This document shows, piece after piece, positions 1 through 64,000 of a stretch of 64,000 nt of DNA; the stretch's first letter is position 1; the number at the start of each line of letters is the position of its first letter. The position numbers were made by a program, and so were the translations under genes. The stretch is taken from NCBI GenBank assembly GCA_025454405.1, contig JALOON010000042.1, forward strand, positions 25,334-89,333. Direction: 5' to 3'. Source of the stretch: Oscillatoriaceae cyanobacterium Prado104. GTDB taxonomy: Bacteria > Cyanobacteriota > Cyanobacteriia > Cyanobacteriales > Microcoleaceae. Below the pieces are notes generated by a model, which was not told where the DNA came from, did no database searches, and saw nothing but the letters and a program-made list of their open reading frames with translations.

Positions 1-376
1 GAAATTCCGGCGCGTTGGGCTTGATGCGAATTGCTGTTTCCAGATTGGGAAGCGCTTCTGCTAATTTATTTTGATTGGCTAAAATGCTGCCCAAATTCGC
101 GTAAGCTTCGGCAAAATTCGGATCGATTTGGATCGCCCTGCGAAAAGCTGCTTCTGCACCTGTCATGTTTTTCTGCATAGCTAAACGCACGCCTTCCTGA
201 AAAACTTCGTTGGCACCGCTATTTTGAACTAAGATATCTTTCGCAGGCAATGGGGTCGATCGCCCCTGCAAAGAAACATTCGCAGCACTAACTGGAACAA
301 CTGTAAATGCACCAGCCAATACTCCAGCCGCAGCCGCAGCCGCGAAAAATTCAATCTTGTTGCAATTTTTTAACAT
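1..376 (-). CDS. TPR-repeat protein with N-terminal signal peptide; partial, 3' end runs off the left edge of the window
   Basis: The reverse strand from ATG(376..374) translates MLKNCNKIEFFAAAAAAGVLAGAFTVVPVSAANVS...AEAYANLGSILANQNKLAEA, a signal peptide followed by a TPR-like AEAYxNLG motif. A GGAGG box lies ~10 nt upstream of the start. The fragment is absent from the ORF table because it has no stop within the window. Confidence 0.5.
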   Translation of the reverse strand, partial: MLKNCNKIEFFAAAAAAGVLAGAFTVVPVSAANVSLQGRSTPLPAKDILVQNSGANEVFQEGVRLAMQKNMTGAEAAFRRAIQIDPNFAEAYANLGSILANQNKLAEALPNLETAIRIKPNAPEF

Positions 377-420
377 TGGCACCCAACCTCCATTTGACAA
401 TTTTAGATTTGAGATTTTTG

Positions 421-570
421 ATTTTCGATTGGGAATGGGGCATTGGGAATGGGGCATTGGGCATTGGGCGCAACGAAGTGGAGGGATGCGGCATTGGTAA
501 TTGTTTCTTCCTTCTTCCCTCTTCCTTCTTCCTTCTTCCCTCTTCCTTCTTCCTTCTTCCTTCAATAATT
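421..570. repeat. GGGCATTG octamer repeats (421-480) followed by a TTCCTTC heptamer tandem array (505-570)
   Basis: Direct reading of tandem units in the sequence. The plus-strand ORFs 307..783 and 501..695 that overlap this region are repeat artefacts. Confidence 0.8.
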
Positions 571-2205
571 TCAATTACCCGCAGTTTCCAAAAACGTTTG
601 TACTCGACCGTTCGGTCTCAATACAACTCGAATTCTCGGGTTTGTTCCATCAGCAACAGCAGAAACAAAAGGCTCGCCAACCAAAGGCATATTAGCGCGA
701 TCGATATAATCTCCCGCTGCTTTTCCCATCGGAGTAATACTTTGAATAGACCCTTTTTCGTCTATTTGCAAGCTGTATTCTAAAGTTTCTTCCATGTCTT
801 CAGGAGGCTTCCAACGTTCTTCAAAATAAGCTTTAACTTCATTAACTTGAGGGATTGTATCAAATAAACTGCGATTTTGGTTGCTCGCCACCGCCTGCCG
901 GTCAACCCCAGCTTCTGCTTGCGGTCGAGCGTCTTCAAGCTGCGGCAGTTCTGTACTTGCCGGAGGAGCGATCGGGCCGATACGGCTGGCGGCCGGTTGC
1001 TGCGGGGCGATCGGCACCCCAGAAGCTGTCAGCGGTGGCATCAGCGGGGGCAGTGGAGGCGGTACAACGGGTGCGAGCCTGGGGGGTACGGGGGGGAGTA
1101 CGTAGGGCGCTGGAGCAGCCTGAGAAGCCTTTGGGGTGGCGGAAATTGGTGGGTCTGCGGGAGCGGGAATTGTAATTACCTGTTCTCTAGAAGGTTCTGG
1201 GGCGGGCGGTTCGGGAATCGGTGCGCTGCCGTTATCGGGAAATAGCAGGGGTGGCTGCTGGATGGGGCTCGGCCTGTTGCTGGCAGGAGTTGCTCCGGCG
1301 ACGGGCGGTAAGCCGGGACTGGGGGATGGGGCGAGATTGATGGGAGGGGGCGGTAGGGGTGGCAGTGCGGGCGTAGGGGGGGCGGCTGCTGTTGGTGTTG
1401 CTGTCGGCGTCGCTGTCGGCATTGCTGTCGGCGTTGCAAAAGGAGCGACAGAGGTGCCAGCGGCTAGTTCCTGTTGTGCGGAGGCGGGGGCTGAGGCGGT
1501 TTGGGGTGAGGTGTCTGTCCGATCGAGCATTTTGATGACCCCCAAACTCAAGCCTACAGTTGCTACCGCCATTGCTGCCACCGACAGCCAAGGTGCCACA
1601 GACTGCCTGCCGGTGGGTCGATCGAGGTTGGGCACCGACATCACTTCAGCGGCACATTCATCTAAAGCCGAGGCCAAGTCAAACAGTTGCAAGGCGCTCA
1701 AGTGAACCACCGGCGATGATTCTGCTGAACTCAAAGAGCCTAAAAATAAGTCGTGGGCGAGCAAGCCTCGCGGTTGCAAGCGAGGTCCGATTGGCAGGTA
1801 AGCCGTTGTGGCAACCGAGTCAGAGATGGAATTTTCCTCGGAGGTTGCTATTTCCTCAGAGTTGGGGGGTGCGTCCAAGACAACGGTGCTGCGAGCGATC
1901 GAGGGTGGTGCTGTTTCTGCAACGGTTTGACTGGCTTCGGTATTGAAACTGGTTTCCCAAGCGGATGGCGCTTCTTGGCAGAGAAAGTTTTGTACGTAGT
2001 TGCTGACAGCTTCGTGGAGGGCTTCTAATTGAGTTCGATCGCCCTTGAGGGTAACGTGTTTGCTATCTGGTAGCCGGGGGTCGTCGAGCCGCAGTTCAAA
2101 ACTGACAGACTTAAATACCGGTTGGCCCGCCCAGCGAGATAGGGGCGAACTTTTAGCTGTAATTTCCAGCGTGCAAGTGGGGGGCGTGTACCGTTTCTGA
2201 ACCAT
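571..2205 (-). CDS. DUF4335-like N-terminal domain, TM segment, long Pro/Ala-rich linker and conserved C-terminal domain; cyanobacterial membrane protein
   Basis: A 544-aa ORF. The N-terminus RYTPPTCTLEI...LRLDDPRLPD resembles the cyanobacterial DUF4335 family. A central hydrophobic segment (WLSVAAMAVATVGLSLGVI) is followed by a PPLPPPP-rich low-complexity linker and a globular C-terminus. Confidence 0.6.
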   Translation of the reverse strand: MVQKRYTPPTCTLEITAKSSPLSRWAGQPVFKSVSFELRLDDPRLPDSKHVTLKGDRTQLEALHEAVSNYVQNFLCQEAPSAWETSFNTEASQTVAETAPPSIARSTVVLDAPPNSEEIATSEENSISDSVATTAYLPIGPRLQPRGLLAHDLFLGSLSSAESSPVVHLSALQLFDLASALDECAAEVMSVPNLDRPTGRQSVAPWLSVAAMAVATVGLSLGVIKMLDRTDTSPQTASAPASAQQELAAGTSVAPFATPTAMPTATPTATPTAAAPPTPALPPLPPPPINLAPSPSPGLPPVAGATPASNRPSPIQQPPLLFPDNGSAPIPEPPAPEPSREQVITIPAPADPPISATPKASQAAPAPYVLPPVPPRLAPVVPPPLPPLMPPLTASGVPIAPQQPAASRIGPIAPPASTELPQLEDARPQAEAGVDRQAVASNQNRSLFDTIPQVNEVKAYFEERWKPPEDMEETLEYSLQIDEKGSIQSITPMGKAAGDYIDRANMPLVGEPFVSAVADGTNPRIRVVLRPNGRVQTFLETAGN

Positions 2206-2229
2206 AGGAAGTCAGTTGACAGTTATTCA

Positions 2230-2380
2230 GGAGTTTTGAGTTGTTCGGGAGTTTTGAGTTTTGAATTTTGAGTTTTGAGTTGTTCGGGAGTTTTGAGTTT
2301 TGAATTTTGAGTTTTGAGTTTTGAGTTAAAGAGAGTTCTTTATTCAAAACTCAAAACTTAAAACTTAGAACTTTCCCCCT
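2230..2380. repeat. Heptanucleotide (TTTTGAG/AACTCAA) STRR-like tandem repeat block
   Basis: gagttttgagttttgaattttgag... is repeated in tandem. ORF 2153..2347 is an artefact of this repeat. Confidence 0.85.
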
Positions 2381-2405
2381 CCCCCTCTCTCCCATATGAG
2401 TATTT

Positions 2406-3086
2406 TTACTTTTTAGCGCGATCGAGCAGAGCCAGCCAGAGCCGGCGGTGGCCTCCGGGGCTGCTGTAGAATAGCAAATCGATCAGGAGTTTGAGGGCCA
2501 AACCAGTCATTTCTCGGGATGATAAATTTTCTGCATCTTCCATGCGATCGCCATAAGTATTTGTGAAACTGTCAATGTAATCTCCCAGCAAAGCCACTGT
2601 GTGGGGTTCGCGGTTTTGCTCCGACATTTGCTCTAGCAGGGCAACGGCGCGGCGGATCAAAGCTTGGTGCTGTTTTGCTAAATGACAGGATATCAAAACG
2701 ATCGCCCTGGCTTCTTCCACATCAAGTTTTTTCCGCCCCCCCTGACCTTTCCGCAGCGGGCTCGACTGGCGCAACCGCCACAATGATACTCGATCGGCCA
2801 CTATTGATTCTAAATTCAGTTCCGCTGCAGCTCGCAGCATCGCTTCTGAGCCGATGCCCGCCAGCGCTTCGAGGGCGAGCAGCACTAAATCCAGTTGGGC
2901 TTTGATGTTGTCCAACTGAGTGGGTTCTGGTGCTTTTTGGGTCAATTCTTCCCAGTTGGGAGACGATCCCGTTTCGTTTGTGGGAGCGGAGGACTTCACG
3001 GTCGATCGCATGGTTTGAGCATCGGGAATAAGACAGGTTCGATCGGGCTTGGCAGTATCCGATTTTGTTGCTGGCAATTTTGGCAA
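2406..3086 (-). CDS. Conserved cyanobacterial hypothetical protein (DUF3038-like)
   Basis: A 226-aa ORF with a LDLVLLALEAL...REPHTVALLGDY core. I recall the DUF3038 family as frequently adjacent to DUF4335 genes in cyanobacteria. The family assignment is from memory and has not been searched. Confidence 0.5.
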   Translation of the reverse strand: MPKLPATKSDTAKPDRTCLIPDAQTMRSTVKSSAPTNETGSSPNWEELTQKAPEPTQLDNIKAQLDLVLLALEALAGIGSEAMLRAAAELNLESIVADRVSLWRLRQSSPLRKGQGGRKKLDVEEARAIVLISCHLAKQHQALIRRAVALLEQMSEQNREPHTVALLGDYIDSFTNTYGDRMEDAENLSSREMTGLALKLLIDLLFYSSPGGHRRLWLALLDRAKK

Positions 3087-3354
3087 CTAAAATTTCGTTA
3101 ATCTTTCTCCATACCTTGCTGTTTTCATTCCGGCAATCCTCACCGACTGACGGAGTTATCTGTTAAAAGTTGCAGTTTTGAGAAGGAAGAGTTGACAGTT
3201 GACAGTTGACAGTTGTCACGATCGAAACAGGAAGAATCAAGCATCCTGAGACAATATACATCTAGTTTTTGCGAAGCGACCGACCCAGCCGCTCCCAGAG
3301 AACGTTAAGTTATTGCTTTACCCCTAACCATGCTACGCCTGCAAGCGATCGAAA

Positions 3355-5973
3355 TCAATTCAGGTAAGCTACAGTAACGCCGGCACCGCCTTCTTTTTGA
3401 CTCGCGATTTCGTAGCGGGCTACCTGCGGGTGCGATGCTAGAAATTCGTGAATGCCGCGCCGTAACTGTCCCGTGCCTTTGCCGTGAATTATCCACAGCG
3501 AGCCGTATTCTACTGCTTTTGCCAAAGCTCTGTCTACTTCGATTTCAGCGTCTGCAACTCTCGCACCCCGCAGGTCGATCGTGTTTTTGTCCGTCCGCAG
3601 CGCGATCGGGGCTGGGGATTTTTCTGGCTCCGATTGGGCAGGTTTAGCCTTGACATTTGCAGCCGATTGTGCTAATGCTTTGGCTTTTTCGGCTTTGGTT
3701 TCGGGTTTTTGGCCGTCGAGGGATTCGATTTCTGCAAGTTTGACGGTCATTTTCATGATGCCGAACCGCACGGTCAACTCTTCGTTAGCATCCGGCCCGC
3801 TGAGGATTTCGGCCGTTTGGCCCAAGCTGGGAATGCGGATGCGATCGCCCGTTTTCGGCATGAAACCGGGTTTGGGTTTGGCAGGCTGTTTCCGCGAGGG
3901 CAGGTGTTTTTCGGCAATTTGATTCAAAGTTTCCGTGGCCTGTTGGGCATTTTGCGCCGTTTGGTTGCCCGACTGCAAGCGCCGGATGATTTGAGCAATT
4001 TCGGCTTTTGCCGAGCCGATCGCCTCTTGTACTGCCACTTCTTGCGCTAATTTGAGTTCTCGCTCCCTCTCTTGCAGCGCCGCTGCTTTTTGCGACACTT
4101 CTCTGTGAAGTTGTTCGGTTTGTTGCAGCAGTTGCGTTGCTTCTTTCGCCTTGGTTTCCTGTTTGCGCCGCTGGGCTTCGAGTCCGGCAATGACTCGATC
4201 GACATCTTGCGACGCCCCGCCCACATAGGTTTTCGCTGTGGCGACAATTTCTGACACCAAGCCGAGCCGTTTGGCAATTGTCAGGGCGTTGGAACGTCCG
4301 GGAATCCCCCACAGCAGGCGGTAGGTGGGCTGCATCGAACTGTCGTCAAATTCTACTGAGGCGTTTTCAAAGCGCGCATCTTGATATTTCAGGGCTTTGA
4401 GTTCGCCGAAGTGGGTAGTTGCGACTGTCAGCAAAGAATGGCTGGCGAGGTACTGCAACAGGGCGATCGCCAGGGCGCTGCCCTCTGAGGGGTCTGTCCC
4501 CGCTCCTACTTCGTCCAGCAGCACTAGGGATTTGGGCGGAGCGAGTAGCGGAGGGATGGGGTACGGGGCATGGGGCAGGGGTTGTGCGTTTCCCTCTACT
4601 TCTTTTTCCTGGTGCAATACTTCTAAAATGCGGCTGATGCGTTTGATGTGGCCGGAGAAAGTAGACAAACTTTGCTGCAAAGATTGTTCGTCACCGATAT
4701 CAGCAAGGATGTTATCAAACCAGGGTAATTCAACTGGTTCGCGGGCGGCGACAAACATTCCTGCTTTTGCCATCAAAGCAGCCAATCCCAAAGTTTTTAG
4801 AGTAACAGTTTTGCCTCCGGTGTTGGGGCCGGTGATGGCGACAACGCGGATTTGCGGCTGAATTGTCAGGTCGATCGGGACTACAGAAAATCCCTGTTCG
4901 TACTGCTGCTGCCAGACTAACAGCGGGTGCCGCAACTGCCGCAAAGTTACGGGCGATCGCAGGTTGGGAATTTCTGCTAATTTTTCGGTTTCCGAGCTTT
5001 CCTCGCTAGCATTTTCCTCAGTTTCTGCTGCGGGATTTATTGCCTCTTCTTGTCTATCTTCCAATTCGATAAATGTAGGAGGATTTGCTTGGAGCCAAAA
5101 GCCGTAGCGGGCTTTAGCAGTGGCTAAATCTAAAATTGTTACTACCGCCAACAATCTTTCTAAATCTTCTTTTACTTGCGATACTTGTTCTGTGAGGGCG
5201 CGGCGCACGGCTTCTTCTTCAGCTTGTTCTTGCCTCAGCAACTGCCGCATTTGGTTGTTGAGATTTACTGTATTGTTTGGTTCGATATAAAGCGTAGCAC
5301 CGCTGACGGAGGAATCGTGAACGATGCCCGGTACAGCATCTTTTTGTGGCGCTTTGACGGGAATCACAAAGCGCGAATTTCTTTGCGTAATTACCTGTTC
5401 TTGTACGGCGTTGGATTGCCTTTGCAAAATGCCCTGCAAAATCTGATAAATGCGATCGCGCAACTGCCGGATTTGCGTTCTAATGCCGCCTAATTTGGGA
5501 GTAGCGCGATCGGTCACTTGACCGCGTTCGTCGATGCAGCGGTGTATTTCTTGTTCTAATTCCGGATAAGTTCGCAATTGAGCGGCAAGATTTGCTAGTA
5601 CCGGCAAATCCGATCGACTGTCGATGGTGCGGCGCAACTGCCGAGCTCCGGCGAGGGTAGTAGCAATTGCCAGCAGTTCGTCGCCCCCGAGGATGCCTTG
5701 GAGTTCGGCCCGTTTCAGGAAACTGCCGATATCTTGAATGCCTTCAAAAGTCAAACCGCCGTTAGGGCTGTTTTCTAACTGATAAGCTTCCTTAGTTTGA
5801 GCTAAAAGTTCTGCTGTCTGAGAACGAGTTGTGGGGATTTCGAGGCTAGTGGCTGCTGCGACGCCGAGTTTGGTGGCCGCGAAGGTAGCCAAGTGCTGGC
5901 ACAGGCGCGGCCATTCCAATAGTTCTAGTGTTTCTGCTTGAATCAAAGTTGAGGGGGTGTTGGTAATTGGCAT
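3355..5973 (-). CDS. mutS2: Endonuclease MutS2 (MutS domains III-V plus C-terminal Smr domain)
   Basis: An 872-aa ORF with a Walker A motif (ITGPNTGGKTVTLKT), the MutS ATPase region, and a C-terminal Smr domain (LRGARVADAEIEVDRALAKA...IIHGKGTGQLRRGIHEFL). Confidence 0.9.
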   Translation of the reverse strand: MPITNTPSTLIQAETLELLEWPRLCQHLATFAATKLGVAAATSLEIPTTRSQTAELLAQTKEAYQLENSPNGGLTFEGIQDIGSFLKRAELQGILGGDELLAIATTLAGARQLRRTIDSRSDLPVLANLAAQLRTYPELEQEIHRCIDERGQVTDRATPKLGGIRTQIRQLRDRIYQILQGILQRQSNAVQEQVITQRNSRFVIPVKAPQKDAVPGIVHDSSVSGATLYIEPNNTVNLNNQMRQLLRQEQAEEEAVRRALTEQVSQVKEDLERLLAVVTILDLATAKARYGFWLQANPPTFIELEDRQEEAINPAAETEENASEESSETEKLAEIPNLRSPVTLRQLRHPLLVWQQQYEQGFSVVPIDLTIQPQIRVVAITGPNTGGKTVTLKTLGLAALMAKAGMFVAAREPVELPWFDNILADIGDEQSLQQSLSTFSGHIKRISRILEVLHQEKEVEGNAQPLPHAPYPIPPLLAPPKSLVLLDEVGAGTDPSEGSALAIALLQYLASHSLLTVATTHFGELKALKYQDARFENASVEFDDSSMQPTYRLLWGIPGRSNALTIAKRLGLVSEIVATAKTYVGGASQDVDRVIAGLEAQRRKQETKAKEATQLLQQTEQLHREVSQKAAALQERERELKLAQEVAVQEAIGSAKAEIAQIIRRLQSGNQTAQNAQQATETLNQIAEKHLPSRKQPAKPKPGFMPKTGDRIRIPSLGQTAEILSGPDANEELTVRFGIMKMTVKLAEIESLDGQKPETKAEKAKALAQSAANVKAKPAQSEPEKSPAPIALRTDKNTIDLRGARVADAEIEVDRALAKAVEYGSLWIIHGKGTGQLRRGIHEFLASHPQVARYEIASQKEGGAGVTVAYLN

Positions 5974-6305
5974 TCCCAGGCGCTGACCGAGAAGGGTAAC
6001 AGAGGTACTATTAAATAATTTTAAAGTTTTTTCGGGTTTGCGGGCGCGATTTGAGAAATTATCGATCGCGGGCGGGACTTTCGGGAGAAGATACTTATGC
6101 GACTGGGATTTGCTAGATAAAAGTTACAAATGCCGTTTGAATTTCATTTTTCCAGAAGTAGTTTAAAATTTAAGTTTAAGTCAAGATACTTCGACCTTGA
6201 AAGGAGGTTGTGCTGACTGTTTTTAGCTGGAAATTTAACTATTTTAATTGGGAATATATTGGCAATTCTGGCGGTTAGATCGCGAACGTTAATTTTTGGA
6301 GTGTA

Positions 6306-7556
6306 TTGGGTATGGCTGAGATTCTGACGATTGCGGATGTTTCAGTGTTTGAAAGAGTGCGGGAGTTGCTGGAGGGAGAGGGACACAGCTTGAAAGTCGC
6401 TGCCGACAGCAAAGAGGGTTTGGATTTGGCCGGGCAAGTGCCGCCAGATTTGATAATTTGCGACGGCACTTTGCCTCAAGTTGGTTGGTTGGAACTGTGC
6501 CACTCGGTAAAGGTCGATCGAGCTTTGGCTGGAGTGTATTTTATCCTGTTGGCGGCACCCGAACAGTTGGGCGGGGTGGCTCAATTGGACGAATTGGTTG
6601 ACGATTTTGTACTCAAACCTATAGTCAAGCAAGATTTGTTGGGGCGGGTGCGTGCGGGTTTGCGCGCCTGCGGGTTGAGGGCTCAATTGGAGCGATCGCA
6701 GCAGGAGTCGCTGCTGTTTCGCGCTCAAATCGTGGCAACGGAAAAAATGTCTTCTTTGGGGCAGTTGGTTGCTGGTATCGCTCACGAAATCAACAATCCG
6801 ATTACTTTTATTTACAGCAACCTGACTCACGTACAAAGTTACGCAGCCGATTTAATCGCTCTGCTGAAAATGTATCAAAAAGAGTTGGTCGAACCCAGTC
6901 GAGAAATCTTGCAAAAACAGCAAGATATGGATGTAGAGTTCGTGGTTGACGACCTGTTGAAAATTGTAAATTCAATGCGAAATGGGAGCGATCGCATCCG
7001 GCAAATTATCTTGTCCGTACAGGACTTTTCCCGCACGGATCGATCGGGGTGGCAGCTATTTGATGTATCTGACGGCTTAGAAAATACGCTGTTACTGTTG
7101 CAGCACCGCTTGCCCGCCCAGGATGGCAGGCGGGATATTAAGGTAGTGAAGGAATACGGAAATTTGCCGCAGGTGGAGTGTTATGCTGGTCAGCTAAATC
7201 AAGCATTTTTGAGTATTATCAACAATGCGATCGATGCTTTGGATCTGGTGGCTAGAGAGTCGGAAATTTCAGATAACAAACAATTTAAACCCGTGATTTC
7301 GATCCGTACTAAAGTTGTCGATGGCGGGCGGATTGCGATCGAGATTGCTGACAACGGTATGGGAATGAGTGAAGTTATTAAAGCGCGAATTTTCGACCCA
7401 TTTTTCACCACTAAACCTGCTGGAGAGGGTAGCGGATTGGGACTTGCTGTCAGCTACGATATAGTAGTGCAGCAGCACAAAGGGGAATTGCTGTGTTTTT
7501 CCGAACCGGGAAAAGGCACGGAATTTCGCATAGAAATCCCGCTGCGACACAGTTAA
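6306..7556 (+). CDS. Hybrid response-regulator receiver / sensor histidine kinase (HisKA + HATPase_c)
   Basis: N-terminal receiver-like domain (DLIICDG...KP), HisKA H-box (AHEINNPITF), and N/G1/G2 boxes (IADNGMGMS...GEGSGLGLAVS). It is a paralogue of the 28676..30109 protein. Confidence 0.8.
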   Translation: MGMAEILTIADVSVFERVRELLEGEGHSLKVAADSKEGLDLAGQVPPDLIICDGTLPQVGWLELCHSVKVDRALAGVYFILLAAPEQLGGVAQLDELVDDFVLKPIVKQDLLGRVRAGLRACGLRAQLERSQQESLLFRAQIVATEKMSSLGQLVAGIAHEINNPITFIYSNLTHVQSYAADLIALLKMYQKELVEPSREILQKQQDMDVEFVVDDLLKIVNSMRNGSDRIRQIILSVQDFSRTDRSGWQLFDVSDGLENTLLLLQHRLPAQDGRRDIKVVKEYGNLPQVECYAGQLNQAFLSIINNAIDALDLVARESEISDNKQFKPVISIRTKVVDGGRIAIEIADNGMGMSEVIKARIFDPFFTTKPAGEGSGLGLAVSYDIVVQQHKGELLCFSEPGKGTEFRIEIPLRHS

Positions 7557-7560
7557 GATG

Positions 7561-7592
7561 ATTTGAGATTTGAGATTTGAGATTTGAGATCG
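7561..7592. repeat. GATTTGA heptamer tandem repeat
   Basis: gatttgagatttgagatttgagatttgagat; the same family is at 11585-11680. Confidence 0.8.
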
Positions 7593-7871
7593 GACAATCT
7601 CAAATTTCAAACTGTTAACTGTGGTAACAAGTTAAGCCTGCATGGCAGTTGTCAAGGGGATGCGATATCGTGTCCGGTCGATCGATCGCGATCTGGTTAG
7701 TTCGTAGTGCGGACTTCAGTCCGCAAAATGCTGCGGACTGAGGTCCTTACTACAAACCTCTTTTATTACTGGTAATCGACCGGACATGATGTGAGAAGAT
7801 GTCTCAAAGAACAAGCGGTCAGAACCTCGCTGTCGATCGTCTAAAGGTGGAACAATTAACTTAACATTGGG

Positions 7872-10031
7872 TTAGCGATTGTCAAAGGGCAAACCATCAA
7901 ACAGCAAATCAATATCAGTTTCATCGACAGTCTCAGAGTTCGCTACTGGCGGCTTGGTTGAATGCACATTTGCTAGGGGTAACTTAGGCGCGGGTTCCGC
8001 AGCAGCAGGTTCCGATTTCTCCAACTTAACTACTGGCAATTCGCTACCGTTTGTGCCATTTTTGTTAGTTTGATTCCACACCATCATGCCCAGCAAACCG
8101 TCAATCAAACCGCCACCGCTACCGCTGCCGCTAACCGAAACATCAGGCACGACTCGCACCTTGCGATCGCCGATAATTTGCATTAGTTGCAATGCCGTAT
8201 AACCGGAACCTCCCAAAGCTACCACACCCGCCCGATAAGCTTCTGCTTGAGCGTTTCCTTTGACCCGAATCGACTCAGCTTCGCCCTGGGCTTGTTTGAT
8301 TTGCGAATTCGCTTTTAACTCGGAAATTTTCACGCCTTGTTCCGATTTGACCATCTCTTGTTGGATCTCGGCCAAAGCAGTTTCTCTGACCAATTGTTGG
8401 CGCTGAGTTTGTGCTAGTTGCTGCACTTCATAAGTCTTGCGCTGTTCCTCAGCAATCTTGCGATCGGTCTGAGTTTGCATCAACTCTGCAGGTGGCAAAA
8501 TATCGCCGATTAAAGTGTCAATTGCTTGCACGTCATAGGTGCGCAAAGCTGCTTTGATATACTCTGCTGCTTCCGCTTGCCGATCGCTCCGGGCTGAGAG
8601 AAAATCCAATACAGAATAAGCTTGGGCAGAATTGCGGAAATAATTGCCAATTGTCGGCTGCAAAACGTGGTCAACTAAGTTCTGCATCGAACCCACGCGC
8701 GAGATAACTTTCGGGGCATCCAAAGCGCCGACATGGATGATTTGAGCTACTTCTAAATCGAAGGCAAAACCATCTTGCGATCGCACGGTTAAAGATGAGA
8801 GTTTCGAGTCGTAACTGTGCCGTTCCGTCTTGCCAGACCAATTCAAAACAATATTAGTAGTCGGCACTAATTCCACCTTCAAAATGCGCGTATTTAGCGG
8901 ATGTTTGCCCGGATAAAGCGGAGTTATCCACACCCCTTTATTCCCAACATTTACTAAATTGCCGTGGGTAAAAGCAGCGCCGCTGACATCTTCCGAGGTT
9001 TTGCCCACATAGGAAATTACCGCGCCGACATAGCCGATCGGGATTTCGGTCATCGGCACTTGTTCTACTCCAACAAACCAAGGATTCAAGTTCCACGAAC
9101 CGGAAAGCAAAACTTGTTCTTGCAAGCCGCGCCGCCCGCCGCCGCTGATAAATTTCTGCGCGTTTTGGAAGTTGTCGTGATTCGGAATAATCGGTCCGGC
9201 GATTTCGCCATCTTGAATCGGAACGCCGTCATAAGTTGTCACGATTCCCACTTTGTCGGGAGCTATTTTGCACAGTTTCAACTGTTCCGGTGTCATCCCG
9301 TGTTTGGGAGCATTTGCCGCTGTAATTACGGTAAATAATGCCGTGTTAATTCGATAGCTGCCTGCCGTTAAAATACCGAGTTGCCTGCCTTTTTCGCCAC
9401 CGCTTTTGAGGAACTTGCGAGCATCTTGAAAATTGTCGCATTCTGTGATTTTGCCGAGGATGCGCTGCGGCGGAATCGACGCGCCACCCGCTGCGATAAT
9501 TAAAGCTATTTCGCCTTGAGGAACTACGGTTAGAGATTCTTTGCGAACGCTGTACTGTATTGGCCAATAACCCCAGTGCCAACCGGGGGGTAATGTATCG
9601 GCTTGATAGCCAGCTTCTGAGTTTAAAGCAATTAAATCTCCGGCGGGTAAAGACTTGCCGCCGAGGCTAAACTTTTTACTGACAATGCCAACTTCGCGAT
9701 CGCCAATTACTACCAATCCGCCAAAAAATAATGGAATGCCAATTACCACCACACCGCCGATGACAATAGGTAGAATACTGCTGAATAAATCCATTTGAAC
9801 TGTCTGTACCGCAACAGTATTTTGAGGTAGCTGGTTCAGGATTAATTTCGGGGATTTTGCTGCTAGCTGAGTCGTGGTTTGAACTGGGGGAGGGATATCG
9901 CCAGCAGCCAATACCGGCGAGGGTTTCAAACTGGCTGTGGCGCTGATGGCTAAAGAGGCCGAAATAGCGGCTGCAAAATGTTTTAAAATACGGGCTTTGA
10001 CTTGAGATTTGGGCAAAAGTGAATAAAGCAT
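7872..10031 (-). CDS. Flotillin/SPFH (band-7, YqiK-like) family membrane protein, unusually long
   Basis: A 719-aa ORF with a TM helix (ILPIVIGGVVVIGIPLFFGGLVVIG), an SPFH domain, and a flotillin-type Ala/Glu/Gln-rich coiled coil (QAQGEAESIRVKGNAQAEAYRAG). An alternative internal start is at MDLFSS (9794). The sequence contains an internal duplicated motif DNFQ(D/N)A(R/Q)KF..GG. Confidence 0.75.
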   Translation of the reverse strand: MLYSLLPKSQVKARILKHFAAAISASLAISATASLKPSPVLAAGDIPPPVQTTTQLAAKSPKLILNQLPQNTVAVQTVQMDLFSSILPIVIGGVVVIGIPLFFGGLVVIGDREVGIVSKKFSLGGKSLPAGDLIALNSEAGYQADTLPPGWHWGYWPIQYSVRKESLTVVPQGEIALIIAAGGASIPPQRILGKITECDNFQDARKFLKSGGEKGRQLGILTAGSYRINTALFTVITAANAPKHGMTPEQLKLCKIAPDKVGIVTTYDGVPIQDGEIAGPIIPNHDNFQNAQKFISGGGRRGLQEQVLLSGSWNLNPWFVGVEQVPMTEIPIGYVGAVISYVGKTSEDVSGAAFTHGNLVNVGNKGVWITPLYPGKHPLNTRILKVELVPTTNIVLNWSGKTERHSYDSKLSSLTVRSQDGFAFDLEVAQIIHVGALDAPKVISRVGSMQNLVDHVLQPTIGNYFRNSAQAYSVLDFLSARSDRQAEAAEYIKAALRTYDVQAIDTLIGDILPPAELMQTQTDRKIAEEQRKTYEVQQLAQTQRQQLVRETALAEIQQEMVKSEQGVKISELKANSQIKQAQGEAESIRVKGNAQAEAYRAGVVALGGSGYTALQLMQIIGDRKVRVVPDVSVSGSGSGGGLIDGLLGMMVWNQTNKNGTNGSELPVVKLEKSEPAAAEPAPKLPLANVHSTKPPVANSETVDETDIDLLFDGLPFDNR

Positions 10032-10171
10032 TTTTTTTCATACACGCTGTACAGTTTATTACATCCAGCTTAGCCTTAATTCCCAAGTGCCTACATAAAA
10101 CTTATAGAATTTATGCGCTTCTATGTGTGGTGCGCCGCAAGCACCTTACCGCTATCAGTAGCGTATAGATT

Positions 10172-11452
10172 TTAACTTTGAGAAGCCAAGACAGGTTTTC
10201 CAGTCAATACAACCTGTTCGATAATATCAGCAGCTTTTTTCACACCGCCCGATCGCGCGATCGCCCCTTGCATCTCTATTGCCTTTTTTTTATAAGAATC
10301 TTGTGCCAGCACTTTCTCAACGCTCGATCGCAGTTTAGCAACGCTCAGTTGCTTCAAAGAAATCAGTTCGCCAACACCTGTATAAGCAATTCGTGCCGCC
10401 ACTCCTGGCTGGTCATTCGCCATAGGAATCGCTACCATCGGTACTCCATTTCTCAAAGATTCTAAAGTCGTATTCATCCCCGCATGAGTAATCGTAATAG
10501 TTGCTTTTTGCAACAGTTCTAATTGCGGTGCCAAGCCAACAACGATCGGATTTCCCGCTAATTTTGGCAAAGATTCTGGACTAGCACCACCGCCGAGATC
10601 GATGACTAATTGAGCGTCTAACCCTTCACAGGCAGAGGCAATTATTTGAAAAACATTTACCAAGCGATTTTGAATAGTTCCCATCGAGGCATAAATCAAT
10701 GGTTGACCAGTTAATTGTTCAAAAGGGAAAGGTACTGCTTGGCGCAGTGCAGGATTGTGATAATGACCGGTGAAATGAAAATGCGGCGGTAAACTTTGCC
10801 TGGGAAAATTAAATTCAGGCGGTTGCTGGCTGATTTGAGCGAGTTTAGAGTAATAATCGTTCGGGTAAGAATAGAGGGGCAAGTTCCACTCTTTGCGATA
10901 TTGGGCGATTGTCTTGCGAATCGGTTTGGCAAGCACTTCTACTAACTGAAAGCCGAGTCGATTGCGCCAGCGCCCTTGCCAAGTTGGAGTGTATTGCCAA
11001 GTAGTGAAAATAGGAGGAATGTTGGGTTCTCGATTCAGCATCAACCCACTACATATAGTTACAAAAGGAATGTTAAGAATGTCCGCAACCGTTCCTCCTT
11101 CCAATGAATATTGGTCTACAAGTAAAGCTGCTACACCTGCCTTTCTAATAGTGGTTGGTGCCTCTCTGAGCATCACAGCCGAAGTTTTTGGCACATTTTT
11201 AAGATTGTATTGCAGCGCCTTGAGTCCGCTGAGTTTCCCCATTTCGGTTAAGATTTTTGTACTGGCACCGAGGGGAAATTCATCTTCAGCTAATGCCTGA
11301 AATTCTAAACCGCTGGCTAGAGTTTTTGCTTTGGCATCAAGAAAGTTAAATACCGTAACTCGATGACCTCGGTGTAGGAGTTCGCTGCCCAAAGTTGTCA
11401 TGGTGTTGAGGTGGCCGATGGATGCCGGACAGAGAATGCCGAAGTGGGTCAT
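10172..11452 (-). CDS. GT1-family UDP-glycosyltransferase (MGT/CrtX zeaxanthin glucosyltransferase-like), copy 1
   Basis: A 426-aa ORF. The N-terminus MTHFGILCPASIGHLN...LHRGHRVTVF mirrors CrtX (MSHFAVIAPPFFSHV...ARGHRVTF). The C-terminal GT1 signature is THAGMNTTLESLRNGVPMVAIPMANDQ. Confidence 0.8.
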   Translation of the reverse strand: MTHFGILCPASIGHLNTMTTLGSELLHRGHRVTVFNFLDAKAKTLASGLEFQALAEDEFPLGASTKILTEMGKLSGLKALQYNLKNVPKTSAVMLREAPTTIRKAGVAALLVDQYSLEGGTVADILNIPFVTICSGLMLNREPNIPPIFTTWQYTPTWQGRWRNRLGFQLVEVLAKPIRKTIAQYRKEWNLPLYSYPNDYYSKLAQISQQPPEFNFPRQSLPPHFHFTGHYHNPALRQAVPFPFEQLTGQPLIYASMGTIQNRLVNVFQIIASACEGLDAQLVIDLGGGASPESLPKLAGNPIVVGLAPQLELLQKATITITHAGMNTTLESLRNGVPMVAIPMANDQPGVAARIAYTGVGELISLKQLSVAKLRSSVEKVLAQDSYKKKAIEMQGAIARSGGVKKAADIIEQVVLTGKPVLASQS

Positions 11453-11469
11453 TAGTAAAGGCTCCTTTC

Positions 11470-11680
11470 AGTTAATTTTTTTGTAATATTATACCGATCG
11501 CAAATGATTTGTAAATATCTTGCTCTCTCCCCTTAATAAGGGGAGGGTTGGGGTGGGGTAAAAAATTTACAAATGATTTATGACTGCTATATACCGATTT
11601 GAGATTGGAAATTTGAGATTTGAGATTGAACTTCACAGCTTAGGTTATCGATTTGAGATTTGAGATTTAAGTTCCCAGCT
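11470..11680. repeat. Intergenic composite repeats: palindromic CCCCTTAATAAGGGG-GGGTTGGGGTGGGGT element plus GATTTGA heptamers
   Basis: The same ~60-nt element (tccccttaataaggggagggttggggtggggt) recurs at 42155-42200. Heptamer tandems occur at 11585-11680. Confidence 0.7.
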
Positions 11681-12960
11681 TAGATTTGAGCAGCCAAGAC
11701 AGGTTTTCCAGTCAAGATAACCTGTTCGATAATATCAGCAGCTTTCTTAACTGTGCCCGATCGCCCGATCGCCTTTTGCATCTCGATCGCCCTTTTTTTA
11801 TAATTCTCTTGTACCAGCACTTTCTCAACGGTCGATCGAACTTTATTCACGCTCAATTCCTTCAAAGCAACCACTTCACCAACACCTGTATAAGCAATCC
11901 GCGCCGCAATTCCCGGCTGGTCGTTCGCAATAGGAATTGCCACCATCGGTACTCCATTGCTCAACGATTCCAAAGTCGTATTCATCCCCGCGTGAGTAAT
12001 CGTGAGAGTGGCTTTTTGCAGCAGTTCCAATTGCGGTGCAAAACTAACAACTATCGGATTTCCCGGCAATGGCGGCAAAGATTCGGGACTCGCGCCTCCT
12101 CCCAGAGAAATTACCAATTGAGCATCTAAGTTTTCGCAAGCAGCAGCGAGGATTTGAAAAACATCCAACAAGCGATTTTGCACGGTTCCCATCGAAGCAT
12201 AAATCAACGGTTTGTCGGTTAATTGTTCAAAAGGAAAAGCAACTGGTTGTCGCGTTGCTGGGTTGTGAAACGGGCCGGTGAAATGAAAGTTTGGCGGTAA
12301 ATATTGCCTGGGAAAGTCGAATTCTGCCGGTTGTTGAGCGATCTGAGCGAGTTGAGAGTAATAATTTTCCGGGTCGGAGTACAAAGGTAATTTCCACTCT
12401 TTGCGATACTGGGCGATCGCATTTTGAATCGGCTTTGTCGCCAGTTCGATTAATCGATCTCCGAATTGATTGCGCCAGCGTGCTTGCCAAGTTGGACTGT
12501 ATTGCCAAGGAGTGCAAATCGGAGGAATGTTAGGTTCTCGATTCAGCATCAATGCACTGCAAACTGTGATAAAAGGAAGGTTTAGAAATTCTGCGATCGT
12601 TCCTCCTTCTATGGAAACTTGGTCTACCAGCAAAGCTTCTACACCGACTTTTTTAATAATAGCTGGAGCTTGTGAGAGAATCAGAGTTGAAACTTGCGCG
12701 ATTAAGTCGATCGTATATCGAAAAGCTGCCAATCCGCTAAGTTTTCCGAGTTTGCTCAAACTTTCTTGATTCCATCCCAAGGGAAACTCATTTTCAGCTA
12801 ATAGCTGGAATTCCAAGCCGCTTGCTAAGGTGGTGGATTCAGCATCGGGAAAACCAAATAAGGTGACTTGATGGCCTCGATGCAGCAATTCGCTACCTAA
12901 TGTTGTCATGGGGTTGAGGTGGCCGTTGGCTGTCGGACAGAGGATGCCGAAGTGAGTCAT
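11680..12960 (-). CDS. GT1-family UDP-glycosyltransferase (MGT/CrtX-like), copy 2 (tandem paralogue)
   Basis: A 426-aa ORF, collinear with and about 70% identical by eye to the 10172..11452 product over its full length. Confidence 0.8.
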   Translation of the reverse strand: MTHFGILCPTANGHLNPMTTLGSELLHRGHQVTLFGFPDAESTTLASGLEFQLLAENEFPLGWNQESLSKLGKLSGLAAFRYTIDLIAQVSTLILSQAPAIIKKVGVEALLVDQVSIEGGTIAEFLNLPFITVCSALMLNREPNIPPICTPWQYSPTWQARWRNQFGDRLIELATKPIQNAIAQYRKEWKLPLYSDPENYYSQLAQIAQQPAEFDFPRQYLPPNFHFTGPFHNPATRQPVAFPFEQLTDKPLIYASMGTVQNRLLDVFQILAAACENLDAQLVISLGGGASPESLPPLPGNPIVVSFAPQLELLQKATLTITHAGMNTTLESLSNGVPMVAIPIANDQPGIAARIAYTGVGEVVALKELSVNKVRSTVEKVLVQENYKKRAIEMQKAIGRSGTVKKAADIIEQVILTGKPVLAAQI

Positions 12961-13374
12961 TTGAAAAGGCTCCGCATGAGTTTAAATTTGTTTTAGCATT
13001 TAATTGGCTCAGGAGCGGTTTTTTTTGCCGATCGCGAATCTCTCACCAAAATTCGATCTTACAGCAGATTGCGCGCGAGTTCGGTACATTTTTGACCCCC
13101 CCCAACCCCCCCTTATTAAGGGGGGGAGTGTACTTCATAAACCTGCAATCTGTTGTAAGTAAGGTGCGCAGTGCGCACCCCAAGCCTGCAAACTTTTTCA
13201 AATGCGAACTTTAGCTTGAGGTTCGATCGTCTCCGCTTCGATACCGCCCGTAAATCCTCTCTAATTTTTCTTTACTTTAGTTCATAATAATCATAATTAA
13301 TGTTTGTAACAAATCCAGCACGGCTCGCTCTGGCTCAACTATAATGTTAGCAATTAATATTTATAGTAAAAAAT

Positions 13375-14547
13375 ATGCAAGAGCGAGTTTTAAAAGAACG
13401 TTATGCCATCCAGAAAAGCTTGGGTAAAAATGCAGGTCGGCAAACTTTCCTAGCGCGAGACTTAGAAACTCAGCAATTAGTCGTCGTCAAAATCCTCACC
13501 TTTAGTGCAGATTTCCAATGGGACGATTTAAAACTATTTAAACGAGAAGCTGCAACCTTACAGTCACTTTCGCATCCGGGAATTCCCCGTTATTTAGATT
13601 GCTTTGAATTCGAGACACCAAAAACTAAAGGGTTGGCACTGGTACAAAGCTACATCGAAGCGAAATCCTTGGCGGAATGGGTGGAATCGGGACGGAGTTT
13701 TAACGAAGCCGAAATTAAGCAAATCGCTAAAAGCTTGCTGGAAATTTTGGTGTATTTGCAACAACAAAATCCGCCAGTAATTCATCGAGATCTTAAGCCG
13801 AGCAATATTTTATTAGCAGATAGATCGCCCGTCAAACAACACTCAGCGGTTCATAAAGGCAGTTTGTTGGGCGAAGTTTATTTAGTAGATTTTGGTTCGG
13901 TGCAAACCCTAGCAGCGAGAGAAGGTAGCACGGTTACTGTAGTGGGAACTTACGGATATATGCCGCCCGAACAATTTGGCGGGCGTGCGGTTCCGGCTTC
14001 GGATTTGTACGGTTTGGGTGCGACGTTAATTTACTTAGTAACGGGAGTCCATCCAGCCGATTTGCCGCAGGAGGATTTGCGGATTAATTTTGAGCCAAAA
14101 ATCCAGCTTAGTGCTGATTTTGTTGATTGGTTGCAGTGGATGACAGAACCGGATTTAAAAAGCCGCTTAACTGCGGCCGATCGAGCATTAAAAGCACTGG
14201 AAAAACCGGGAGAGGGGGGGCGTTCGGTCTTGGGAAAACCTGCTAAAAGCTGGGTAAAACTCAAGAAAACCCGGAATAGTTTGGAGATTGTGATACCTCC
14301 TTATCAACTATGTTCGGTTTTTATGTGTTATTTTTTGTTTTTTATTTCATTGCTAATTTTGTTTGTTTTATGGATAATATTTATTTTTAATGCGTGGTAT
14401 CTCTTTTTTTCGCGATATGAATTATTATTCTGGGCGATCGCGGTTATTTTAGGTGTGATTTCTGCGATATTTTTTATTGAATCGACTCTCAAAAAGTCTG
14501 CAAAATTCATCCGACTGCGGAACGTTATGCGATCGAGAAACAGCTAA
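13375..14547 (+). CDS. Membrane-anchored Ser/Thr protein kinase (Hanks-type), copy 1
   Basis: Kinase subdomains are visible: VVVKIL (subdomain II), HRDLKPSNILL (VIb), DFG (VII), and GTYGYMPPE (VIII). The hydrophobic, Phe/Ile-rich C-terminal TM region is encoded by an AT-rich tract (14300-14500). Confidence 0.85.
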   Translation: MQERVLKERYAIQKSLGKNAGRQTFLARDLETQQLVVVKILTFSADFQWDDLKLFKREAATLQSLSHPGIPRYLDCFEFETPKTKGLALVQSYIEAKSLAEWVESGRSFNEAEIKQIAKSLLEILVYLQQQNPPVIHRDLKPSNILLADRSPVKQHSAVHKGSLLGEVYLVDFGSVQTLAAREGSTVTVVGTYGYMPPEQFGGRAVPASDLYGLGATLIYLVTGVHPADLPQEDLRINFEPKIQLSADFVDWLQWMTEPDLKSRLTAADRALKALEKPGEGGRSVLGKPAKSWVKLKKTRNSLEIVIPPYQLCSVFMCYFLFFISLLILFVLWIIFIFNAWYLFFSRYELLFWAIAVILGVISAIFFIESTLKKSAKFIRLRNVMRSRNS

Positions 14548-14570
14548 GTCAAAATGCGGGAAGGCGCACT

Positions 14571-15872
14571 TTGTTAGCGCGGGACTTGCAAACCCAAGAG
14601 TTAGTAGCGATTAAGTTACTAATTTTTGGGGAGGATGTTTGCTGGGATGACTTAAAGCTATTTGAAAGAGAAGCGCAAACTTTACAACAGCTTTCCCATC
14701 CGGCAATTCCCCGCTACCTGGATTACTTTGAAGTGGATGTGCCAACGGGTAAAGGATTTGCCTTGGTACAAAGCTATATCCAGGCTAAATCCTTAGAAGA
14801 ATGGTTAAAAAGCGGGCGAACATTTAGCGAAGCAGAAGTCAAGCAACTGGCTAAAGCATTACTAGAAATTTTGGACTATCTCCACGGGCAACAGCCGCCA
14901 GTTATTCACCGAGATATCAAGCCGAGTAATATTTTACTGGCAAACAGATCGGGCAATAGTGTCGGTGATGTTTATTTAGTTGATTTTGGTTCCGTACAGA
15001 CACTAGCAGCTAGAAAAGGCAGCACGATTACTGTTGTCGGTACTTACGGATATATGCCGCCCGAACAATTTGGCGGGCGAAATGTTCCCGCTTCCGATAT
15101 TTACAGTTTGGGTGCGACGTTAATTTATTTAGTAACGGGCAGGCATCCAGCCGAGTTATCCCAAGGTAATTTGCAAATTCAATTTGAGTCAACAGTCAAT
15201 CTCAATCCAGATTTAATTGCTTGGCTGAAGTGGATGACACAACCGAGTTTGAACCGCCGCCTTGCATCTGCAAAAGAGGCTATGGAAGCTTTGGAAAATC
15301 CCCGCCTGCCAACAGATATCTCGACGGTCAGACAAAAACCTTTTGGGAGTAAGATTGAAATGAAAAAAGATGGGGAGAATTTAGAGGTTGTAATTCCGCC
15401 CAAAAAGTTGACTTTTCGGAAATTCTACTGGATATTTGTAGGAACGTTTTTTTGCTTTGCGCAATTTTTATTTCCTTTTATCTGGATAAAACCCGTTCTT
15501 AAAGGTGCATTTTTCTTCATTATTCCATTTCTGGTGTTTTTACCACTTTGTTGGATCTTTGGCTTAGTCATTGGTTCTGTATTGTGGGAAAATCTCGTAA
15601 CTTTTTTCAGAGAAACTAGAATTAAGTTCGACGGTCAACAGATTTCTGTAACTCACCTGTGGCCTTGGTATCAATATCAGGTGGCTCCGATCGAGAAAAA
15701 ATCTATGATGCAAGGGAGTATGTATATTCGAGATTCCATGTTAGGTTACGTGTTTGATGAAAAATATTATGAGACTCTGAGAATTTCTCAAGCAACCCCT
15801 CCAGAAATAGAATGGTTGACCGAGGAAATAAGTGCTAGATCTAACGGAAAAATTACTGTGGCTTTTGCATAA
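14571..15872 (+). CDS. Membrane-anchored Ser/Thr protein kinase, copy 2 (tandem paralogue; 5' end uncertain)
   Basis: The ORF table begins at TTG 14571, but protein homology to copy 1 (ERYAIEKQLSQNAGRRTLLARDL) is encoded in the same frame from ~14517. No ATG/GTG/TTG start lies upstream after the in-frame TGA at 14478. This kinase retains an additional C-terminal soluble region that copy 1 lacks. Confidence 0.75.
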   Translation: MLARDLQTQELVAIKLLIFGEDVCWDDLKLFEREAQTLQQLSHPAIPRYLDYFEVDVPTGKGFALVQSYIQAKSLEEWLKSGRTFSEAEVKQLAKALLEILDYLHGQQPPVIHRDIKPSNILLANRSGNSVGDVYLVDFGSVQTLAARKGSTITVVGTYGYMPPEQFGGRNVPASDIYSLGATLIYLVTGRHPAELSQGNLQIQFESTVNLNPDLIAWLKWMTQPSLNRRLASAKEAMEALENPRLPTDISTVRQKPFGSKIEMKKDGENLEVVIPPKKLTFRKFYWIFVGTFFCFAQFLFPFIWIKPVLKGAFFFIIPFLVFLPLCWIFGLVIGSVLWENLVTFFRETRIKFDGQQISVTHLWPWYQYQVAPIEKKSMMQGSMYIRDSMLGYVFDEKYYETLRISQATPPEIEWLTEEISARSNGKITVAFA

Positions 15873-15939
15873 AAGCGGCGAATAGGTCGGTAAACAGCAA
15901 AATTACTTAACCCAAATAAGTCGATCGCCCTGCATTTTT

Positions 15940-16060
15940 GCTAATCGCATACTGCGATCTGCTTGCTATTTTCTGTAATTGCGATCTGCCAACCATCAGC
16001 TTGTTTTAGATAATTACTCAAAAGAGGTTTTGGAGGATGACATCTTTGGCACTCATCTGT
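15940..16060 (-). pseudogene. Remnant of a second Phd/YefM-family antitoxin gene (truncated, no start)
   Basis: The reverse strand translates ...PLLSNYLKQADGWQIAITENSKQIAVCD*, matching PLRNYLQQAEGEPIVITENGKPVAVM of the intact antitoxin at 17150..17431. The nucleotides also match (ttttctgtaatt...cagcttgtt..agataatt). Confidence 0.4.
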
Positions 16061-16315
16061 GTATTCCTAGTGATTTATACCATTTTCATAAAGTAGCGCT
16101 ATATATCTACTGCCCAACCCTTTGAGTAATAGGTAGCTGCCCAATTTATCTGCAGCATGACTTTATGAATTTGGTATTACTGGTGAGTGAACCTGCGGGC
16201 TTTGAAACTTTTATTTTAATTTTCACTCGGTTAGTCTCAGTCTTTCCTAACAATAGCATTTTTCGATTATCATTACTCTTAAAGTTGCCACCCGTGCATC
16301 AATATAGGAGTCCCG

Positions 16316-16624
16316 ATGATTGCGCCCCGCACGCCCACTAAACAACACTGGGAGCTGTTTGAGATTTATAAGGCTAAACAAATGGAACCCGAAGAGTTCC
16401 TGAGATATTGGGCTGTCAACTACGAAGAACTGGCCGAATTGTGCGGGCGCTCTAAAAGCACGGTAGCTCATTGGTTTTCCCAAGGCGAACACCGCCGGGA
16501 ACCCTCAGAAGCAGATAAGCGCAGGCTGGCCGAAATTCATGCCCTATGGACTCAATTTGAGAACGAACCCGCTCACCTGAGAGAAATCTGGGCCCGAAAG
16601 CGCCAGCGCCAGCGTCGCGATTAG
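16316..16624 (+). CDS. Small helix-turn-helix protein (hypothetical)
   Basis: A 102-aa ORF with an HTH-like segment YEELAELCGRSKSTVAHWFS and a basic C-terminal tail (RKRQRQRRD). Confidence 0.45.
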   Translation: MIAPRTPTKQHWELFEIYKAKQMEPEEFLRYWAVNYEELAELCGRSKSTVAHWFSQGEHRREPSEADKRRLAEIHALWTQFENEPAHLREIWARKRQRQRRD

Positions 16625-16817
16625 TTGTCATCGGTGCATTATTTAGTTGCCGCTGTGACAACAGCGGTTTATGGTGTTTTACATGAGACTCAGGCAAAAC
16701 ACCCCGGTTTATCGAACTTTCGTGGCTGCTGGCTCGCAAAATTGATGCAGAAACGGGATTTGTCAGCTTTAATGCGCAAGTTCTGTTACAAATCATCGCA
16801 TTCAAAATAGGTGAAAT

Positions 16818-17081
16818 ATGATGCTCGTCGAAAACTTCTTGTCTATTTCTAATACTGATTTACCAAATACACCAATCGATCGGGATTCTGTTGAAAAGCA
16901 ACCAGAAAACTGAGAACAGCTCAAACATTTGCTAATTGGTTCTCCCAAAACTGTTACAAGTACGATTCAAGCATTGCACAGTCTGGGATATGCGGCAGCC
17001 GGAGATTGGAGTCCTTTACAGCCAACAGGAAAACCACCTGAAGTAATGAGTGTCTTAATCCGACGCTTTGTGGTGAAATAG
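16818..17081 (+). pseudogene. 88-codon ORF interrupted by an in-frame TGA (codon 32); possible decayed gene
   Basis: MMLVENFLSISNTDLPNTPIDRDSVEKQPEN-TGA(16911)-EQLKHLLIGSPKTVTSTIQALHSLGYAAAGDWSPLQPTGKPPEVMSVLIRRFVVK*, all in one frame. Confidence 0.25.
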
Positions 17082-17149
17082 TCAAATCGCGATCGCTCTT
17101 TTTCCGACAGTCAAATTCAAGAGTACAGTCAAATTTAAGAGCGATCGCC

Positions 17150-17431
17150 CTACTTTTGTGATTCTTGAGAGTAAGAATCATCAACTAATTTCCAGAAATC
17201 CGCATGATTAATTCCTCCAGTTTCTGCAATCTGCCGATCTGCTTCCTCAATTAATTTCATAAATTTCGGATTGCGTGCTAACAGAAAACGTTCCAGTTCA
17301 TCGGGGTCTACAATTAATGTCATTACTGCAACTGGCTTCCCATTTTCTGTAATGACAATGGGCTCACCCTCAGCTTGTTGGAGATAATTTCTCAAAGGTA
17401 CATCGATCTGGGCGATCGGGATAATTTTCAT
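17150..17431 (-). CDS. Type II toxin-antitoxin Phd/YefM-family antitoxin (no recognisable cognate toxin downstream)
   Basis: A 93-aa ORF, MKIIPIAQIDVPLRNYLQQAEGEPIVITENGKPVAVM..., with the Phd/YefM fold signature. The downstream 76-aa ORF 16954..17184 has no RelE/ParE/YoeB motifs. Confidence 0.65.
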   Translation of the reverse strand: MKIIPIAQIDVPLRNYLQQAEGEPIVITENGKPVAVMTLIVDPDELERFLLARNPKFMKLIEEADRQIAETGGINHADFWKLVDDSYSQESQK

Positions 17432-17517
17432 AAATTAAATTCCTCTGTGCCTGTAAATAACTTATACTAAATGATGTCAAACGCAGTCATAGATTACTGT
17501 TTAATCATTAGACTTAG

Positions 17518-17643
17518 ATCCCCCCTAGCCCCCCTTAAGAAGGGGGGGACCGGAATCCTATCGAAGTCCCCCTTAAGAAGGGGGGGACTGGAAACAGTTC
17601 AAAGTCCCCCTTTTTAAGGGGGATTTAGGGGGATCTAGACTAA
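17518..17643. repeat. Dispersed palindromic C5/G5 hairpin repeat family (CCCCCTTAAGAAGGGGGGG / AAGTCCCCCTTTTTAAGGGGGATTTAGGGGGATC)
   Basis: Related copies occur at 37355-37590, 52262-52310, 57697-57855 and 61038-61150, in both orientations. Confidence 0.8.
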
Positions 17644-17674
17644 GGGAAAATTGTTTGTCCTCTAGCAGATAACT

Positions 17675-19955
17675 CTAAACAAACTGACCCGTTCCATTCG
17701 ATCGCACTCGCCGAATTCCAATCACCGCAGGCATCGGCGAACGCCGCCTGTCATTCTCAGTATTGCTAGGCCACAAACTGCCGCGAGAAACAGTCCGAGT
17801 TTGATTGAAAACAGCACCGTTTAAATCCAACATTTCAATCGATCGGCGCAACACAGTACCGTCATCTATCGGGCAATCTTCTCCCGGATGTTGCACCGCA
17901 AGCAACATAGTATCTCCCACAAAAGTCGGCCCCGTCATTTCGCACCGATTCGGCCCGTAAGAAAATGGAACTACGGTTCCCGCATTCGGGCCGGAAGTCG
18001 GAATGTAAAACAGCCAATTGTTGCCGAAAACACCCGTAAAATCCGAGACATTTCCAGTTTTTGAATGGTCGATCGTATTTTGTTTCCCAGCAGCGCCAAC
18101 ATCAAAACCGTTGTGCGTGCTCGTAGACATATCCGTGACGCCCCAAACATTACCTTGAGAATCAAAAGCCAAATTGTCTACATTAGCAAATCCCGCCCCA
18201 TCTCGGGTTCCGGCTTCTCCACCTTGCGCCAAACGCTGCCACCGGAAAGTCAAACCCGCACCGTCGGGACTATCTTCAATGATTTTGTAAAGTCCTCCCG
18301 ACTGCTGGCCGCTGTTAACAGCAGCAGTGTATTTAGCAACATTAAAAATCCGAGAATCTGGATAACCGTCGCTTCCCGGCGCGCCGTCGGTATAGGCAAT
18401 GAAAACTTCATTAGTGCGAGGATGAACTTCCAAATCTTCCGGCCGCGCCGTCGGAGTACCGCCAACTAAATTAGCAGCTAAGAAAGCATCAACTAAAACC
18501 GCACCTTGGCTGGTGTAAAAATTAGCTAAAGTTTTATTTCTGTAGCCGGGAAGTGCAGTTGCTTCGTTAGCTGTATCCATCACAAAAGAACCGCCGTCTT
18601 GAGTTTGACCGGCAATTCCCGCCCGTCTGGGCAAACGAGTAGCTGCATCTCTTTGCGCCTTGCCAAAACTTGCCAATTCTGCTTCGCCAACTCTCGTCGG
18701 ACGCACCGGATTTGTCGGGGTATTTAATAGCAGCGGAATCCACCTGCCCGTACCGTTGCGGTTGTATTGGGCGACGTACAAAACGCCGTCTTCAAACAAG
18801 CGGCTGTTGCTTTTATCTGCAGGATTTGTAACAGTACCGTTGCTGACAAATTTCCAAGTATGTCCGCCGCGCCGATCGTCCCCCATGTATACTACTAATT
18901 TGCGTCCTGATTCAGCGCGAAAAGCGACGTTTTCATGGCGGAAACGGCCCAACCAACTGTGTTTCCGGGCGCGGAAATTCAGATCTTGCGGATCGACTTC
19001 TACCATCCAACCGTATTTTTCGCCTACTAAGCCGAATTCCTCACCGGTAGTGCCCTTGGCGTATTCGGTTTGGCCGCCGTTGGGTTTGACGCTTTCCTGG
19101 ACTCCGACAAAGAATACTTCGCTACCTTGGAAATTTTCTTCAGCAGTGAGGATTGTCCCCCAAGGAGTGGTGCCGCCGGAACAGTTGTAAGCCGTACCGA
19201 TGATGCGGGTTGTCGCCTTGTCTGGTTCCCCAGGAGGTGACATCCTTGTATTTGTCGGTACGTTCTCTGTTGATTCCCAAGCCAGAAAGTCCGTGAATGC
19301 GGCGGTTGAGGGGATCGCGGGGGATGGGTACAAATCGACCGTTGGCTTGTTTGGTGATGCGGACGATCGAACCCCCCAGATTGTACAAAAATTCGCCCAG
19401 GGTGGCGCGATTTTTTACCGATAAGTCTATGCCAAGGACGGCGCGATCGGCTGCGGGAAAGGGTGCCAAGTCTGACGGAGTTTCCGGCGCTACTTTCGAC
19501 AAGGGGAAGGATACGTACTCGTGGTTGACCCACAGATAGCCGTCGTCGTTGCTGCCGCGAACGCCTACAAAACCGGTGTAGTCGCTGTTGTAACCGAAAT
19601 AGTCAGCCGGATCGGGAAATACTCGATCGCCCCAGCGGACAATCAAATACCGTTCGTATTCCGGAGGTACAACTACATCGTCAATCACGTTGTAACTGGT
19701 TAATTTAGTATCCTGCGAGGCAGCCATTACAGTGCCCTGCCCGTTCAAACCCGTCGGCATGAAACTCGATTGTTGCCTGTAAATTGGCAGCGGGTGAGGC
19801 AGTCTTAAAGGAGTAAAAGAAGTTGGAGTTACTTGAGCTTCGGCTGCGCTAGAATTGACGCCGAATAAAGTTTGAGTTAGCGTGGGAGCAAGCGCAGTAG
19901 TAGCCGCACTGCCACCGAAAAAAATTAGCAGTTGTCGGCGAGTTATTTTAGACAT
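17675..19955 (-). CDS. phoX: Alkaline phosphatase PhoX (DUF839, Tat-secreted), interrupted by a +1/-1 frameshift near 19225-19245
   Basis: The N-terminal part (ORF 19140..19955) has a Tat signal (RRQLLIFFGGSAATTA) and PhoX-like sequence up to ...TDKYKDV. The C-terminal part (ORF 17675..19333) begins homology at SPPGEPDKATTRIIGTAYNCSGGTTPWGT, the PhoX NCAGGxTPWGT motif. The two frames switch inside gatgtcacctcctgggg, within a CCCC/GGGG run. Confidence 0.8.
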
Positions 19956-19979
19956 AAATTCCTTATCAATCCAACGTCC

Positions 19980-20185
19980 TTAGTTAAGTTAGGCGAGTCT
20001 TAATAGAACTTTACTCCTTGGAAATTAAGGACAGTTAAGCTTTTGGTTAATTAAAATACGGTAGAATTTTAGTTAAAAATACGTTAAGTTTGCAGTTAAT
20101 TAGTTGCCAGTATCTTCGCAGGGTGCGCACTGCGCACCTTACGTTTTAAATTAAGGAGAGTTAAGCTTTTGGTTAATTAAATTGT
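19980..20185. promoter_or_regulatory. Putative Pho-box clusters (TTAA-core octamers at ~11-bp phasing) upstream of phoX; includes a 34-nt direct repeat (20021-20054 and 20150-20183)
   Basis: Two triplets of PyTTAAPyPy(T/A)-like octamers: gTTAAaaa/gTTAAgtt/gTTAAtta at 20073/20084/20096, and aTTAAgga/gTTAAgct/gTTAAtta at 20025/20035/20047. These lie 70-230 bp upstream of the phoX start (19955). They resemble cyanobacterial SphR/PhoB Pho boxes, which are three 8-bp direct repeats spaced 3 bp apart. Confidence 0.45.
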
Positions 20186-20496
20186 TGGATTATCCAACAG
20201 CCCGACAGGGAATTAATTCCCTGTCTCATAGCGAAAGTCCTCTCAAAGAGGACTGCAATTAATCGCGATCGAATGTCAGATTCCCCTGTCGGTTTCAATT
20301 GACATCTTGCACGCAGGGTCAATATGGGGGTTATTGGTGGGGTCGGGCGGGTTTATTTAGTCTATTTGCTACGTTTTTAATCTTTGGCGAACCCGCCCCT
20401 ACAGGTTATCGATCTGGGTACAAGCTCTCAGTTATACCCAAATATCAACTGTCAACTCTCAACTGTCAAAGATCGACTATCAACTATCAACTTAAT

Positions 20497-20967
20497 TCAA
20501 TCATCTCGATAACCCGGATCGTCTTCTCGGGATGCAACCCGGCTGGGCGCAGGTACATTAATTGCTTGCGACGGACCGGAATTTGCGGCAGAAATATTGC
20601 CGTCTCTGAATCCCAACAGCATTTTCGCATCAGCAAAATATCTAGTCCATTGTTCGATTCTAGAATTTTGTTGCCAATTGCGGCGCGATACTCTCGATCG
20701 CAATACTGGAACTAATTGTCTGGCGCGATCGGCAGTTACGATAATTGTAATTTCTGTCAATCCCGGATTTTCTTGAAACTCGCGGGCGATCGACTCTTTA
20801 GCTAAATCTTCCGCCTGTTGCACTAAACTCGTAAAAGATTGACTGCTATCCGCATCTAGGGTAACATAGCGTTCTTTAGTTTCTGCGAGGGATACCGATA
20901 TGCTTGTGGCGGCGAAAAAGACCGCTGCTAAAATAAAGGTTGAAAATAAGCGCCTAAGCAAACTCAT
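20497..20967 (-). CDS. Hypothetical secreted protein (signal peptide)
   Basis: A 156-aa ORF whose N-terminus LFSTFILAAVFFAATSISVSLA is signal-peptide-like. There is no domain I recognise. Confidence 0.45.
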   Translation of the reverse strand: MSLLRRLFSTFILAAVFFAATSISVSLAETKERYVTLDADSSQSFTSLVQQAEDLAKESIAREFQENPGLTEITIIVTADRARQLVPVLRSRVSRRNWQQNSRIEQWTRYFADAKMLLGFRDGNISAANSGPSQAINVPAPSRVASREDDPGYRDD

Positions 20968-21134
20968 TATTTTTTTAACTAAATTCTGGTCGCTGTCAAT
21001 GATAATAAATAAAAATTAACATCATATTAAGCTGCGATTAAAATATTACGATCGTCGAGTTGCTCGAAACTCAAAATTCAAAACTCAAAACTCAAAATTC
21101 AAAACTCAAAACTCCTTACCAACTGTCAACTATC

Positions 21135-22013
21135 ATGAAATTTATCGAGTGGCGGCGGTATTCAACGCCTTATTTGTTTTTATTTCCGGCTTTGTTTGTC
21201 CTGAGTTTGACGGTTTTGTGGCCGGCGCTGCAAGCTTTTTATTTGAGTTTTACCAATTACGAATACGATCTGACGCAAGTGCCTTCTTGGGTGGGATTGA
21301 AGAATTTTTACAGGTTGGCGGCCGATCGCACTTTTTGGCAAACTTTGACTAATACGGTGCTCTACCTCGCCTGCGTCGTGCCGTTGTTGGTAGTTGTACC
21401 TTTAGGATTGGCGATTTTGTGCAACCAAAAATTGCGGGGGATGAACTGGTTTCGGGCTGCTTACTACACCCCGGCGGTGATTTCTATGGTGGTAGCCGGG
21501 ATTGCTTGGAAGTGGCTGTTTGCAGAAAATGGAGTGCTCAATCAATTGGGGCAATTGTTGGGTTTGCCTGCGGTTTCTTGGCTGGCAAATCCGCGGTTTG
21601 CTATCTTTAGCGTCATGGCCGTGACTGTCTGGAAAGGCTTGGGTTATTACATGGTAATTTACTTGGCAGGGCTGCAAGCGATTCCGGCAGAACTTTATGA
21701 GGCCGCTGCAATTGACGGTTCTGACGGTTTCAAAAAGCACTGGGATATTACCGTGCCGCTGATGAGGCCTTATTTAGTTTTGGTGGCGGTAATCTCGGCG
21801 ATTTCTGCTACTAAGGTTTTTGAAGAGGTTTATATTATGACTCAGGGCGGACCTCGCAACAGTTCTAAGACTGTAGTGTATTATCTTTACGAACGGGCTT
21901 TTAAGGATTTGGAAATCGGTTATGCTTGTACGATCGGTCTGGTGCTGTTTTTGCTAATCCTCGGTTTGTCTGTCTTGCAAATTAGCATTCAAGGTGTCGC
22001 GCGCAAATATTAA
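21135..22013 (+). CDS. Carbohydrate ABC transporter permease (MalF/UgpA-type), orphan
   Basis: It has the EAA-like permease loop (AAAIDGSDGFKKHWDITVPLMRP) and six TM segments. The true start is probably ATG 21135 (MKFIEW...), because the table ORF start at 21060 lies inside a heptamer repeat. No partner permease, substrate-binding protein or ATPase is adjacent. Confidence 0.75.
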   Translation: MKFIEWRRYSTPYLFLFPALFVLSLTVLWPALQAFYLSFTNYEYDLTQVPSWVGLKNFYRLAADRTFWQTLTNTVLYLACVVPLLVVVPLGLAILCNQKLRGMNWFRAAYYTPAVISMVVAGIAWKWLFAENGVLNQLGQLLGLPAVSWLANPRFAIFSVMAVTVWKGLGYYMVIYLAGLQAIPAELYEAAAIDGSDGFKKHWDITVPLMRPYLVLVAVISAISATKVFEEVYIMTQGGPRNSSKTVVYYLYERAFKDLEIGYACTIGLVLFLLILGLSVLQISIQGVARKY

Positions 22014-22543
22014 GATTTGTAAAGCGAGCGAACCTGGACGCTGCCGCCGGGAAGATTTAAAGTAGAAAGGAACCATCCACTCCGAGGCCTAGCAATGGTT
22101 TTTCAAGCAGAGTCAAGAGCAAAAACCAACTGTTTTTGGCCGGACAATCCGATTTCTGGCAGTATACTGGGATTGAGGAAGTGCGAGAAATTCGATCGAC
22201 CTCAAACATTTGATAGTTGACACTTGACAGTTGAGAGTCGATAGTAGAAGCGTGCGAGCGTCGGGAATTCGCGATGTCGGTCGTTGACTGTGAGGTTTGT
22301 CAACAGTTTATCTAGAACAGTTGACTTCCCAAACGCGAGGTTTTAAGACTCTAAAAGAAACAGTCCGCTGTCCGCTGTTAAGACGGGTTTTAAACCGGGC
22401 TAGCGAAAACTTTCCGGTTGGAGGGGTGGGGGCTAATAACCCTTAATATTTGGTCAAAGTTGTCATCAAAAATATTTTTGAGTTTTGAATTCAAGCAGCG
22501 ATCGCGCCTTTTAGCCAACAAATTTAATCCAAATTCTACAAAT

Positions 22544-25500
22544 ATGATAGCTCTTAACGGATATCAAATTACCGAAAAAGTTTACTCGGGAGCCAATACA
22601 GTTATTTACCGGGGAATCTGGCAAAAACAAAACGTGCCAGTCATCGTCAAAACCCTGAAAAGCGAGTATCCGACGCTCGAACAAATTACGAGATTGAGAC
22701 ACGAATCTAAAATTAGGAGGCAGCCAGAAGAGTTAAAAAATGTTGTCAACTTTTACCGTATTGAAAACTATTTAAATGGCATTGCATTAATCTTAGAAGA
22801 TTTTGGGGGAGTCGATTTAGCGCAGTATTTATCAACTGCCAAACTCAAGCTAAAAGATTTTTTGGCAATTGCCATTCAGCTAGCAAATGGTTTGGCGCAA
22901 ATTCACCAACATCAAATCATCCATAAGGATATTAAACCTCACAATATTATCATCAACCCGGAAACCGAGGAGGTGAAAATTACCGACTTCAGCATCGCCT
23001 CCCGTTTGGGAAGAGAAAGCGCAACTTCCAGCTATCCCAAATTTCTTGAAGGCAGTTTGGCCTATATGTCGCCGGAACAAACAGGTAGAATGAATCGCGT
23101 AATTGACTACCGCAGCGACTTCTATTCTTTGGGAGTGACTTTTTATGAAATGCTGATCGGTAAATTGCCGTTTAGCGCGAGCGATCCTTTAGAATTGGTA
23201 CACTGTCACATCGCTAAAATACCCGAATCTCCCCGCAGTTTAAATCCAGAAATTCCCGAGGTAATTTCTGGGATTGTCATGAAATTGCTGGCCAAAACAG
23301 CAGAAGACAGGTATCAAAGTGCCGAAGGTTTGAGATTTGACTTAGAAACCTGTTTGGCAAAGCTGGAAGCTAGCGAAAGTTTATCGGATTTTACTCCAGG
23401 CAAGGCCGATCGAGCGCGTCAATTAACGATACCTCAAAAACTCTACGGCAGAAACAATGAATTAGCTACTTTGATGAATGCTTTTAACCGCATCAGCGGT
23501 ACGGATTCTGCCTCAAATTCTGCCTCAACTAAGGGACGCTGCGGGGTAGAAATGATTCTGGTTTCTGGTTATTCCGGTATCGGCAAATCCTGCTTGGTAA
23601 ATGAAGTTCAAAAACCGATCGCGCGACAGCGGGGATATTTTATTTCTGGTAAATTCGACCAATTTAAGCGGAATATTCCTTATTATTCTCTGATTCAAGC
23701 ATTTCAATCATTAATTCGGCAACTGCTGACAGAAAGCGAAATTTCGATTTTGAGTTGGAAATACAAATTACTGGCAGCATTGGGTACTAAAGGTAAAGCA
23801 CTTGCCGAAATAATTCCCGAAATCGAACTGATTATCGGCAGGCAGTCTCCAGCCCCAAAACTAGGGGCGATCGAATCGCAAAATCGCTTCAATCAGGTAT
23901 TGAAACAATTTATTAGCGTATTTGCCACAAAAGAACACCCGCTAGTGATTTTTCTCGACGATTTGCAGTGGGGTGATGCAGCTTCGCTCAAATTAATAGA
24001 ACTGCTAATGAGCGACTCGGACAATAAATATTTGCTGCTCATTGGAGCTTATCGAGATAACGAAGTCAGTGCCGCCCACCCGCTGATTCAAACAGTAGAA
24101 AAAATTCAAGCAGCGGGCGCAACTGTCAATAATATTGTTCTCACTCCTTTGCGGTTAAATCATGTCGGTGAATTGATATGCGATACCCTAAATGAGGAAA
24201 ATCCGGTTTCCGAATTGACGGAATTGCTGTTTAACAAAACTCAAGGAAATCCTTTCTTTTTAACTCAGTTGCTAACAACACTTTATCAAGAAGATTTGTT
24301 AGTTTATGACTTGCAGCTTGGGAGTTGGCAGTGGGATATCGAGCGCATACAGGCGATCGGCATTACTGATTGCAATATTGTGGAGTTACTCGCTCGCAAT
24401 ATCAGAAAATTGCCCCCAGCAGTCCAGTCAGCCTTACAATTAGCGGCTTGTATCGGCAGCCAGTTTAATTTAGAAGTGCTGGCAGTTGTCAGTGAAAAAT
24501 CCCTGACGGAAACCGCATTAAACTTGTGGGATGCTCTTCAGGCAGGTTTGATATTGCCCGCGAGCAAAAATTATAAAATTCCGCTGGCTTTTGATGAAGA
24601 ACCAAGCTCTAGCGCCCTGCAAGATGTCAAAGTAGATTACAAATTCTTGCACGACAAAGTGCAGCAAGCAGCTTATTCTTTGATACCGGACGAAGAGAAA
24701 AGAGAAACTCACCTGAAAATCGGTCAATTGTTGCTGAAAAATACTCCCCCAGCAGCTCGAAAAGATTGCATTTTTGCTTTAGTAAACCAACTTAATTTTG
24801 GCATGAGAGCTACAGCAAAACCCATGAATTTCCTGTCGGGGGAATCCGAAAAATACGAGTTAGCTGAACTCAATTTAATTGCAGGTCAAAAAGCTAAAGC
24901 TGCCACGGCCTACGAAGCCGCTCTCAAGTATTTGAAAGTAGGTTTGGGACTGCTGAAATCGGAGTCTAGCTGGCAGAATCATTACCAGCTAACTTTCAAT
25001 CTATTTTTGGAGACAGCGGAAGCAGAATATCTCAATACTAATTTTGAGCGGGCGGAAACTTTAACTAATATTCTCTTGCGCCAAGCTGCCGACAGACTCG
25101 ATCGAGTCAAAGTTTTTGAGCTAAAAATCCAGATTTATGCAGTCCAAAATCAGATGCTCAAGGCCCTTACTACAGGACTGCAAGCTTTGGAGATGATGGG
25201 CATTTCTCGCTTGAAAATTTTAGATTACAACCGCCAGACAATCGCCCTGCCACTGTTGGAAGAAGTGGCAAAATTACCGGAAATGAAATCGCCGGAACAG
25301 CTAGCAATTATGAGGCTGTTGATGTCGATCACTTCCCCGGCTTTGAACGTCAAATCAAAAACTTTGCGCTCGATCGTCGTGACGCAAGTTAACCTCTGCA
25401 TCGAACAAGGTTATTCGGCACTAGCTGCTTTTTCCTATAGCTGGTACGGCACGATTTTGTGCGGGTCGATCGGAGATGTTGAAAAAGGTTATCATGCCGG

Positions 25501-28500
25501 ACAAATCGCTGTGAAGCTGTTGGATCGGTTTGATGCGAGTTTAATTAAATGCCAAGTTTTAAATATGTTTAACGGTTTTATCAAACCGTGGAAAACCCAC
25601 GCGAGAGAAACCCTCGATCCGTTACAGGAAGGGTTTCAAAGTGGCATGGAAGTGGGCGATTTAATTTATGCTGGCTTCAATGCTTTAAACCGCTGCATTT
25701 ATACTTTTCTCGTGGGAGACAAACTAGATTTATTAGATCGAGAGCTAGAAGGATACATCGATCTGTTTCAGAAAAACCGGGTAGTTTTTTTGCTGCCTAT
25801 TTTTGATATCTGGAAGCAAGTAAAAATCAATTTGCAGGGTTTGTCCTTCGATAAATACCGCTTGATGGGCGAACATTTTAATGAAAGCTTTGTGTTGGAA
25901 AAAATGCAGGTAGAGCGTCAAGAAGATTGGACGCTGTTTAACTTTTACTTGGCAAAACAAATCATTTGTTATTTATTTAAAGATGCTGCGGGTGCCGTTG
26001 CTAATGCTTCGCTAGCTCGAGAATGCCTGCAATCTGCCGGCGGATCGATGCTGCTAGCAATACACAATTTTTACCAGTCCCTGGCTTTGCTGGCCGACTG
26101 CGAACAATTAGCGGCAAGCGAACGGGAAAAACGCATCGCTAGAGTGAATATCAATCAAGCAAAAATGCACGAATGGGCCCACAAAGCACCGATGAATTAC
26201 CAGCATAAATACGATTTAGTAGAGGCTGAAAAATGGCGGGTGTTGGGAGAAAAATACCGGGCAATGGATTATTACGATCGCGCGATCGAAAAGGCTGCCC
26301 AACAGGGATACATTCAGGAAGCAGCCCTCGCCAACGAATTAGCTGCGGAGTTTTATCTATCTCAAGGCAAAGAAAAAATTGCTAAATCTTACATGACTGA
26401 TGCTTATTACGGCTATATCCGCTGGGGCGCAAATGCTAAAGTTGCAGATTTAGAAGTCAGATATCCGCAGTCGATCGTCCGCACTCCAGAAGCTGGAAAT
26501 TCCACAAAAAGCGATCGAACTCTTGCCGGAACTTCTGTAACTGCTACCACCCACCAAGGAAGTTTCGATTTTGCTTCGGTGATGAAAGCATCTCTTGCTA
26601 TTTCTGGAGAAATAGTTCTAGATTCTTTGCTAGAAAAATTGATGGTAATTTTGCTAGAAAATGCGGGTGCTGAAAATGGCTGCCTGATCGTCCCAAAAGA
26701 TGGCGAATTTATCGTTGAAGCTGAGGTAAAAGTGGGTACTAGAGTCAAAGTTATGCGCTCTTTGATGTCCCTGGGAGGCGAGGCAATACCCTGTTCCTAC
26801 CCGCAAGCTGCGATCAATTATGTCAATCGAACTTGGGAAGATGTAGTTTTAAATGATGCCAGCAGCGAGGCAATGTTTAATAGCGACCCCTACATCGTTC
26901 AATACCAGCCCAAATCACTGCTGTGCTTGCCGATCGTCTATCAAGGCAAATTAAATGCTATCCTTTATTTGGAAAACAATTTGACAGTTTGTGCTTTCGG
27001 ACCGGAGCATTTGGAAGTTTTGAAAATCCTGTCTTCTCAAGCCGCGATCGCCCTAGAAAATGCTCGGCTTTACGCTAACTTGGAAGCGGCAAACCAAAAA
27101 TTAGAAGAATACAATTCTAATCTGGAAAAGAAAGTAGAAGAACGCACCCAACAATTGCACGAAAAAAATGCCCTGCTGTTTCAAGAAATTAAAGAAAGAC
27201 AAAAAGCTGAAGCCGAAGCTAAAGCAGCAAGTCTGGCTAAAAGTGAATTTTTAGCTAACATGAGTCACGAATTCCGCACCCCCCTCAACGGCATTTTAGG
27301 ATACGCTCAAATCTTCAAGCGAGACAAACAATTGACGCCGCAGCAACAAGATGGAATTCGCGTCATCCAGCGATGTGGCGAACATTTGCTAGAGTTAATC
27401 GGGGATATTTTAGATATTTCTAAAATTGAAGCGAGGAAAATGGAACTGGTAGTCACAGAGTTTGATTTTTCCGAATTCATTCACAGCATCAATGAAATAT
27501 TTCGGATCAAAGCCAATCAAAAAGGCATCGCTTTTAACTGCAAATTCCAGTCCTCTATGCCGCGGGCGATCGCAGCCGATGAAAAGAAACTGCGCCAAAT
27601 TTTGATTAATTTAATTGGCAATGCAGTGAAGTTTACGGAAACTGGTGGAGTTACCTTCAAAATTTTAGCAACCAATTGTCCGACAGGCGGGGACGAGCAT
27701 GAAGCAGCAACACCAAAAGTGAGGATTCGCTTTCAAATTGAAGATACTGGAATTGGCATTGCTGCGGATGAATTGTCAAAAATATTTTCACCTTTTGAAC
27801 AGGTAGGAAACACTCGCAGCCAGACTGAAGGCACGGGATTGGGATTAGCAATTAGCAGACAATTAGTAGAGATTATGGGTGGCGAAGTTAAAGTCAAAAG
27901 CGTTTTGGGAAGAGGCAGCATTTTCTACTTTGAATTGGACTTGAGGGAAGTTAAGAAAGAGGAACACAAAAAGTTTTATGAAAAAACTATTAAAGGTTTC
28001 AGCGGTGCCAAGAAAAAAATTTTAGTAGCTGACGACAAGTGGGAAAATCGATCGGTATTCGTCCAACTGCTCGCACCCTTAGGTTTTGAAATAATTGAGG
28101 CAGCCGACGGTCAAGAATGCGTGGATAAAGCGAGAGAATTTCAACCGGATTGTATCTTAATGGATTTAGTCATGCCGGTGATGGACGGCTTTGAAGCAGT
28201 GCGGCAAATTCGCAAGTTGCCCGAGTTGCAAAATGTCGTGACGATCGGCACTTCTGCCAGCATTTTAGAATCCCAAAAGCAGGTAAGTTTGACCGCAGGA
28301 TGCAATGCTTTCCTCGCTAAGCCGATCCGCGCTGAGGAGCTTTTTGATTGCTTGCAAATCCATTTAGGTTTAGAATGGATTTGTGAAGAATTGCAGGAAG
28401 AAAATGCTGAGCTTGAAAGTTCCGATCTCCAAATTTTCAACAGTTCATCTTCGATCGCGCAGCAAGAAACGATCGCCCCTCCTCCGGAAGAGATAGCCGT

Positions 28501-28672
28501 ACTCTTTGAGCTAGCGATGATGGGAGATCTGGGAGGAATTCAAAAGCAAGCAGAAAAATTGGCAAAAAAGGATGTTAAATATGTTAACTTTGCCAGAAAA
28601 CTGATGCAGCTAGCTAAAGATTTTGACGAACAAAAAATATTAGAATTAGTGGAACAATATAGGAACCAGTAA
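22544..28672 (+). CDS. HstK-type giant signalling protein: Ser/Thr kinase, AAA/NACHT-like P-loop ATPase, helical repeats, GAF, histidine kinase (HisKA+HATPase_c), receiver, plus C-terminal extension
   Basis: Kinase motifs HKDIKPHNIII, DFS and SLAYMSPEQ; Walker A ILVSGYSGIGKSCLVNEV; GAF domain; H-box LANMSHEFRTPLNGI; G-boxes EDTGIGIAADE...GTGLGLAISRQL; receiver domain ILVADD...LMDLVMPVMDG...AKP. The start is set at ATG 22544 (MIALNGYQI). The table ORF starts 42 codons upstream in non-conserved sequence. Confidence 0.85.
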   Translation: MIALNGYQITEKVYSGANTVIYRGIWQKQNVPVIVKTLKSEYPTLEQITRLRHESKIRRQPEELKNVVNFYRIENYLNGIALILEDFGGVDLAQYLSTAKLKLKDFLAIAIQLANGLAQIHQHQIIHKDIKPHNIIINPETEEVKITDFSIASRLGRESATSSYPKFLEGSLAYMSPEQTGRMNRVIDYRSDFYSLGVTFYEMLIGKLPFSASDPLELVHCHIAKIPESPRSLNPEIPEVISGIVMKLLAKTAEDRYQSAEGLRFDLETCLAKLEASESLSDFTPGKADRARQLTIPQKLYGRNNELATLMNAFNRISGTDSASNSASTKGRCGVEMILVSGYSGIGKSCLVNEVQKPIARQRGYFISGKFDQFKRNIPYYSLIQAFQSLIRQLLTESEISILSWKYKLLAALGTKGKALAEIIPEIELIIGRQSPAPKLGAIESQNRFNQVLKQFISVFATKEHPLVIFLDDLQWGDAASLKLIELLMSDSDNKYLLLIGAYRDNEVSAAHPLIQTVEKIQAAGATVNNIVLTPLRLNHVGELICDTLNEENPVSELTELLFNKTQGNPFFLTQLLTTLYQEDLLVYDLQLGSWQWDIERIQAIGITDCNIVELLARNIRKLPPAVQSALQLAACIGSQFNLEVLAVVSEKSLTETALNLWDALQAGLILPASKNYKIPLAFDEEPSSSALQDVKVDYKFLHDKVQQAAYSLIPDEEKRETHLKIGQLLLKNTPPAARKDCIFALVNQLNFGMRATAKPMNFLSGESEKYELAELNLIAGQKAKAATAYEAALKYLKVGLGLLKSESSWQNHYQLTFNLFLETAEAEYLNTNFERAETLTNILLRQAADRLDRVKVFELKIQIYAVQNQMLKALTTGLQALEMMGISRLKILDYNRQTIALPLLEEVAKLPEMKSPEQLAIMRLLMSITSPALNVKSKTLRSIVVTQVNLCIEQGYSALAAFSYSWYGTILCGSIGDVEKGYHAGQIAVKLLDRFDASLIKCQVLNMFNGFIKPWKTHARETLDPLQEGFQSGMEVGDLIYAGFNALNRCIYTFLVGDKLDLLDRELEGYIDLFQKNRVVFLLPIFDIWKQVKINLQGLSFDKYRLMGEHFNESFVLEKMQVERQEDWTLFNFYLAKQIICYLFKDAAGAVANASLARECLQSAGGSMLLAIHNFYQSLALLADCEQLAASEREKRIARVNINQAKMHEWAHKAPMNYQHKYDLVEAEKWRVLGEKYRAMDYYDRAIEKAAQQGYIQEAALANELAAEFYLSQGKEKIAKSYMTDAYYGYIRWGANAKVADLEVRYPQSIVRTPEAGNSTKSDRTLAGTSVTATTHQGSFDFASVMKASLAISGEIVLDSLLEKLMVILLENAGAENGCLIVPKDGEFIVEAEVKVGTRVKVMRSLMSLGGEAIPCSYPQAAINYVNRTWEDVVLNDASSEAMFNSDPYIVQYQPKSLLCLPIVYQGKLNAILYLENNLTVCAFGPEHLEVLKILSSQAAIALENARLYANLEAANQKLEEYNSNLEKKVEERTQQLHEKNALLFQEIKERQKAEAEAKAASLAKSEFLANMSHEFRTPLNGILGYAQIFKRDKQLTPQQQDGIRVIQRCGEHLLELIGDILDISKIEARKMELVVTEFDFSEFIHSINEIFRIKANQKGIAFNCKFQSSMPRAIAADEKKLRQILINLIGNAVKFTETGGVTFKILATNCPTGGDEHEAATPKVRIRFQIEDTGIGIAADELSKIFSPFEQVGNTRSQTEGTGLGLAISRQLVEIMGGEVKVKSVLGRGSIFYFELDLREVKKEEHKKFYEKTIKGFSGAKKKILVADDKWENRSVFVQLLAPLGFEIIEAADGQECVDKAREFQPDCILMDLVMPVMDGFEAVRQIRKLPELQNVVTIGTSASILESQKQVSLTAGCNAFLAKPIRAEELFDCLQIHLGLEWICEELQEENAELESSDLQIFNSSSSIAQQETIAPPPEEIAVLFELAMMGDLGGIQKQAEKLAKKDVKYVNFARKLMQLAKDFDEQKILELVEQYRNQ

Positions 28673-28675
28673 ACA

Positions 28676-30109
28676 ATGAGCACTTTACTCTTAGAACAGG
28701 GCGTGATATTAATCGTTGACGACAACCCAAACAACTTAGCATTTTTGTTTGACTTTTTGACTGAATTGGGTTTCAAAGTATTGGTGGCGCGCACGGGAGA
28801 AAGTGCTCTGAAAAAAGTAGAATATTCACCGCCTGATTTGATTTTATTGGATGTAATCATGCCGGAAGTTGACGGCTTTGAAACTTGCAGGCGCTTGAAA
28901 GCAAATCCAGCGGCAAAAGAGATTCCGGTAATTTTTATGACGGCGCTCAACAGTACGGAAGATAAGGTGAAAGCATTTAGTGTCGGTGCAGTTGATTACG
29001 TCACTAAGCCGATTCAAAATGAAGAAGTTTTAGCTCGCGTCAAAGCACATTTGAGTATCAGCCGGCTGACTAGAAAACTTCAGGAACAAAACATTCAAAT
29101 GCAGCAGGAAATTACCGATCGAAAACAAGCTCAAGCTAACCTGCGGCAGTTGGCAGAACAGTTAGAAAAACGAGTAGCAGAGCGAACTGCAGAACTTTCC
29201 CAAACGAACGATCGGCTGCAAGCGCAGGTTAAAGAGCGACAGCAAATGCAGGAGAGTTTGTATCAATCTTTGCAGGAACTCCAGCAAACTCAAATCCTGC
29301 TCGTTCAAAATGAAAAAATGTCGGCTTTGGGGCGGATGCTGGTAGGTATCGCTCGCGAAATTAACGATCCGGTCAATTTCCTTTACGGCAATCTCGCTCG
29401 GGTGCGAGATTCCACCCAAAGCATCCTCAATCTACTGGATCTTTACCAGCAAAGTTATCCTCAGCCAGCACCAGCGATCGAGCTGCAACAGATTGCTGAA
29501 GATTTGCGAAAAGTTTTGGAATCGATGCAAGCAGGAGGCGATCGAATTCGAGATCTCGTTCGTTCCCTGCGCTTTTTTTCGCGGCAAGAAGGGGAGGAAA
29601 TGAAGCCGATCGACATTCACGAATGTCTCGACAACACTCTGATGATTTTGCAAGCTCGACTCAAACCCCAACTGCACCGATCGGCGATTGAAGTAATTAA
29701 AAATTACTATCCAAATTTGCCAAGCGTAGAGTGCTACAGCGGAGAAATCAGTCAAGTATTTATGAATATTTTAACTAACGCGATCGATGCGATTGAACAA
29801 TCCAGCAGCTTGACAAATGACGGAACAATTGCAGCAGAGAGCGATCGAATTCGGATCGTTACTGAACTCAGCAACTGCAACAGTATAATTATTAGAATTG
29901 CTGACACTGGGGCGGGGATTGCAGAGGAAGTGCGAGATCTGATATTTGACCCCTTTGTGACTGCCAAACCAGCGGGCAAAGGTACGGGAATCGGGCTATC
30001 AATTAGTTGGTATATTATAGTAGAAAAACACGGCGGTAGCTTGCAGTGCATTTCCACATCAACTGAGGGGACTGAATTTGCGATCGAACTGCCAATTTCG
30101 CAGCAATAA
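28676..30109 (+). CDS. Hybrid receiver / histidine-kinase-like protein with Arg in place of the phospho-acceptor His (IAREINDP)
   Basis: Canonical receiver domain (ILIVDDNPN...LILLDVIMPEVDG...TKP), a coiled coil, and a HisKA-like region in which codon 227 is CGC (Arg) where the paralogue at 6306 has CAC (His, AHEINNP). The HATPase_c region is intact (IADTGAGI...GKGTGIGLSIS). The gene starts 4 nt after the stop of the HstK gene. Confidence 0.8.
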   Translation: MSTLLLEQGVILIVDDNPNNLAFLFDFLTELGFKVLVARTGESALKKVEYSPPDLILLDVIMPEVDGFETCRRLKANPAAKEIPVIFMTALNSTEDKVKAFSVGAVDYVTKPIQNEEVLARVKAHLSISRLTRKLQEQNIQMQQEITDRKQAQANLRQLAEQLEKRVAERTAELSQTNDRLQAQVKERQQMQESLYQSLQELQQTQILLVQNEKMSALGRMLVGIAREINDPVNFLYGNLARVRDSTQSILNLLDLYQQSYPQPAPAIELQQIAEDLRKVLESMQAGGDRIRDLVRSLRFFSRQEGEEMKPIDIHECLDNTLMILQARLKPQLHRSAIEVIKNYYPNLPSVECYSGEISQVFMNILTNAIDAIEQSSSLTNDGTIAAESDRIRIVTELSNCNSIIIRIADTGAGIAEEVRDLIFDPFVTAKPAGKGTGIGLSISWYIIVEKHGGSLQCISTSTEGTEFAIELPISQQ

Positions 30110-30182
30110 AACTCCTATAAATCCGGGTTTTTAATCCCTATTTATCGAGAGAAGAGGGGGAGAGTAGAAGTTCTAAGTTTTA

Positions 30183-30336
30183 AGTTTTGAGTTGTGAATT
30201 AAGAACTGTCTTTAACTCAAAACTCAAAACTCCTTACGAACTATCTTTAACTCAAAACTCAAAACTCAAAACTCAAAACTCCCGCAAACTGTCTTTAACT
30301 CAAAACTCAAAACTCAAAACTCAAAACTCAAAACTC
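30183..30336. repeat. Composite STRR-like repeat block (aactgtctttaactcaaaactcaaaactc units)
   Basis: Tandem units of the family GAGTTTTGAGTTTTGAGTTAAAGACAGTT, here in reverse-complement orientation. The inverted partner block is at 32007-32272. Confidence 0.85.
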
Positions 30337-30756
30337 CTGAGAATCGTCTCGTTCTTGATAATCTTCAGCCGACATCGGGTCTAATTCCCAGCGACTTTCA
30401 TCTCGATTTTCTAGCATATCTGCTGCGTGCAACATCTCCCCTTCATCCATTTCTATCCCAGCAGCAGCCCCGAGTTCGTCAACAATATCTTGGTCTGGAG
30501 TAGGCGTGCTGCCGCCTACATCTTCCTCACCGCTGGCACTTACTTTTTCACCTGCAGAACCGACATTGCCGCCGTTGAGATTGAGAGTGGTTAAGCTGTC
30601 TTCTAAATTGCTGTCATCCAAATCTGCATCTTTTTCACTAAGTTCCGTTTTGTCGATAACTCCGGTGCCGTAGGATTCGGTAATTACTTGAGGCAATTCA
30701 GAGGAATCATTGCTTTCTTCTGTTGCTTTTGATGCTGTTTTTTTGCGCTGTGCCAC
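30328..30756 (-). CDS. Acidic hypothetical protein (Asp/Glu-rich, low complexity)
   Basis: A 142-aa ORF. Its last two codons are supplied by the heptamer repeat. No domain recognised. Confidence 0.4.
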   Translation of the reverse strand: MAQRKKTASKATEESNDSSELPQVITESYGTGVIDKTELSEKDADLDDSNLEDSLTTLNLNGGNVGSAGEKVSASGEEDVGGSTPTPDQDIVDELGAAAGIEMDEGEMLHAADMLENRDESRWELDPMSAEDYQERDDSQEF

Positions 30757-31045
30757 GATATTTTATCCTGTTTTTTCGATAATTGAATTAAACATTCAAC
30801 TTATTTAGCTTTACTTATGTTTATTGTGTAGTTGCTAGCGGGGCGATCGGCTTCTATCTAGAGAAATATTTTAAACTTTATCTGCTCTATCATTAGGAAT
30901 ACAAAAAGCGATCGCCCTTAAAAATAGCGATCGCTTTTTAATTTTAAGAGTGATAAGCAAGCTACTTCAACTTACAATCCACAAGAATTCTCCCTTCTTC
31001 CTTCTTTCTTCTTCCTTCTTCCTTCTTCCTTCTTCCTTCGTCTGA

Positions 31046-31249
31046 CTATTCAGGGAAATCAGGAATTACCCATTTCGGGGGTGCGGTCCGTTTTTTTCTC
31101 AACGCTTCCTCTGCTATTTCTAGCATTTTGTCGAGAGAAGTATTTTCAATAAAGTTTGAGGTTGCTGCTGCGTATTCCCGTTTCGGGCACTTGTCGCCCA
31201 AAATGCAGCCGTTGACGCAAGCTACAGCACAATCGACAGTGTTCTCCAT
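31046..31249 (-). CDS. Small Cys-rich hypothetical protein (CAVACVNGCILGDKCP)
   Basis: A 67-aa ORF with four Cys in 17 residues at the N-terminus, a possible metal-binding knuckle. Confidence 0.45.
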   Translation of the reverse strand: MENTVDCAVACVNGCILGDKCPKREYAAATSNFIENTSLDKMLEIAEEALRKKRTAPPKWVIPDFPE

Positions 31250-31589
31250 TGTAACTTTTTTCCTTTTGCGGTTTTCAAAACAAGCAGGCAGATACTCTAG
31301 GTTAATTTCTCAAGAGACTGCCCTCTAGGTTTATTTTACTAGGAGTAACGCACAGATAGCGCGATCGCCTCCGCAGCTAGCTAATCCTTAGCAAACGCGA
31401 TCCGTTCGCCGTTGGGCGAAGCCCTTCTCGAAGAGTAGGCGTTCGGTGAAGCGGTAGGAAAGCAATCTTAAAGCCTGGTTAAACCGTTACAATACGGTAA
31501 GTCTTGTTTACTTTACAAACTGCCGTCAAAGACCGATCGGCTCAGTTAAATTGTTATAAAATTGAAACAACCTACCGAATTAGCCGGTC

Positions 31590-32006
31590 ATGAACGATAT
31601 TCTGCGGCGCTTAAAACGTTTACCCTGGCGCGAAATGCTGCAAATTTCCGCCCTCTGCAACTTGATAATTATGGGAATTGAACTCTTTTTAGCGTGGGCT
31701 GCTATTCAATTTCCTGCTGTGGGCAACGCTTTGGGGCTACTTTTCCGCTCTCCCTTGCACGTATTTATACCTTGCCTGATAGCGATGGGAATGGGGGCTC
31801 TAGCCGTTTATTTTTTCGAGTTTTGGCAGCAGCAATTTTTGCTAAATCGAGGCAGTTTGTGGACTTTAATTTTTTGTTTGTTATTGGGTCTGTTTTTCAA
31901 GTCGTTGCTGTTACCTGCATTTTTAATAAGTTTATCGGAAACTTCACTTATTGGAGTGGCGATCGGTGTTTTTTGGAAAGGTAGACCTTATTGGCGAAGT
32001 TGGTAA
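31590..32006 (+). CDS. Hypothetical integral membrane protein (4 predicted TM helices)
   Basis: A 138-aa ORF that is hydrophobic throughout and ends at a heptamer repeat block. Confidence 0.45.
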   Translation: MNDILRRLKRLPWREMLQISALCNLIIMGIELFLAWAAIQFPAVGNALGLLFRSPLHVFIPCLIAMGMGALAVYFFEFWQQQFLLNRGSLWTLIFCLLLGLFFKSLLLPAFLISLSETSLIGVAIGVFWKGRPYWRSW

Positions 32007-32272
32007 GGAGTTTTGAGTTTTGAGTTTTGAGTTTTGAGTTAAAGACAGTTCTCAGGAGTTTTGAGTTTTGAGTTTTGAGTTTTGAGTTAAAGACAGCTTG
32101 CGGGAGTTTTGAGTTTTGAGTTAAAGACAGTTTGCGGAGTTTTGAGTTTTGAGTTAAAGACAGTTCCCAGGAGTTTTGAATTTTGAGTTTTGAGTTAAAG
32201 ACAGTTCTTAATTCAAAACTCAAAACTTATCTTAATTCAAAACTCAAAACTCAAAACTCAGAACTTCTCCTC
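32007..32272. repeat. Composite STRR-like repeat block (ggagttttgagttttgagttaaagacagtt units), inverted relative to 30183-30336
   Basis: About six copies of a ~45-nt unit. ORF 31948..32223 is an artefact of this repeat. Confidence 0.85.
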
Positions 32273-32277
32273 CCCTT

Positions 32278-33789
32278 CTATGGCAGCCAAAAATTGGGAA
32301 GTAAATTTTCAGTTAAATTGCGAGCAAACTGATTGATATAACGCCCGATTTGAATGTGCGGTTCGTCAGGTTCAACGGAAATAATTGTTGCTTTGTTGCC
32401 CAGTCCGAAACGCGAAATTATCAAATTTGACGCCTCTAAACCTGTAACGTAAGCTTTTTCCTGCGACCAAGAACCGTGACGGTTTACCACCCAATCGCCG
32501 CTCATAAATACATTCTCGTAACTTGTAACTGCGGGCAGCAAATACTGATAGCTTCCCGGTGCAAAATGCGTCACGGCACGCGGCAGCCGGATCGCGCTGC
32601 TGTCGATTACTTTTGCTTCCCCAAAGGCGGGAATGCAAGTAGCTAAATCCCGCTGCACTAACTGCACTATTTCCTCGTTTTGCAACGGGATTAATTGATT
32701 GGCGTGATAAAAATCTGCTTCGACAACTGTTCCCGGTTCGTTGCGGAATTCGTCGTGCAAAGCGTTCAAGTCGAAAAACGTCCAACCCGTAGTCGAACTA
32801 AATCCAAAACAGGCATTAGAAGGCAGCGGGATGTCAATTTTTTTGTCAAACCACAGGCGAGTTGCCAATACATCAACCGCGCCTAAATTCATCACATCTC
32901 GAAATTCTTTCCGGTTTTGTAAGGCGGGACTGCTGCTAATAATTTTCTGCATTCCCGTGACGCCGACTGCAAAAATTACCGCACCTGCATCGAAGGTTTC
33001 GTCCCCGCAAACTACGCCCGTTGCGCGATTGTTGCCGTCGGTTATTATATTGGTAACTCGGCGATTAGTCAATACTTTGCCGCCGACTTTTTCAATGCGA
33101 TCGACCCAAGGACGAAAGATTTTTTCACCGACTGTACCGCGACACCAAACTACATCAAAATCCGGTTGGTGTGCTAATATGAAATAATACAGCATTCCCA
33201 AGGCGGCAGCAGCGGAACACTGTTCTCCGGGTGCAAATAAACCTACCAATAACATCGGCTCGAAAGCATCGCGGTACAGCCTCGCAGACACGCCAAATTG
33301 TTTGAACAATTCGCGGGCGGTGACGCGATCGTACCTGCGCCAAGCAGCGTCGGAATTGTCGAAATCCAAGAGTGAATAAAGCAAGGGCAAAGCTGACAGT
33401 CGATCGATTAATGGCAGTCTTTGAAATTTGGGATAAAGAAACGTTCCCAAGGGTGTAGGCAATCGCGGTTCTTCTTGAAAAATCGGCGATTCTACTTCCA
33501 ATCCTGCCGGGGAATACTGACTCGATCGAGTCCAAGGCGTGAAAGGATCGAGTTCTAATTCCTTAACTAATGAAAAGATATTTTGATAAGGATACCAAAA
33601 GCCGTGAATCCCTGCTTCTACGGAACGCCCGCCGGCGGTTTTCCACCCCGCGACTAAGCCTCCCGGATAGGGGCCGGCTTCTAATAAAGTGACATCATAG
33701 CCTTGCTGGGCTAGGTGATAGGTAGCGCCTAAGCCAGCCCATCCGGCACCGACGACTACTATTTTTGGAGTTGGCGATTCTGCTGGCAT
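32278..33789 (-). CDS. FAD-dependent oxidoreductase, amine-oxidase / carotenoid-desaturase-like family
   Basis: Rossmann dinucleotide-binding motif IVVVGAGWAGLGATYHLA, then ...LLEAGPYPGGLVAGWK, the pattern of the PDS/ZDS/amine-oxidase superfamily. Length 503 aa. Confidence 0.75.
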   Translation of the reverse strand: MPAESPTPKIVVVGAGWAGLGATYHLAQQGYDVTLLEAGPYPGGLVAGWKTAGGRSVEAGIHGFWYPYQNIFSLVKELELDPFTPWTRSSQYSPAGLEVESPIFQEEPRLPTPLGTFLYPKFQRLPLIDRLSALPLLYSLLDFDNSDAAWRRYDRVTARELFKQFGVSARLYRDAFEPMLLVGLFAPGEQCSAAAALGMLYYFILAHQPDFDVVWCRGTVGEKIFRPWVDRIEKVGGKVLTNRRVTNIITDGNNRATGVVCGDETFDAGAVIFAVGVTGMQKIISSSPALQNRKEFRDVMNLGAVDVLATRLWFDKKIDIPLPSNACFGFSSTTGWTFFDLNALHDEFRNEPGTVVEADFYHANQLIPLQNEEIVQLVQRDLATCIPAFGEAKVIDSSAIRLPRAVTHFAPGSYQYLLPAVTSYENVFMSGDWVVNRHGSWSQEKAYVTGLEASNLIISRFGLGNKATIISVEPDEPHIQIGRYINQFARNLTENLLPNFWLP

Positions 33790-33799
33790 TGCTTAAAAG

Positions 33800-33832
33800 G
33801 AAGAGTTGACAGTTGACAGTTGACAGTTGACA
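33800..33832. repeat. TTGACAG heptamer tandem repeat (STRR2-like)
   Basis: gttgacagttgacagttgacagttgaca. The same family occurs at 3189-3218, 39536-39572, 49055-49130 and 58300-58340. Confidence 0.8.
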
Positions 33833-34107
33833 ATCGAAAATCTTCCGATCGAAAATCTAAAATCGTTTGATAGTGAATCAGGAAGCTTTCGGGCTATGGG
33901 AATCTGGCATTTATTCGCTGGGCTTACTTAGCTCTCGCTCGTTTTTTAATCATCGCACAATTAATTAACTTAAGCCAATATGCGATTAATTGGCTAAAAA
34001 GTTAGACAGTTTTTTTGACGGCGATATCTGTTATATTAAAACATTAAGGTGAGTTTTTCCCAGCATTGAGATTAAAGTAAAATACACAAATCGAACTTGT
34101 TGTCAAT

Positions 34108-36327
34108 ATGCAGTTAATTAATTATTTGACTTCTGTTTTCGGCGTAATTTGGCAGAATAGTGTTTTTCACTGGGTGGCGCTAATTTTGCTGGGCGTTGCT
34201 GTTTGGGGCGAGTATGCTGCAGTGAAGCAGTATCAGGATTATGTTAAAGCAAAAAGCCGATCGACTGCTGAGGCGATCGGTTATTTAAGTTCTAAGTTAG
34301 AAAGCGGTACGATCGGGGCGATGGAACTGCGACAGTGGGAAACTCCAGCAGATACTTGGACGCTGCTTTTAGATTGGTTTAGCGAACATTTGGCAGGAGA
34401 AACAATTGCAGGCGGCGATGCTTACAAAACTCAGGTTAGATCCGGGCGGTTCGTGTTGTTTCAATATCCGGCTATATTAACTCGATCGGCCCCTCGGAGT
34501 CAGTGGCGGTTCGTACCCAGCATTTTAGTAGCGCTGGGGGTTTTAGGTACATTTTACGGCATTCAAACCGGGTTGCAAAATGTTAGTTTGGGCGGGCTGC
34601 AAGATACTAAAGAATTGCTGCCATCGATCGACACTTTACTGGAAGGAATGAAAACAGCTTTTTCAACTTCCTTGATGGGTTTGGGTGCGTCTAGCGTATT
34701 TACAATTGTTTTAGCTTGGGGCGATCGCGCGCGCGTTGCATACCAATCCAACTTGCGCGCCAAATTCGATCGAATCGCCAAATTGCAAACACCAGAACAA
34801 CTGCTTGCGGTTGCCAATTCCAGCAGCGATATAGTCGGCGCGATTGCCCTTGCTACCGAAACAATGCAAGCAGGATTCCTGCAAGTTATCGAGGCTCAAA
34901 GTAATGTTAACTCGCAGGCGATCGGGCAGCAAATCGGTGTAGCAATGACGCCAGTTTTTCAAGAAATCCGCCAGGAATTATCGACACTCCAACAGATTAA
35001 AGCAGACCAAGGAGAAGAGATATTAAACAACTTGCTTTCAGGCCTGTGCGTCCAAGTAATCGAACCCGTAGTTGCGCGGTTGGATAGCAGCGCCCAACTC
35101 ACTCACGAAGCATCCGAAGCTGTCAGAGAATTAAAGAACGAATTGGGCGGAATTTCTGCAAGTTTAGCGCAATCTATCCTGACAATTCAAACATTCCAAC
35201 AAGATACATTAGTACAGTTGCAAGAATTTGCCAACAACTTGCAGCAAATTTTAAAACAGTTTCAAACCGACACCCACGACGTATTGCAAGAAATGGCAAC
35301 CGAAATTCGATCGGGCGTTGGCGAAAGTATTGAAGGCATGAAAGCCCAAAGAACAGCCTTCCAAGAAAGCGCCCAAGAAGCAGCCAATACTTTTAGAGGA
35401 ATTCAGGACAACTTGCAAGCATCACTCCACACTCAAGCAGAACAAGAAAAGGCAATGCTAGAAGGTGTGGAAGCCAGAATGACCAACATTTTAAATGCGA
35501 CTCACTCTGCTTTTCAAACGCAGTCAGATACGATTAAAGCAGTAGGCGATGAAGCTTCGGGATTGATGGATAAAGCGCGAGAAAATTTGGTTGGTAGCTT
35601 GCAGAATGTTGACGGAATGCTGCAAAAAACTCGCGTTACGGTGCAACAAGAACTAGATAAATTCCGGGTGACATATCAAGCGTCACTCCAGCAGTTTTTT
35701 ACCGAACAAAACAACTTGCTGGAAGGAACGTTAGGCAAACAGCAAAAAGGTTTAGCGCAGGTAGTTCTGGGTTTGCAAAAAGTATTTCAAGAAGAATCCG
35801 AGAAGCGCAAATTGATGTCGCAGCAAGTTGACGAAAGCATGGAGAAAATTTTGACAACAGCGGCAGAAGTGAGTCAGTTTGCCAACTCTGTGGGGTTGAA
35901 TTCCAGCCAGCGGTTGGCGCAATTGCAGGAACTAGCTAAATTAACGGGACAGGAAGTATTGCGGGTAGAAAGCGTTTACGAAAAAATGGCGAATCAATTC
36001 AATACAGAGGGGGAAAGATTGCAAACTACTTATACCAACTTGGTGACTCAATTAAATGCAGCTTTGCAAGCGGAACAAGAACAAGTGAGGCGGGTTGAGA
36101 GTGCGTATCAAAACATGACAAATCAGTTCGATCGGGCTTTGGAATTGGGGAATGAGAGATTGATTGGCTATTTGGAAAGAACTACTTCATCGCAGCACAA
36201 GTTTTTTGAAGAAGCCGATAATTCGATGGCGAAAGTGTGCAGCGGGTTGCAAGAAAGTTCCGACGGTTTGATGCAGGTTGCGCATTATTTGGTGGCGGCT
36301 GCAGATAATTTGGGGACGAAGAAATGA
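34108..36327 (+). CDS. MotA/TolQ/ExbB-family proton-channel protein with ~500-aa C-terminal coiled-coil tail (ZorA-like architecture)
   Basis: Three TM helices with the MotA/ExbB signature in the last two (ILVALGVLGTFYGIQTGL ... LLEGMKTAFSTSLMGLGASSVFTIVLAW). These are followed by ~520 residues of Gln/Glu/Leu-rich heptad-type sequence lacking Pro or Gly breaks. Confidence 0.7.
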   Translation: MQLINYLTSVFGVIWQNSVFHWVALILLGVAVWGEYAAVKQYQDYVKAKSRSTAEAIGYLSSKLESGTIGAMELRQWETPADTWTLLLDWFSEHLAGETIAGGDAYKTQVRSGRFVLFQYPAILTRSAPRSQWRFVPSILVALGVLGTFYGIQTGLQNVSLGGLQDTKELLPSIDTLLEGMKTAFSTSLMGLGASSVFTIVLAWGDRARVAYQSNLRAKFDRIAKLQTPEQLLAVANSSSDIVGAIALATETMQAGFLQVIEAQSNVNSQAIGQQIGVAMTPVFQEIRQELSTLQQIKADQGEEILNNLLSGLCVQVIEPVVARLDSSAQLTHEASEAVRELKNELGGISASLAQSILTIQTFQQDTLVQLQEFANNLQQILKQFQTDTHDVLQEMATEIRSGVGESIEGMKAQRTAFQESAQEAANTFRGIQDNLQASLHTQAEQEKAMLEGVEARMTNILNATHSAFQTQSDTIKAVGDEASGLMDKARENLVGSLQNVDGMLQKTRVTVQQELDKFRVTYQASLQQFFTEQNNLLEGTLGKQQKGLAQVVLGLQKVFQEESEKRKLMSQQVDESMEKILTTAAEVSQFANSVGLNSSQRLAQLQELAKLTGQEVLRVESVYEKMANQFNTEGERLQTTYTNLVTQLNAALQAEQEQVRRVESAYQNMTNQFDRALELGNERLIGYLERTTSSQHKFFEEADNSMAKVCSGLQESSDGLMQVAHYLVAAADNLGTKK

Positions 36328-37250
36328 TATATCAGTTGACAGTTATCGCGAAATCAGAAATCAGAAGTAAGTTAGCCTTATTGTTCGGTAATGACTGTAC
36401 ACTTATATCTAAGAAACCTGGTTTTTATCGGACTTTAAGGTGGGATGCAATGTTTAACATAAAAACCCGGTTTCTGCCTCAATTAAAGACAATTCGATCG
36501 CATATAAAAATGAGAGATTTATCAGATTTAGACAATTCACCGGAAATTGAAGAAGAGGAAGACTCCAGCGTCTTGCTGTCGATCGGCGATTTAATGTCGG
36601 GTTTGCTGATGTTATTCGCCCTCCTGTTTATCACAGTCCAAATTCAACTCAGCGAAAAGGTTAAACTGCTGGATCAAAAAATCCTTCAGGTGGAAAAACT
36701 GCGACAGGAATTGCAGCAATATCAAAAAGCCTTTGAAGCGCTGCCCGAGATTATTGTCAATACTTTGGAGGGGAAAATTGGAGGCAAAGATATCTTTACT
36801 GTCGATCCAATAACGGGAGATGTCAGCATTCGCGATCGCATCCTATTTGATAATAATAGTTCCGTCTTGAAACCGGAAGGTAAAAAGTTTTTGCAAGCCT
36901 TCATTCCGCTATACAGCCAAGTAATTTTTGCCAACAAAGAGTTGGAAGATCAAATTGCCCGCGTCGTTGTCGAAGGACATACCAGTTCCGCAGGTTCCGA
37001 ACAAAGAAATTTAGAACTGAGTTTGCGCAGGGCATTAGCTGTTTCTAATTATATGTTTTCTAAGGAGGTGAATTTTCCTCAAAAAGCTAAGTTGCAGCAG
37101 AAAGTATTAGTTTCGGGGCGGGGAGAATTAGATGGCGATCGAACTCGCGATGTAGCGGTCGATCGAAAAGTGGTTTTCCGCTTTCAATTCCGCCGCGAAA
37201 ACTTGAATGCGAACGTAGATTTAAATCGCCCGTTGCCATCAAAAAATTGA
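36324..37250 (+). CDS. MotB-like protein: TM helix with conserved Asp plus C-terminal OmpA-family peptidoglycan-binding domain (ZorB-like)
   Basis: ATGA start/stop overlap with the upstream gene. The TM segment SVLLSIGDLMSGLLMLFALLFI matches the MotB (S/Y)ADLMT plug/TM motif and includes the Asp. The OmpA_C core is ILFDNNSSVLKPEGKKFL...VVVEGHTSSAGSEQRNLELSLRRALAVSNYM. An internal ATG at 36450 or 36510 may be the true start. Confidence 0.7.
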   Translation: MIYQLTVIAKSEIRSKLALLFGNDCTLISKKPGFYRTLRWDAMFNIKTRFLPQLKTIRSHIKMRDLSDLDNSPEIEEEEDSSVLLSIGDLMSGLLMLFALLFITVQIQLSEKVKLLDQKILQVEKLRQELQQYQKAFEALPEIIVNTLEGKIGGKDIFTVDPITGDVSIRDRILFDNNSSVLKPEGKKFLQAFIPLYSQVIFANKELEDQIARVVVEGHTSSAGSEQRNLELSLRRALAVSNYMFSKEVNFPQKAKLQQKVLVSGRGELDGDRTRDVAVDRKVVFRFQFRRENLNANVDLNRPLPSKN

Positions 37251-37339
37251 GTTTGTACGGAGTTTGGTATAAAATGTCGGGAATTGTTTGCTAAAGTATA
37301 GCTGTCAACTTAAGCTCAAACTCGATCGCAGACTGTTGT

Positions 37340-37600
37340 TTAACAGCGAGAGATCGATCCCCCCTAACCCCCCTTAAGAAGGGGGGGACCGGAAGTATTT
37401 AAAGTCTCCCTTTTTTAGAGTAGACTCGAAGTATTCAAAGTCCCGTTTTTTCAAGGGAAACTCGAAGTATTCAAAGTCCTCGTTTTTCAAGGGAAACTTG
37501 AAGTATTCAAAGTCCCCCCTTTTTAATGGTGGACTCGAAGTATTCAAAGTCCCCCTTTTTAAGGGGGATTTAGGGGGGTCGAGACTCGGGCAAAAATGAG
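37340..37600. repeat. C5/G5 palindromic repeat plus a ~40-bp tandem array (5 copies of actcgaagtattcaaagtccc..tttttcaagggaa)
   Basis: Direct reading of the sequence. The repeat lies between the MotB-like gene and potB. Confidence 0.8.
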
Positions 37601-37662
37601 ATTTCTTGTGGGTTTTAGTTTTAAGTTGACACCAATAGCGCTAAAGTTGTCCCTACTAAATA

Positions 37663-38517
37663 ATGAGTGTCAAAAACCGCCAGCGAATTAACTTGTTATT
37701 GCTATTATCTCCCGCTACCGCGTGGCTGATAATTTTCTTCGTTTTGCCGCTGCTAATTATCCTCGCATACAGCTTCCTCGAACGCGGGACTTACGGCGGC
37801 GTGACGGCAGTATTTACCATCAGCAACTACCAGCGTTTGTTCAACGAAATTTTTTTAGGAGTAATAGGGCGATCGATCTGGTTGGCTTTCTTAACAACAG
37901 TCGCTTGCTTGTTAGTTGGCTATCCCCTAGCATTCTTCATCGCCACCCGTCCCCCGCGCTGGCGCAATGCTTTATTATTGCTAGTAATTATCCCATTTTG
38001 GACGAACTTTTTAGTCAGAACCTACGCTTGGATGATTTTGCTGCAAACTCAAGGAGTCGTCAACACAGCCCTGCAAATCCTGCAAGTAATTAGCGAACCT
38101 TTAAATTTGCTGTTTACACCTTTTGCAGTGGCGATCGGGCTGATTTACGGCTATTTACCGTTTATGGTTTTGCCATTATATTCTAGCATAGAACGCTTCA
38201 ATTTTTCCTTAGTTGAAGCCGCGCAAGATTTAGGGGCAAATGACATCAGAACTTTTTGGCGCGTATTTTTGCCGCTAACAACCAAGGGAATAGTTGCAGG
38301 TTCCATCCTCGTTTTTGTTCCGTCAGTAGGCGCTTTCATTACACCGGATATCTTGGGAGGCGCTAAAACAATTATGGTAGGCAATTTGATTCAAAATCAG
38401 TTTTTAAAAGCCCGAGACTGGCCCTTTGGTTCCGCCCTATCCGTATTGTTGACTTTAATCGTATTAATTCCCGTCTTAATTTACTTCCGCATCTCGGATG
38501 AAACAGTTGACAGTTAG
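37663..38517 (+). CDS. potB: Spermidine/putrescine ABC transporter permease (PotB-like)
   Basis: A 284-aa ORF with six TM segments and a permease EAA loop (EAAQDLGANDIRTFWRVFLPL). Confidence 0.8.
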   Translation: MSVKNRQRINLLLLLSPATAWLIIFFVLPLLIILAYSFLERGTYGGVTAVFTISNYQRLFNEIFLGVIGRSIWLAFLTTVACLLVGYPLAFFIATRPPRWRNALLLLVIIPFWTNFLVRTYAWMILLQTQGVVNTALQILQVISEPLNLLFTPFAVAIGLIYGYLPFMVLPLYSSIERFNFSLVEAAQDLGANDIRTFWRVFLPLTTKGIVAGSILVFVPSVGAFITPDILGGAKTIMVGNLIQNQFLKARDWPFGSALSVLLTLIVLIPVLIYFRISDETVDS

Positions 38518-38650
38518 TAAGGAGTTTTGAGTTTTGAATTTTGAGTTTTGAGTTAAAGACTGTTCTGAACTATAGTTGTTAAAGCCCTATGTTTTGATGG
38601 TAAGTAAGGTGCGCACTGCGCACCCCGCAGTTATTAGTAAAGCGAGTTAC

Positions 38651-38702
38651 TAATGACTAATGACTAATGACTAATGACTAATGACTGATAACTAATGACT
38701 AA
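38651..38702. repeat. TAATGAC heptamer tandem repeat
   Basis: The unit actaatg is repeated 7 times. Confidence 0.8.
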
Positions 38703-39555
38703 ACTAGATTTATTCGTTCGATCGCACGCCAACAAATTACTGTGGATTCAAGCCGTACTGGCATTTACCTTTCTCTACTTGCCAATTCTGATCCTGATTG
38801 TTTACTCCTTCAATATTTCCAGATTTAACGCAATTTGGCGCGGTTTTACCCTCGATTGGTATCGCAGTTTATTTGTCCCTTCAACGGCAACACTTGCTAC
38901 CAGCAGCAGCGCCGGCATCTTGCCCGCACTCAACAACAGTTTATTAATTGCAACTATTTCTACCATCCTAGCAACAATTTTCGGCACCGCGATCGCCCTT
39001 GCTTTAGAACGCTTTCATTTCCCAGGGCGCAAAGCAATAGAAACCTTGCTATTTTTGCCAGTAATCATGCCAGAAATTACGATCGGCATTTCGCTGCTAG
39101 TTTTTTTTACCCTGCTATTTCGGATAATTGAAAATCTCACCGGCATTCGCCTCAACCTCGGATTGACAACAGTAATTATCGGTCACGTTGCCTTCAGCAT
39201 CTCCTTTGTTACTATAACCGTCCGCGCCCGTTTGGCAGAACTCGATCGCACCTTAGAACAAGCAGCTTTTGACTTGGGCGCTAACGAATGGCGGACTTTT
39301 TGGCGAATTACTTTTCCCTTAATTTGGCCCGGAATTTTCAGCGCAGCCCTGCTAGCTTTTACACTGTCCCTCGATGATTTTGTCATCACATTTTTTACTA
39401 CCGGCGTCGGTACGATGACACTGCCGCTGTTCGTTTACGGTCAAATTAAATTTGCCGTGACACCAGCAATTAATGCGATCTCAACTTTGATGTTGCTAGC
39501 ATCTTTATTGCTAGTTGTATCGTCCCTAACAGTTCGGAAAACAGTTGACAGTTGA
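38695..39555 (+). CDS. potC: Spermidine/putrescine ABC transporter permease (PotC-like)
   Basis: A 286-aa ORF with an EAA loop (EQAAFDLGANEWRTFWRITFPL). Confidence 0.8.
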   Translation: MTKLDLFVRSHANKLLWIQAVLAFTFLYLPILILIVYSFNISRFNAIWRGFTLDWYRSLFVPSTATLATSSSAGILPALNNSLLIATISTILATIFGTAIALALERFHFPGRKAIETLLFLPVIMPEITIGISLLVFFTLLFRIIENLTGIRLNLGLTTVIIGHVAFSISFVTITVRARLAELDRTLEQAAFDLGANEWRTFWRITFPLIWPGIFSAALLAFTLSLDDFVITFFTTGVGTMTLPLFVYGQIKFAVTPAINAISTLMLLASLLLVVSSLTVRKTVDS

Positions 39556-39699
39556 CAGTTGACAATTGACAGCAAACCGTTGAGTTGTAGGGGTTCTTTC
39601 ACCAACAATCTGTAAATTTGACGATCGATCTCATAAACCCGCCCCAGACAGTTGACAATTATGTGCCATAATAAGTGTCGCAGACAAGCAAGAAAAATT

Positions 39700-40761
39700 A
39701 TGAAACGCCTGTTGACCTTCCTACTTTTGTTTGCGATTAGCGCCATACTGCCTCTCGGCTGTAGCAGCAACACCAGCAACCAACAACAAGTTCTCAGCAT
39801 TTACAATTATGCCACTTACATCGCCCCAGAAGCGATCGCCCAATTCGAGAAAGAAAACAACGTTAAAATTCAATACGACAACTTCGAGAACAGCGAGGCA
39901 CTTTATGCCAAACTCAAACAGGGAAATCCGGGTTACGATTTAATCTTTCCCGCCGACTACATGGTAAAAATCATGGCGACAGAAAATATAATTGAACCCT
40001 TGAATCTCAACAACATTCCTAACCAAAAAAACCTCGAACCTAAATTCCTCAATCAATCTTTTGACCCCGGCAATAAATATTCCCTGCCCTACCAATGGGG
40101 AACGATGGGAATTGGCTACAACTTGAAAGCAACCAAAGACGAAATCAACAGTTTGACGGCGATGTTCGATCCGAAATATACAGGAAAAATCGCGTGGCAA
40201 GACGACAGCAGATACACCTTTGCCGCCGCTTTAATGTATTTAGGATTCGACCCCAATACAACCAACCCCGAAGAAATTAACAAAGCCCGAGATTTGCTAG
40301 TTAAAAACAAAAGCATCATCGCAGCTTTTGTTCCCGATACCGGTCAAGACTTGCTCGATCGAGGAGAAGTCAATTTGACATTAGAATGGAGTGGCGATAT
40401 CTTTCAAGTAATGAAAGAAAATCCTAATATCCGCTATGCTATTCCCAAAGAAGGAACCATCATCTTTACCGACAACATGGCGATTCCCAAAGGTGCGCCG
40501 AATAAAGAATTAGCTGAGAAATTTATTAACTTCATTTTGCAGCCAGAAATAGGCGCAAAAATATCCAACTTTATCCACTTCGGATCGCCCAACAAAGCAG
40601 CAATTGACCGAGGCTTAATCGACCCCAAAGACTTTAAAAACCCTCAAATTTACCCGCCTGCTGAAGTATTCGCTAAAATGAAATTCTTGCAAGATGTCGG
40701 GCAAGCTACTACACTGTACGATCGAGCCTGGACAGAAGTCAAAGCAGCAGCCGGAAAATAG
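39700..40761 (+). CDS. potD: Spermidine/putrescine-binding periplasmic lipoprotein (PotD-like)
   Basis: The start is taken at MKRLLTFLLLFAISAILPLGCSS, which has an LPLGC lipobox. The PotD-like core is YDLIFPADYM ... WQWGTMGIGYN. Confidence 0.8.
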   Translation: MKRLLTFLLLFAISAILPLGCSSNTSNQQQVLSIYNYATYIAPEAIAQFEKENNVKIQYDNFENSEALYAKLKQGNPGYDLIFPADYMVKIMATENIIEPLNLNNIPNQKNLEPKFLNQSFDPGNKYSLPYQWGTMGIGYNLKATKDEINSLTAMFDPKYTGKIAWQDDSRYTFAAALMYLGFDPNTTNPEEINKARDLLVKNKSIIAAFVPDTGQDLLDRGEVNLTLEWSGDIFQVMKENPNIRYAIPKEGTIIFTDNMAIPKGAPNKELAEKFINFILQPEIGAKISNFIHFGSPNKAAIDRGLIDPKDFKNPQIYPPAEVFAKMKFLQDVGQATTLYDRAWTEVKAAAGK

Positions 40762-40770
40762 TTGACAATT

Positions 40771-40968
40771 GGTAAGGAGTTTTGAGTTTTGAATTTTGAG
40801 TTTTGAGTTAAAGACAGTTCTGAAGTTCACAACTCAAAACTTAAAACTCAGAATTTCCCTTCTTCCTTCTTCCTTCTTCCCTGTTCCCTGTTCTCTGTTC
40901 CCTGTTCTCTGTTCCCTGTTCCCTATTCCTTCTTCCTTCTTCCTTCTTCCTTCTTCCTTCTTCCTTCA
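40771..40968. repeat. Composite repeat: heptamer STRR block, TTCCTTC heptamers and TTCCCTG/TTCTCTG heptamers
   Basis: Direct reading of the sequence. ORF 40796..41038 is an artefact. Confidence 0.85.
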
Positions 40969-40971
40969 AAA

Positions 40972-42072
40972 ATGCACTCGATCGAACTCACCAACTTTTC
41001 CAAAATATATCAAACTAACCGCGGCCAAGATTTCCTAGCTGTAGATAACCTCAACCTGCAAATTTACGATCGAGAATTCTTTTCTTTACTCGGCCCTTCC
41101 GGCTGCGGCAAAACCACAACCTTGCGAACGATTGCAGGTTTTGAAAACCCCACAGCCGGCGAAATTTACATTCACGGGCAACCCATGCACAACCGCCCGC
41201 CATTTCACCGCCCGGTAAATACAGTATTTCAAAACTATGCTTTATTTCCCCACATGACCGTAGCACAAAACGTCGCATTTGGGTTAGAAATGGAGAATTT
41301 ACCTGCTCAAAAAATTCGCGATCGCGCTGCAGAAGTTTTAGCATTAGTACAGTTAACAGATTTAGCAAAACGCTATCCCCGCCAACTCTCGGGAGGGCAG
41401 CAACAGCGGGTAGCGCTGGCGAGGGCTTTAGTCAAACAACCGTCGGTTTTGCTGTTAGATGAACCTTTAGGCGCGCTAGATTTTAAATTGCGCAAAGAGA
41501 TGCAATTAGAATTAAAAAAAATGCAGCGCAAGCTGGGAATTACCTTTATTTACGTCACGCACGATCGCGAAGAAGCCCTCACGATGTCCGACAGAATTGC
41601 AGTGATGGATCGGGGACAATTGCAGCAAGTTGGCAGCCCGATCGAGATGTACGAACATCCTAAAAATCGGTTTGTAGCAGAATTTATTGGCGACAGCAAT
41701 TTTTTGACCGGGCGAGTTGCCGAAAAGCAAAATAGTAATATAATAGTAGTAGTTGACGAACAATTGCCCGTGTTAGTTGCAACAGCAGAAGATGTACCGA
41801 TCGGTCAAATTGTTACTCTCGTCTTGCGACCGGAAAAAGCCGCAATTTATCCGGGCGATTCAGCAGTTGAAAATAGCTGGCCCGCAACGATCGAAGAAGC
41901 AGTTTATACCGGCACCGATACCCGCTATACAGTGCGGTTGACTGCCAAAAGCTCGATCGCAATTCGCAGGCAAAACTTGCACCGAGATAACTTGCAGCAA
42001 CACCAAACAGGCGATAACGTGCGCGTCGCCGTTCCGCCGGAAAGCCTGTCGATTTTAGATTTTAGATTTTAG
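40972..42072 (+). CDS. potA: Spermidine/putrescine import ATP-binding protein (PotA-like ABC ATPase)
   Basis: Walker A GPSGCGKTT, the ABC signature LSGGQQQRVALARAL, Walker B LLLDEPLGALD, and a C-terminal TOBE-like domain. Confidence 0.85.
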   Translation: MHSIELTNFSKIYQTNRGQDFLAVDNLNLQIYDREFFSLLGPSGCGKTTTLRTIAGFENPTAGEIYIHGQPMHNRPPFHRPVNTVFQNYALFPHMTVAQNVAFGLEMENLPAQKIRDRAAEVLALVQLTDLAKRYPRQLSGGQQQRVALARALVKQPSVLLLDEPLGALDFKLRKEMQLELKKMQRKLGITFIYVTHDREEALTMSDRIAVMDRGQLQQVGSPIEMYEHPKNRFVAEFIGDSNFLTGRVAEKQNSNIIVVVDEQLPVLVATAEDVPIGQIVTLVLRPEKAAIYPGDSAVENSWPATIEEAVYTGTDTRYTVRLTAKSSIAIRRQNLHRDNLQQHQTGDNVRVAVPPESLSILDFRF

Positions 42073-42380
42073 ATTATAGATTTTAAATAAAATCACGATC
42101 GAGGTCGATCGAACGAATATAATATAGCGATCGTAAATCATTTGTGAATTTCTTACTCCCTCCCCTTAATAAGGGGAGGGTTGGGGTGGGGTCAAAAATT
42201 TTACGACTCCTGCAAGGATTGCTATCTTACTCATTTAAACATTCTCATTTAAACATTTAATCTACACAAACGAGCATTTTAAATATCGCGGAATCCTTCA
42301 AACTGCAAGATTCTCGCCAATTCTTGACATTATTCCCCGAATGGGCAACTATGAGGTATAGTCTAGATCGTTAACCGAAT

Positions 42381-42641
42381 ATGGAAGCATCAGAAAAAAC
42401 TATCAGCATCGGAGATGCAGCCAAACAGCTAGGAATTTCAACTACAACATTGAGGAAGTGGGCAGACACAGGAAAAATTCGTTTTAAGTATTCGCTTTCC
42501 GGTCAAAGAAGGTTCTTCTTGGAAGACATCCAATCTATGACACCAAGAGAATTAAATCAGTTAAGCAACTCCATAACCGTCAATTACGATCGCTTCTCGC
42601 GTTACGGCTTGATGCACGACGATCGATCGGGTCAAGAGTAA
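42381..42641 (+). CDS. MerR-superfamily / excisionase-type helix-turn-helix DNA-binding protein
   Basis: ISIGDAAKQLGISTTTLRKWADTGKI is a classic MerR/Xis HTH near the N-terminus. Length 86 aa. Confidence 0.55.
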   Translation: MEASEKTISIGDAAKQLGISTTTLRKWADTGKIRFKYSLSGQRRFFLEDIQSMTPRELNQLSNSITVNYDRFSRYGLMHDDRSGQE

Positions 42642-42756
42642 TTTGGAACAATACCAAACGCCATTAACAAACAGCCTTTTCAAAGCCTTCAAAACTTAAG
42701 ACTTGCTTTGAACTAAAACCAGCAGATCGCGACAAAACCGCGACAAAACAGTAATC

Positions 42757-42792
42757 CCGCTACCAAAGTAGCGGGATTTATAGGTTGCAGTT
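42757..42792. terminator. Putative bidirectional rho-independent terminator between convergent genes
   Basis: A perfect 11-bp stem aatcccgctac-caaa-gtagcgggatt, followed by TTTATAGG on the plus strand and by T-rich sequence on the minus strand. Confidence 0.45.
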
Positions 42793-42936
42793 TTGTTATG
42801 CTCTAATTTTGCTAGAAGGGCAATTCTAGCAATCGCCCAGACGCTTAGGAAATTCAAGGGAGGTTGAAAACATTGCTGTTACTGCATTTACCTGCTTCCT
42901 TCTTCCTTCTTCCTTCTGCTATAACTCGCTGCTAGA

Positions 42937-43965
42937 TTAGCTCATGCCAGACATTTCTTGCTGGATTTGGCTCTTCGCTGACTTGAATTGAGTAGCCATT
43001 TGTTCCATTTGCGCTTCGCTGAGATTGCGGCGAATTTGAGGGAACATATCGTTTTCTTCTTGACGAACGTGGTCTTGAACTGCTTGTTTGAGCTGTTGAA
43101 TTTGACCTTTGAAATTAGAAGAAGTGGGGTTCAGAGACTTAATTTGGGCGAGCATTTGCTTCATTTGCGCTTGCTCGTCGTACAGTTCTTGCGTATCGCC
43201 GTAGTAGCTGCGCACTGCAGGATAAACAATTTGTTCTTCCGCTTCGGAGTGAACGCTTAGGTCTTTGTAAAGCTGACCGAAGAATTCTTGCAGTTTTTGC
43301 GGATCGTCGGTTTTTTCGATTTCCATAAATAGGGTATCGACTTTGCGGTGATCCATTGAGATGATTTCGGTAATATTCATCTCATCTTTGCTGCGGGTAA
43401 CAGCACCGCCGATGATGCCGGTCATGGCAGCCATCGCATCTTGCACGCGAGCCCAAACGCCTTGGTCGGGGTCTTTTCCTGTGAGTTCGCGCACGCCCAA
43501 AATTTCCAGAACTCCCTTGAGTTGTTCTTGGTGAGCGCGGTTTTCAAAGTTAACTGTGTTGAGGGGAGTAATCGCAGCTTCGATGTCAGCGCCGACGACT
43601 TGAGCAGCTTTGTGAATTAACAAACCGGTCATTGTTTGTTTGTGTTTGAGCAGTTCGTGCTGGCCGACTTTTTCAAACAAAGTAAGTTCAGAACCTTGCA
43701 TCAGTTTCTGAGCTTCTTCAATCATTTTTGTGACTGTTTCTTTGGGTTCGACTTGAATGCCGTATTGGACGATCGTAGTTTCCAATACTCCCATGTTTTT
43801 CCGATCGTCCTCAAGCATATCGCGGAAGCGCTGGGACAGTTCGGAATCGTTGCAGGAGTTGATGAACATTTCCTCGTTGGCGATCAGCAGCTTTTGCAAA
43901 GCTTTCATGTCTGCCAATTTCATCGCGATCGCTTGGCGCTTGGTATCTTCTAGAGTAGCTACCAT
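42937..43965 (-). CDS. Hemerythrin HHE cation-binding domain protein with N-terminal helical domain
   Basis: The C-terminal half carries hemerythrin-like His/Glu ligands (ISMDHRKVDTLF ... HSEAEEQIVYPAV ... VQDHVRQEENDMFPQI). Confidence 0.7.
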   Translation of the reverse strand: MVATLEDTKRQAIAMKLADMKALQKLLIANEEMFINSCNDSELSQRFRDMLEDDRKNMGVLETTIVQYGIQVEPKETVTKMIEEAQKLMQGSELTLFEKVGQHELLKHKQTMTGLLIHKAAQVVGADIEAAITPLNTVNFENRAHQEQLKGVLEILGVRELTGKDPDQGVWARVQDAMAAMTGIIGGAVTRSKDEMNITEIISMDHRKVDTLFMEIEKTDDPQKLQEFFGQLYKDLSVHSEAEEQIVYPAVRSYYGDTQELYDEQAQMKQMLAQIKSLNPTSSNFKGQIQQLKQAVQDHVRQEENDMFPQIRRNLSEAQMEQMATQFKSAKSQIQQEMSGMS

Positions 43966-43989
43966 CTGTCGTTTCTCCTCTCAATGTGT

Positions 43990-44395
43990 TTTGTGTTCTG
44001 ACATCTTTTAATGTATTGAAATACTCAGATAACATCCTCTTTCTCCCGACCGATCCGTCAATCTCTCGTAAAAGCTATTGACGTTTCAAACTAAAAATGG
44101 TAATAAACAGTTGATAGCAGACAGTTGACAATCTTCAATCCCTCCGCTACGGTTCCTCTGGGCTGCGCTTCCCCTCCACAACGCGAGTGCCCAATGGAAA
44201 CTCGAAAATCGAAAATCGTTTGACAGTTGACAGCAAACTGTTGAGACAGGAAGCGCGATCGCGATCGCATGAAACTGCTGAGTATCGGTAGCGCAGACCA
44301 AAAACAATGCAACGGCAAGCAAGTTTCAAACCCTGACCACATCAAACATTAAAAATAGAAGAAAATCGAAAATCAAAAATCGAAAATGAGATTCG
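43990..44395. repeat. Copy A of a duplicated ~350-400 bp non-coding element (copy B at 48930-49295)
   Basis: Runs of 10-40 identical nucleotides are shared with copy B (taatgtattgaaatactca.ataacat...tctttctcccgacc...tccgtcaat.tctcg.aaaa.ctattgac.ttt.aaactaaaaatggta...gttgacagcaaactgttgagacaggaagcgcgatcgcgatcg..tgaaactgct.ag.a.cg.tagc.cagaccaaaaacaat.caacggca.gcaag.tt.caa.cctgacc.catcaaa). Confidence 0.75.
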
Positions 44396-44396
44396 C

Positions 44397-45668
44397 TTAC
44401 CCTTCTTTGTCTGGATGGAGCGGCATTTTAGCGTTGCGCAAGCGCACCAGTTCGTCTCGCCAGGAGGCGACAATCGGATCTTTGTCCGCAGCCTGACCCA
44501 TCTGCTTCACCCGCCATTTGCGAATTGCCAGTTTATTTTGCGCCCGGACGATCGCCCCTGAGGTGCGCCGGTCGGTATCCTGAATGTGACGGGTTCTGAA
44601 AATTCGATCGCCCTTCACCGCTTGATACTCCTCTGGAGTAATCGCAGGTTCGACCTCATCCGCCAATGCTTCGACAATTACTTGGCGTTCCCAAAGGCCG
44701 CTCTGCCAAAGCATCGCCCCCGCAATCAGAAAAAAAGGCAAAAAGCCCACCAATCGCAAACCGCTATGCTGCAGCCATTGCGTCAGAAAAGGTTGCACCG
44801 CAACCTCCGGTACTGCTTTCGCCACAGATTCCTCGGGCAACGGTTTGCCGCTTAAAAAGAAAAACAAAAACAGCAACATCCCCACGGCATTGTTGAGAAA
44901 GTGAGCCGAAAACCCCAGCAACCAAGCTCCCACCGGAGCAGCATAGCGCAACCAGTGGCGGGTGGTTTGGCGGGCGAGTCCCAAACCCATGCCAAACAGC
45001 CCCGAAAACAGCGCATGACCCCCAAACCCAAACAAGGAAAAGCGATCGGCCATCTGAAAATAAAGCGGCACATCCCCTTTTTCGAGAAATCCGTGGGTTA
45101 CGTACAAAGGGGCTTCCAGCAGGTTAAAGCCAATCCCAACCAGCGCACCGTAGATAAAACCATCTCGAACGCCATCAAACTCTGCTTTCAGCAACCAAAA
45201 CAAGAGCAAAATTCCTGCCCCTTTGGTGATTTCTTCCACGGGAGGTCCCGATAAGGGCGCTCCCAGGATCGACTGAGCCTGGGGACCGAAAAGCGCCTGC
45301 ACCTCAGGATGCAGTTTCACAAAATTGCCGATATTTGCGAAGATCGCGCCATTGATGGGCAGAGCCAATCCGGTGGCAATCAGCGCTCCCCACAATAGCG
45401 CGATCGCGTACAGCCACCGGGATTCAGGTTCCCGACGATCGAGAAACCGCAAAATAGCGAGGGGAAGGATTGCCATTAACAGGCTTCCTGCCAAACCAAT
45501 TAAAAATACTTGGAAAGCCGCGGGAGACAGTTGTGAAAAAAAGCCGCGCATCAGTGCGGACGTGCTAATGACTACCAGCACCGCCAGCGCGATCGCGACG
45601 AGTTTAGCAATTTTGGGGCTACTCAGCGGAGAACCGTACAGAACGCGACCTCGAGCATTGAGTGACAT
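44397..45668 (-). CDS. PrsW-family intramembrane metalloprotease
   Basis: Multi-TM protein with the PrsW motifs EEITKGAGILLLFW (EExxK) and FIYGALVGIGFNLLE (FxxxGF..E), plus a later His-containing helix. Confidence 0.7.
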   Translation of the reverse strand: MSLNARGRVLYGSPLSSPKIAKLVAIALAVLVVISTSALMRGFFSQLSPAAFQVFLIGLAGSLLMAILPLAILRFLDRREPESRWLYAIALLWGALIATGLALPINGAIFANIGNFVKLHPEVQALFGPQAQSILGAPLSGPPVEEITKGAGILLLFWLLKAEFDGVRDGFIYGALVGIGFNLLEAPLYVTHGFLEKGDVPLYFQMADRFSLFGFGGHALFSGLFGMGLGLARQTTRHWLRYAAPVGAWLLGFSAHFLNNAVGMLLFLFFFLSGKPLPEESVAKAVPEVAVQPFLTQWLQHSGLRLVGFLPFFLIAGAMLWQSGLWERQVIVEALADEVEPAITPEEYQAVKGDRIFRTRHIQDTDRRTSGAIVRAQNKLAIRKWRVKQMGQAADKDPIVASWRDELVRLRNAKMPLHPDKEG

Positions 45669-45810
45669 GAAAACCTCAGATAAATTATTTAGATTTGGGA
45701 TTTGCGATATGAGATTGAGAAAACTGCCCGGTTAAAGCGTAAAACATTAAAGTCCCGCAAAAGAGAAGCTGTTTCTTGAAAATGCCTTAGCGTGCGATCG
45801 TGGCAAAAAC

Positions 45811-47337
45811 TTAATCCGTCACAAAAATCGGTTTGACTTTGCTGAGGCAACTACTGTCCGGCTTTTGCTTGGGGTTCGTCAGAAAATCTCGGGCGATTTG
45901 AGTCGCACAGTCGGCTGCAGGCATATCTGGCGGAGAAAATAAAGCACCATGACCCACCCCAGGGAAGGTGTAGACATAGGCATTTTTCAAGTTACTGGCA
46001 ACCGCTTCCCCATAGGGCTGCGGCGTAACCGGATCGTAGGTGCCGTTGAACACCAGTGTGGGAATTTCAGTATTCTTGTAGGCAAAGGGTTTCTGTTGCT
46101 CAACCTGAAGAATCTTGCAGATTTGTTCGTTCCCTTCCTCCGCGAGGACGATTAGTTGCGGGTAGGGAGGCGGAAACAAAGAGGACGGCTTAACCCGGAT
46201 CGAACTCGTGCGGGCGCAAAGAACTGTATGGTACATCTCCTTTGCGTCCTTGTCTTCTAAGCCACCAGAAAGATTCTCCTCGACCCAACGAATATTCCCT
46301 TTGGTTGCTGCATCGATCCGGCTGGGCAAAAAGCGGCTGAGTGCCGATTTGTACAGGTAAGGTAAAATGCTCACCAAAAATTTGTCGCCATCCAGCTTGG
46401 ACGCAATGGTTTTCTGGCTGGATGGAATCGTCAGAGTGATGGGAATCGGTTGCTGGTTGAGTCGATCGACCAACGAAAGAAATTTCTTTTCCAGATCGGG
46501 ATAGGCTCGATTGCACTTTAGGTCTTTGGCACAGTCGGCGAACAGGTTGCGCAGGGCGTAACTCATCGTGTGTCCGATAGCCAGGTTAAAGTCAATATCA
46601 GGTCTGACCACACCATCAATGAGTACGCTCCGCAGTTTGGGTTTGTGTTCGTCTGCTTGCGCAAGCACGTATTGCCCCAGCAGCGTCCCGTAGGACACTC
46701 CGTAGTAATTAAACTCGTCGTAGCCCAGTACTTGGGCCACAAAATAGATATCAGCCGCGTTTTCTCTGGTGTTAAAGGCACTCGTATTAATTCCCTGTGC
46801 GATCGAGCGTTTGTTACAAGCCTCGATCCAACCGAGATCCTTCGGATCGCGTTCCCCTTTGGCAACGGCAATATTGTGAGCGTTTAACTCCGGGCAAGAC
46901 AGGAAGGGTTTAGAATGCTCAGTGCCTCGCTCTTCAACAAATATCAGATCGCGACTCTGCAACAGGGCTGGCAGTTCAGTATAACTGGGCAATGCTTGAT
47001 TGACGAAGACACCGATCGTCGTTGAACCGGGACCGCCCTGTTCCACAAAGAGCGGGTCTGGGGCAGGGTTATTGCCAATGCTGCGAGTTCTGACAACTGC
47101 TAGTTCGATCGTCCTACCGTCTTGTTTGCTGTGTCGTTCGGGTACTGTGACATAGCCACAGTCCGACAACGCAGCAGCTAAGGCAGGAACGCCAAAGGTC
47201 TTGCAGTCAACTGACTTCCACGCCGCACCAAATTGGGCGCGGTTCGCTGTCGTGGTATTGGCAACGCCACTGCTGGCGGCGACAAAGGCTGCGGTGAGAA
47301 CGGTTAGTTTACAAAAGCGCGTAACGGAAGTTTGCAT
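45811..47337 (-). CDS. Secreted alpha/beta-hydrolase (TAP / S33-like peptidase family)
   Basis: Signal peptide, nucleophile elbow GVSYGT, and a C-terminal TAP-like region with a conserved His (GVGHGA). Confidence 0.7.
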   Translation of the reverse strand: MQTSVTRFCKLTVLTAAFVAASSGVANTTTANRAQFGAAWKSVDCKTFGVPALAAALSDCGYVTVPERHSKQDGRTIELAVVRTRSIGNNPAPDPLFVEQGGPGSTTIGVFVNQALPSYTELPALLQSRDLIFVEERGTEHSKPFLSCPELNAHNIAVAKGERDPKDLGWIEACNKRSIAQGINTSAFNTRENAADIYFVAQVLGYDEFNYYGVSYGTLLGQYVLAQADEHKPKLRSVLIDGVVRPDIDFNLAIGHTMSYALRNLFADCAKDLKCNRAYPDLEKKFLSLVDRLNQQPIPITLTIPSSQKTIASKLDGDKFLVSILPYLYKSALSRFLPSRIDAATKGNIRWVEENLSGGLEDKDAKEMYHTVLCARTSSIRVKPSSLFPPPYPQLIVLAEEGNEQICKILQVEQQKPFAYKNTEIPTLVFNGTYDPVTPQPYGEAVASNLKNAYVYTFPGVGHGALFSPPDMPAADCATQIARDFLTNPKQKPDSSCLSKVKPIFVTD

Positions 47338-47396
47338 GGTTAATTTTCCTTATCGATCGATCTAGAGCAGTTCCTATAGGACAGAGGGCAAAGGAT

Positions 47397-47852
47397 CTAG
47401 TAGATATAGATCGCACCGCCTGAATTCACTTCAAGGGAGCGCGTGAGGCCGTAGGTTCCTGGTTTGGAGGTGACGGTTACAATGAGTTCGTTATTTACGA
47501 CCGCAATGTCGGCGCGTAAATTTGTATCTTTGACATTGGTATAAATAGTCAAATCAATGGGGGGTGGCAAATAGCTGGTATGGAGCGCGCCAAAGGTCAC
47601 CGACTGCTGGGGCTTTACGCTGCGTTCGCGTGAGGTTGGTTCTACCAACACGACCTGGATATCTACGCTCGACTGATTCGCAACACGAATCTGGATCGGT
47701 TTGCTGGGATTAATTTGGGCAACGGGCGATCGGCGGTCGTTTTGCTGCGGAAGACCCGGAACAGGGGCGCTCTGTTGGGCTGCAGTTGGTGTAATTGGGG
47801 CGATCGCGCCTATTATTAGCAAACTCGCCCCAATCAAACTATTTAATTTCAT
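47397..47852 (-). CDS. Hypothetical secreted protein
   Basis: The start is taken at MKLNSLIGASLLIIGAIAPITPTAAQ (signal peptide), with GAGGAG 8 nt upstream. The table ORF extends further to 47960. Confidence 0.5.
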   Translation of the reverse strand: MKLNSLIGASLLIIGAIAPITPTAAQQSAPVPGLPQQNDRRSPVAQINPSKPIQIRVANQSSVDIQVVLVEPTSRERSVKPQQSVTFGALHTSYLPPPIDLTIYTNVKDTNLRADIAVVNNELIVTVTSKPGTYGLTRSLEVNSGGAIYIY

Positions 47853-48153
47853 CAAATATTGGCTCCTCAAAAAGTTGCTCCGAACGCAAAATCTAAATTT
47901 CAGCACTCTGACGATATAGATATATAGCTTGGTGGTAGGTGATATCAATTCCTGTTGCATCGGTATGAGATGTTAGGCACGCTTCAAAGAGCAGTATCAA
48001 ACTATATAATTCCGAATCAACCGGAAACCATATGAGGTACAGAAACAACCTCAAAAATCCTGAAATTTACAGAATTAGCGTGCACCTCACGTTCGCGACG
48101 CTATAAAACTATCGGAGTGCTTAGCCAAAATAGGTTTGATTTAGATTCCTGCG

Positions 48154-48783
48154 TTACAAATTACCTTCATTCACGTCGGTGTATTGATAGTTGTAAAACT
48201 CCGTTCCAGTCGCCTCGTTAATGATGACTACTCGTGCCTTTTCTCGATCGTACATGACCCGCACCCGTCCGTCGGAACCACTAAATTTATTGCCCGAAGT
48301 GCGCGTTAAAACACCAGAGAAATTGAACTCTCCTTCTGTAATTTGCACCTCTATTTGGTTGGCATTGCGGGCAGTCATTTTCGTTGATGGAATCTTTGAT
48401 GCTTGGCTGGATGAAGGTTGACTGGACTGATTAGAAGCAGCAGCGTTACTCCAGTAAACATAGATCGATTCATTGGCGAGGCGATAAATTTGCCCTCTGT
48501 CGCCGAGTCCTTCTTGCCGGTAGGCCTCACGACCATTTTGGTCGCGATAATTGCCCGGTCGATCGCCCGCCGGAGTTAATTCATAGCGTTTGCCATTTTT
48601 CAGTTGGATGCTAACGGCACCCTGTCTTTGCGAAAAGGTACAGGGACTTGAAGACGTGGCGCGATCTTCCCCTTTTGGATACAGGTCACAACGGGCATTC
48701 ACCGTGTCTGCTAAAGCAATATCAGTAATACCGCAAGAGGCGATCGCCGCTGCCATCGCTAACAACGAATTTGCAAGTTTCAT
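48154..48783 (-). CDS. Hypothetical secreted protein (signal peptide, Cys pairs)
   Basis: A 209-aa ORF beginning MKLANSLLAMAAAIASCGITDIALA. Confidence 0.5.
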   Translation of the reverse strand: MKLANSLLAMAAAIASCGITDIALADTVNARCDLYPKGEDRATSSSPCTFSQRQGAVSIQLKNGKRYELTPAGDRPGNYRDQNGREAYRQEGLGDRGQIYRLANESIYVYWSNAAASNQSSQPSSSQASKIPSTKMTARNANQIEVQITEGEFNFSGVLTRTSGNKFSGSDGRVRVMYDREKARVVIINEATGTEFYNYQYTDVNEGNL

Positions 48784-48929
48784 TCCAGGGAAATCTCCTA
48801 ATATAGAGGGGGACCACGAACAGGATATTTAAAATAAACTCATGGCGGGAGTTACAGTTTTGCCATTAAGCCCGATCGCTGCTGGCTGTGAAAATAATAC
48901 AACTTCTCTAGTGAATAGATAAACAAAGC

Positions 48930-49295
48930 TACGGAAATTTTTAATGTATTGAAATACTCAAATAACATTTTCTTTCTCCCGACCCCTCCGTCAATATCTC
49001 GCAAAAACTATTGACTTTTTAAACTAAAAATGGTACAGAACAATTGATAGCTAACAGTTGACAGTTGACAGGGCTGAAGTTGGAAGAGTTGACGGTTGAC
49101 AGTTGACAGCAAACAGTTTGACAGCAAACTGTTGAGACAGGAAGCGCGATCGCGATCGTTTGAAACTGCTCAGCACCGCTAGCACAGACCAAAAACAATC
49201 CAACGGCAGGCAAGCTTCCAATCCTGACCCCATCAAAAATCGAAAATCCCAAATCCCAAATCCCAAATCAAAAACGGTATCAACTTACCCCGATC
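48930..49295. repeat. Copy B of the duplicated non-coding element (see 43990-44395); includes TTGACAG and AAATCCC heptamer runs
   Basis: See copy A. The small ORFs 49019..49252 and 49051..49266 are artefacts. Confidence 0.75.
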
Positions 49296-49359
49296 GTCGA
49301 GCACTAAAGCGCTAACATAGTTGGAATCGAAATTAACTATAGTTTAAGAATTAAGTAGC

Positions 49360-50625
49360 TTGTCTCAACTCCTCACTGCTTTAGAGTTCCCAGCCAATGT
49401 CTGGAAGCTTAACAACGGGTTAACAGTCATTCACCAGCGTGTTTCGGCCACACCGGTGGTCGCGCTTGATGTGTGGGTAAAAGCTGGCGCAACGCTAGAG
49501 CCAGATTCGTGGTCGGGAATGGCTCACTTTCTAGAACACATGATATTTAAAGGGACTGACACGATCGCCCCTGGAGAATTTGATTGGATCGTAGAAAATG
49601 GCGGCGGCATCGCCAACGCAGCTACCAGCCACGATTACGCACATTTTTTTGTCACAGCCGCCGCCGACTATTTAGCAGAAACAGCGAAACCGCTGGCCCA
49701 ATTGCTGCTGCGCGCTGCGATTCCCGATGCAGAATTCGATCGCGAGCGACATGTCGTACTCGAAGAAATCCGCCAAGCTCAGGATAATCCAGACTGGATC
49801 GCTTTTCAGGCGCTGATGGAAACAGTTTACGAACACCATCCTTACAGGCGTTCGGTATTGGGCACCGAAGAATTGCTGCTGTCGCGATCTCCCCACGAAA
49901 TGCGCTGCTTCCACCGAGAGCACTATCAGCCGGAAAATATGACTGTGGTAATCGTCGGCGGCATTGGCGAACAACAAGCAATGGACTTAGCCTTCGAGGC
50001 TTTCGATCCGTTTTTCGACAGGTGGGACTGCCCGAAAATGGAAATAGAAGCCGAACCGCCGCTGGTAGAAATTCGCCGTCAAGAAATCTACCTCCCGAGA
50101 TTGGAACAAGCCAGACTGCTGATGGCTTGGACTGGGCCGGGAGTAGAACACTTGCAAAGTGCTTGCGGCTTGGATTTGCTCTCGGTATTGCTCGCAGACG
50201 GGCGGACTTCGCGCTTGGTCAGAGAACTGCGGGAAGAATTACAATTAGTAGAGGCGATCGGCAGCTCTTTCTCGCTGCAGCGGGAGTCGAGTTTGTTTAC
50301 TATCAGTGCTGTCTTGGAACCGCAGCACCTCGCAGAAGTAGAAGCTCGAATTTGCGATTTGCTGTGCCAATTGCAGTCACAGCCAATTTCCGAGGCAGAA
50401 TTGCACCGTTCCCAGCGCTTGCTGTGCAACGATTTTGCATTTTCGATCGAAACCCCCGGACAACTGGCCGGTCTTTACGGGTACTACAATACGATCGCCA
50501 GTGCTGAATTGGGAATGGCCTATCCGAGCAGAATTAAGTCATTCCAGCCCTCGGACTTGCAGCGCTTAACTCAACAGTATCTTTCTCCCCAACGCTACGC
50601 CGCGGTGGTGTTGAAACCAGCCTAA
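49360..50625 (+). CDS. M16-family zinc peptidase (pitrilysin/insulinase-like), active subunit
   Basis: Inverted zinc motif HFLEH with a downstream Glu (MAHFLEHMIFKGT). Length 421 aa. Confidence 0.85.
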   Translation: MSQLLTALEFPANVWKLNNGLTVIHQRVSATPVVALDVWVKAGATLEPDSWSGMAHFLEHMIFKGTDTIAPGEFDWIVENGGGIANAATSHDYAHFFVTAAADYLAETAKPLAQLLLRAAIPDAEFDRERHVVLEEIRQAQDNPDWIAFQALMETVYEHHPYRRSVLGTEELLLSRSPHEMRCFHREHYQPENMTVVIVGGIGEQQAMDLAFEAFDPFFDRWDCPKMEIEAEPPLVEIRRQEIYLPRLEQARLLMAWTGPGVEHLQSACGLDLLSVLLADGRTSRLVRELREELQLVEAIGSSFSLQRESSLFTISAVLEPQHLAEVEARICDLLCQLQSQPISEAELHRSQRLLCNDFAFSIETPGQLAGLYGYYNTIASAELGMAYPSRIKSFQPSDLQRLTQQYLSPQRYAAVVLKPA

Positions 50626-50675
50626 AACTAATCTAATTAGGTGACAGTAAGTATCCAATTTATTCAAAAGCTCGA

Positions 50676-50870
50676 ATTGATGCAAAATCGGCAAGATCTA
50701 TTGATGCAAAATTGGCAAGCTCTATTGATGCAAAATTGGCAAGCTCTAATTTATTCAAAGGTCGCGAGCGGGGACGCTCGCACTCTCATGTATTCCTACA
50801 AGATCGCGAGCGGGGACGCTTGCAATTTCAGACATTCCCACAAAGCCGCGAGCGGGGACGCTCGCACTGT
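50676..50870. repeat. Two adjacent tandem repeats: 3 x 24 bp (ttgatgcaaaattggcaagctcta), then ~2.5 x 44 bp units carrying a palindrome GCGAGCGGGGACGCTCGC
   Basis: Read directly from the sequence. The spacers between hairpin copies resemble each other (..attcc.acaa..), so this is a tandem repeat and not a CRISPR array. ORF 50641..50952 is an artefact. Confidence 0.8.
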
Positions 50871-50955
50871 CGATGATACAACTGGAAGCGATATTACCGA
50901 TTTCCTATTCTCAATTATTGATTGCCGATTACTAAATTACCGATCGAACTAAGCA

Positions 50956-52224
50956 ATGAAACATGAAATCCGCCGCACAGTTTTAGACAACGGTATCGTT
51001 GTCTTGGCATCAGAAAATCCCGCAGCAGATATTATTGCAGCTAGAATATTTCTCCGCGCTGGCAGCCGCTGGGTGCAGCCGGAACAAGCAGGATTGTGCC
51101 ACTTGCTGTCGGCTGTAATTACAAAAGGAACCGATCGGCTGTCTTCTTTAGAAATTGCCGAGCGCGTAGAATCGGTAGGAGCGAGGCTGAGTGCAGACAC
51201 GACAACCGACTATTTTTTAGTAAGTTTAAAAACAGTTTCCGCCGACTTTACCGATATTTTGGCACTAGCAGGGGAATTGCTGCGATCGCCCACATTTCCC
51301 GAAGCCGAAGTCGAACTCGAACGCCGAATTGCCCTATCGGCAATTCGATCGCAGCGAGAACAGCCGTTTGCCATCGCTTTCGAGCAACTGCGACACGCCA
51401 TGTACGGCGAACATCCCTACGCTTTCTCACCCCTGGGTTCGGAAGCTACCATGTCGCAACTTACTAGAGCCGATCTCGAACAGTTTCACAAAACCTATTT
51501 TCGCCCAGATAATGTAGTTATTTCTGTTGCCGGTCGGATTGCACCCGAAGATGCGATCGCCGAAATCGAGCGCGTGTTTGGCGACTGGAAAGCGCCCGCT
51601 ACGCCCCTGCCAACTTTAAGCGTACCCCTCATCTTCACCCAACCGCGATCGACCGTAACGCCTCAAGAAACGCAGCAATCGGTGATTATGCTGGGCTACC
51701 TGGCACCAGCAGTAAAACAGCCCGACTACGCAGCGATGAAGTTGCTCAACACCTATCTCGGCAACGGTTTGTCGAGTCGGTTGTTTGTGGAATTGCGGGA
51801 AAAGCGGGGCTTAGCTTACGACGTTTCCGCACTGTACGCGACGCGCTTGGATGAGGCGCAATTTGTCACGTACATGGGTACGGCACCGGAGAATACAGTG
51901 ACTGCTTTTGAAGGATTGCGTACAGAGGTCGATCGACTGGCTAGCATTCAATTAGATGAAGCAGAATTGCAAGCTTGCAAGAATAAAATGCTCGGTCAAT
52001 ATGCCTTAGGAAAACAAACTAATTCGCAAATCGCGCAAGTTTTAGGTTGGTACGAAACCTTAGGATTGGGAATCGAGTTCGATCGAGAGTTTCAAGAAGA
52101 AATTGCAGCGGTAACTACCTTCCAAGCGCGGGAAGCTGCTCAGAAATACTTCATCGAACCGTATATTTCATTAGTCGGACCTGAGGTCGCGATCGCAGAA
52201 TTGGGCGCAGCCGCTGTTAGTTAG
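50956..52224 (+). CDS. M16-family peptidase, non-catalytic partner subunit
   Basis: Same fold as the 49360 gene, but the HxxEH site is replaced (HLLSAVITKGT). It is the typical second member of cyanobacterial processing-protease pairs. Confidence 0.8.
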   Translation: MKHEIRRTVLDNGIVVLASENPAADIIAARIFLRAGSRWVQPEQAGLCHLLSAVITKGTDRLSSLEIAERVESVGARLSADTTTDYFLVSLKTVSADFTDILALAGELLRSPTFPEAEVELERRIALSAIRSQREQPFAIAFEQLRHAMYGEHPYAFSPLGSEATMSQLTRADLEQFHKTYFRPDNVVISVAGRIAPEDAIAEIERVFGDWKAPATPLPTLSVPLIFTQPRSTVTPQETQQSVIMLGYLAPAVKQPDYAAMKLLNTYLGNGLSSRLFVELREKRGLAYDVSALYATRLDEAQFVTYMGTAPENTVTAFEGLRTEVDRLASIQLDEAELQACKNKMLGQYALGKQTNSQIAQVLGWYETLGLGIEFDREFQEEIAAVTTFQAREAAQKYFIEPYISLVGPEVAIAELGAAAVS

Positions 52225-52388
52225 AGAAATATGTGGGGGCAGATTCTCCAACTTATTTTCAAAATTCAGATCCCCCTAAATCCCCCTTAAAAAGGGGGAC
52301 TTTGAGACTCTTTTTCAAACTTATGATATTGCTGCGGGCGTGTTTGTTAAAATCCTAATTAGAATTAATAGGAAAAACAATCAATGTT

Positions 52389-53219
52389 ATGTTGACCATC
52401 ATTCGGGAAAACACTACAGAGCTAGAACTCAAAGCTGAGTTTCCGCTTGCTTTGAAAATTTTTCTCCTATACTGGGCCTGTGGCTTTGCAGGAATTCCCA
52501 TATTTTCGGTGCTAGTATGGGTGAGTCCGGACACTGGCACGACCAGTCTTGCCTGCCAACGTATTGAGCCGACGCAAATTGAATGTAAGAAGTCAAGATC
52601 GCGATATTTTGGTATCATCTCTGGGTCTTCTGAATCGATCGCACCCGTCTTGCAAGCAGAATTCAAAACCAAAGAAATTCTCGAAAATGATGGCGATAGA
52701 ATGGTGAGAAGCTGGCTATCGCTTAGAACTTATGCCGGGGAAACTAAAATTATTGAGGATTTATACAATCAAGCGTCAGGAGATATTTCTCAAGCGAAAA
52801 AGATGGAAGCGATCGCATCTCAAATTCAAACTTTCATCAATTCCCAATCTCCGTCCATCACTCTCGTGTTAGACAGCAATTTACAACAAGGAATTGGGTT
52901 CTCCCTGTTCTTGAGTATCCTGCCTTCGATCGCAGCACTGGTCCTTTATTTGAGCCTGCGTTCCCAGATAGTCATTCTCGATAAAACAAACAATCGCTAC
53001 ACCCATGTAGTACACACACTGCTGGGAACACGCATTCAGGAACATCACCTCAGCGAGATTCAAAAGATTGAAGTTAGAGAGGACGACGACCACGATGGAC
53101 CTAAAACTGCAACCTTGGTGATTAAGCTGCGATCGGGTCGGGTTTACAAACTAAATGGTACGGAGGATATTCCAAACGCCCATGCGATCGCACATCGCCT
53201 GAGAGTGTTTTTATACTGA
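52389..53219 (+). CDS. Hypothetical membrane protein
   Basis: A 276-aa ORF with two predicted TM segments and no motif I recognise. Confidence 0.45.
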   Translation: MLTIIRENTTELELKAEFPLALKIFLLYWACGFAGIPIFSVLVWVSPDTGTTSLACQRIEPTQIECKKSRSRYFGIISGSSESIAPVLQAEFKTKEILENDGDRMVRSWLSLRTYAGETKIIEDLYNQASGDISQAKKMEAIASQIQTFINSQSPSITLVLDSNLQQGIGFSLFLSILPSIAALVLYLSLRSQIVILDKTNNRYTHVVHTLLGTRIQEHHLSEIQKIEVREDDDHDGPKTATLVIKLRSGRVYKLNGTEDIPNAHAIAHRLRVFLY

Positions 53220-53265
53220 GTTTAATTATGCCGCCAGATCGCTCCACACTGTAATAATTTTTTAT

Positions 53266-54126
53266 CTAAACTCCTGTTAAAAATTGGTCAACACTTTGCT
53301 GCCAGTATTCCTCATCAACCGTAACGAGCAAACTATGACCCGTATTGGGGAAAATAGTTAGTTGCTTAGAACCTTGCAAATTTTTAAAGATTCGATCGAT
53401 CTCCACTACAGTAGTCCACTTATCAAGTCTGCCATGCAATAACAAAGCAGGGCATTTAACTTTCTTAGCATAAGTTACTGGATTATGCGTAAAACCATTG
53501 ACTCTATGCTGAATACTTCCCCAAAAGACAACCATCTCAGCTATTGGAAATGTCGGAACCCTGATAGCTCTCAATCGACTTCTAACAGAATCTAAAAGTC
53601 GTGCAAAGGGAAGTTCAAGAATCACAGCATCAGGATTAATTTTTTCGCGGGCTACTGCTTTTAAGATCGCTGCACTCCCCATTGACACACCATAGAGGAT
53701 AAATGGACGCTGAAAATTTGAACGTTGGGCATAACCCAGTGCCAGAGCAACGTCTTTAGCTTCCCGCATACCTAGAGTTGTTGTATTGCCGCTAGAACCT
53801 CCTACACCTCGGAAATCAACAAGTAAGGTATCATAGCCCAAACGATGAAACACCTCGGTTGGGGCTAGAAGTTGTTTAGCTTTATTACCTGCATTACCAG
53901 GAAATAGCAGAACAGTACCGCTAGATACAGGACGTTGAGCGGGGATGAACCAGGTCTCTAGCCACTCAGTTTTTTTGATAGGGATACGTTGTGTGACATA
54001 TTCAAGCCCGACATCACTGGGGAGTTTGGAGCTAGTAGGTCTAGGAAGTCCTAACCCCCAACGACCAGGGGAATTAAAGTGCGTCAGAGCATAAGCGCCA
54101 ACGTAAGACAACGCATTAAGAGACAA
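53266..54126 (-). CDS. Alpha/beta-hydrolase fold protein
   Basis: Nucleophile elbow GVSMGS and the motif HGRLD; about 290 aa. Confidence 0.7.
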   Translation of the reverse strand: MSLNALSYVGAYALTHFNSPGRWGLGLPRPTSSKLPSDVGLEYVTQRIPIKKTEWLETWFIPAQRPVSSGTVLLFPGNAGNKAKQLLAPTEVFHRLGYDTLLVDFRGVGGSSGNTTTLGMREAKDVALALGYAQRSNFQRPFILYGVSMGSAAILKAVAREKINPDAVILELPFARLLDSVRSRLRAIRVPTFPIAEMVVFWGSIQHRVNGFTHNPVTYAKKVKCPALLLHGRLDKWTTVVEIDRIFKNLQGSKQLTIFPNTGHSLLVTVDEEYWQQSVDQFLTGV

Positions 54127-54224
54127 AAAAACAACCAGTACAACTTGGAAAAACCACTTTCTTTTTTTTTTCCCAATTTAAAGAACTGCAATAGCTGCAT
54201 TTACGCTACCTCTTATGTATTTCC

Positions 54225-54914
54225 TTATATGTATCGAAATAGAAGCCATATGAAACTGACAAGATACAACCCTCTCTGCAATAGCCCTAAACCAATTTTG
54301 ATTAGACTCTTTTTCGATAATCCAATTAAAGCAGAAAAGCCAATTATTAATGTGAAAAGTACAAAATTAGTTGTCTTCTGATTCGGATCGGAGTAGACAG
54401 ACGAATGCCAAAGAATTCCAAAGCTAAATGCAATGCCAGCAGTTTGAGCAAACAAAGAGTGTAATTTATCTTCGGCAACAGAGAATTTTAAAGAATGAGT
54501 AAAGGGAGCAGCACTAAAAACTCCAGTCATTAATACATTTAATGCATAAATTACAATCAAAATGTCAGAGTAGTTCTTCTCCTCAACGTAAATAAATGAC
54601 AATAAAAGAGTAGTGCTTAACAACACTCCAAATCCAATAAAGCCTGTTCGCATTAGCCATGCATTTTTATACTGCTGAGAACCTAAATCACTGACAGTAT
54701 TTACCTTCCAATTGTAATCGCTAGGAGCCAGAAAGTGAGCCAATACAATCGTTGCAATAAAAAACGCTACTGCGACACCAACTGCAATCATTGATTTTGC
54801 TACCTTTTGGTAAAATATTGCGAACAGTGGCAACCCCTTAACATAACCTCTCAAATCAGCGGCGGCTAGTAAACTCGAACTCAGTACCAACGACTTTTGA
54901 CCATCCACCTGCAT
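54225..54914 (-). CDS. Hypothetical integral membrane protein (6 TM; DUF998-like?)
   Basis: Hydrophobic profile. The DUF998 family assignment is tentative. Confidence 0.45.
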   Translation of the reverse strand: MQVDGQKSLVLSSSLLAAADLRGYVKGLPLFAIFYQKVAKSMIAVGVAVAFFIATIVLAHFLAPSDYNWKVNTVSDLGSQQYKNAWLMRTGFIGFGVLLSTTLLLSFIYVEEKNYSDILIVIYALNVLMTGVFSAAPFTHSLKFSVAEDKLHSLFAQTAGIAFSFGILWHSSVYSDPNQKTTNFVLFTLIIGFSALIGLSKKSLIKIGLGLLQRGLYLVSFIWLLFRYI

Positions 54915-55354
54915 TTGAGTTGTTAGACCAGCCTGCTTGGGCGATCGCCCCTACTTCTCGGCACTCCCAACTCCCCACCGACACCACAAGTATACTCAAC
55001 CTTTCACTCAAGACGAAAATGTTTCAGAACTTTTAACTTTGGCTCAAATTCTAGACTCGCTCAGTGTCTTGCTTTGGGGTCGATCGCATTCCCCACGATC
55101 GTGCTAAAACCAGCTAGTGTCAGGGTTCAACGCGACTGAAGAATCTCTGTTCAGTGCTAGCCTAACGGTGAAGTTGTGCGGTGGCAGACAACCTCGAACT
55201 CTCACCGACAACCTCTATTCCGTCCGCACCAACGCACACAAAATCTGATATCTCTATTTTTATTACCCAAATTGCGCCAACCGCCGATCGAAGTCCCCAC
55301 CTGCGGTAGGCTAGATCGGGTGAATATATCGGCTCCTAAACAAGCATCGCTCCT

Positions 55355-56326
55355 ATGTCTCCTATTACATCTGCCCCCTCCAGAACCGTCCGCATCGGTT
55401 CCCGCAAAAGCCAACTCGCCCTCGTGCAAACTCACTGGGTGCAAGCACAGCTTCAGCAACACTTTCCCGACCGCACTTTTGAAGTCCACACGATGGCCAC
55501 GCAAGGCGACAAAATTCTCGATGTCGCCCTCGCCAAAATTGGCGATAAAGGACTTTTTACTAAAGAATTAGAAACGGGAATGCTGAACAATGAAACGGAC
55601 TTTGCCGTACATTCCCTCAAAGATTTGCCTACCAATTTGCCCGAAGGTTTAATTTTAGGATGCGTTACCGAACGGGAAAATCCGGCTGACGCCCTCGTAG
55701 TTCACGAAAAACACAAAGACAAGCAACTTGACACCCTACCTGCCGGTGCTGTAATCGGCACTTCTTCCCTGCGCCGGCTAGCCCAATTGCGGCATCATTT
55801 CCCCCATTTTGAATTTAAAGATATTCGCGGCAATCTCAACACTAGACTCGCCAAATTGGACGAGGGCGGTTACGATGCGATTATTTTAGCAGTTGCGGGA
55901 TTGGAAAGATTGGGCATGAGCGATCGCATCCATCAAATTATCGCTCCCGAAATCTCCTTGCACGCCGTCGGACAAGGCGCTTTGGGCATTGAATGCCGCG
56001 CTGGAGATCCAGAAATCCTGCAAGTAATTAAAGCTTTGGAACACCAGGAAACCGCCCAGCGATGCTATGCCGAACGCGCGTTTTTGCGGGAATTGGAAGG
56101 CGGCTGTCAAGTTCCGATCGGCGTCAATACTAAAATAGAAAACGGTCAATTAACTTTAACTGGCATGGTAGCCAGTCTCGACGGCAAGCGGTTAGTAAAA
56201 GATACCGTAACTGGTGCTGCCGAAACCGCCGAAATGCTGGGAATTGACCTCGCTCACCGCTTGCGGAAACAAGGAGCTCAGGAAATTTTGGAGGAAATTT
56301 TTATCGAAGTTCAGCGCGGTTCTTAG
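55355..56326 (+). CDS. hemC: Porphobilinogen deaminase (hydroxymethylbilane synthase)
   Basis: [15 protein letters not shown]...KGLFTKELE...[23 protein letters not shown], a canonical HemC. Confidence 0.9.
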
Positions 56327-56527
56327 ATACTGAAAGCATCGATTCTTAAATGCTGCTGCAAGATAGCGGTTCTCAAGTAAAGTGAGGTTCCCTGGCGATC
56401 GATTACCAATTACCAATCGTCCAGCTTACCTCATTATACTGCTGATTTCTATTGATTTTCAGCCAAAATCTGCAATTAAAAATCCCAAAGCAACCAGCAA
56501 TTTATCTAAATCGGGGAAAGACTAAAT

Positions 56528-57355
56528 ATGAGCGATCTGGAAAGTACATTAAAATTAGAAGTGGCAAAAGTTAAGCAACTTTACCGCAAAATGGAGGCCG
56601 ATCGCAACCTTTTGCAACAGCAAGTTAACGAACTCAAAACTCAGTCGGGAAACTTGGCTGATATAGTCGATCGAGTTTTGCCATCCGTAGTTTCAGTGTA
56701 TGTTATGGATTGGGATTTAGAAGAAGAAATTGCCTCCGGCAGCGGCTTCTTTGTGTCCCCCGACATCATTGTAACTAACTATCACGTCATCGCAGATATT
56801 GCCGAGGAAGATTATTTCTATGAAGAAGATGAAGTAGAACTGGTATTAGTGGAAACTTACGATGGAGAAATGCGGCTGGCCGAAGTAGTTTTTACAGGCA
56901 ATGCAGAAGAAGATTTAGCTTTGCTATTAGTTACGGATTTTATCATCGACCCGGAAACCGGAGAACAATTGGAATCTCCTCAAGAATATGCTCCCTTAGA
57001 ATTGTCTTTTGAGGTCAGAGTCGGCGATCCAGTAATTGCGGTGGGAAATCCATTAGGCGAGTTTGCTGCAACTGTAACGCAGGGAATTATTAGCGCAATT
57101 CGCGAACCCGATGAGTATGAAGAAGGAGAAGAAGACAGCGATATTGCAGAAGTGAAAGTATTGCAAACTGATGCGGCAATCAATCCGGGAAATTCAGGCG
57201 GTCCGTTAATTAATAGGGCCGGTCAAGTGGTAGGCGTGAATACCTGGGGCTGGGAAGAAGCCGACAGTATTAATTTGGCAATTTCTGCTGAAGCATTGGA
57301 TGATTTTTTAGCCGGATTTGAGGAAACTTTTGAGGGCGAACCTGAAGAGGAATAA
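56528..57355 (+). CDS. Trypsin-like (S1/HtrA-type) serine protease without PDZ domain
   Basis: Catalytic triad contexts TNYHV (His), DLALL (Asp) and GNSGGPL (Ser), plus an acidic C-terminus. Confidence 0.75.
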   Translation: MSDLESTLKLEVAKVKQLYRKMEADRNLLQQQVNELKTQSGNLADIVDRVLPSVVSVYVMDWDLEEEIASGSGFFVSPDIIVTNYHVIADIAEEDYFYEEDEVELVLVETYDGEMRLAEVVFTGNAEEDLALLLVTDFIIDPETGEQLESPQEYAPLELSFEVRVGDPVIAVGNPLGEFAATVTQGIISAIREPDEYEEGEEDSDIAEVKVLQTDAAINPGNSGGPLINRAGQVVGVNTWGWEEADSINLAISAEALDDFLAGFEETFEGEPEEE

Positions 57356-57639
57356 TCTATTAACTGTCGATCTGTATCAGCAGTTAGCGGTTATTCGATC
57401 GCGGGATTGACCGCTATCTAGGAACTGGGTTTTTTTACGGGAAAAATTCGCGATCTCGCGACAGATTCAGTAAAAAACCCGATTTTTTTGCTTTAATTTT
57501 TGGCAGCAGCTTCACTTTTTTAGCGCAACATTTTGTAGATTTGTTACAAGTTTGTAACTCTCAGTAGAGAGAGATTACGATCGACACAATAGAACTTACA
57601 CAAAACTTACTCAAGTAATTTGAGCTGCTATTTGTTGGG

Positions 57640-57925
57640 TAAGGTGCGCACTGCGCACCACGATTTGCCGGCCTCTAGGTGCGTTTTAAAATCCGATCCC
57701 CCCCAGCCCCCCTTAACAAGGGGGGAGCAAGAGCGTCATTTCAAAGTCCCCCTTCTTAAGGGGGATTTAGGGGGATCGAAACTTCAGGAAAAAAGCAAGA
57801 GTGTCATTTCAAAGTCCCCCTTCTTAAGGGGGATTTAGGGGGATCGAAACTTCGGAAAAAACGAGGTATTTAGAAAAGTTTTCTTTGAACATGACACACT
57901 TTGTCGCGCAGTGCGCACCCTACTA
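57640..57925. repeat. Repeat-rich spacer: GTAAGGTGCGCACTGCGCACC palindromic element (2 copies) and two ~70-bp C5/G5 units
   Basis: The 17-nt hairpin GGTGCGCA-C-TGCGCACC also occurs at 13163, 20121 and 38611. Confidence 0.8.
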
Positions 57926-58355
57926 ATCTCAATTACATTCGCCACTACAGGTGCATCTCAACTAGGCTAAAAACAAAAGACTCAGCAAATTTTTCTCTTA
58001 TGTTGACACGCTTTGCCCCCCGTACCCCCTCTTACCAAAAAGAGGAGTGTATTTCATAAACCTAAAATTTGCTGTTTCTAAAAACTACTCATACCGAATC
58101 CGGGCGGAGCGAAGCGGAGGGTTGAGACCCCCTTTATCTTAATCAACAAACGTAGGGACACGGCACTGCCGTGTCCCTACAATCGGAGATAATTAACCCA
58201 GATTTGGTATCATCCACGATCGACTGTCAACTATCAACTATCGGCAGTTTTGAGTTTTCAATTAAGAAATGTCTTTAACTCAAAACTCAAAACTCAAAAC
58301 TTTCCTTAACTGTCAACTGTCAACTGTCAACTCTCAACTCTCAACTATTAAAATC

Positions 58356-64000: not shown

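Follow-up and report, generated by a model that had tools for sequence, protein, structure and literature searches.

A 335-bp deletion across the boundary of two adjacent Ser/Thr kinase genes very probably explains a start-less kinase reading frame in a filamentous cyanobacterium

In Oscillatoriaceae cyanobacterium Prado104, two related kinase genes lie in tandem, and the second of them appears to lack a beginning, which raises the question of whether, and from where, this kinase could be translated. In the 64,000-nucleotide stretch of DNA analyzed here (the window), the upstream gene, kinase 1, ends at the TAA at 14545–14547, and in frame 3 the TGA at 14478–14480 is followed by an open stretch reading IDSQKVCKIHPTAERYAIEKQLSQNAGRRTLLARDLQTQE. 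From 14481 onward, the earliest ATG, GTG, or TTG of this frame is the TTG at 14571. A previous sequence-only reading of the locus had correctly placed both this TTG and the end of kinase 1, and had offered non-canonical initiation, fusion by ribosomal frameshifting, or an N-terminally truncated duplicate as explanations, within what it took for the scar of a tandem duplication. Our comparison with orthologous loci indicates that the structure is very probably a single secondary deletion of 335 bp spanning the gene boundary, an ordinary gene-inactivating event. The checked coordinates are compiled in Table 1.

Table 1. Features of the kinase pair and its junction, in window coordinates
Feature	Position	Strand	Description and evidence
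Kinase 1, truncated gene	13375–14547	+	Frame 1, 390 aa, NCBI MCU0544203.1; ORF and Pfam Pkinase at residues 10–268
AT-rich stretch, two membrane helices of kinase 1 (~residues 313–366)	14311–14472	+	GC, hydrophobicity
Frame-3 open stretch IDSQKVCKIHPTA, 13 codons, without kinase homology	14481–14519	+	Out-of-frame (–1) kinase 1 DNA
Deletion junction	14520–14521	+	DNA alignment, exact end-matching, Logan contig
Foreign tail of kinase 1, NVMRSRNS and TAA	14521–14547	+	Kinase 2 codons 8–16, wrong frame
Kinase 2 remnant, codon 8 (E) to stop, 450 intact codons	14520–15872	+	Orthologue alignment
Longest kinase 2 ORF with a canonical start (TTG), 433 aa, MCU0544204.1	14571–15872	+	

The two proteins share 54% identity (E = 3e-142), and their DNA is approximately 71% identical. 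Both pass the curated cut-off of the Pfam Pkinase profile (PF00069; 31.7 bits), with scores of 118.9 bits for kinase 1 and 127.1 bits for kinase 2, and both contain the catalytic motifs (VVVKIL/VAIKLL, HRDLKPSN/HRDIKPSN, and DFG); K45, H143, D145, K147, N150, D168, and G170 were invariant in an alignment of 111 relatives. The GC content is 0.22–0.34 over 14300–14450, the region coding both membrane helices, in agreement with the AT-rich, transmembrane-coding stretch described previously. Judged by their sequences, both genes are predicted to encode membrane-anchored Hanks-type Ser/Thr kinases and to form an old, conserved pair of neighbors. No named family beyond the generic kinase domain was found in Pfam (to E 10) or NCBIfam, and promoter and terminator scans yielded no more sites than shuffled sequences did.

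Two complete genes were present in 12 of the 12 closest orthologous loci read whole, which belong to Microcoleus and relatives (L003–L014). At these complete loci, kinase 1 measures 449–487 aa and kinase 2 456–484 aa, and the two genes are separated by a spacer of 33–57 nt that carries an AAGAGGA ribosome-binding site followed by an ATG; the nearest relative, L002, covers kinase 2 and the 3′ end of kinase 1. Full-length orthologues of kinase 1 and, separately, of kinase 2 occur in Microcoleus, Coleofasciculaceae, and other genomes, and in both groups, across hundreds of homologues, the orthologues are full length. Because the copies have diverged and each of them has full-length orthologues, the duplication that gave rise to the pair is far older than the Prado104 lineage. 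The 390-aa form of kinase 1 is a singleton among the homologues: orthologues of 470–476 aa cover 98% of it, and its last 2% is matched by none. Kinase 2 orthologues begin with MAS/MAI-x-[IV]L[KQ]ERY, and the remnant in the window shares 93–94% nucleotide and 92–93% amino acid identity with L002 and L006. The resemblance of frame 3 to a kinase N-terminus, recognized in the sequence-only reading, is real and not due to chance, because the stretch ERYAIEKQLSQNAGRRTLLARDLQTQE is identical in the closest orthologue, P0002. The homology does not start directly past the TGA, however, as had been claimed, but at the glutamate encoded by GAA 14520, past 14481–14519; in tblastn comparisons with 79 of 79 related loci, the matches of close relatives begin at query residue 13–15 or later.

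Relative to L002, 335 bp are absent from the window (L002 positions 67–401, by exact end-matching), and relative to seven further loci, 312–337 bp are absent, with the DNA alignment against L002, L003, and L004 showing a clean gap. The junction lies at 14519|14522, with 14519 as the last base certain to derive from the left side and 14522 as the first certain to derive from the right, and the GA between them constitutes a 2-nt microhomology. Missing are the final ~85–90 kinase 1 codons, the spacer together with the ribosome-binding site that it carries, and the beginning of kinase 2 (codons 1–7, the ATG included). Since 335 leaves a remainder of 2 on division by 3, the two frames are not fused and no fusion protein is encoded. 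A junction of this kind suggests illegitimate recombination or replication slippage, by which codon 382 of kinase 1 would have been joined to codon 8 of kinase 2 through the 2-nt microhomology. At the corresponding position the orthologues indeed carry a clean ATG, an outcome that had been expected to signify a local sequencing error, but the cause is a real deletion.

HIP1-like sequences adjoin both breakpoints, GATCGATCGC on the left (in the orthologues) and GCGATCGA on the right (in the window). We did not adopt these repeats as the cause of the deletion, as the junction falls outside them.

The deletion has affected both genes. Residues 1–382 of kinase 1 are native and include the kinase domain, the N-lobe of which is complete (β1, Gly-rich loop, and β2), two β strands, and the two-helix membrane hairpin, and residues 383–390 form the foreign tail. 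Past the junction, kinase 1 translation would continue out of frame through 8 codons of kinase 2 DNA before reaching the stop. Compared with its orthologues, the protein lacks ~85–90 C-terminal residues, which bears out the missing C-terminal region noticed earlier; the lost part is most of the β-rich domain behind the membrane hairpin, and the function of this C-terminal domain has presumably been lost with it. In kinase 2, both the original start codon and the ribosome-binding site are absent, and the gene would persist as a start-less remnant with, at best, weak translation from TTG 14571. The product of this TTG aligns with the Pkinase profile only from profile position 16. In the kinase 2 model, β1 spans residues 16–25 and β2 residues 28–35, such that the TTG product begins in the middle of β2 and no product with a canonical start contains a complete N-lobe; a helical hairpin (H312–340 and H344–375) in the same model is equivalent to the membrane helices of kinase 1. 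Without β1 and the phosphate-binding loop, the TTG 14571 product would most likely be inactive, and kinase 2 is probably dead. Among the three earlier suggestions, that of an N-terminally truncated, possibly inactive copy is the one supported.

Apart from the junction, no stop or frameshift was found in the 382 + 450 codons of the two genes. On the window branch, synonymous and nonsynonymous changes numbered 40:26 for kinase 1 and 26:16 for kinase 2, ratios no worse than those of the sister branch, and signs of decay in the form of relaxed selection or further lesions were found on this branch in neither gene. The deletion therefore appears to be recent. The missing decay signs fit a recent event and do not in themselves prove loss of function; as far as substitution patterns can tell, the missing relaxed selection would also fit a continued use of both remnants.

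We consider it unlikely that kinase 2 is made from TTG 14571 by termination–reinitiation as a shortened, partly functional protein, for example, a pseudokinase partner or scaffold. The TTG lies 23 nt past the TAA at 14545–14547 and 6 nt past GGGAAGG, its ORF has been annotated by gene callers and NCBI, and initiation at UUG can reach 10–100% of that at AUG in E. coli reporters (bioRxiv 10.1101/063800). The motif ahead of the TTG (AAGG) is weak, and in all orthologues this motif and the TTG are, however, ordinary coding sequence (NAGRRTL), which argues that TTG 14571 was not selected as a start. The 433 intact codons and the lack of excess nonsynonymous change speak for a useful product, but a recent deletion alone predicts intact codons. 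Moreover, the product lacks β1, the glycine-rich loop, and four residues (Y16, G27, R28, and T30) that are invariant in the alignment of 111 family members.

That the junction is an artefact of assembly or a minority allele, with both genes truly intact in the organism, is very unlikely. Three points lend themselves to such an explanation: the sequence comes from a metagenome-assembled genome, both truncated proteins are singletons, and 71 bp of phoX in the public contig (JGI Ga0392395_0000180, 105,468 bp) are missing from the window, as seen when the two were compared over 7375–20476, plus Logan pieces elsewhere. Because of this phoX difference, not every base of the window is to be trusted. 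Against this, the same junction was obtained by two different assemblers (JGI/ENA contig L001 and Logan contig L090). The latter, SRR12684587_4800632, assembled from run SRR12684587 at k=31, is 1116 nt long, matches window positions 13956–15071 with 0 mismatches, spans the junction, and encodes the frameshifted tail of kinase 1. As an independent assembly reproduces it, the junction is present in the reads, the two being independent assemblies of a possibly common read set rather than independent samples. A mis-join in a de Bruijn graph is not expected, and graph collapse cannot create the join, because the junction ends share only 2 nt; the Logan contig is also unbroken between the copies of the pair's only 38-nt repeat and unbranched at the junction. 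The population could also contain an undeleted allele, which the bubble popping of the assemblers would hide.

Initiation at ATT 14505, or at ATC 14481 or 14532, would produce a kinase 2 of nearly full length that carries a new N-terminal peptide, and we regard this as highly improbable. Frame 3 opens at 14481, initiation at either 14505 or 14481 would keep all conserved residues from E14/R15/Y16 on, and AUU and AUC are able to initiate in E. coli at approximately 1–2% of the AUG level (bioRxiv 10.1101/063800). However, the codons at 14505 and 14481, put forward in the sequence-only reading, sit in kinase 1-derived DNA as products of the deletion alone and are unmatched in the orthologues, where the gene begins at an ATG behind AAGAGGA. 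A purine-rich ribosome-binding motif is absent ahead of both codons, elongating ribosomes would interfere at a site within the translated kinase 1 ORF, and no more than a few percent yield would be expected.

A –1 ribosomal frameshift between 14481 and 14544, which would link the two frames into a kinase–membrane hairpin–kinase fusion of ~840 aa, is extremely unlikely. The passage from frame 1 to frame 3 is indeed a –1 step, and AAA-AAG lysine codons occur shortly past the frame-3 TGA, with C_AAA_AAG at 14490–14496 or A_AAA at 14502–14505 as candidate sites. The topology would be permissible, as the modeled two-helix hairpin would bring the chain back across the membrane to the side it came from, and distant relatives with two kinase domains per chain (765–1065 aa) do exist. 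However, the heptamer is imperfect, with C instead of A at position 1 and perfect re-pairing possible for the A-site tRNA only; the downstream RNA is no more stable than shuffled sequence (minimum free energy –22.9 kcal/mol vs. a shuffle mean of –23.0, z = 0.03); and an SD-like stimulator is absent upstream. The stretch CTCAAAAAG is plain Leu-Lys-Lys coding sequence that also occurs in L002, which has no overlap, and the overlap is absent from every relative examined; being a singleton, the arrangement has not been shaped by selection. In addition, each of the five natural double kinases examined has the order kinase–kinase–membrane, not kinase–membrane–kinase. It is likewise very improbable that the accidental 64-nt overlap still delivers kinase 2 activity through low-level –1 slippage, reinitiation, or non-AUG initiation. 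If slippage did occur, the locus would hold a new kinase–membrane hairpin–kinase fusion, which would capture in nature the step by which tandem genes give rise to two-kinase proteins. Lastly, although the adjoining of a copy 1 3′ part and a copy 2 5′ part looks duplication-like, the proposal that the junction is the scar of the tandem duplication that made the pair, with a breakpoint inside the 3′ end of copy 1, is practically untenable, as the copies are only 54% (amino acid) and ~71% (nucleotide) identical and the 12 complete orthologous loci refute it, leaving the deletion as a secondary event in an old pair.

The biological significance of the deletion is small, being confined to one filamentous cyanobacterial lineage, represented by a metagenome-assembled genome, in which two conserved kinases were damaged at once. 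It has two practical implications: MCU0544203.1 and MCU0544204.1 are publicly annotated as ordinary kinases and would be better flagged as truncated or as pseudogenes, and a start-less ORF overlapping its neighbor can mimic recoding or non-canonical initiation, an ambiguity that comparison of orthologous loci resolves quickly.

Among known systems, dnaX-type frameshifting (A_AAA_AAG) resembles the locus in the AAA-AAG lysine codons within the 64-nt overlap and in the linking of frames that a –1 shift would bring about; the kinase locus differs in its imperfect heptamer, in lacking a stimulatory structure, an SD-like element, and conservation, and in an overlap that exists solely through the deletion. 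Genes of the infC type, with AUU or AUC starts, have a conserved start and a ribosome-binding site, neither of which is found at 14505 or 14481. Natural proteins with two kinase domains (P0216, P0224, P0236, P0242, and P0271) share related kinase domains, a membrane segment, and a C-terminal domain with the pair, but they are ordered kinase–kinase–membrane–C-terminal domain and are 40–45% identical to the query, whereas the window contains no in-frame fusion. Together with the conserved pairing, fusion in these distant relatives hints that the paired kinases may work together. A cyanobacterial parallel is spkA of Synechocystis sp. PCC 6803, whose original gene was split by a T insertion into sll1574 and sll1575 in GT strains (PMC3276265), with motility as the phenotype (Kamei et al. 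2001, as cited in PMC3276265). Both cases concern a Hanks-type Ser/Thr kinase locus with a strain-specific indel that is annotated as two ORFs; however, a 1-bp insertion splits one gene in spkA, whereas a 335-bp deletion here truncates one gene and beheads its neighbor. Bacterial pseudogenes formed by small deletions likewise have intact orthologues elsewhere and a delimited missing segment, joined here by 2-nt microhomology, with loss of the start codon, ribosome-binding site, and reading frame. The inactivation of a gene by a small, microhomology-joined deletion is thus already a known kind of event; what distinguishes the present locus is that one event strikes two neighboring paralogues and leaves two long, otherwise intact ORFs that are annotated as normal genes.

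Comparison with orthologous loci showed that a recent deletion of 335 bp has damaged both genes in this conserved pair of kinases. Re-reading of the window bore out every coordinate that the sequence-only reading had given for the junction, including TTG 14571 as the earliest ATG, GTG, or TTG of frame 3 after the TGA, and both kinases matched Pfam Pkinase well over threshold. The nearest kinase 2 homologues (84-93% identity, 456-473 aa) share the N-terminus M-A-S/I-x-[IV]-L-[KQ]-E-R-Y, and similarity in the window starts exactly at E-R-Y (14520); the 13 codons before this point gave no matches, and tblastn alignments in close relatives begin at query residue 14. In an ENA contig (L003), two loci of Microcoleus sp. 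MON1_C1 (L004 and L005), and one of Microcoleus sp. AT9_A5 (L006), two complete kinase genes (471-475 and 456-473 aa) lie ~33 nt apart upstream of a PhoX gene, with a Band_7 gene also adjoining in L003. This layout, with kinase 1 N-terminus MVERVLKERYAIQ and kinase 2 N-terminus MASKILKERY, was found in 12 of the 12 closest loci readable whole (L003-L014). Kinase 1 orthologues (470-476 aa) cover 98% of the window's protein, all but its last 8 residues, and among the 5.8 billion clusters of one collection the 390-aa form occurs as a singleton.

Alignment of the junction-region DNA with the nearest relative's locus (L002), L003, and L004 displayed a single clean gap, in the window. In end-matching against L002, the window had no counterpart to positions 67-401 of that locus (335 bp), and the missing segment measured 312-337 bp against seven further loci. 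Only GA (window 14520-21) is common to the two deletion ends. Because both L002 genes lie in one frame and 335 mod 3 = 2, kinase 2 is now in frame -1 with respect to kinase 1. What was lost is the 3' end of kinase 1 (85 codons plus the stop, or ~90 codons by comparison with L003 and L006), a 33-57 nt spacer including the AAGAGGA ribosome-binding site, and the first seven codons of kinase 2. The kinase 1 frame now runs to R382 and then NVMRSRNS-stop, which is kinase 2 codons 8-16 out of frame. Outside the deletion, 382 codons of kinase 1 and 450 of kinase 2 are intact, with 0 stops and 0 frameshifts. This is ordinary gene inactivation through a small deletion joined at microhomology.

The public JGI/ENA contig of the locus (L001), which belongs to a metagenome-assembled genome, has the identical junction, and Logan assemblies of run SRR12684587 yielded pieces identical to the window. 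One Logan contig stops at 13977, at a 38-nt repeat common to the two kinase genes; the next was predicted to begin at 13956, and the partial product 13957-14544 served as the look-up query. The predicted contig was found (SRR12684587_4800632, 1116 nt, identical to window 13956-15071), spanning the junction with a repeat copy at each end. As a k=31 graph cannot join ends with only 2 nt in common, the junction is present in the reads; an undeleted minority allele may co-exist in the population. The k=31 contigs break exactly at the copies of this repeat, which is exact whereas the rest of the two genes is ~71% identical; the two genes also share this tract in L012 and a 32-nt part of it in L003 and L004. 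Constraint at the codon level or a short stretch of gene conversion may underlie it.

An N-terminally truncated, probably inactive kinase 2 is the reading that stands among those proposed from the sequence, with kinase 1 damaged as well. A ribosomal -1 frameshift linking the two kinases would connect the frames, and C_AAA_AAG (14490-96) is suitably placed for one. Against the fusion, this heptamer is imperfect, shuffled sequences fold as well as the RNA downstream (z = 0.03), the Leu-Lys-Lys codons that make up the motif are ordinary coding sequence and occur in L002 too, and no relative has the overlap. Initiation of kinase 2 at ATT 14505 or ATC 14481 is also unlikely, as these codons sit in kinase 1-derived DNA, within a translated ORF and with no purine-rich motif upstream; codons of this kind reach ~1-2% of AUG initiation in E. 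coli even with a good ribosome-binding site (bioRxiv 10.1101/063800). The tandem-duplication scar is ruled out, since relatives carry orthologous pairs of full length and the two proteins share 54% identity (E = 3e-142).

For kinase 2, AlphaFold predicts beta1, beta2, and the VAIK strand at residues 16-25, 28-35, and 41-49 (mean pLDDT of the model 78.6). The product from TTG 14571 would begin at residue 31, mid-beta2 (Pfam profile position 16), without Y16, G27, R28, and T30, all four invariant in 111 family members; it is most likely non-functional. Past the kinase domain, the model has two strands ahead of a two-helix membrane hairpin (312-375), and five strands plus a C-terminal helix behind it. 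This conserved C-terminal module, whose helix carries the motif PEIEWL..E(I/L)S, had no Pfam match. Kinase 1 is preserved up to and including the hairpin, with kinase domain and both pre-membrane strands, and has lost everything beyond; GC is 0.22-0.34 across 14300-14450, which codes for membrane helices. Synonymous to nonsynonymous codon changes on the window branch (40:26 in kinase 1, 26:16 in kinase 2) were no worse balanced than on the sister branch, so the deletion is recent compared with the 6-11% by which the nearest relatives differ in nucleotide sequence.

Coordinates of the kinase pair and neighbouring features in the window
Feature	Position	Strand or frame	Details
Band_7 gene	7872-10031		
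UDP-glycosyltransferase paralogues (PF00201), tandem	10172-11452 and 11680-12960	minus	426 aa each
Kinase 1	13375-14547	frame 1	390 aa, TAA 14545-47
Exact 38-nt repeat	13948-13985 and 15042-15079		encodes TYGYMPPEQFGG
Kinase 2 reading frame	TGA 14478-80, open to 15872	frame 3	after TGA, IDSQKVCKIHPTA-ERYAIEKQLSQNAGRRTLLARDLQTQE
C-terminal module of kinase 2	15357-15869		residues 293-463
102-aa ORF and PhdYeFM-type antitoxin gene	16316-17431		
phoX	17675-20026	minus	271 aa (19140-19955) and 552 aa (17675-19333)

The surroundings also differ among loci. Two UDP-glycosyltransferase genes separate the Band_7 gene from kinase 1; as Band_7 directly adjoins kinase 1 in L003, they represent an insertion or duplication in the window's lineage. 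The flank downstream of kinase 2 is variable, with a Uma2-family endonuclease gene in L003 and L004 at the place of the 102-aa ORF and antitoxin gene. The window's phoX, in two pieces, lacks 71 bp between 19208 and 19209 that in the public contig (L001 11835-11905) lie within a single 783-aa ORF; the remaining 13.1 kb compared are the same. Given these missing bases, a 271-aa product on record nowhere, and NCBI, ENA, and JGI copies agreeing in size, the window matches no public copy exactly. In Coleofasciculus sp. D1M07_1 (L015 949-2154), the kinase 1 orthologue ORF begins only at LFEREAE (401 aa, TTG), so the pair may have suffered N-terminal damage in this lineage too. In a related contig, JGI Ga0456421_00956 (L085 2637-11026), three genes are each split between two gene calls, namely kinase 1 (341 + 138 aa), Band_7 (272 + 348 aa), and PhoX (443 + at least 337 aa), indicating either a frameshift-prone assembly or a decaying genome.

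The explanation is mundane, with nothing new beyond a possible annotation correction. A library-wide search recovered more distantly related proteins (40-45% identity) whose single chain holds two kinase domains and, after them, membrane segments and a C-terminal domain (P0216, P0224, P0236, P0242, and P0271; representatives 765-1065 aa). Such natural fusions suggest that the tandem kinases cooperate. The order in all five whose sequences were read is kinase-kinase-membrane, in contrast to kinase-membrane-kinase for a fusion here, so they offer no precedent for it. Among cyanobacterial kinases, spkA of Synechocystis PCC 6803 is closely analogous: in glucose-tolerant strains, a 1-bp insertion divides it into sll1574 and sll1575 (PMC3276265).

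What the first reader, a model, noticed from the sequence alone, without database searches (positions are those of the whole stretch)
22544..30109. Two-gene signalling operon: HstK-type kinase with six domains, followed 4 nt later by a hybrid kinase whose phospho-acceptor His is Arg
Seen in the sequence:
- A ~2040-aa ORF carries a Hanks Ser/Thr kinase, a P-loop NTPase, helical repeats, a GAF domain, a complete histidine kinase and a receiver domain, plus a ~90-aa tail.
- The next ORF starts 4 nt after its stop. It has a canonical receiver (DD...D...K) and an intact ATP-binding domain, but its H-box reads IAREINDP (codon CGC at 29354-29356). The paralogue at 6306-7556 reads IAHEINNP (CAC).

Inference: a kinase-like protein unable to autophosphorylate on His could act as a phosphatase, scaffold or ATP-binding pseudo-kinase downstream of the HstK. 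The alternative is a single G/A sequencing or strain polymorphism.

Established knowledge: HstK hybrid Ser/Thr-His kinases are known in Anabaena/Nostoc, but the signals they sense and their partners are poorly defined.
Basis: partly seen in the sequence, partly recalled or inferred. Interest (0 to 1): 0.65.

Follow-up and report, generated by a model that had tools for sequence, protein, structure and literature searches.

The report
Histidine-less receiver-kinase behind HstK kinase
A cyanobacterial signalling gene that normally passes phosphate on through a histidine has swapped that histidine for arginine in one small lineage. It is still kept intact by selection, so it is a naturally evolved "pseudo-kinase", which is a known kind of protein.

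Summary
ORF A (22544-28672, 2042 aa) is an HstK-type dual kinase. ORF B (28676-30109, 477 aa) starts 3 nt after A's stop and reads IAREINDP, with CGC at 29354-29356.

The Arg is not a sequencing error or a strain polymorphism:
- Three other assemblies (84-88% identical proteins, same synteny) also encode Arg, one with the synonymous codon CGG.
- All 116 other close homologues have His, including positional orthologues at 59-74% identity that sit behind the same HstK.
- R227 aligns to the proven phospho-acceptor H161 of LvrB. The B helix/DHp region contains no other His.

B belongs to the receiver-controlled histidine kinase (Rec-HK) class, whose prototype is LvrA→LvrB. The Arg lineage also changed the phosphatase position (Asn→Asp/Glu), lost 7 residues in the DHp hairpin and changed an F-box Phe. 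It kept the receiver switch and the ATP-binding motifs.

Purifying selection continued after the His loss (DHp+CA pN/pS 0.27-0.32).

Best reading: B is a maintained histidine pseudokinase that still receives phosphate on D59 and signals without His~P. How it signals is inferred only.

His loss recurs in about 3% of family representatives. This is a new member of a known kind and of moderate interest.

The parts
22544..28672 (+). ORF A: HstK-type (cbSTKIII) dual Ser/Thr-His kinase, 2042 aa
   Evidence: Orthologues 60-88% identical in L001, L003-L006 and L008-L010 start at the same Met.
22562..23326 (+). Hanks-type kinase domain (res 7-261). K36, catalytic D129 (HKDIKPHN), D148 (DFS) and SPE are present. 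The Gly-rich loop is atypical (YSGANT).
   Evidence: Pfam Pkinase 1.2e-38; residues.
23438..24043 (+). AAA_16 P-loop NTPase (res 299-500); Walker A GYSGIGKS, K348
   Evidence: Pfam AAA_16 1.9e-36.
24044..26617 (+). Long helical region (res 501-1358) with a weak TPR_CHK1-like match at 1170-1278
   Evidence: Pfam PF25503, E 0.0017, below the curated cut-off.
26618..27058 (+). GAF domain (res 1359-1505)
   Evidence: Pfam GAF 1.5e-12.
27236..27946 (+). HisKA + HATPase_c kinase core (res 1565-1801). Phospho-acceptor H1575 (SHEFRTPLN, codon 27266-27268).
   Evidence: Pfam; conserved in all orthologues.
28019..28351 (+). Receiver domain of ORF A (res 1826-1936); D1874 (28163-28165), K1926
   Evidence: Pfam Response_reg 6.3e-21.
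28352..28669 (+). C-terminal tail: a ~44-residue linker predicted to be disordered, then a ~60-residue four-helix bundle (28484-28663). It contains no His and is HPt-like by fold only.
28673..28675 (+). 3-nt spacer (ACA) between the stop of A and the start of B. A purine-rich AGGA lies about 12 nt upstream of the ATG.
   Evidence: The same 3-nt spacer occurs in L001 and L003, 4-7 nt in L004, L005 and L008-L010, and a 4-nt overlap in L006. No promoter- or terminator-like site lies at the junction.
28676..30109 (+). ORF B: receiver-controlled histidine-kinase homologue (Rec-HK), 477 aa, lacking the phospho-acceptor His
28706..29041 (+). Receiver domain of B (res 11-122); D15, D16, D59, T89, Y108, K111 all intact
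   Evidence: Pfam 5.8e-30. These residues are invariant in the 34-sequence alignment. omega 0.03-0.06.
29042..29311 (+). Signalling helix (alphaS coiled coil, about res 123-212), continuous with DHp helix 1
   Evidence: The AF2 model has a single helix 115-260. omega 0.05-0.11.
29312..29593 (+). DHp domain (res 213-306): pivot G219, R227 in place of His, E228 kept, D231 in place of Asn, hairpin 261-269 shortened by 7 residues
29354..29356 (+). Codon CGC = R227, at the phospho-acceptor position
   Evidence: Aligns to LvrB H161, the CckA His and the ZraS His. CGG in L001, CGC in L003, CAC in all His-bearing orthologues.
29603..30100 (+). Catalytic ATP-binding domain (res 310-475). N-box N364/N368, G1 D410-x-G-x-G and G2 G-T-G-I-G-L are intact. 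F-box reads FDPFVT, with F428V.
   Evidence: Pfam HATPase_c 9.7e-21. pN/pS 0.26-0.36 within the Arg clade.

Best explanation
ORF A and ORF B are a conserved, probably co-translated two-gene signalling module of filamentous Oscillatoriales.

Ancestral module. An HstK-type dual kinase (Ser/Thr kinase - AAA_16 - helical repeats - GAF - His kinase - receiver - His-less helical tail) is followed by a receiver-controlled histidine kinase (Rec-HK: receiver - signalling helix - DHp - CA). In the ancestral and still widespread form, the module most likely works like LvrA→LvrB of Leptospira:
1. The upstream hybrid kinase phosphorylates the Asp of the downstream receiver (D59 here).
2. This zips the signalling helix and releases the CA domain.
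3. The CA domain phosphorylates the DHp His.
4. The phosphate goes on to an unlinked response regulator.

What changed here. In the window's lineage (the window plus three relatives 84-88% identical), one A→G transition (CAC→CGC) replaced that His by Arg. The same lineage also acquired Asn→Asp/Glu at the phosphatase position H+4, a 7-residue deletion in the DHp hairpin, Y246S, F272Q/K, F428V in the F-box, and loss of a short C-terminal extension.

What B is now. B is a histidine pseudokinase. It can still be phosphorylated on D59 and bind ATP, and it is still under purifying selection. It cannot make His~P at the canonical site.

Most likely output. The output is phospho-Asp-dependent conformational signalling. 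B would act as an ATP-binding partner, scaffold or feedback regulator of HstK or of another kinase (DivL-like), with some buffering of phosphate by its receiver.

Shown versus inferred:
- Shown: the sequence facts, conservation, synteny, selection and alignment to proven acceptor residues.
- Inferred: phosphotransfer from HstK to D59, lack of autophosphorylation, and the nature of the output.
For: - Arg is fixed in 4 clusters from independent assemblies and His in 116 others. Codons are CGC/CGG against CAC.
- Positional orthology holds. BPD_transp_1 lies upstream of HstK in L001, L003, L004 and L005. DUF6335 lies downstream in L001. A 138-aa ORF and a 503-aa amine oxidase lie downstream in L005, as in the window.
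- R227 aligns to LvrB H161, CckA and ZraS. H161A abolishes LvrB autophosphorylation, and LvrA activates LvrB through D56 (PMC13269768).
- There is no His in residues 126-314.
- Within the Arg clade, that is after the loss, omega is 0.15-0.17 overall: REC 0.03-0.06, DHp 0.14-0.30, CA 0.19-0.30. These values are no higher than in His-bearing orthologues. DHp+CA pN/pS is 0.27-0.32, Fisher p<=6e-13.
- The receiver residues, pivot G219, E228 and the N, G1 and G2 boxes are retained.
- The AF2 model shows the REC - long helix - DHp hairpin - CA layout of a Rec-HK.
- The clade-specific package in the DHp and F-box points to a functional shift of the kinase core rather than one neutral change.
- His loss recurs in this family (3 Tyr, 1 Arg, 1 Ser among 150 representatives), twice with an intact CA. 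It always occurs in the Rec-HK architecture. At least once (P0215, Arg, locus L088) the protein is again directly behind a hybrid kinase.
Against: - There is no biochemical or expression evidence of any kind.
- Retention of Arg itself across the three sampled members is only weakly informative. Under neutrality I estimate roughly a 1-in-5 chance of no amino-acid change at one codon over this tree length.
- Full conservation of the catalytic Glu (E228) and of the ATP-binding boxes fits a protein that still catalyses phosphoryl transfer to something. That would argue against a purely structural role.
- The sister His-bearing clade already shows divergence in the DHp (HEINKP in four of seven; 19 of 30 strongly conserved DHp positions kept, against 20 of 30 in the Arg clade). 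Part of the 'package' therefore predates the His loss.
- Direct HstK→B phosphotransfer rests on gene adjacency and analogy with LvrA/LvrB. HstK has its own receiver, which could be the main acceptor.
Confidence: 0.7

Rival explanations
1. The CGC codon is a sequencing or assembly error, or a private polymorphism of this metagenome-assembled genome. The real protein would be an ordinary Rec-HK with His.
For: CAC→CGC is a single transition. The source is a MAG: the identical protein P0001 is named 'Oscillatoriaceae cyanobacterium Prado104'.
Against: Arg is found in three further clusters from different samples (JGI 3300081922 and 3300081959, NCBI GCA_051652045.1, and a Logan run), once as CGG. 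dS between them is 0.44-0.64. The change is accompanied by clade-specific changes nearby.
Confidence: 0.01
2. B is a kinase-dead gene on its way to becoming a pseudogene. The DHp-CA part no longer matters, and only the receiver (a phosphate sink for HstK) is used.
For: The receiver is by far the most constrained part (omega 0.03-0.06). Some His-less relatives (P0215, P0234) do have decayed ATP-binding motifs. The Arg clade lost the C-terminal extension and changed an F-box Phe.
Against: DHp and CA evolved under clear purifying selection after the loss (pN/pS 0.17-0.37, p<=7e-5 per domain). This is as strong as in His-bearing orthologues. 45 of 50 strongly conserved CA positions and all the N, G1 and G2 box residues are kept. 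No frameshift or stop occurs in any member.
Confidence: 0.08
3. B is a dedicated phosphatase (kinase-off, phosphatase-on) for a response regulator or for the HstK receiver, like His-substituted NtrB or EnvZ mutants that keep phosphatase activity.
For: The H+1 Glu (E228) and the H+5 Pro are kept. Retention of phosphatase activity by some His-substituted HisKA kinases is my own knowledge and was not tested here. LvrB's symmetric state is proposed to be the phosphatase form (PMC13269768).
Against: [quoted passage not shown] H+4 is Asn in 111 of 116 His-bearing homologues but Asp or Glu in every Arg-bearing one. No candidate substrate regulator is encoded nearby.
Confidence: 0.12
4. B still catalyses phosphoryl transfer, but to another acceptor. 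Either its intact CA domain phosphorylates the His of a paralogous kinase in a heterodimer, or it phosphorylates another residue (Arg227 itself, or Ser/Thr/Tyr of a partner).
For: The complete catalytic set is conserved under selection (E228, N364, D410-x-G-x-G, G2 box). The DHp hairpin is shortened by 7 residues only in this clade (AF2 loop 261-269); from my own knowledge, this hairpin sets cis versus trans autophosphorylation geometry. Many paralogous Rec-HKs exist, one of them in this window.
Against: Histidine-kinase heterodimers are rare (own knowledge). The in-window paralogue is only 34% identical. The replacement residue varies in other His-less relatives (Tyr, Ser, Arg), and the other Arg case has a degenerate CA. 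That fits loss of the acceptor rather than a new acceptor. No GHKL enzyme is known to make phospho-arginine (own knowledge).
Confidence: 0.09

Closest known systems
LvrA → LvrB → LvrC of pathogenic Leptospira; LvrB is the prototype Rec-controlled histidine kinase (Rec-HK) (PMC13269768)
   Same: - The Rec - signalling helix - DHp - CA architecture is the same.
- LvrB (8vc9) is the second-best solved match to B's DHp-CA region (E 1.6e-19), and its H-box MAHEINNP aligns onto IAREINDP.
- The pivot Gly (LvrB G153 = B G219) and the receiver Asp/Tyr are conserved.
- Both are paired with an upstream hybrid kinase carrying HK + receiver.
   Different: - B has Arg where LvrB has the essential H161.
- B scores far below the NCBIfam LvrB model cut-off (132 against 500 bits), so it is not an LvrB orthologue.
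- The signalling helix is about 40 residues longer.
- The upstream partner is an HstK (STK-AAA_16-GAF...), not a PAS kinase.
- LvrB's extra Thr of the 'inverse Y-T switch' (T86) has no counterpart; B has L91.
- No LvrC-like target was identified.
DivL of Caulobacter (histidine pseudokinase with Tyr at the His position; PMC4211667, bioRxiv 10.1101/812529)
   Same: - It is a histidine-kinase homologue that lacks the phospho-acceptor His but keeps a folded DHp-CA.
- It is used to sense a phosphorylated receiver and regulate another kinase ('reverse signalling').
- Three relatives of B carry Tyr at this position, as DivL does.
   Different: - DivL has PAS sensor domains and no fused receiver.
- Its partner receiver (DivK) is a separate protein.
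- DivL is ancient and essential in alphaproteobacteria, whereas the B pseudokinase is a young, clade-restricted derivative.
- No evidence here shows that B binds or regulates another kinase.
PsmA of Streptomyces (hybrid histidine pseudokinase, PMC12963549)
   Same: It lacks the H-box His and also lacks the D/ExxT/N phosphatase motif, and it is conserved in a lineage.
   Different: - PsmA's ATP-binding motifs are degenerate and its fold appears incompatible with ATP binding. B keeps all ATP-binding boxes.
- In PsmA the residue at the His position varies between species. In B it is Arg in all four clusters.
- The domain order differs: PsmA has the kinase core first and the receiver last.
HstK / cbSTKIII 'dual protein kinases' of cyanobacteria (Alr2258 HstK, Pkn40/Pkn41; PMC2176072)
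   Same: ORF A has the defining N-terminal Hanks kinase, at least one GAF domain and a C-terminal histidine kinase.
   Different: - ORF A additionally carries AAA_16, a long helical repeat region, a receiver and a His-less tail.
- It is partnered with a downstream Rec-HK.
- The survey paper lists alr2259 next to hstK as a plain Ser/Thr kinase (PknB), not a Rec-HK.
Unorthodox kinases with a C-terminal HPt domain (ArcB, BarA, TorS, RcsD/YojN)
   Same: - The domain order is HK - receiver - small helical bundle.
- NCBIfam places the HK-REC part nearest TorS, BarA and ArcB, all below cut-off.
   Different: - The tail has no His at all.
- It is about 60 residues rather than about 110.
- It has no sequence similarity to HPt.
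Other kinase-to-kinase two-component wiring: CheA3/CheS3 of Rhodospirillum centenum (PMC3868531) and RedCDEF of Myxococcus with the kinase-like RedE (PMC2755868)
   Same: Phosphate flows from one kinase to the receiver of a second receiver-kinase hybrid, or a kinase-like protein takes part without acting as the primary autokinase.
   Different: The protein families and contexts differ. I read only the abstracts, and no sequence comparison was made here beyond weak NCBIfam hits of B to EspC/EspA (far below cut-off).

Membership tests
Rec-controlled histidine kinase (Rec-HK) architecture class (prototype LvrB) | N-terminal receiver domain with phospho-acceptor Asp | tested here: met
   Pfam Response_reg 104 bits. 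D15, D16, D59, T89, Y108 and K111 are invariant.
Rec-controlled histidine kinase (Rec-HK) architecture class (prototype LvrB) | Helical alphaS linker with coiled-coil character joining the receiver to the DHp | tested here: met
   The AF2 model has a continuous helix 115-260. Coiled-coil propensity itself was not computed.
Rec-controlled histidine kinase (Rec-HK) architecture class (prototype LvrB) | DHp with phosphorylatable His (LvrB H161) | tested here: not met
   R227 aligns to H161. There is no other His in 126-314.
Rec-controlled histidine kinase (Rec-HK) architecture class (prototype LvrB) | CA domain with N, G1, F and G2 boxes | tested here: met
   HATPase_c 74.7 bits. N364/N368, D410xGxG and GTGIGL are present; the F-box has F428V.
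LvrB orthologue group (NCBIfam NF047466) | Score at or above the curated cut-off (500 bits) | tested here: not met
   132 bits.
HisKA-family histidine kinase (Pfam PF00512) | HisKA profile match above the gathering score | tested here: not met
   19.9 against 26.9 bits for B. The in-window paralogue reaches 31.2 bits, and ORF A 76.5 bits.
HisKA-family histidine kinase (Pfam PF00512) | Phosphatase motif D/E-x-x-T/N following the His | tested here: not met
   E228 is present but H+4 is Asp (Glu in two relatives), against Asn in 111 of 116 homologues. Motif as cited in PMC12963549.
Histidine pseudokinase (DivL, PsmA type) | Homologous DHp-CA core lacking the acceptor His, conserved in a lineage | tested here: met
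Histidine pseudokinase (DivL, PsmA type) | No autophosphorylation in vitro; function independent of His phosphorylation | not testable with these tools
   Needs a [gamma-32P]ATP assay and genetics.
HstK / cbSTKIII dual protein kinase (PMC2176072) | N-terminal Hanks Ser/Thr kinase domain with catalytic Lys, Asp and Asn | tested here: met
   Pkinase 133.5 bits. K36, HKDIKPHN and DFS are present. The Gly-rich loop is atypical.
HstK / cbSTKIII dual protein kinase (PMC2176072) | At least one GAF domain between the two kinase domains | tested here: met
   GAF 48.7 bits at 1359-1505.
HstK / cbSTKIII dual protein kinase (PMC2176072) | C-terminal histidine kinase (HisKA + HATPase_c) with His | tested here: met
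   HisKA 76.5 bits, HATPase_c 93.2 bits; H1575.
HPt (histidine phosphotransfer) domain, for the tail of ORF A | Four-helix bundle fold | tested here: inconclusive
   [not shown]
HPt (histidine phosphotransfer) domain, for the tail of ORF A | Conserved phosphorylatable His (HxxKG) and a match to the Hpt profile | tested here: not met
   There is no His in the tail. No Pfam hit at E<=1. No PDB sequence hit below E 0.3.

The most novel reading that the evidence does not exclude
B may not be a dead kinase. Its fully conserved catalytic apparatus (E228 and the N, G1 and G2 boxes under purifying selection) might phosphorylate Arg227 itself. That would give a phospho-arginine phosphoramidate on a GHKL/DHp scaffold, which could still be passed to an Asp. 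It would be a third chemistry for two-component-type kinases.

A milder version is also open. The His-less HPt-like tail of HstK may be a docking domain that defines a previously undescribed 'hybrid kinase + Rec-HK' pairing code, shared by several sensor types.
Probability: 0.03. Interest if true: 0.9.

Novelty: new member of a known kind. Interest (0 to 1): 0.38.

Why it matters
Receiver-controlled histidine kinases are common but barely understood. The first mechanism (LvrB) was published only in 2026. Histidine pseudokinases are known from only a handful of cases.

This locus is a natural experiment. Positional orthologues 59-88% identical, behind the same HstK, either have the phospho-acceptor His or lack it. 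The His-less ones keep the receiver switch and the ATP site under selection. Swapping R227/H227 between close orthologues would show directly what a Rec-HK can do without His~P.

It also gives the poorly understood HstK dual kinases a concrete, conserved partner to test.

The practical consequence for annotation is small. The protein is currently named 'response regulator' or 'hybrid sensor histidine kinase', and it should not be assumed to be an autokinase.

Tried and rejected
- **Genome-contig scan for relatives of B.** The peptide patterns were too specific. Only L008-L010 were close orthologues; the other 77 loci were distant receiver or kinase proteins and were used only as background for the tail HMM.
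- **Co-evolution in HstK.** I looked for positions invariant in 6 His-partner orthologues but changed in all 3 Arg-clade members. There were 17 of 924, none in HisKA and 3 in the receiver. With 9 sequences this gives no convincing signal.
- **Rate acceleration.** dN from the outgroup L005 to the window against L005 to the sister L004 is similar (all sites 0.202 against 0.187; DHp 0.223 against 0.258). There is no burst on the Arg lineage.
- **Promoter/terminator scan.** It found fewer sites than in shuffles. Nothing lies at the A/B junction, and one promoter-like site lies at 22217-22245 upstream of A. This is not evidence either way.
- **Tail of ORF A.** Pfam at E<=1 gave nothing. A PDB profile search gave only chance-level hits. 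Two homologue searches returned only short fragments of orthologous C-termini. An unbiased test of 'tail implies a downstream Rec-HK' could therefore not be made.
- **'Glu replaces the HPt His' idea.** I rejected this because the aligned position is Val or Lys in other tail-bearing kinases.
- **NCBIfam.** No model reaches its cut-off for either protein, so no equivalog name applies.

Full report
**1. Observation**

The region holds two same-strand ORFs: 22418/22544..28672 and 28676..30109. Orthologues all begin at the Met encoded at 22544, so ORF A is 2042 aa.

Pfam finds these domains in A:

| Domain | Residues |
|---|---|
| Pkinase | 7-261 |
| AAA_16 | 299-500 |
| TPR_CHK1-like (weak match) | 1170-1278 |
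| GAF | 1359-1505 |
| HisKA | 1565-1630 |
| HATPase_c | 1679-1801 |
| Response_reg | 1826-1936 |

The last 106 residues match no Pfam family, even at E<=1.

The stop TAA (28670-28672) is followed by ACA and then the ATG of ORF B.

B has a strong receiver (11-122) and an HATPase_c domain (358-475). Its HisKA match is sub-threshold, at 19.9 bits against a cut-off of 26.9. The H-box reads IAREINDP, and R227 is codon CGC at 29354-29356. The paralogue at 6306-7556 reads IAHEINNP with CAC at 6783-6785.

**2. Is R227 really at the phospho-acceptor position?**

A phmmer search of the DHp-CA half of B against all PDB sequences aligns '...vgiAReindp' onto three known H-boxes:
- 'ggvAHdfnn' of CckA (5idj)
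- 'tmAHEINNP' of LvrB (8vc9)
- 'gvAHEIRNP' of ZraS (9jfj)

Counting from the alignment, the LvrB residue is H161. This is the phosphorylated residue, and its H161A mutant is completely inactive (PMC13269768).

B contains only four His residues (125, 315, 334, 452). None lies in the signalling helix or the DHp, residues 126-314. A shifted acceptor His is therefore excluded.

**3. Error, polymorphism or fixed change?**

Among the 120 best homologues the aligned column is His in 116 and Arg in 4. The four Arg sequences are the identical MAG protein (P0001, 'Oscillatoriaceae cyanobacterium Prado104') and three others at 88, 86 and 84% identity. These three come from two JGI metagenomes, a Logan run, and an NCBI Microcoleus MAG.

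In L001, L002 and L003 the gene sits behind an HstK orthologue with the same 3-nt spacer. L001 and L003 also carry BPD_transp_1 upstream of HstK, and L001 carries DUF6335 downstream.

The Arg codon is CGC in the window and in L003, and CGG in L001. Synonymous divergence among the three is 0.44-0.64. This excludes a sequencing error or a private polymorphism.

The next relatives keep CAC and are positional orthologues:
- the sister clade at 74% identity (L004)
- Microcoleus/Tychonema at 66-68% (L005, L008-L010)
- Kamptonema at 59% (L006/L007)

All have an HstK directly upstream. L004 and L005 also have BPD_transp_1 upstream of it. L005 additionally shares the 138-aa and amine-oxidase genes downstream with the window.

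By parsimony, the His→Arg change is a single A→G transition on the stem of a young clade.

**4. What else changed, and what did not**

I looked for positions at least 95% conserved in 109 more distant His-bearing homologues that differ in every Arg-clade member:
- H227R
- N231D/E
- Y246S
- F272Q/K
- three further changes shared with the sister clade (G100A, Q220R, V222L)

[quoted passage not shown] It is Asn in 111 of 116 His-bearing homologues, Lys in four sister-clade sequences and Asp in one.

Further features are unique to the Arg clade:
- a 7-residue deletion between helix 1 and helix 2 of the DHp (25 residues against 31-32 in all 116 other sequences)
- Val for the third Phe of FDPFFT in the F-box
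- no C-terminal extension

The AF2 model (mean pLDDT 76.8) shows a receiver, one continuous helix 115-260 that carries R227, a loop 261-269, helix 270-303 and a CA domain 310-473. The deletion therefore lies at the DHp hairpin.

These elements are retained:
- the receiver residues D15, D16, D59, T89, Y108 and K111
- the pivot Gly (G219, equivalent to LvrB G153)
- E228 and P232
- the N-box (N364, N368), G1 (D410-x-G-x-G) and G2 (GTGIGL)

52 of 53 strongly conserved receiver positions and 45 of 50 CA positions are kept. Only 20 of 30 DHp positions are kept, similar to the sister clade's 19 of 30.

**5. Selection after the loss**

All comparisons within the Arg clade measure evolution after the His was lost.

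| Region | omega (Nei-Gojobori) |
|---|---|
| Whole gene | 0.15-0.17 |
| Receiver | 0.03-0.06 |
| Linker | 0.05-0.11 |
| DHp | 0.14-0.30 |
| CA | 0.19-0.30 |

His-bearing orthologues show 0.18-0.20 overall at the larger divergences and 0.11-0.12 between the closest pairs (L008/L009/L010). Their DHp values are 0.23-0.35 and 0.04-0.06 respectively, and their CA values are 0.20-0.24 throughout.

For DHp+CA, pN/pS is 0.27-0.32 with Fisher p between 6e-13 and 5e-20. There is no rate acceleration relative to the sister lineage.

The kinase-like half is therefore still functionally constrained. Gene decay is unlikely.

One caveat applies. Persistence of Arg at a single codon over this tree length is only weak evidence for selection on Arg as such. 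This is my own estimate.

**6. What kind of system**

B has the Rec-DHp-CA architecture that the 2026 LvrB study calls Rec-controlled histidine kinases (PMC13269768). In that pathway:
1. The upstream hybrid kinase LvrA activates LvrB through D56.
2. [quoted passage not shown]
3. This liberates a CA domain.
4. H161 is phosphorylated and the phosphate passes to LvrC.

The HstK + B pair has the same logic: a hybrid kinase followed by a Rec-HK. The pair is conserved across Microcoleus, Tychonema, Kamptonema and relatives.

The same 'hybrid kinase then Rec-HK' arrangement occurs with other sensor types:
- L011 and L012
- L088, which has two consecutive pairs (dCache-HAMP-HK-REC + Rec-HK and GAF-HK-REC + Rec-HK)
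- L017, a non-cyanobacterial MAG

ORF A meets the published definition of HstK/cbSTKIII dual kinases: Hanks kinase, GAF, His kinase (PMC2176072). It keeps H1575, D1874, the Walker A Lys and the Hanks catalytic residues, with an atypical Gly-rich loop.

No NCBIfam equivalog model reaches its cut-off for either protein.

**7. Mechanism**

The best-supported reading is that the module ancestrally works like LvrA→LvrB. In the window's clade B has become a histidine pseudokinase. It still receives phosphate on D59 and binds ATP, but it signals without His~P.

The phosphatase-only alternative is weakened by the N231D/E change. The 'receiver-only sink' alternative is weakened by selection on DHp-CA. 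Continued catalysis towards another acceptor cannot be excluded, because the catalytic set is complete. That acceptor could be a partner kinase's His in a heterodimer or, far less likely, Arg227.

All steps beyond the sequence facts are inferred.

**8. How unusual**

In a search of 1.84 billion cluster representatives, the 150 best family members show His in 143, Tyr in 3, Arg in 1 and Ser in 1. Two could not be aligned.

Four of the non-His sequences (3 Tyr, 1 Arg) were retrieved and have the Rec-HK architecture; the Ser protein P0227 (1321 aa) was not retrieved, so its architecture and CA motifs were not examined:
- Two Tyr proteins keep intact ATP-binding boxes.
- The other Tyr protein and the Arg protein (P0215) have degenerate boxes.
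- P0215 again lies directly behind, and overlaps, a hybrid kinase.

Loss of the acceptor is therefore a recurrent fate in this family, at about 3% of representatives. It parallels known histidine pseudokinases: DivL with Tyr (PMC4211667), PsmA (PMC12963549) and RocA (PMC7028121).

This case is a new, young member of that kind. Two things make it notable: its intact ATP site and the availability of close His-bearing orthologues.

**9. The tail of ORF A**

The last ~60 residues (28484-28663) are conserved in all orthologues. AF2 predicts a four-helix bundle (pLDDT 80-87) after a disordered linker.

An HMM of the tail hits only the hybrid kinases that sit directly upstream of Rec-HK genes, including three non-HstK sensor types. 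That sample was chosen through the Rec-HK, so the association is untested in the reverse direction. Attempts to test it failed.

A role as a His-less HPt-like docking module for the partner's receiver is a lead, not a finding.

**10. Verdict**

| Question | Verdict |
|---|---|
| Observation | confirmed |
| Error or polymorphism alternative | refuted |
| Pseudokinase reading | supported by conservation and selection |
| Phosphatase variant | disfavoured |
| Output mechanism | unknown; proposed by analogy |
| Novelty | new member of a known kind |
| Interest | moderate |

Noticed in passing
[not shown]
   Followed up: partly
The receiver is weak (36 bits, AD instead of the acidic DD pair, Ala at the Thr position) and the linker is very short. 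It is 34% identical to B and stands alone between MutS2 (-) and a Band 7 gene (-).
   Followed up: partly
L088:8001-9392 (Logan DRR496536) and proteins P0205, P0224, P0234, P0227: Other Rec-HK family members also lack the acceptor His: Arg in P0215, Tyr in three, Ser in one. P0215 overlaps the 3' end of a GAF-HK-REC hybrid kinase by 8 nt and has degenerate N and G2 boxes. P0205 and P0224 (Tyr, as in DivL) keep intact ATP-binding boxes.
   Followed up: partly
window 22562-22640 (ORF A residues 7-33): The Gly-rich loop of the Hanks kinase domain reads YSGANTVIYRG instead of GxGxxG, and this is conserved in all orthologues. The catalytic Lys, HKD, DFS and SPE motifs are present. Whether this domain is an active kinase is open.
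   Followed up: no
L005 and L008, between the kinase and AAA_16 domains of the HstK orthologues (aligned to window ORF A residues ~320-330): Orthologues carry tandem low-complexity insertions (repeats of PPQPPLVKGGL.E-type units, up to ~70 residues) that are absent from the window's protein.
   Followed up: no
window 13375-14547 (+) and 14571-15872 (+): Two adjacent genes each encode a Hanks-type Ser/Thr kinase domain (Pfam Pkinase 3e-34 and 2e-36). They form a tandem pair about 7 kb upstream of the HstK.
   Followed up: no
window 10172-11452 (-) and 11680-12960 (-): Two tandem 426-aa UDP-glycosyltransferase paralogues (UDPGT / EryCIII-like).
   Followed up: no
window 30328-30756 (-), 34108-36327 (+): A DUF6335 gene lies convergent to ORF B and is also present downstream in L001. 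A 739-aa ORF has no Pfam match.
   Followed up: no

Follow-up and report, generated by a model that had tools for sequence, protein, structure and literature searches.

The window, the 64-kb stretch of DNA analysed here, carries two genes that encode ZorA and ZorB of the Zorya family; the pair is intact, is under purifying selection and has the features that define the ZorAB motor. The locus probably (about 60%) encodes the membrane part of a type-I-like Zorya system of cyanobacteria that is split over two loci, with a ZorC partner acting in trans. PADLOC, DefenseFinder and most thinking on Zorya assume that the sensor motor and the effectors are encoded side by side; the Microcoleus/Tychonema clade to which the window belongs is a natural case in which the motor genes zorAB have long been apart (dS ~0.3–0.4) from zorC, the gene of the EH-signature partner, with both under selection, and a trans-acting Zorya would become directly testable there. 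No relevant paper on orphan or split Zorya, or on Zorya of cyanobacteria, came up in a literature search, nor did any experimental test of a cyanobacterial Zorya. The original prediction held that any reading of this pair would be new, which was overstated, since PADLOC has dedicated ZorA1, ZorB1 and ZorC1 models and UniRef names the ZorC of relatives as Zorya ZorC.

The features of the locus are as follows.

33790–34107, + strand: divergent intergenic region 5' of zorA, with sigma-70-like hexamers within a TTGACAG repeat (33804–33863)
34108–36327, + strand: zorA, 739 aa, with the motor at residues ~1–225 and an all-helical cytoplasmic tail at ~229–739 (PADLOC ZorA1, PDLC00597, 899 bits)
34783–36324, + strand: ZorA tail region, residues ~226–739, from predicted helices and periodicity
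36328–36509, + strand: zorA–zorB intergenic spacer, 182 nt, non-coding, although the ATG at 36324 opens a reading frame that crosses it
36510–37250, + strand: zorB, 246 aa, with TM helix, Asp27, a 25-residue insertion and an OmpA-type domain (PADLOC ZorB1, PDLC00609, 241 bits)

The ZorA/ZorB pair

The match of ZorA to the ZorA1 profile extends over residues 14–657 with an E-value of 6.6e-271, and its AF2 model has a motor of pLDDT 80–90 followed by a tail that is all helix, with low pLDDT as a monomer. In a Foldseek search against the PDB the top six matches of this model are ZorA chains (8qyd, 8qyh, 8qyk, 8qyy, 8vvn; E = 7e-7 to 5.5e-5). The tail, of ~510 residues, is predicted as helix over residues 229–737, interrupted by four short breaks (229–238, 240–263, 270–385, 390–475, 483–594 and 601–737), consists of 12.6% Q, 11.3% L, 10.1% A and 9.4% E, and lacks proline beyond residue 320; its hydrophobic periodicity peaks at 3.6 residues with a power of 4.2, against 1.46 for the 99th percentile of shuffled sequences. 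The MotA/ExbB-type motor of the original description is confirmed, and the long tail described there as a coiled coil is predicted to be all-helical. In E. coli the ZorA tail measures 70 nm and comprises residues 223–729 (PMC11946911), so that the two tails are about equal in length.

The second protein had been described as having a MotB-like TM helix with a conserved Asp and an OmpA domain, and both are confirmed. The single TM helix is N-terminal (residues 19–49) and bears the motif SIGDLMSG, whose channel residue Asp27 (codon 36588–36590) aligns with D26 of EcZorB in 8qyd_F, the best PDB sequence match of the protein (E = 2.2e-7); a coiled-coil-like insertion of 25 residues follows the helix, and the Pfam OmpA domain scores 53.4 bits against a cut-off of 27.2 at ~36843–37151. 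The start of this gene differs from that first proposed. Two ORFs were called, at 34108–36327 (+, 739 aa) and at 36324–37250 (+, 308 aa); all of the aligned ZorB homologues (14/14) begin at the Met that corresponds to M63 in the 308-aa ORF, and the 62-codon extension crosses a spacer without sequence in common with the matching spacers of 13 related strains. Therefore zorB lies at 36510–37250 and 182 nt from zorA, and the ATGA stop/start overlap, with the translational coupling that it implied, is an artefact of ORF calling. The spacer contains an inverted repeat of 17 nt (36412–36428/36459–36475); among 14 clade loci it ranges from 149 to 1508 nt and is non-homologous, and an inserted PD-(D/E)xK or RAYT gene is frequent in it among relatives. 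Upstream of zorA, nine promoter-like sites were observed versus 5.4 expected, these being consensus matches only, and the TTGACAG direct repeat is found in the same region.

Both genes evolve under constraint: dN/dS is 0.107 for zorA over 20 clade orthologues (dS ~0.3–0.4) and 0.142 for zorB, compared with 0.077–0.152 in the flanking housekeeping genes; in particular, the distal half of the tail (481–739) has the lowest value within ZorA, 0.067. The ZorA ORFs of the clade are mostly full length, with the exceptions of L017, at a contig end, and L027, of 639 aa.

The PADLOC scores and the Foldseek ranking refute the view that an ordinary stator of the ExbB/ExbD, TolQ/TolR or flagellar MotA/MotB kind was mistaken here for Zorya. 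This view could draw on the matches of ZorA to Pfam MotA_ExbB (15.7 bits) and of ZorB to MotB_plug (12 bits), but both are weak and sub-cut-off (22.9 bits in the former case), whereas the ZorA1 and ZorB1 scores are overwhelming; the NCBIfam ZorA models also match ZorA only beneath their cut-offs. TolQ, ExbB and MotA reach only E ≥ 0.03 in the Foldseek comparison, four orders of magnitude behind the ZorA structures, and a tail of 510 residues is absent from the ExbBD, TolQR and MotAB families. Moreover, none of the 20 window ORFs scanned is a TonB, TolA or flagellar gene, as the original prediction had stated for the flagellar genes. The profile searches that it proposed thus place the pair in ZorA/ZorB, and none of the findings that it named as contrary, namely a placement in ExbBD or TolQR, a TonB/TolA partner or an enzymatic tail, was encountered.

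Relation to known Zorya types and to other cyanobacterial loci

Type I Zorya (ZorABCD), known from E. coli NCTC9026 and Shewanella ANA-3 (PDB 8qyd, 8vvn; PMC11946911, PMC11890865), shares with the window a MotA-like motor with a helical ZorA tail of ~500 residues, a ZorA of similar length (729 aa versus 739 aa here) and a ZorB with a TM Asp and an OmpA-like peptidoglycan-binding domain; an EH-signature ZorC partner also occurs in the window's family. The cyanobacterial ZorA, ZorB and ZorC all fall under the PADLOC type I models, although identity to the solved type I proteins is only ~16–21%. Further differences from type I are that zorC is unlinked in the clade instead of adjacent to zorAB, that the variable spacer separates zorA from zorB, which are tightly coupled in type I, and that ZorD was found neither in the window nor within 10 kb of 80 cyanobacterial loci, where no conserved large neighbour was present either; likewise, no ZorD was among nine large ORFs in the vicinity of further zorABC loci of cyanobacteria. 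In E. coli all Zorya components are required and the nuclease is supplied by ZorD (PMC11946911). Types II (ZorABE) and III (ZorABFG) have the ZorAB core in common with the window, which is reflected in weaker matches to PADLOC ZorA2, ZorA3, ZorB2 and ZorB3; the type I models are the best by a very large margin.

No ZorC, ZorD or ZorE gene accompanies the pair at this locus, as originally claimed. ZorC, ZorD and ZorE gave no match among the 20 window ORFs scanned, including every ORF of at least 700 aa, and ZorF and ZorG were equally unmatched in these ORFs; in the place where type II has the HNH nuclease ZorE, the next genes are potB/C/D/A-like. A tblastn search of the whole 64 kb with 46 ZorC and 41 c3 proteins gave nothing significant, and, when a few c58 proteins were included and 20 clade loci were searched in addition, no remnant of zorC or c3 was detected, the best match (E = 0.007) being at an unrelated position. 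The neighbours described in the original prediction are confirmed, with an FAD oxidoreductase, of amine-oxidase type, on the opposite strand upstream and potB/C/D/A-like genes downstream, and the order FAD oxidoreductase/zorAB/potBCDA is invariant across the window's clade.

The usual order among the 80 cyanobacterial loci is c3, zorA, zorB, zorC. Outside the clade, zorC lies directly 3' of zorB in 41 loci with enough flank (32 with c3 and 9 without), while a further 9 have no adjacent zorC, and about six of these also have a truncated ZorA ORF; of the 14 loci inside the clade whose flanks suffice, 13 carry zorAB alone and one (L002) carries zorA alone. The loci of Nostoc, Calothrix, Anabaena, Aphanothece and others (L029–L078) encode the same ZorA, ZorB and ZorC family at 31–48% ZorA identity, match the same PADLOC models (PDLC00597, 00609 and 00618) and similarly lack ZorD; in contrast to the window's clade, which is without c3, they are contiguous operons that include c3 and in which zorA and zorB often overlap or nearly abut. 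The closest systems outside the clade are the zorABC loci of the sister clade of Microseira, Lyngbya, Limnoraphis and Capilliphycus (L016–L028; 66–69% identity in ZorA and 47–53% in ZorC), which share with the window's clade the absence of c3 and the insertion of 25 residues that follows the TM helix of ZorB; there, zorC is immediately 3' of zorB in 9/9 loci and the genomic context is unlike that of both Microcoleus loci.

The c3 gene encodes a conserved protein of 115 aa, modelled by AF2 at pLDDT 92, for which the best Foldseek match has E = 0.33 and no match was obtained in Pfam, PADLOC, NCBIfam or PDB sequences. No c3-like gene was detected with the c3 HMM upstream of zorA or anywhere in the window, and no Microcoleus or Tychonema name is among the 120 listed of the 353 matches of the c3 profile.

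A second locus, with zorC, in related genomes

In at least 13 genomes of the window's clade (86–92% ZorA identity), zorC is intact and is found at another conserved locus, where it adjoins cysH. This stand-alone zorC encodes 480–495 aa with a Pfam EH_Signature and is located between a glycosyltransferase gene on one side and cysH and a class II aldolase gene on the other; no second ZorA or ZorB was found within 8 kb of it. Same-genome pairs of zorAB and stand-alone zorC are present in LEGE 07076, CAN_BIN18, A006_D1, ARI1-B5, Prado104, CSU_2_1, SM1_3_4, RU_3_3, SU_5_6, three PH2017 strains, EAZ94 and EAZ25. The pair is consequently an orphan only in the local sense, because related Microcoleus genomes keep zorC at a distant locus; the claim of an orphan holds for the locus and fails genome-wide in these genomes. 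The assignment of the cyanobacterial proteins to ZorC rests on Pfam EH_Signature and PADLOC ZorC1, and neither single-sequence nor profile searches matched them to the solved EcZorC. The neighbours of the Microcoleus zorC locus were absent beside zorABC in the sister clade when synteny was compared.

ZorA and the unlinked ZorC have their nearest relatives in common, in the Microseira/Lyngbya clade, and the unlinked ZorC falls on the trend of ZorA versus ZorC identity that 33 linked systems define (mean residual -0.5 sd; r = 0.94 and 0.91). For ten ZorA/ZorC pairs of the clade, each from a single genome, the correlation is r = 0.95, a value reached by 0/5000 Mantel permutations. Such co-inheritance and co-divergence are expected of any two vertically inherited genes and are no proof of physical or functional coupling. 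ZorC has a dN/dS of 0.22–0.26 and retains the E and H residues conserved in its motif; however, the divergence of the unlinked ZorC from its nearest relatives exceeds by ~2 sd what the trend of linked systems would give (0.51 versus ~0.60), and the conserved IFDFG motif is changed to IFQFE or IFQLD, so that it could have drifted towards another role.

Two further candidates at this locus were rejected. The small ORF 5' of the stand-alone zorC is not c3, as the c3 HMM, applied to all stop-to-stop ORFs of at least 30 aa in L081–L086, the window and all loci, found only known c3 genes; the small ORFs at this position vary between strains in size and location and are probably miscalls. The adjoining cysH, considered as a defence-type PAPS reductase, is an ordinary CysH that scores above the NCBIfam cut-offs.

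A probable split system and its alternatives

The position of zorC at a separate locus in the clade suggests, on comparative-genomic grounds, that the system works in trans from two unlinked loci. By analogy with E. coli ZorAB (PMC11946911), phage entry would disturb the envelope and the OmpA-like domains of ZorB would grip the peptidoglycan; protons would pass via ZorB Asp27 and ZorA would turn together with its ~70-nm helical tail, which would signal to soluble partners in the cytoplasm. Comparative genomics points to ZorC, an EH-signature DNA-binding protein, as the putative partner, which Microcoleus and Tychonema would supply from the conserved locus beside cysH and not from a gene 3' of zorB. 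Among the three readings of the original prediction, a partner encoded elsewhere is therefore favoured by the zorC of at least 13 genomes, while a minimal variant is not, given the intact and co-diverging zorC in genomes of the same clade.

The alternative that deserves most weight, even if rather unlikely, is that ZorAB, with or without the distant ZorC, is Zorya by descent and has been co-opted for a core role other than anti-phage defence, such as the sensing of envelope or peptidoglycan damage or the coupling of proton-motive force to a cytoplasmic process. The family seems to be inherited vertically and restricted to cyanobacteria, a pattern unusual for a defence system: the homologues of ZorA, ZorC and c3 are all cyanobacterial among the matches listed, members of one genus share conserved flanks, and housekeeping genes (potBCDA, cysH, aldolase), not a defence island, surround the two Microcoleus loci. 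The housekeeping-like dN/dS and the absence of a ZorD/ZorE nuclease partner near any of the 80 loci fit co-option as well. On the other hand, anti-phage defence is the role of all ZorAB-family members characterised, the EH-signature partner is retained, the zorA–zorB interval freely takes up mobile genes, and the 9 outside-clade loci without adjacent zorC, about six with truncated ZorA, give the patchiness typical of accessory defence genes. It is improbable that ZorAB signals instead to an effector other than ZorC, located elsewhere or variable between strains, the distant zorC being unrelated. The obvious candidate is the PD-(D/E)xK nuclease gene (PADLOC PD_DExK, 176 bits), which is present between zorA and zorB on the opposite strand in 6/14 clade loci and has a same-cluster member two genes 5' of c3-zorA in Calothrix (L056), and soluble effectors are exactly what distinguishes the known Zorya subtypes. 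However, zorAB is still under selection where this gene is missing, in the RAYT-bearing strains, in Tychonema (L007, L013) and in the window itself; an IS200-like Y1 transposase occurs at the same site, which therefore looks like a hot-spot for insertions rather than a functional module, and ZorC co-diverges with ZorA.

Still less credible is a decaying, non-functional remnant of a zorABC operon that lost zorC, a very improbable reading that would account for the lack of zorC and c3 at the locus, for the zorA–zorB junction broken by insertions in many strains, for the missing zorB of L002 and the shortened ZorA of L027, and for the truncated ZorA ORFs that often accompany zorC loss elsewhere in cyanobacteria. 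It conflicts with the purifying selection on both genes, which at dS ~0.3–0.4 matches that on the neighbouring housekeeping genes, with the mostly full-length clade orthologues and their preserved key residues, and with the intact zorC elsewhere in genomes of the same clade.

The split system with ZorC in trans may belong to a wider scheme, put forward tentatively: cyanobacteria would own a largely vertically inherited Zorya subtype composed of ZorA, ZorB, ZorC and c3, with no ZorD, which in Microcoleus and Tychonema would have been split between two unlinked loci amid housekeeping genes and have lost c3 while still being functional. If this is true, a partner encoded in trans can receive the ZorAB signal, a type-I-like Zorya needs no ZorD and so has a different effector mechanism or a non-defence output, and detection tools based on co-location systematically miss split Zorya systems. 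A ZorD-less cyanobacterial family also bears on the action of ZorC itself and on how the signal of the tail becomes protection. As regards annotation, which the finding affects, the zorAB and zorC genes are entered as 'hypothetical protein' in most of the genomes listed.

Identity and architecture of the zorA-zorB pair

The two genes lie in the window as follows:
34108-36327 (+): zorA (ORF1), 739 aa
36510-37250 (+): zorB (ORF2 with its corrected start), 246 aa, carrying Asp27

Profiles for both proteins, and the fold of ZorA, bear out the ZorA/ZorB-like character assigned to the pair in the original prediction, and both named ORFs are present, ORF1 at its predicted start. ZorA is matched near full length (residues 14-657) by the PADLOC model ZorA1 (PDLC00597; E = 6.6e-271, 899 bits), with sixteen further PADLOC ZorA models scoring lower; the matches to Pfam MotA_ExbB (15.7 bits) and to the NCBIfam ZorA models are under their cut-offs. 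In the AlphaFold2 model, built as a monomer from an alignment of 12 sequences, the motor domain (residues 1-225) has a pLDDT of 80-90, and residues 229-737 form a helix with four short breaks and the low pLDDT expected of a monomer. ZorA chains take all of the top six places when Foldseek compares this model with the PDB (8qyd, 8qyh, 8qyk and 8qyy from E. coli, 8vvn from Shewanella; E = 7e-7 to 5.5e-5). The tail contains zero proline beyond residue 320, is composed of Q (12.6%), L (11.3%), A (10.1%) and E (9.4%) as listed residues, and has a hydrophobic periodicity of 3.6 residues (power 4.2 versus 1.46 for the 99th percentile of shuffles), which agrees with the proposal that the ~70-nm tail of EcZorA, residues 223-729, is a right-handed pentameric bundle (PMC11946911).

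ORF2 as first read (36324-37250, +, 308 aa) matches PADLOC ZorB1 (PDLC00609; E = 3.3e-72, 241 bits) and scores 53 bits with Pfam OmpA; its closest solved relative is EcZorB (8qyd_F, E = 2.2e-7), to whose proton-carrying D26 the Asp of the SIGDLMSG motif (Asp27) is aligned. When 15 ZorB proteins are aligned, all the homologues begin at a Met matching M63 of the 308-aa ORF, and the 62 extra codons sit in a spacer without similarity to those of 13 related strains (149-1508 nt); the start of zorB is therefore placed at 36510. The ATGA stop/start overlap previously claimed arises from reading zorB at the first ATG of the frame, the real gap being 182 nt with a 17-nt inverted repeat. Tight zorA-zorB coupling, including 4-nt overlaps, is absent from the window's Microcoleus/Tychonema clade and is seen in more distant relatives, as at locus L029.

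The start of the false extension (cagttgacagtt...) resembles the spurious repeat-derived ORFs of the window. Directly after the TM helix, ZorB residues about 33-59 (window 36606-36686) hold a 25-residue coiled-coil-like insertion (KVKLLDQKILQVEKLRQELQQYQKAFE) common to the Microcoleus and Microseira/Lyngbya clades, which other cyanobacterial ZorB proteins do not have.

Sister Microcoleus strains carry an inserted gene in the spacer. In some it resembles PD-(D/E)xK nucleases and lies on the opposite strand (176 bits with PADLOC PD_DExK), in others it encodes a Y1/RAYT transposase of the IS200-like kind (Pfam Y1_Tnp), and zorA and zorB are both intact; in the window and in Tychonema it is short, unrelated and without an inserted gene. 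Spacer inserts occur at the following fetched ZorA loci:
L003:12260-12862 (-)
L006:12584-13270 (-)
L010:12971-13570 (+)
Further loci: L005, L012, L014, L015, L017, L025, L027 and L079

The neighbours are those predicted: at the zorA side, an FAD oxidoreductase that resembles carotenoid desaturases and is encoded on the other strand, and at the zorB side, potB/C/D/A-like ABC transporter genes. The predicted lack of an effector after zorAB also holds: none of 20 window ORFs, including every ORF of at least 700 aa, gave a PADLOC match to ZorC, ZorD, ZorE, ZorF or ZorG, and tblastn with 46 ZorC queries found nothing across the 64-kb window.

Zor loci across cyanobacteria and the unlinked zorC

The search for ZorA homologues gave 264 proteins, every one from cyanobacteria. 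For 80 zor loci from GTDB species representatives, fetched with 10-kb flanks, ORFs were called and the neighbour proteins clustered, and two clusters recur beside zorAB. One, of 480-520 aa and directly 3' of zorB in 43 loci, is ZorC (PADLOC ZorC1 PDLC00618, 414-624 bits; Pfam EH_Signature, 59-119 bits); the other, c3 (115 aa), is present in 41 loci, usually directly upstream of zorA and, in Anabaena, Dolichospermum and Sphaerospermopsis, directly after zorC. Since no large conserved neighbour appears across the 80 loci and ZorD was not matched by any of nine large ORFs scanned in the vicinity of zorABC, the cyanobacterial family is ZorABC, plus c3 in most lineages, without an adjacent ZorD.

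Arrangement of zor loci, counted only where enough flank was present
Window's clade (Microcoleus/Tychonema; ZorA identity 86-92%): zorAB only, 13 loci; zorA only, 1 locus (L002)
Sister clade (Microseira, Lyngbya, Limnoraphis, Capilliphycus; ZorA identity 66-69%): zorABC without c3, 9 loci
Other cyanobacteria: c3 + zorABC, 32 loci; zorAB with no adjacent zorC, 9 loci, about six with a truncated ZorA ORF

In the window's clade the pair always has this FAD oxidoreductase on one side and potBCDA on the other. The pair predicted as an orphan is in fact without an effector gene in the window, but zorC occurs at a separate locus in genomes of the same clade. With the Microseira ZorC as query, Microcoleus and Tychonema-like genomes yielded proteins with the EH signature, 480-495 aa long and at 47-50% identity, in an identical context throughout: a GT4 glycosyltransferase (reverse), zorC, cysH, which is an ordinary housekeeping gene, and a class II aldolase, with no MotA- or OmpA-like gene within 8 kb of zorC. 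Both loci belong to the same assembly in Microcoleus LEGE 07076 (zorAB on JADEWV010000082, zorC on JADEWV010000142) and CAN_BIN18 (JAJAYT010000449 and JAJAYT010000254, respectively), and are paired by strain name or locus-tag prefix in A006_D1, ARI1-B5, Prado104, CSU_2_1, SM1_3_4, RU_3_3, SU_5_6, PH2017_10, PH2017_22, PH2017_29, EAZ94 and EAZ25.

Pairwise identities of ZorA and ZorC correlate in 33 linked systems (r = 0.94), and the two Microcoleus split pairs conform to it, with r values of 0.94 and 0.91 and residuals that average -0.5 sd, their ZorA and ZorC having identical nearest neighbours in the Microseira/Lyngbya clade. Within the window's clade, ten same-genome ZorA/ZorC pairs give r = 0.95, a value reached by 0 of 5000 Mantel permutations. 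This shows joint vertical inheritance of ZorAB and the unlinked ZorC from one ancestral zorABC, which by itself is no proof of interaction. Compared with its closest relatives, the unlinked ZorC exceeds the expected divergence by about 2 sd, and its conserved IFDFG is changed to IFQFE or IFQLD; the E and H motif residues are retained.

The c3 protein, tightly linked to cyanobacterial zorABC and conserved, is a candidate fourth component of the cyanobacterial Zorya lineage. It has 353 homologues, all cyanobacterial hypothetical proteins among the matches listed, with no family match in any library tried and no PDB match; its AF2 model (pLDDT 92) is a helical hairpin with a three-stranded sheet that found no informative fold match. 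Examples, outside the window, are:
L029:9649-9987
L040:9622-9969
L057:9615-9941
Further loci: 38

Two further observations concern these families: two tandem ZorB paralogues lie between zorA and zorC at L068:12556-14012, and a metagenomic protein (P0171, 768 aa, ENA) joins a ZorC-homologous part to WD40/beta-propeller repeats.

Selection, proposed mechanism and alternative explanations

Pairwise dN/dS (NG86) within the window's clade, at dS of about 0.3-0.45
ZorA, whole protein: 0.107
ZorA, N-terminal 130 residues: 0.20
ZorA tail, residues 481-739: 0.067
ZorB: 0.142
FAD oxidoreductase (control): 0.077
potB/C (control): 0.10
potD (control): 0.10
potA (control): 0.15
Unlinked ZorC: 0.22-0.26

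The ZorA tail tip stands out for its strong constraint; in E. coli, effector recruitment depends on the tip (PMC11946911). The analysis shows the Zorya family identity of zorAB, its motor-defining features and selection on the genes. By analogy with the E. coli system (PMC11946911), ZorA5B2 would be a proton-driven motor in the inner membrane, the motor would anchor itself to peptidoglycan via ZorB once the envelope is perturbed, and the ~70-nm ZorA tail would rotate and carry the signal into the cytoplasm. Comparative genomics suggests as its receiver ZorC, which the locus beside cysH would supply in trans; no ZorD that could account for killing or blocking accompanies cyanobacterial ZorABC at the loci examined.

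A non-defence core function of ZorAB, suggested by the restriction of the family to cyanobacteria, by its housekeeping gene neighbourhoods and by a constraint like that of housekeeping genes, is unlikely yet the most serious rival. It is more doubtful that the effector is the PD-(D/E)xK gene that six sister strains have in their zorA-zorB spacer, since the same site also receives the RAYT transposase and is empty in the window, so that it looks like an insertion hot-spot. Decay of zorAB to a remnant is very improbable, being contradicted by the dN/dS of ZorA (0.107) and ZorB (0.142) together with the motif residues kept in ZorC. That the pair is ExbBD, TolQR or MotAB is hardly credible, as TolQ, ExbB and MotA match the ZorA model from E = 0.03 onward, versus 7e-7 to 5.5e-5 for ZorA.

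As regards the probable Zorya system split over two loci, the family is already covered by PADLOC as type I ZorA, ZorB and ZorC, and UniRef names the relatives' ZorC as Zorya ZorC. In the literature searched, no description was found of a cyanobacteria-wide ZorABC-without-ZorD architecture, of c3 as a small partner of ZorABC, or of a Zorya system that is divided in Microcoleus/Tychonema between two unlinked loci, both conserved.

Other features of the window

Between zorB and potB, a 36-nt tandem repeat (37392-37565; 4.8 copies, 82% matches) is bracketed by 32-nt inverted repeats (37354-37385 / 37551-37582); its unit is found nowhere else in the window and, having no spacers, it is not CRISPR-like. 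Short repeats, either in tandem or dispersed, occur at 33804-33831, 30187-30384, 31948-32223 and 40615-41038; among them are TTGACAG heptamers on the upstream side of zorA, and others read as spurious ORFs when translated.

Further genes are:
13375-14547 (+) and 14571-15872 (+): tandem Ser/Thr-kinase-like genes (PADLOC PD-T4-6 and mad6 models, 183-189 bits), probably generic kinase similarity and not a defence system
22418-28672 (+): 2084-aa protein with Ser/Thr kinase, AAA_16, GAF, HisKA, HATPase and receiver domains, whose PADLOC PD-T4-6 matches are due to the generic kinase domain only
28676-30109 (+): receiver + HATPase protein, directly after the 2084-aa kinase gene
62322-63830 (+): MscS-type mechanosensitive channel fused to a cyclic-nucleotide-binding domain, to which the PADLOC PycTIR/Effector matches are confined; these matches do not indicate a Pycsar system
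58269-60995 (+): 908-aa protein with the complete Major Vault Protein domain set (Vault repeats, 219 bits; MVP_shoulder, 177 bits; Vault_2, Vault_3 and Vault_4), a homologue in bacteria of the protein that forms the shell of eukaryotic vaults

Follow-up and report, generated by a model that had tools for sequence, protein, structure and literature searches.

The DNA analysed is a 64 kb stretch of the Prado104 genome (referred to here as the window; all positions are counted from its first nucleotide). The region of interest lies between a minus-strand gene for a hemerythrin-domain protein and the first of a pair of plus-strand M16 peptidase genes and is arranged, from left to right, as hemerythrin, hemerythrin leader, repeat copy A, four genes, repeat copy B, an M16-proximal stretch and M16; the coordinates and family assignments are given in Table 1. 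Orthologues of the hemerythrin protein with 87–93% identity were found in large numbers in Microcoleus and Tychonema. The four genes between the repeat copies all lie on the minus strand and encode a 209-aa protein, a small uncharacterised protein, an alpha/beta hydrolase and a PrsW-family intramembrane protease. Homologues of the 209-aa protein occur in many filamentous cyanobacteria and some of them are annotated at source as secreted or SH3-domain proteins. The uncharacterised gene, an ORF of 187 codons that is called as 151 aa in two of the contigs used for comparison (L011 and L028), gave no family match in Pfam. The source genome is rich in small repeats.

Table 1. Features of the hemerythrin–M16 region of the window.
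Feature	Position	Strand	Remarks
Small MerR-family gene	42381..42641		
Hemerythrin-domain protein, 342 aa	42937..43965	-	Pfam PF01814, E = 1.6e-18
Hemerythrin leader with ribosome-binding site (GAGAGGAG, minus strand), unduplicated	43966..44005	-	Aligns with relatives
Repeat copy A, read as duplicated hemerythrin–M16 spacer	44006..44402		Adjoins hemerythrin; left side runs into hemerythrin leader, as in relatives
Block 1, copy A	44006..44130		Conserved, putative hemerythrin-proximal part of ancestral spacer; 125 nt, 87% to 48939–49063
Candidate -10 hexamer TACATT for hemerythrin	44010..44015	-	Copy at 48943–48948 faces 209-aa gene
Motif TTGAC(G/T) + 17 nt + TAnnnA, towards M16	44078..44106, copy 49011–49039	+	Conserved in alignment
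Block 2, copy A	44227..44356		Putative lineage-specific spacer part; 130 nt, 88% to 49118–49247
CTTACCC, last 7 nt common to both copies	44396..44402, also 49284–49290		Read from sequence
PrsW-family intramembrane protease, 423 aa, last gene of block	44397..45668	-	Pfam PF13367, E = 9e-35
Four-gene block between copies, 4536 nt	44403..48938	-	Missing at the site in 11 related loci
Alpha/beta hydrolase, 508 aa, in block	45811..47337	-	Pfam PF00561, PF08386
Uncharacterised gene, ORF of 187 aa, in block	47397..47960	-	Called 151 aa in L011, L028
209-aa protein, first gene of block	48154..48783	-	No Pfam family
Repeat copy B, read as duplicated spacer	48939..49290		Adjoins M16; right side runs into M16-proximal sequence, 79% to relatives
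Block 1, copy B	48939..49063		70–73% to relatives, slightly more diverged than copy A
Block 2, copy B	49118..49247		Counterpart of block 2 of copy A
M16-proximal spacer part, unduplicated	49291..49359	+	Conserved immediately upstream of relatives' M16
M16 peptidase, 421 aa, first of pair	49360..50625	+	Pfam PF00675, PF05193
Second M16 peptidase	50956..52224	+	

The direct-repeat blocks were located by a repeat search of positions 43000–50500. The two direct repeats, of 397 nt (copy A) and 352 nt (copy B), lie in the same orientation; a blastn comparison of copy A with the window gave 71.8% identity to copy B over 397 gapped columns (E = 6e-60) and established exactly two copies within the 64 kb, the remaining matches being short heptamer runs only. 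The near-identity of two intergenic segments in the same orientation, recorded in the initial annotation, was thereby confirmed. The figure of 80–85% over ∼350 bp given there was too low for the two blocks (87–88%) and too high for the whole gapped element, which reaches only about 72%. Both blocks are non-repetitive, so that the similarity persists outside the heptamers, and block 2 includes a run of 41 nt that is identical in the two copies. A conserved core and embedded heptamer runs had also been described; the heptamers (TTGACAG, AAAATCG and CCCAAAT) account for the variable middle and the 3′ tail of the repeats. In the pairwise alignment, the DNA between the blocks consists of TTGACAG-type heptamers plus ∼70 nt that are unique to copy A, and block 2 is followed on its 3′ side by a tail of AAAATCG or CCCAAAT heptamers. 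Chance and low complexity can both be dismissed as causes of the repeat in view of the E value, the non-repetitive nature of the blocks and the restriction of all other matches to heptamers.

Both copies open with TTTT (at 44006 and 48939) and end with CTTACCC, which in copy A overlaps the PrsW stop codon (44397–44399) and may represent a junction microhomology. Copy A had been taken to abut the start of the hemerythrin gene; it begins 40 nt from the start codon at 43965. Copy B was correctly placed ∼150 bp upstream of the 209-aa gene and also upstream of M16, the measured distances to the two start codons (48783 and 49360) being 155 and 69 nt, respectively.

Logan contigs from SRR12684587, which were assembled independently, are 100% identical to the window over three of the four junctions, namely hemerythrin to copy A (L001), copy A to PrsW (L011) and the 209-aa gene to copy B (L010). 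The structure is not a MAG assembly artefact, because these independent contigs are identical at the junctions. They were obtained by exact-protein look-ups of window genes, are short and come from the same sample, and they confirm the junctions and not the copy number.

The locus was compared with 11 related loci (L012–L021 and L041), which comprise four assemblies with P0004, Microcoleus vaginatus, two herbarium-derived assemblies, three assemblies with P0005 and one JGI contig. The two herbarium-derived assemblies are the closest relatives, with 93% protein identity in hemerythrin. L041 was found by a contig look-up for P0012 and adds one single-spacer relative; it does not belong to the organism of L028 (see below). 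Hemerythrin and the M16 pair are immediate divergent neighbours in 11 of 11 loci, separated by a single spacer of 270–480 nt, and not one of the four intervening genes lies between them.

In the alignment of the relatives' spacers, the part next to hemerythrin is homologous to block 1 in each of the two copies, with 70–78% identity; copy A is 73–78% identical to L012, L016, L017, L019 and L041 at the same position. Block 1 was found at the hemerythrin-side position in all Microcoleus relatives examined and is the only part of the repeat that is conserved across the genus. The 40 nt of the hemerythrin leader align with all relatives, and copy B has no such leader. On the opposite side, window positions 49277–49359 are 79% identical to L016, L017 and L018 and 78% identical to L012–L015 and L019–L021, in each case directly upstream of their M16 genes, and the M16-proximal stretch within it (49291–49359), conserved in the relatives, is absent from copy A. 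Block 2 was not detected in the spacers of L012–L021; traces of it among relatives are limited to L032 (second half, next to M16) and L024 (diverged first half, next to PrsW).

In the 11 insert-free loci the repeated sequence, as represented by block 1, is thus single-copy at the orthologous site. The outer flanks of copies A and B together rebuild the uninterrupted ancestral site, and the DNA between the copies is missing at this site in relatives and is present in other contexts. Since block 1 aligns to the relatives' spacer and the outer flanks rebuild it, the repeats are read as one duplicated spacer: they are very probably the resident hemerythrin–M16 spacer, duplicated on either side of an inserted four-gene block, and as such an ordinary rearrangement scar. 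Block 2 would also have formed part of the ancestral spacer, as suggested by L032, where its second half adjoins M16-proximal sequence, and by L024.

According to this reading, hemerythrin and the first M16 gene would in the ancestral Microcoleus state have shared one spacer, from which they were transcribed in opposite directions. A 4.5 kb block of four same-strand genes would then have been gained inside the spacer in the Prado104 lineage, so that nearly the whole spacer (about 350–400 nt) now flanks the block as two direct copies, and only the 40 nt hemerythrin leader and the 69 nt M16-proximal stretch are left as single-copy remnants. Since the duplication, the unique blocks would have diverged to 87–88% and the heptamer arrays would have changed by gain and loss of units.

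The composition and relationships of the block were examined separately. Its GC content is 50.0%, compared with 43.6 and 46.2% in the flanking gene regions. PrsW homologues are at most 69% identical, with the exception of its own 90% cluster and one Logan hit at 85%, and do not exceed 68% in named Microcoleus, compared with 87–93% for hemerythrin. No recombinase or transposase domain was found in the block with Pfam, and a comparison of the block with plasmid and phage collections returned one 95-nt match and otherwise none. The C-terminal tail of PrsW following LRLR is variable in all homologues and is shortest in L028; the tails of L024 and of the distant homologues P0159 and P0164 are equal in length, which is suggestive only with regard to the L028 junction.

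The block was encountered in at least three junction contexts: between the window copies, between a TPR gene and an ABC transporter (L028) and at other points of the spacer (L024 and L032). In L028–L031, which stem from JGI metagenomes, the gene order of the block is the same, and a TnpB gene of the IS605 family is inserted in the hydrolase. The identity between L028 and the window is mosaic, with 99–100% over most of the interior and 80–93% at both ends, and the homology to the window block fades about 10–20 nt inside each end; the flanking blocks of L028 map to window positions 1–7560 and 37660–42061 with 87–91% identity. The mosaic is read as a probable recent recombination tract inside a block that was already present in both lineages. 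The ABC transporter abuts PrsW in L028 and lies 2.3 kb away from it in the window, beyond the MerR-family gene and hemerythrin; simple insertion leaves this position unexplained, so that further rearrangements must have affected the region.

In L032–L037 (Logan contigs) a decayed block with a retained 209-aa gene lies between M16 and hemerythrin. Read from the hemerythrin side, these contigs lead from block 1 through the heptamer middle into the start of block 2; a 29-nt fragment of PrsW and a 60-nt fragment of the 151/187-aa gene come next, then the 209-aa gene together with the 155 nt upstream of it, and finally the second half of block 2 and M16-proximal sequence. L032 represents the same locus as the window and is without the duplication; it may have arisen by deletion from an ancestor that resembled the window, or the same block may have been inserted independently elsewhere in the spacer. 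L024–L027, which share the left-hand context of the window, contain PrsW (90% nucleotide identity), beyond which lie heptamers and then a first half of block 2 that has diverged; the match of L024 to this half gave a Smith–Waterman score of 33 against 16.3 ± 2.3 for shuffled sequences, and none of 500 shuffles reached 33. A match of L024 to the second half of block 2 was marginal and not collinear and was discarded. The end points of the block are common to the window, L032 and L024.

For block 1, identity amounts to 92.4% between copy A and L032, 87.6% between copy B and L032 and 86.7% between the two copies; L032 groups with copy A, and other Microcoleus are 73–78% identical to copy A. Over the second half of block 2, copy A, copy B and L032 form an equidistant trichotomy with 11, 10 and 12 supporting sites. 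Of the two copies, B stands slightly further from all outgroups. Judged by these values, the duplication is probably old and dates from about the time at which the lineages of the window and of L032 separated.

As a single event giving rise to this arrangement, a copy-and-paste error with template switching appears the likeliest, in view of the sequence identities at the two novel junctions: 7 nt (CTTACCC) where the spacer meets the PrsW end and 4 nt (TTTT) where the end upstream of the 209-aa gene meets the spacer. Replication or repair would have left the spacer at its right end, at CTTACCC, would have copied the block next and would then have re-entered the spacer further upstream, at TTTT at its left end, so that the spacer was copied again after the block and both switches belonged to one event. 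The two identities are short and could be due to chance. Microhomology-driven template switching of the FoSTeS/MMBIR type produces insertions flanked by duplicated target and has mostly been described in eukaryotes. PMC5120786 is one example. The locus resembles such cases in having two novel junctions with few identical bases and in combining insertion of a distant segment with duplication at the insertion point; it differs in the lack of a source copy within the window and in the shortness of the microhomologies, and the replication mechanism is putative.

A tentative second possibility is the integration of a circular DNA that carried the block and a spacer copy and recombined with the resident spacer through one homologous crossover; such a circle might, for instance, have come from a related strain in which the repeats on either side of the block recombined and released it. 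This Campbell-type model agrees with the explanation preferred here on what the repeats are and differs solely on how they arose. Campbell-type integration, as in suicide-plasmid insertions, leaves direct repeats of the target flanking the insert, the classical product of a single crossover, and the locus is similar in that an insert without a recombinase gene lies between two same-orientation target copies of hundreds of base pairs. Copy B, roughly equidistant from copy A and L032 (see above), would fit a diverged donor allele, and the mosaic of L028, with its near-identical interior and more diverged ends, is evidence of DNA exchange between lineages within the block. Microcoleus lineages have been reported to exchange genes (PMC10923798). 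The identity patterns are compatible with the Campbell-type model and are not diagnostic of it. Unlike in Campbell integrants, however, the copies are 12–13% diverged; no chimeric pattern of copy halves is evident among the few sequences available, neither an empty site nor a circular form was seen, and the model accounts for spread and not for origin, since the first joining of spacer and block would still need another mechanism, an illegitimate event. A single crossover with a spacer-plus-block circle is thus a good model for spread between lineages and not for the first event. The position of the ABC transporter fits neither template switching nor Campbell-type integration neatly.

A broader proposal, which we consider unlikely, is that the four-gene block acts as a movable cassette without a recombinase and that the spacer is a hotspot for the exchange of accessory genes. 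The long direct repeats would let the block excise as a circle, which would re-enter naive Microcoleus genomes by homologous recombination at the hemerythrin–M16 spacer; the several junction contexts listed above bear on this proposal.

It is less probable still that the two copies and the block are ancestral and that the 11 single-spacer relatives lost the block by recombination between the repeats. Such recombination between direct repeats of 350–400 nt would excise the block precisely and leave one spacer, and L032 shows decay of the block at the locus; but block loss in the relatives is unlikely because their single spacers lack block 2, which a repeat-mediated deletion would have retained, and because PrsW has no close homologue in named Microcoleus. 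The deviating GC content of the block and the single-spacer state in every sampled lineage outside the Prado104, L024 and L032 group also speak against loss.

The initial annotation had offered a small non-coding RNA gene, a shared promoter or regulatory module and a non-autonomous mobile element as readings of the repeat. It is very improbable that the copies represent a small RNA gene or a cis-regulatory RNA whose similarity is maintained by selection for the transcript. Such a transcript on the plus strand could start at the TTGAC-17-TAnnnA motif and run through block 2, but no terminator was found in a scan, and Rfam gave no match, either at the gathering threshold on the whole window or at E values of up to 10 on both copies, where the relaxed search produced only chance-level matches to eukaryotic and CRISPR models. 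Compared with shuffled sequences, copy A has a somewhat more stable fold (z = -2.1 on the plus strand and -1.5 on the other), whereas neither strand of copy B gives a folding signal (z = +0.4 and +0.6); with z-scores that disagree between the copies and few homologues, no conserved, thermodynamically supported structure was obtained. For two sequences of about 250 nt with 87% identity, an identical stretch as long as the 41-nt run in block 2 is, by our own estimate, not exceptional; neither the other Microcoleus spacers nor two collection scans showed detectable conservation of block 2, and the insertion fully accounts for the duplication. The RNA-gene reading was dropped on these grounds: there is no Rfam family and no terminator, the folding z-scores are discordant and block 2 is unconserved outside the lineage.

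MITEs and other short dispersed repeats occur in cyanobacteria, and the repeat is similar to them in being non-coding, intergenic, a few hundred base pairs (350–400 nt) long and furnished with heptamer runs, in a genome in which small repeats abound; that a non-autonomous element of this kind landed upstream of two unrelated genes is nevertheless scarcely credible, as the 64 kb contain just two copies, the ends of neither copy are paired by an inverted repeat, the flanks (GACATC and TTCTTT for copy A, GGAAAT and CGATCG for copy B) do not match as a target-site duplication, two patterns taken from block 2 returned nothing beyond chance hits in collection scans (GAGACAGGAAGCGCGATCG against the GTDB collection of one genome per species, eight non-cyanobacterial and no cyanobacterial hits; GACCAAAAACAATNCAACGGCA against JGI metagenomes, two unrelated contigs only), and the relatives hold block 1 once, resident at the orthologous site in 11 loci and continuous with the hemerythrin leader and its flanks.

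The promoter reading comes closest of the three in that the repeat is a putative promoter-bearing spacer. It does not hold for a self-spreading module: the two sites have sequence in common because the spacer was, very probably, duplicated upon insertion of the block, and not because a module spreads. Block 1 lies where the hemerythrin control region is expected to be, and the repeat probably carries the hemerythrin promoter, as conservation and position suggest. The candidate -10 hexamer TACATT lies 4 nt inside the repeat boundary, and TA(C/A)ATT occupies the same position in copy A, copy B, L032 and all relatives in the alignment. In the plus-strand motif that points towards M16, TATTGAC and GGTA are invariant in eight of eight aligned sequences. 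The conserved hexamers were not called by a consensus promoter scan (the second plus-strand hexamer ends in A and not in T), and the promoter-like calls that the scan did make are not shared between the copies.

After the duplication, copy A would still have supplied hemerythrin with its upstream control region, and copy B would have done so for M16. The control region in copy B, 155 nt upstream of the 209-aa gene, could in addition drive the inserted genes, a candidate case of promoter capture; if TACATT is the -10 element, transcription from copy B would start about 150 nt upstream of the 209-aa gene. The predicted starts on the minus strand would fall near 44001–44004 for hemerythrin and 48934–48937 for the 209-aa gene, and the plus-strand motif might give a start about 7 nt beyond 44106 and 49039. 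High confidence attaches to the identity of the repeat, moderate confidence to promoter capture and low confidence to the precise way in which the duplication arose.

Homologous upstream sequences before non-homologous genes have been described as putative mobile promoters, and cyanobacteria, for example Anabaena variabilis and Cyanothece, are among the genomes richest in families of them (Matus-Garcia et al. 2012, PMC3488235). The locus is similar in that 125 nt of candidate promoter DNA, 87% identical, lie upstream of two unrelated genes, which agrees in length and identity with the definition used for mobile promoters (at least 50 nt with at least 80% identity in the first 100–150 nt upstream of non-homologous start codons; PMC3488235). 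The position does not agree: block 1 is located 41–165 nt upstream of hemerythrin in copy A but 156–280 nt upstream of the 209-aa gene in copy B. A further difference from the mobile promoters of PMC3488235 is that here a gene block would have entered the promoter region, and the promoter did not move to the gene.

The comparison with a dozen relatives removes a false lead, since what looked like a regulatory RNA or a MITE is very probably a duplicated target spacer. Insertion-associated duplication of a resident intergenic region is a known kind of event and what is new is this instance; the feature is real, its explanation is ordinary and the finding will not surprise specialists in bacterial genome evolution. 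In this Microcoleus group the hemerythrin–M16 spacer is a site at which accessory genes enter, are exchanged and degenerate. The locus would provide a clean, datable natural example of inserted genes that came to lie behind a copy of a resident control region while both original neighbours kept theirs, a route to the expression of newly acquired genes that has so far mostly been inferred statistically.

Tandem arrays of heptamers were found to be very frequent in the intergenic DNA throughout the window, with GAGTTTT, TTCTTCC, AGTTGAC, GATTTGA and ACTAATG among their units. These arrays account for the heptamer runs within the two copies of the duplicated spacer between the hemerythrin and M16 peptidase genes, as well as for the breaks of contigs in the Logan assemblies. 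Tandem repeats of longer units also occupy the whole space separating the M16 peptidase genes from each other. A genuinely dispersed family consists of G/C-clamped hairpins [CCCC(C)TTnnnAAGGGG(G)], some copies of which have conserved flanks (e.g. AAAGT...GATTTAGGGGGAT) and some of which form tandem arrays; one copy lies immediately beyond the ABC transporter block, ahead of a MerR-family gene.

Coordinates of repeats, genes and blocks in the window and at related loci
Feature	Location	Positions	Repeat unit
Heptamer arrays (examples)	window	505-563, 2231-2327, 30249-30336, 32008-32265, 40858-40967, 63857-64000	7 nt
Inter-M16 tandem repeats	window	50668-50939	24 nt (x3.3), 42 nt (x2.6), 21 nt (x1.9)
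G/C-clamped hairpins	window	11529, 13106, 17529-17638, 37368-37578, 42162, 52282, 57707-57861, 61055-61131	
Hairpin tandem array	window	37392-37565	36 nt (x4.8)
Hairpin tandem array	window	57726-57861	68 nt (x2)
OrfB/TnpB in hydrolase gene	L028 (likewise L029-L031)	11109-12395	
OrfB/TnpB between M16 genes	L041	3149-4339	
OrfB/TnpB fragment near hemerythrin locus	L014	14369-14722	
Hemerythrin-domain protein	window	42937-43965	
Counterparts of L028 flanking blocks	window	1-7560 and 37660-42061	
Stretches near-identical to L028	window	44977-46576 and 47358-48557	

IS605-family OrfB/TnpB genes interrupt the hydrolase gene of the four-gene block in the metagenome sequences L028-L031 and also occur, once as a fragment, at the related Microcoleus loci L041 and L014; none was present in the window at the places occupied in these sequences. 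In its C-terminal half, the hemerythrin-domain protein gave a sub-threshold match (79 bits versus a cut-off of 190) to the NCBIfam model of PA2171-family ribosome-binding persister proteins, and some database entries for its orthologues are labelled 'DNA nickase'.

In L028 the four-gene block is directly flanked by the MutS2-DUF3038-DUF4335-TPR and ABC transporter blocks, whereas in the window these lie ∼41 and 2.3 kb away from it, respectively, in the same orientation; the different distances point to additional rearrangements separating these lineages. Within the four-gene block, two stretches were 99-100% identical to L028 at the nucleotide level, including 600 nt without any difference, whereas its ends and flanks showed just 80-91% identity. 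Judged from these identities, the interior bears the signature of a putative recent recombination tract between the window and L028 lineages.
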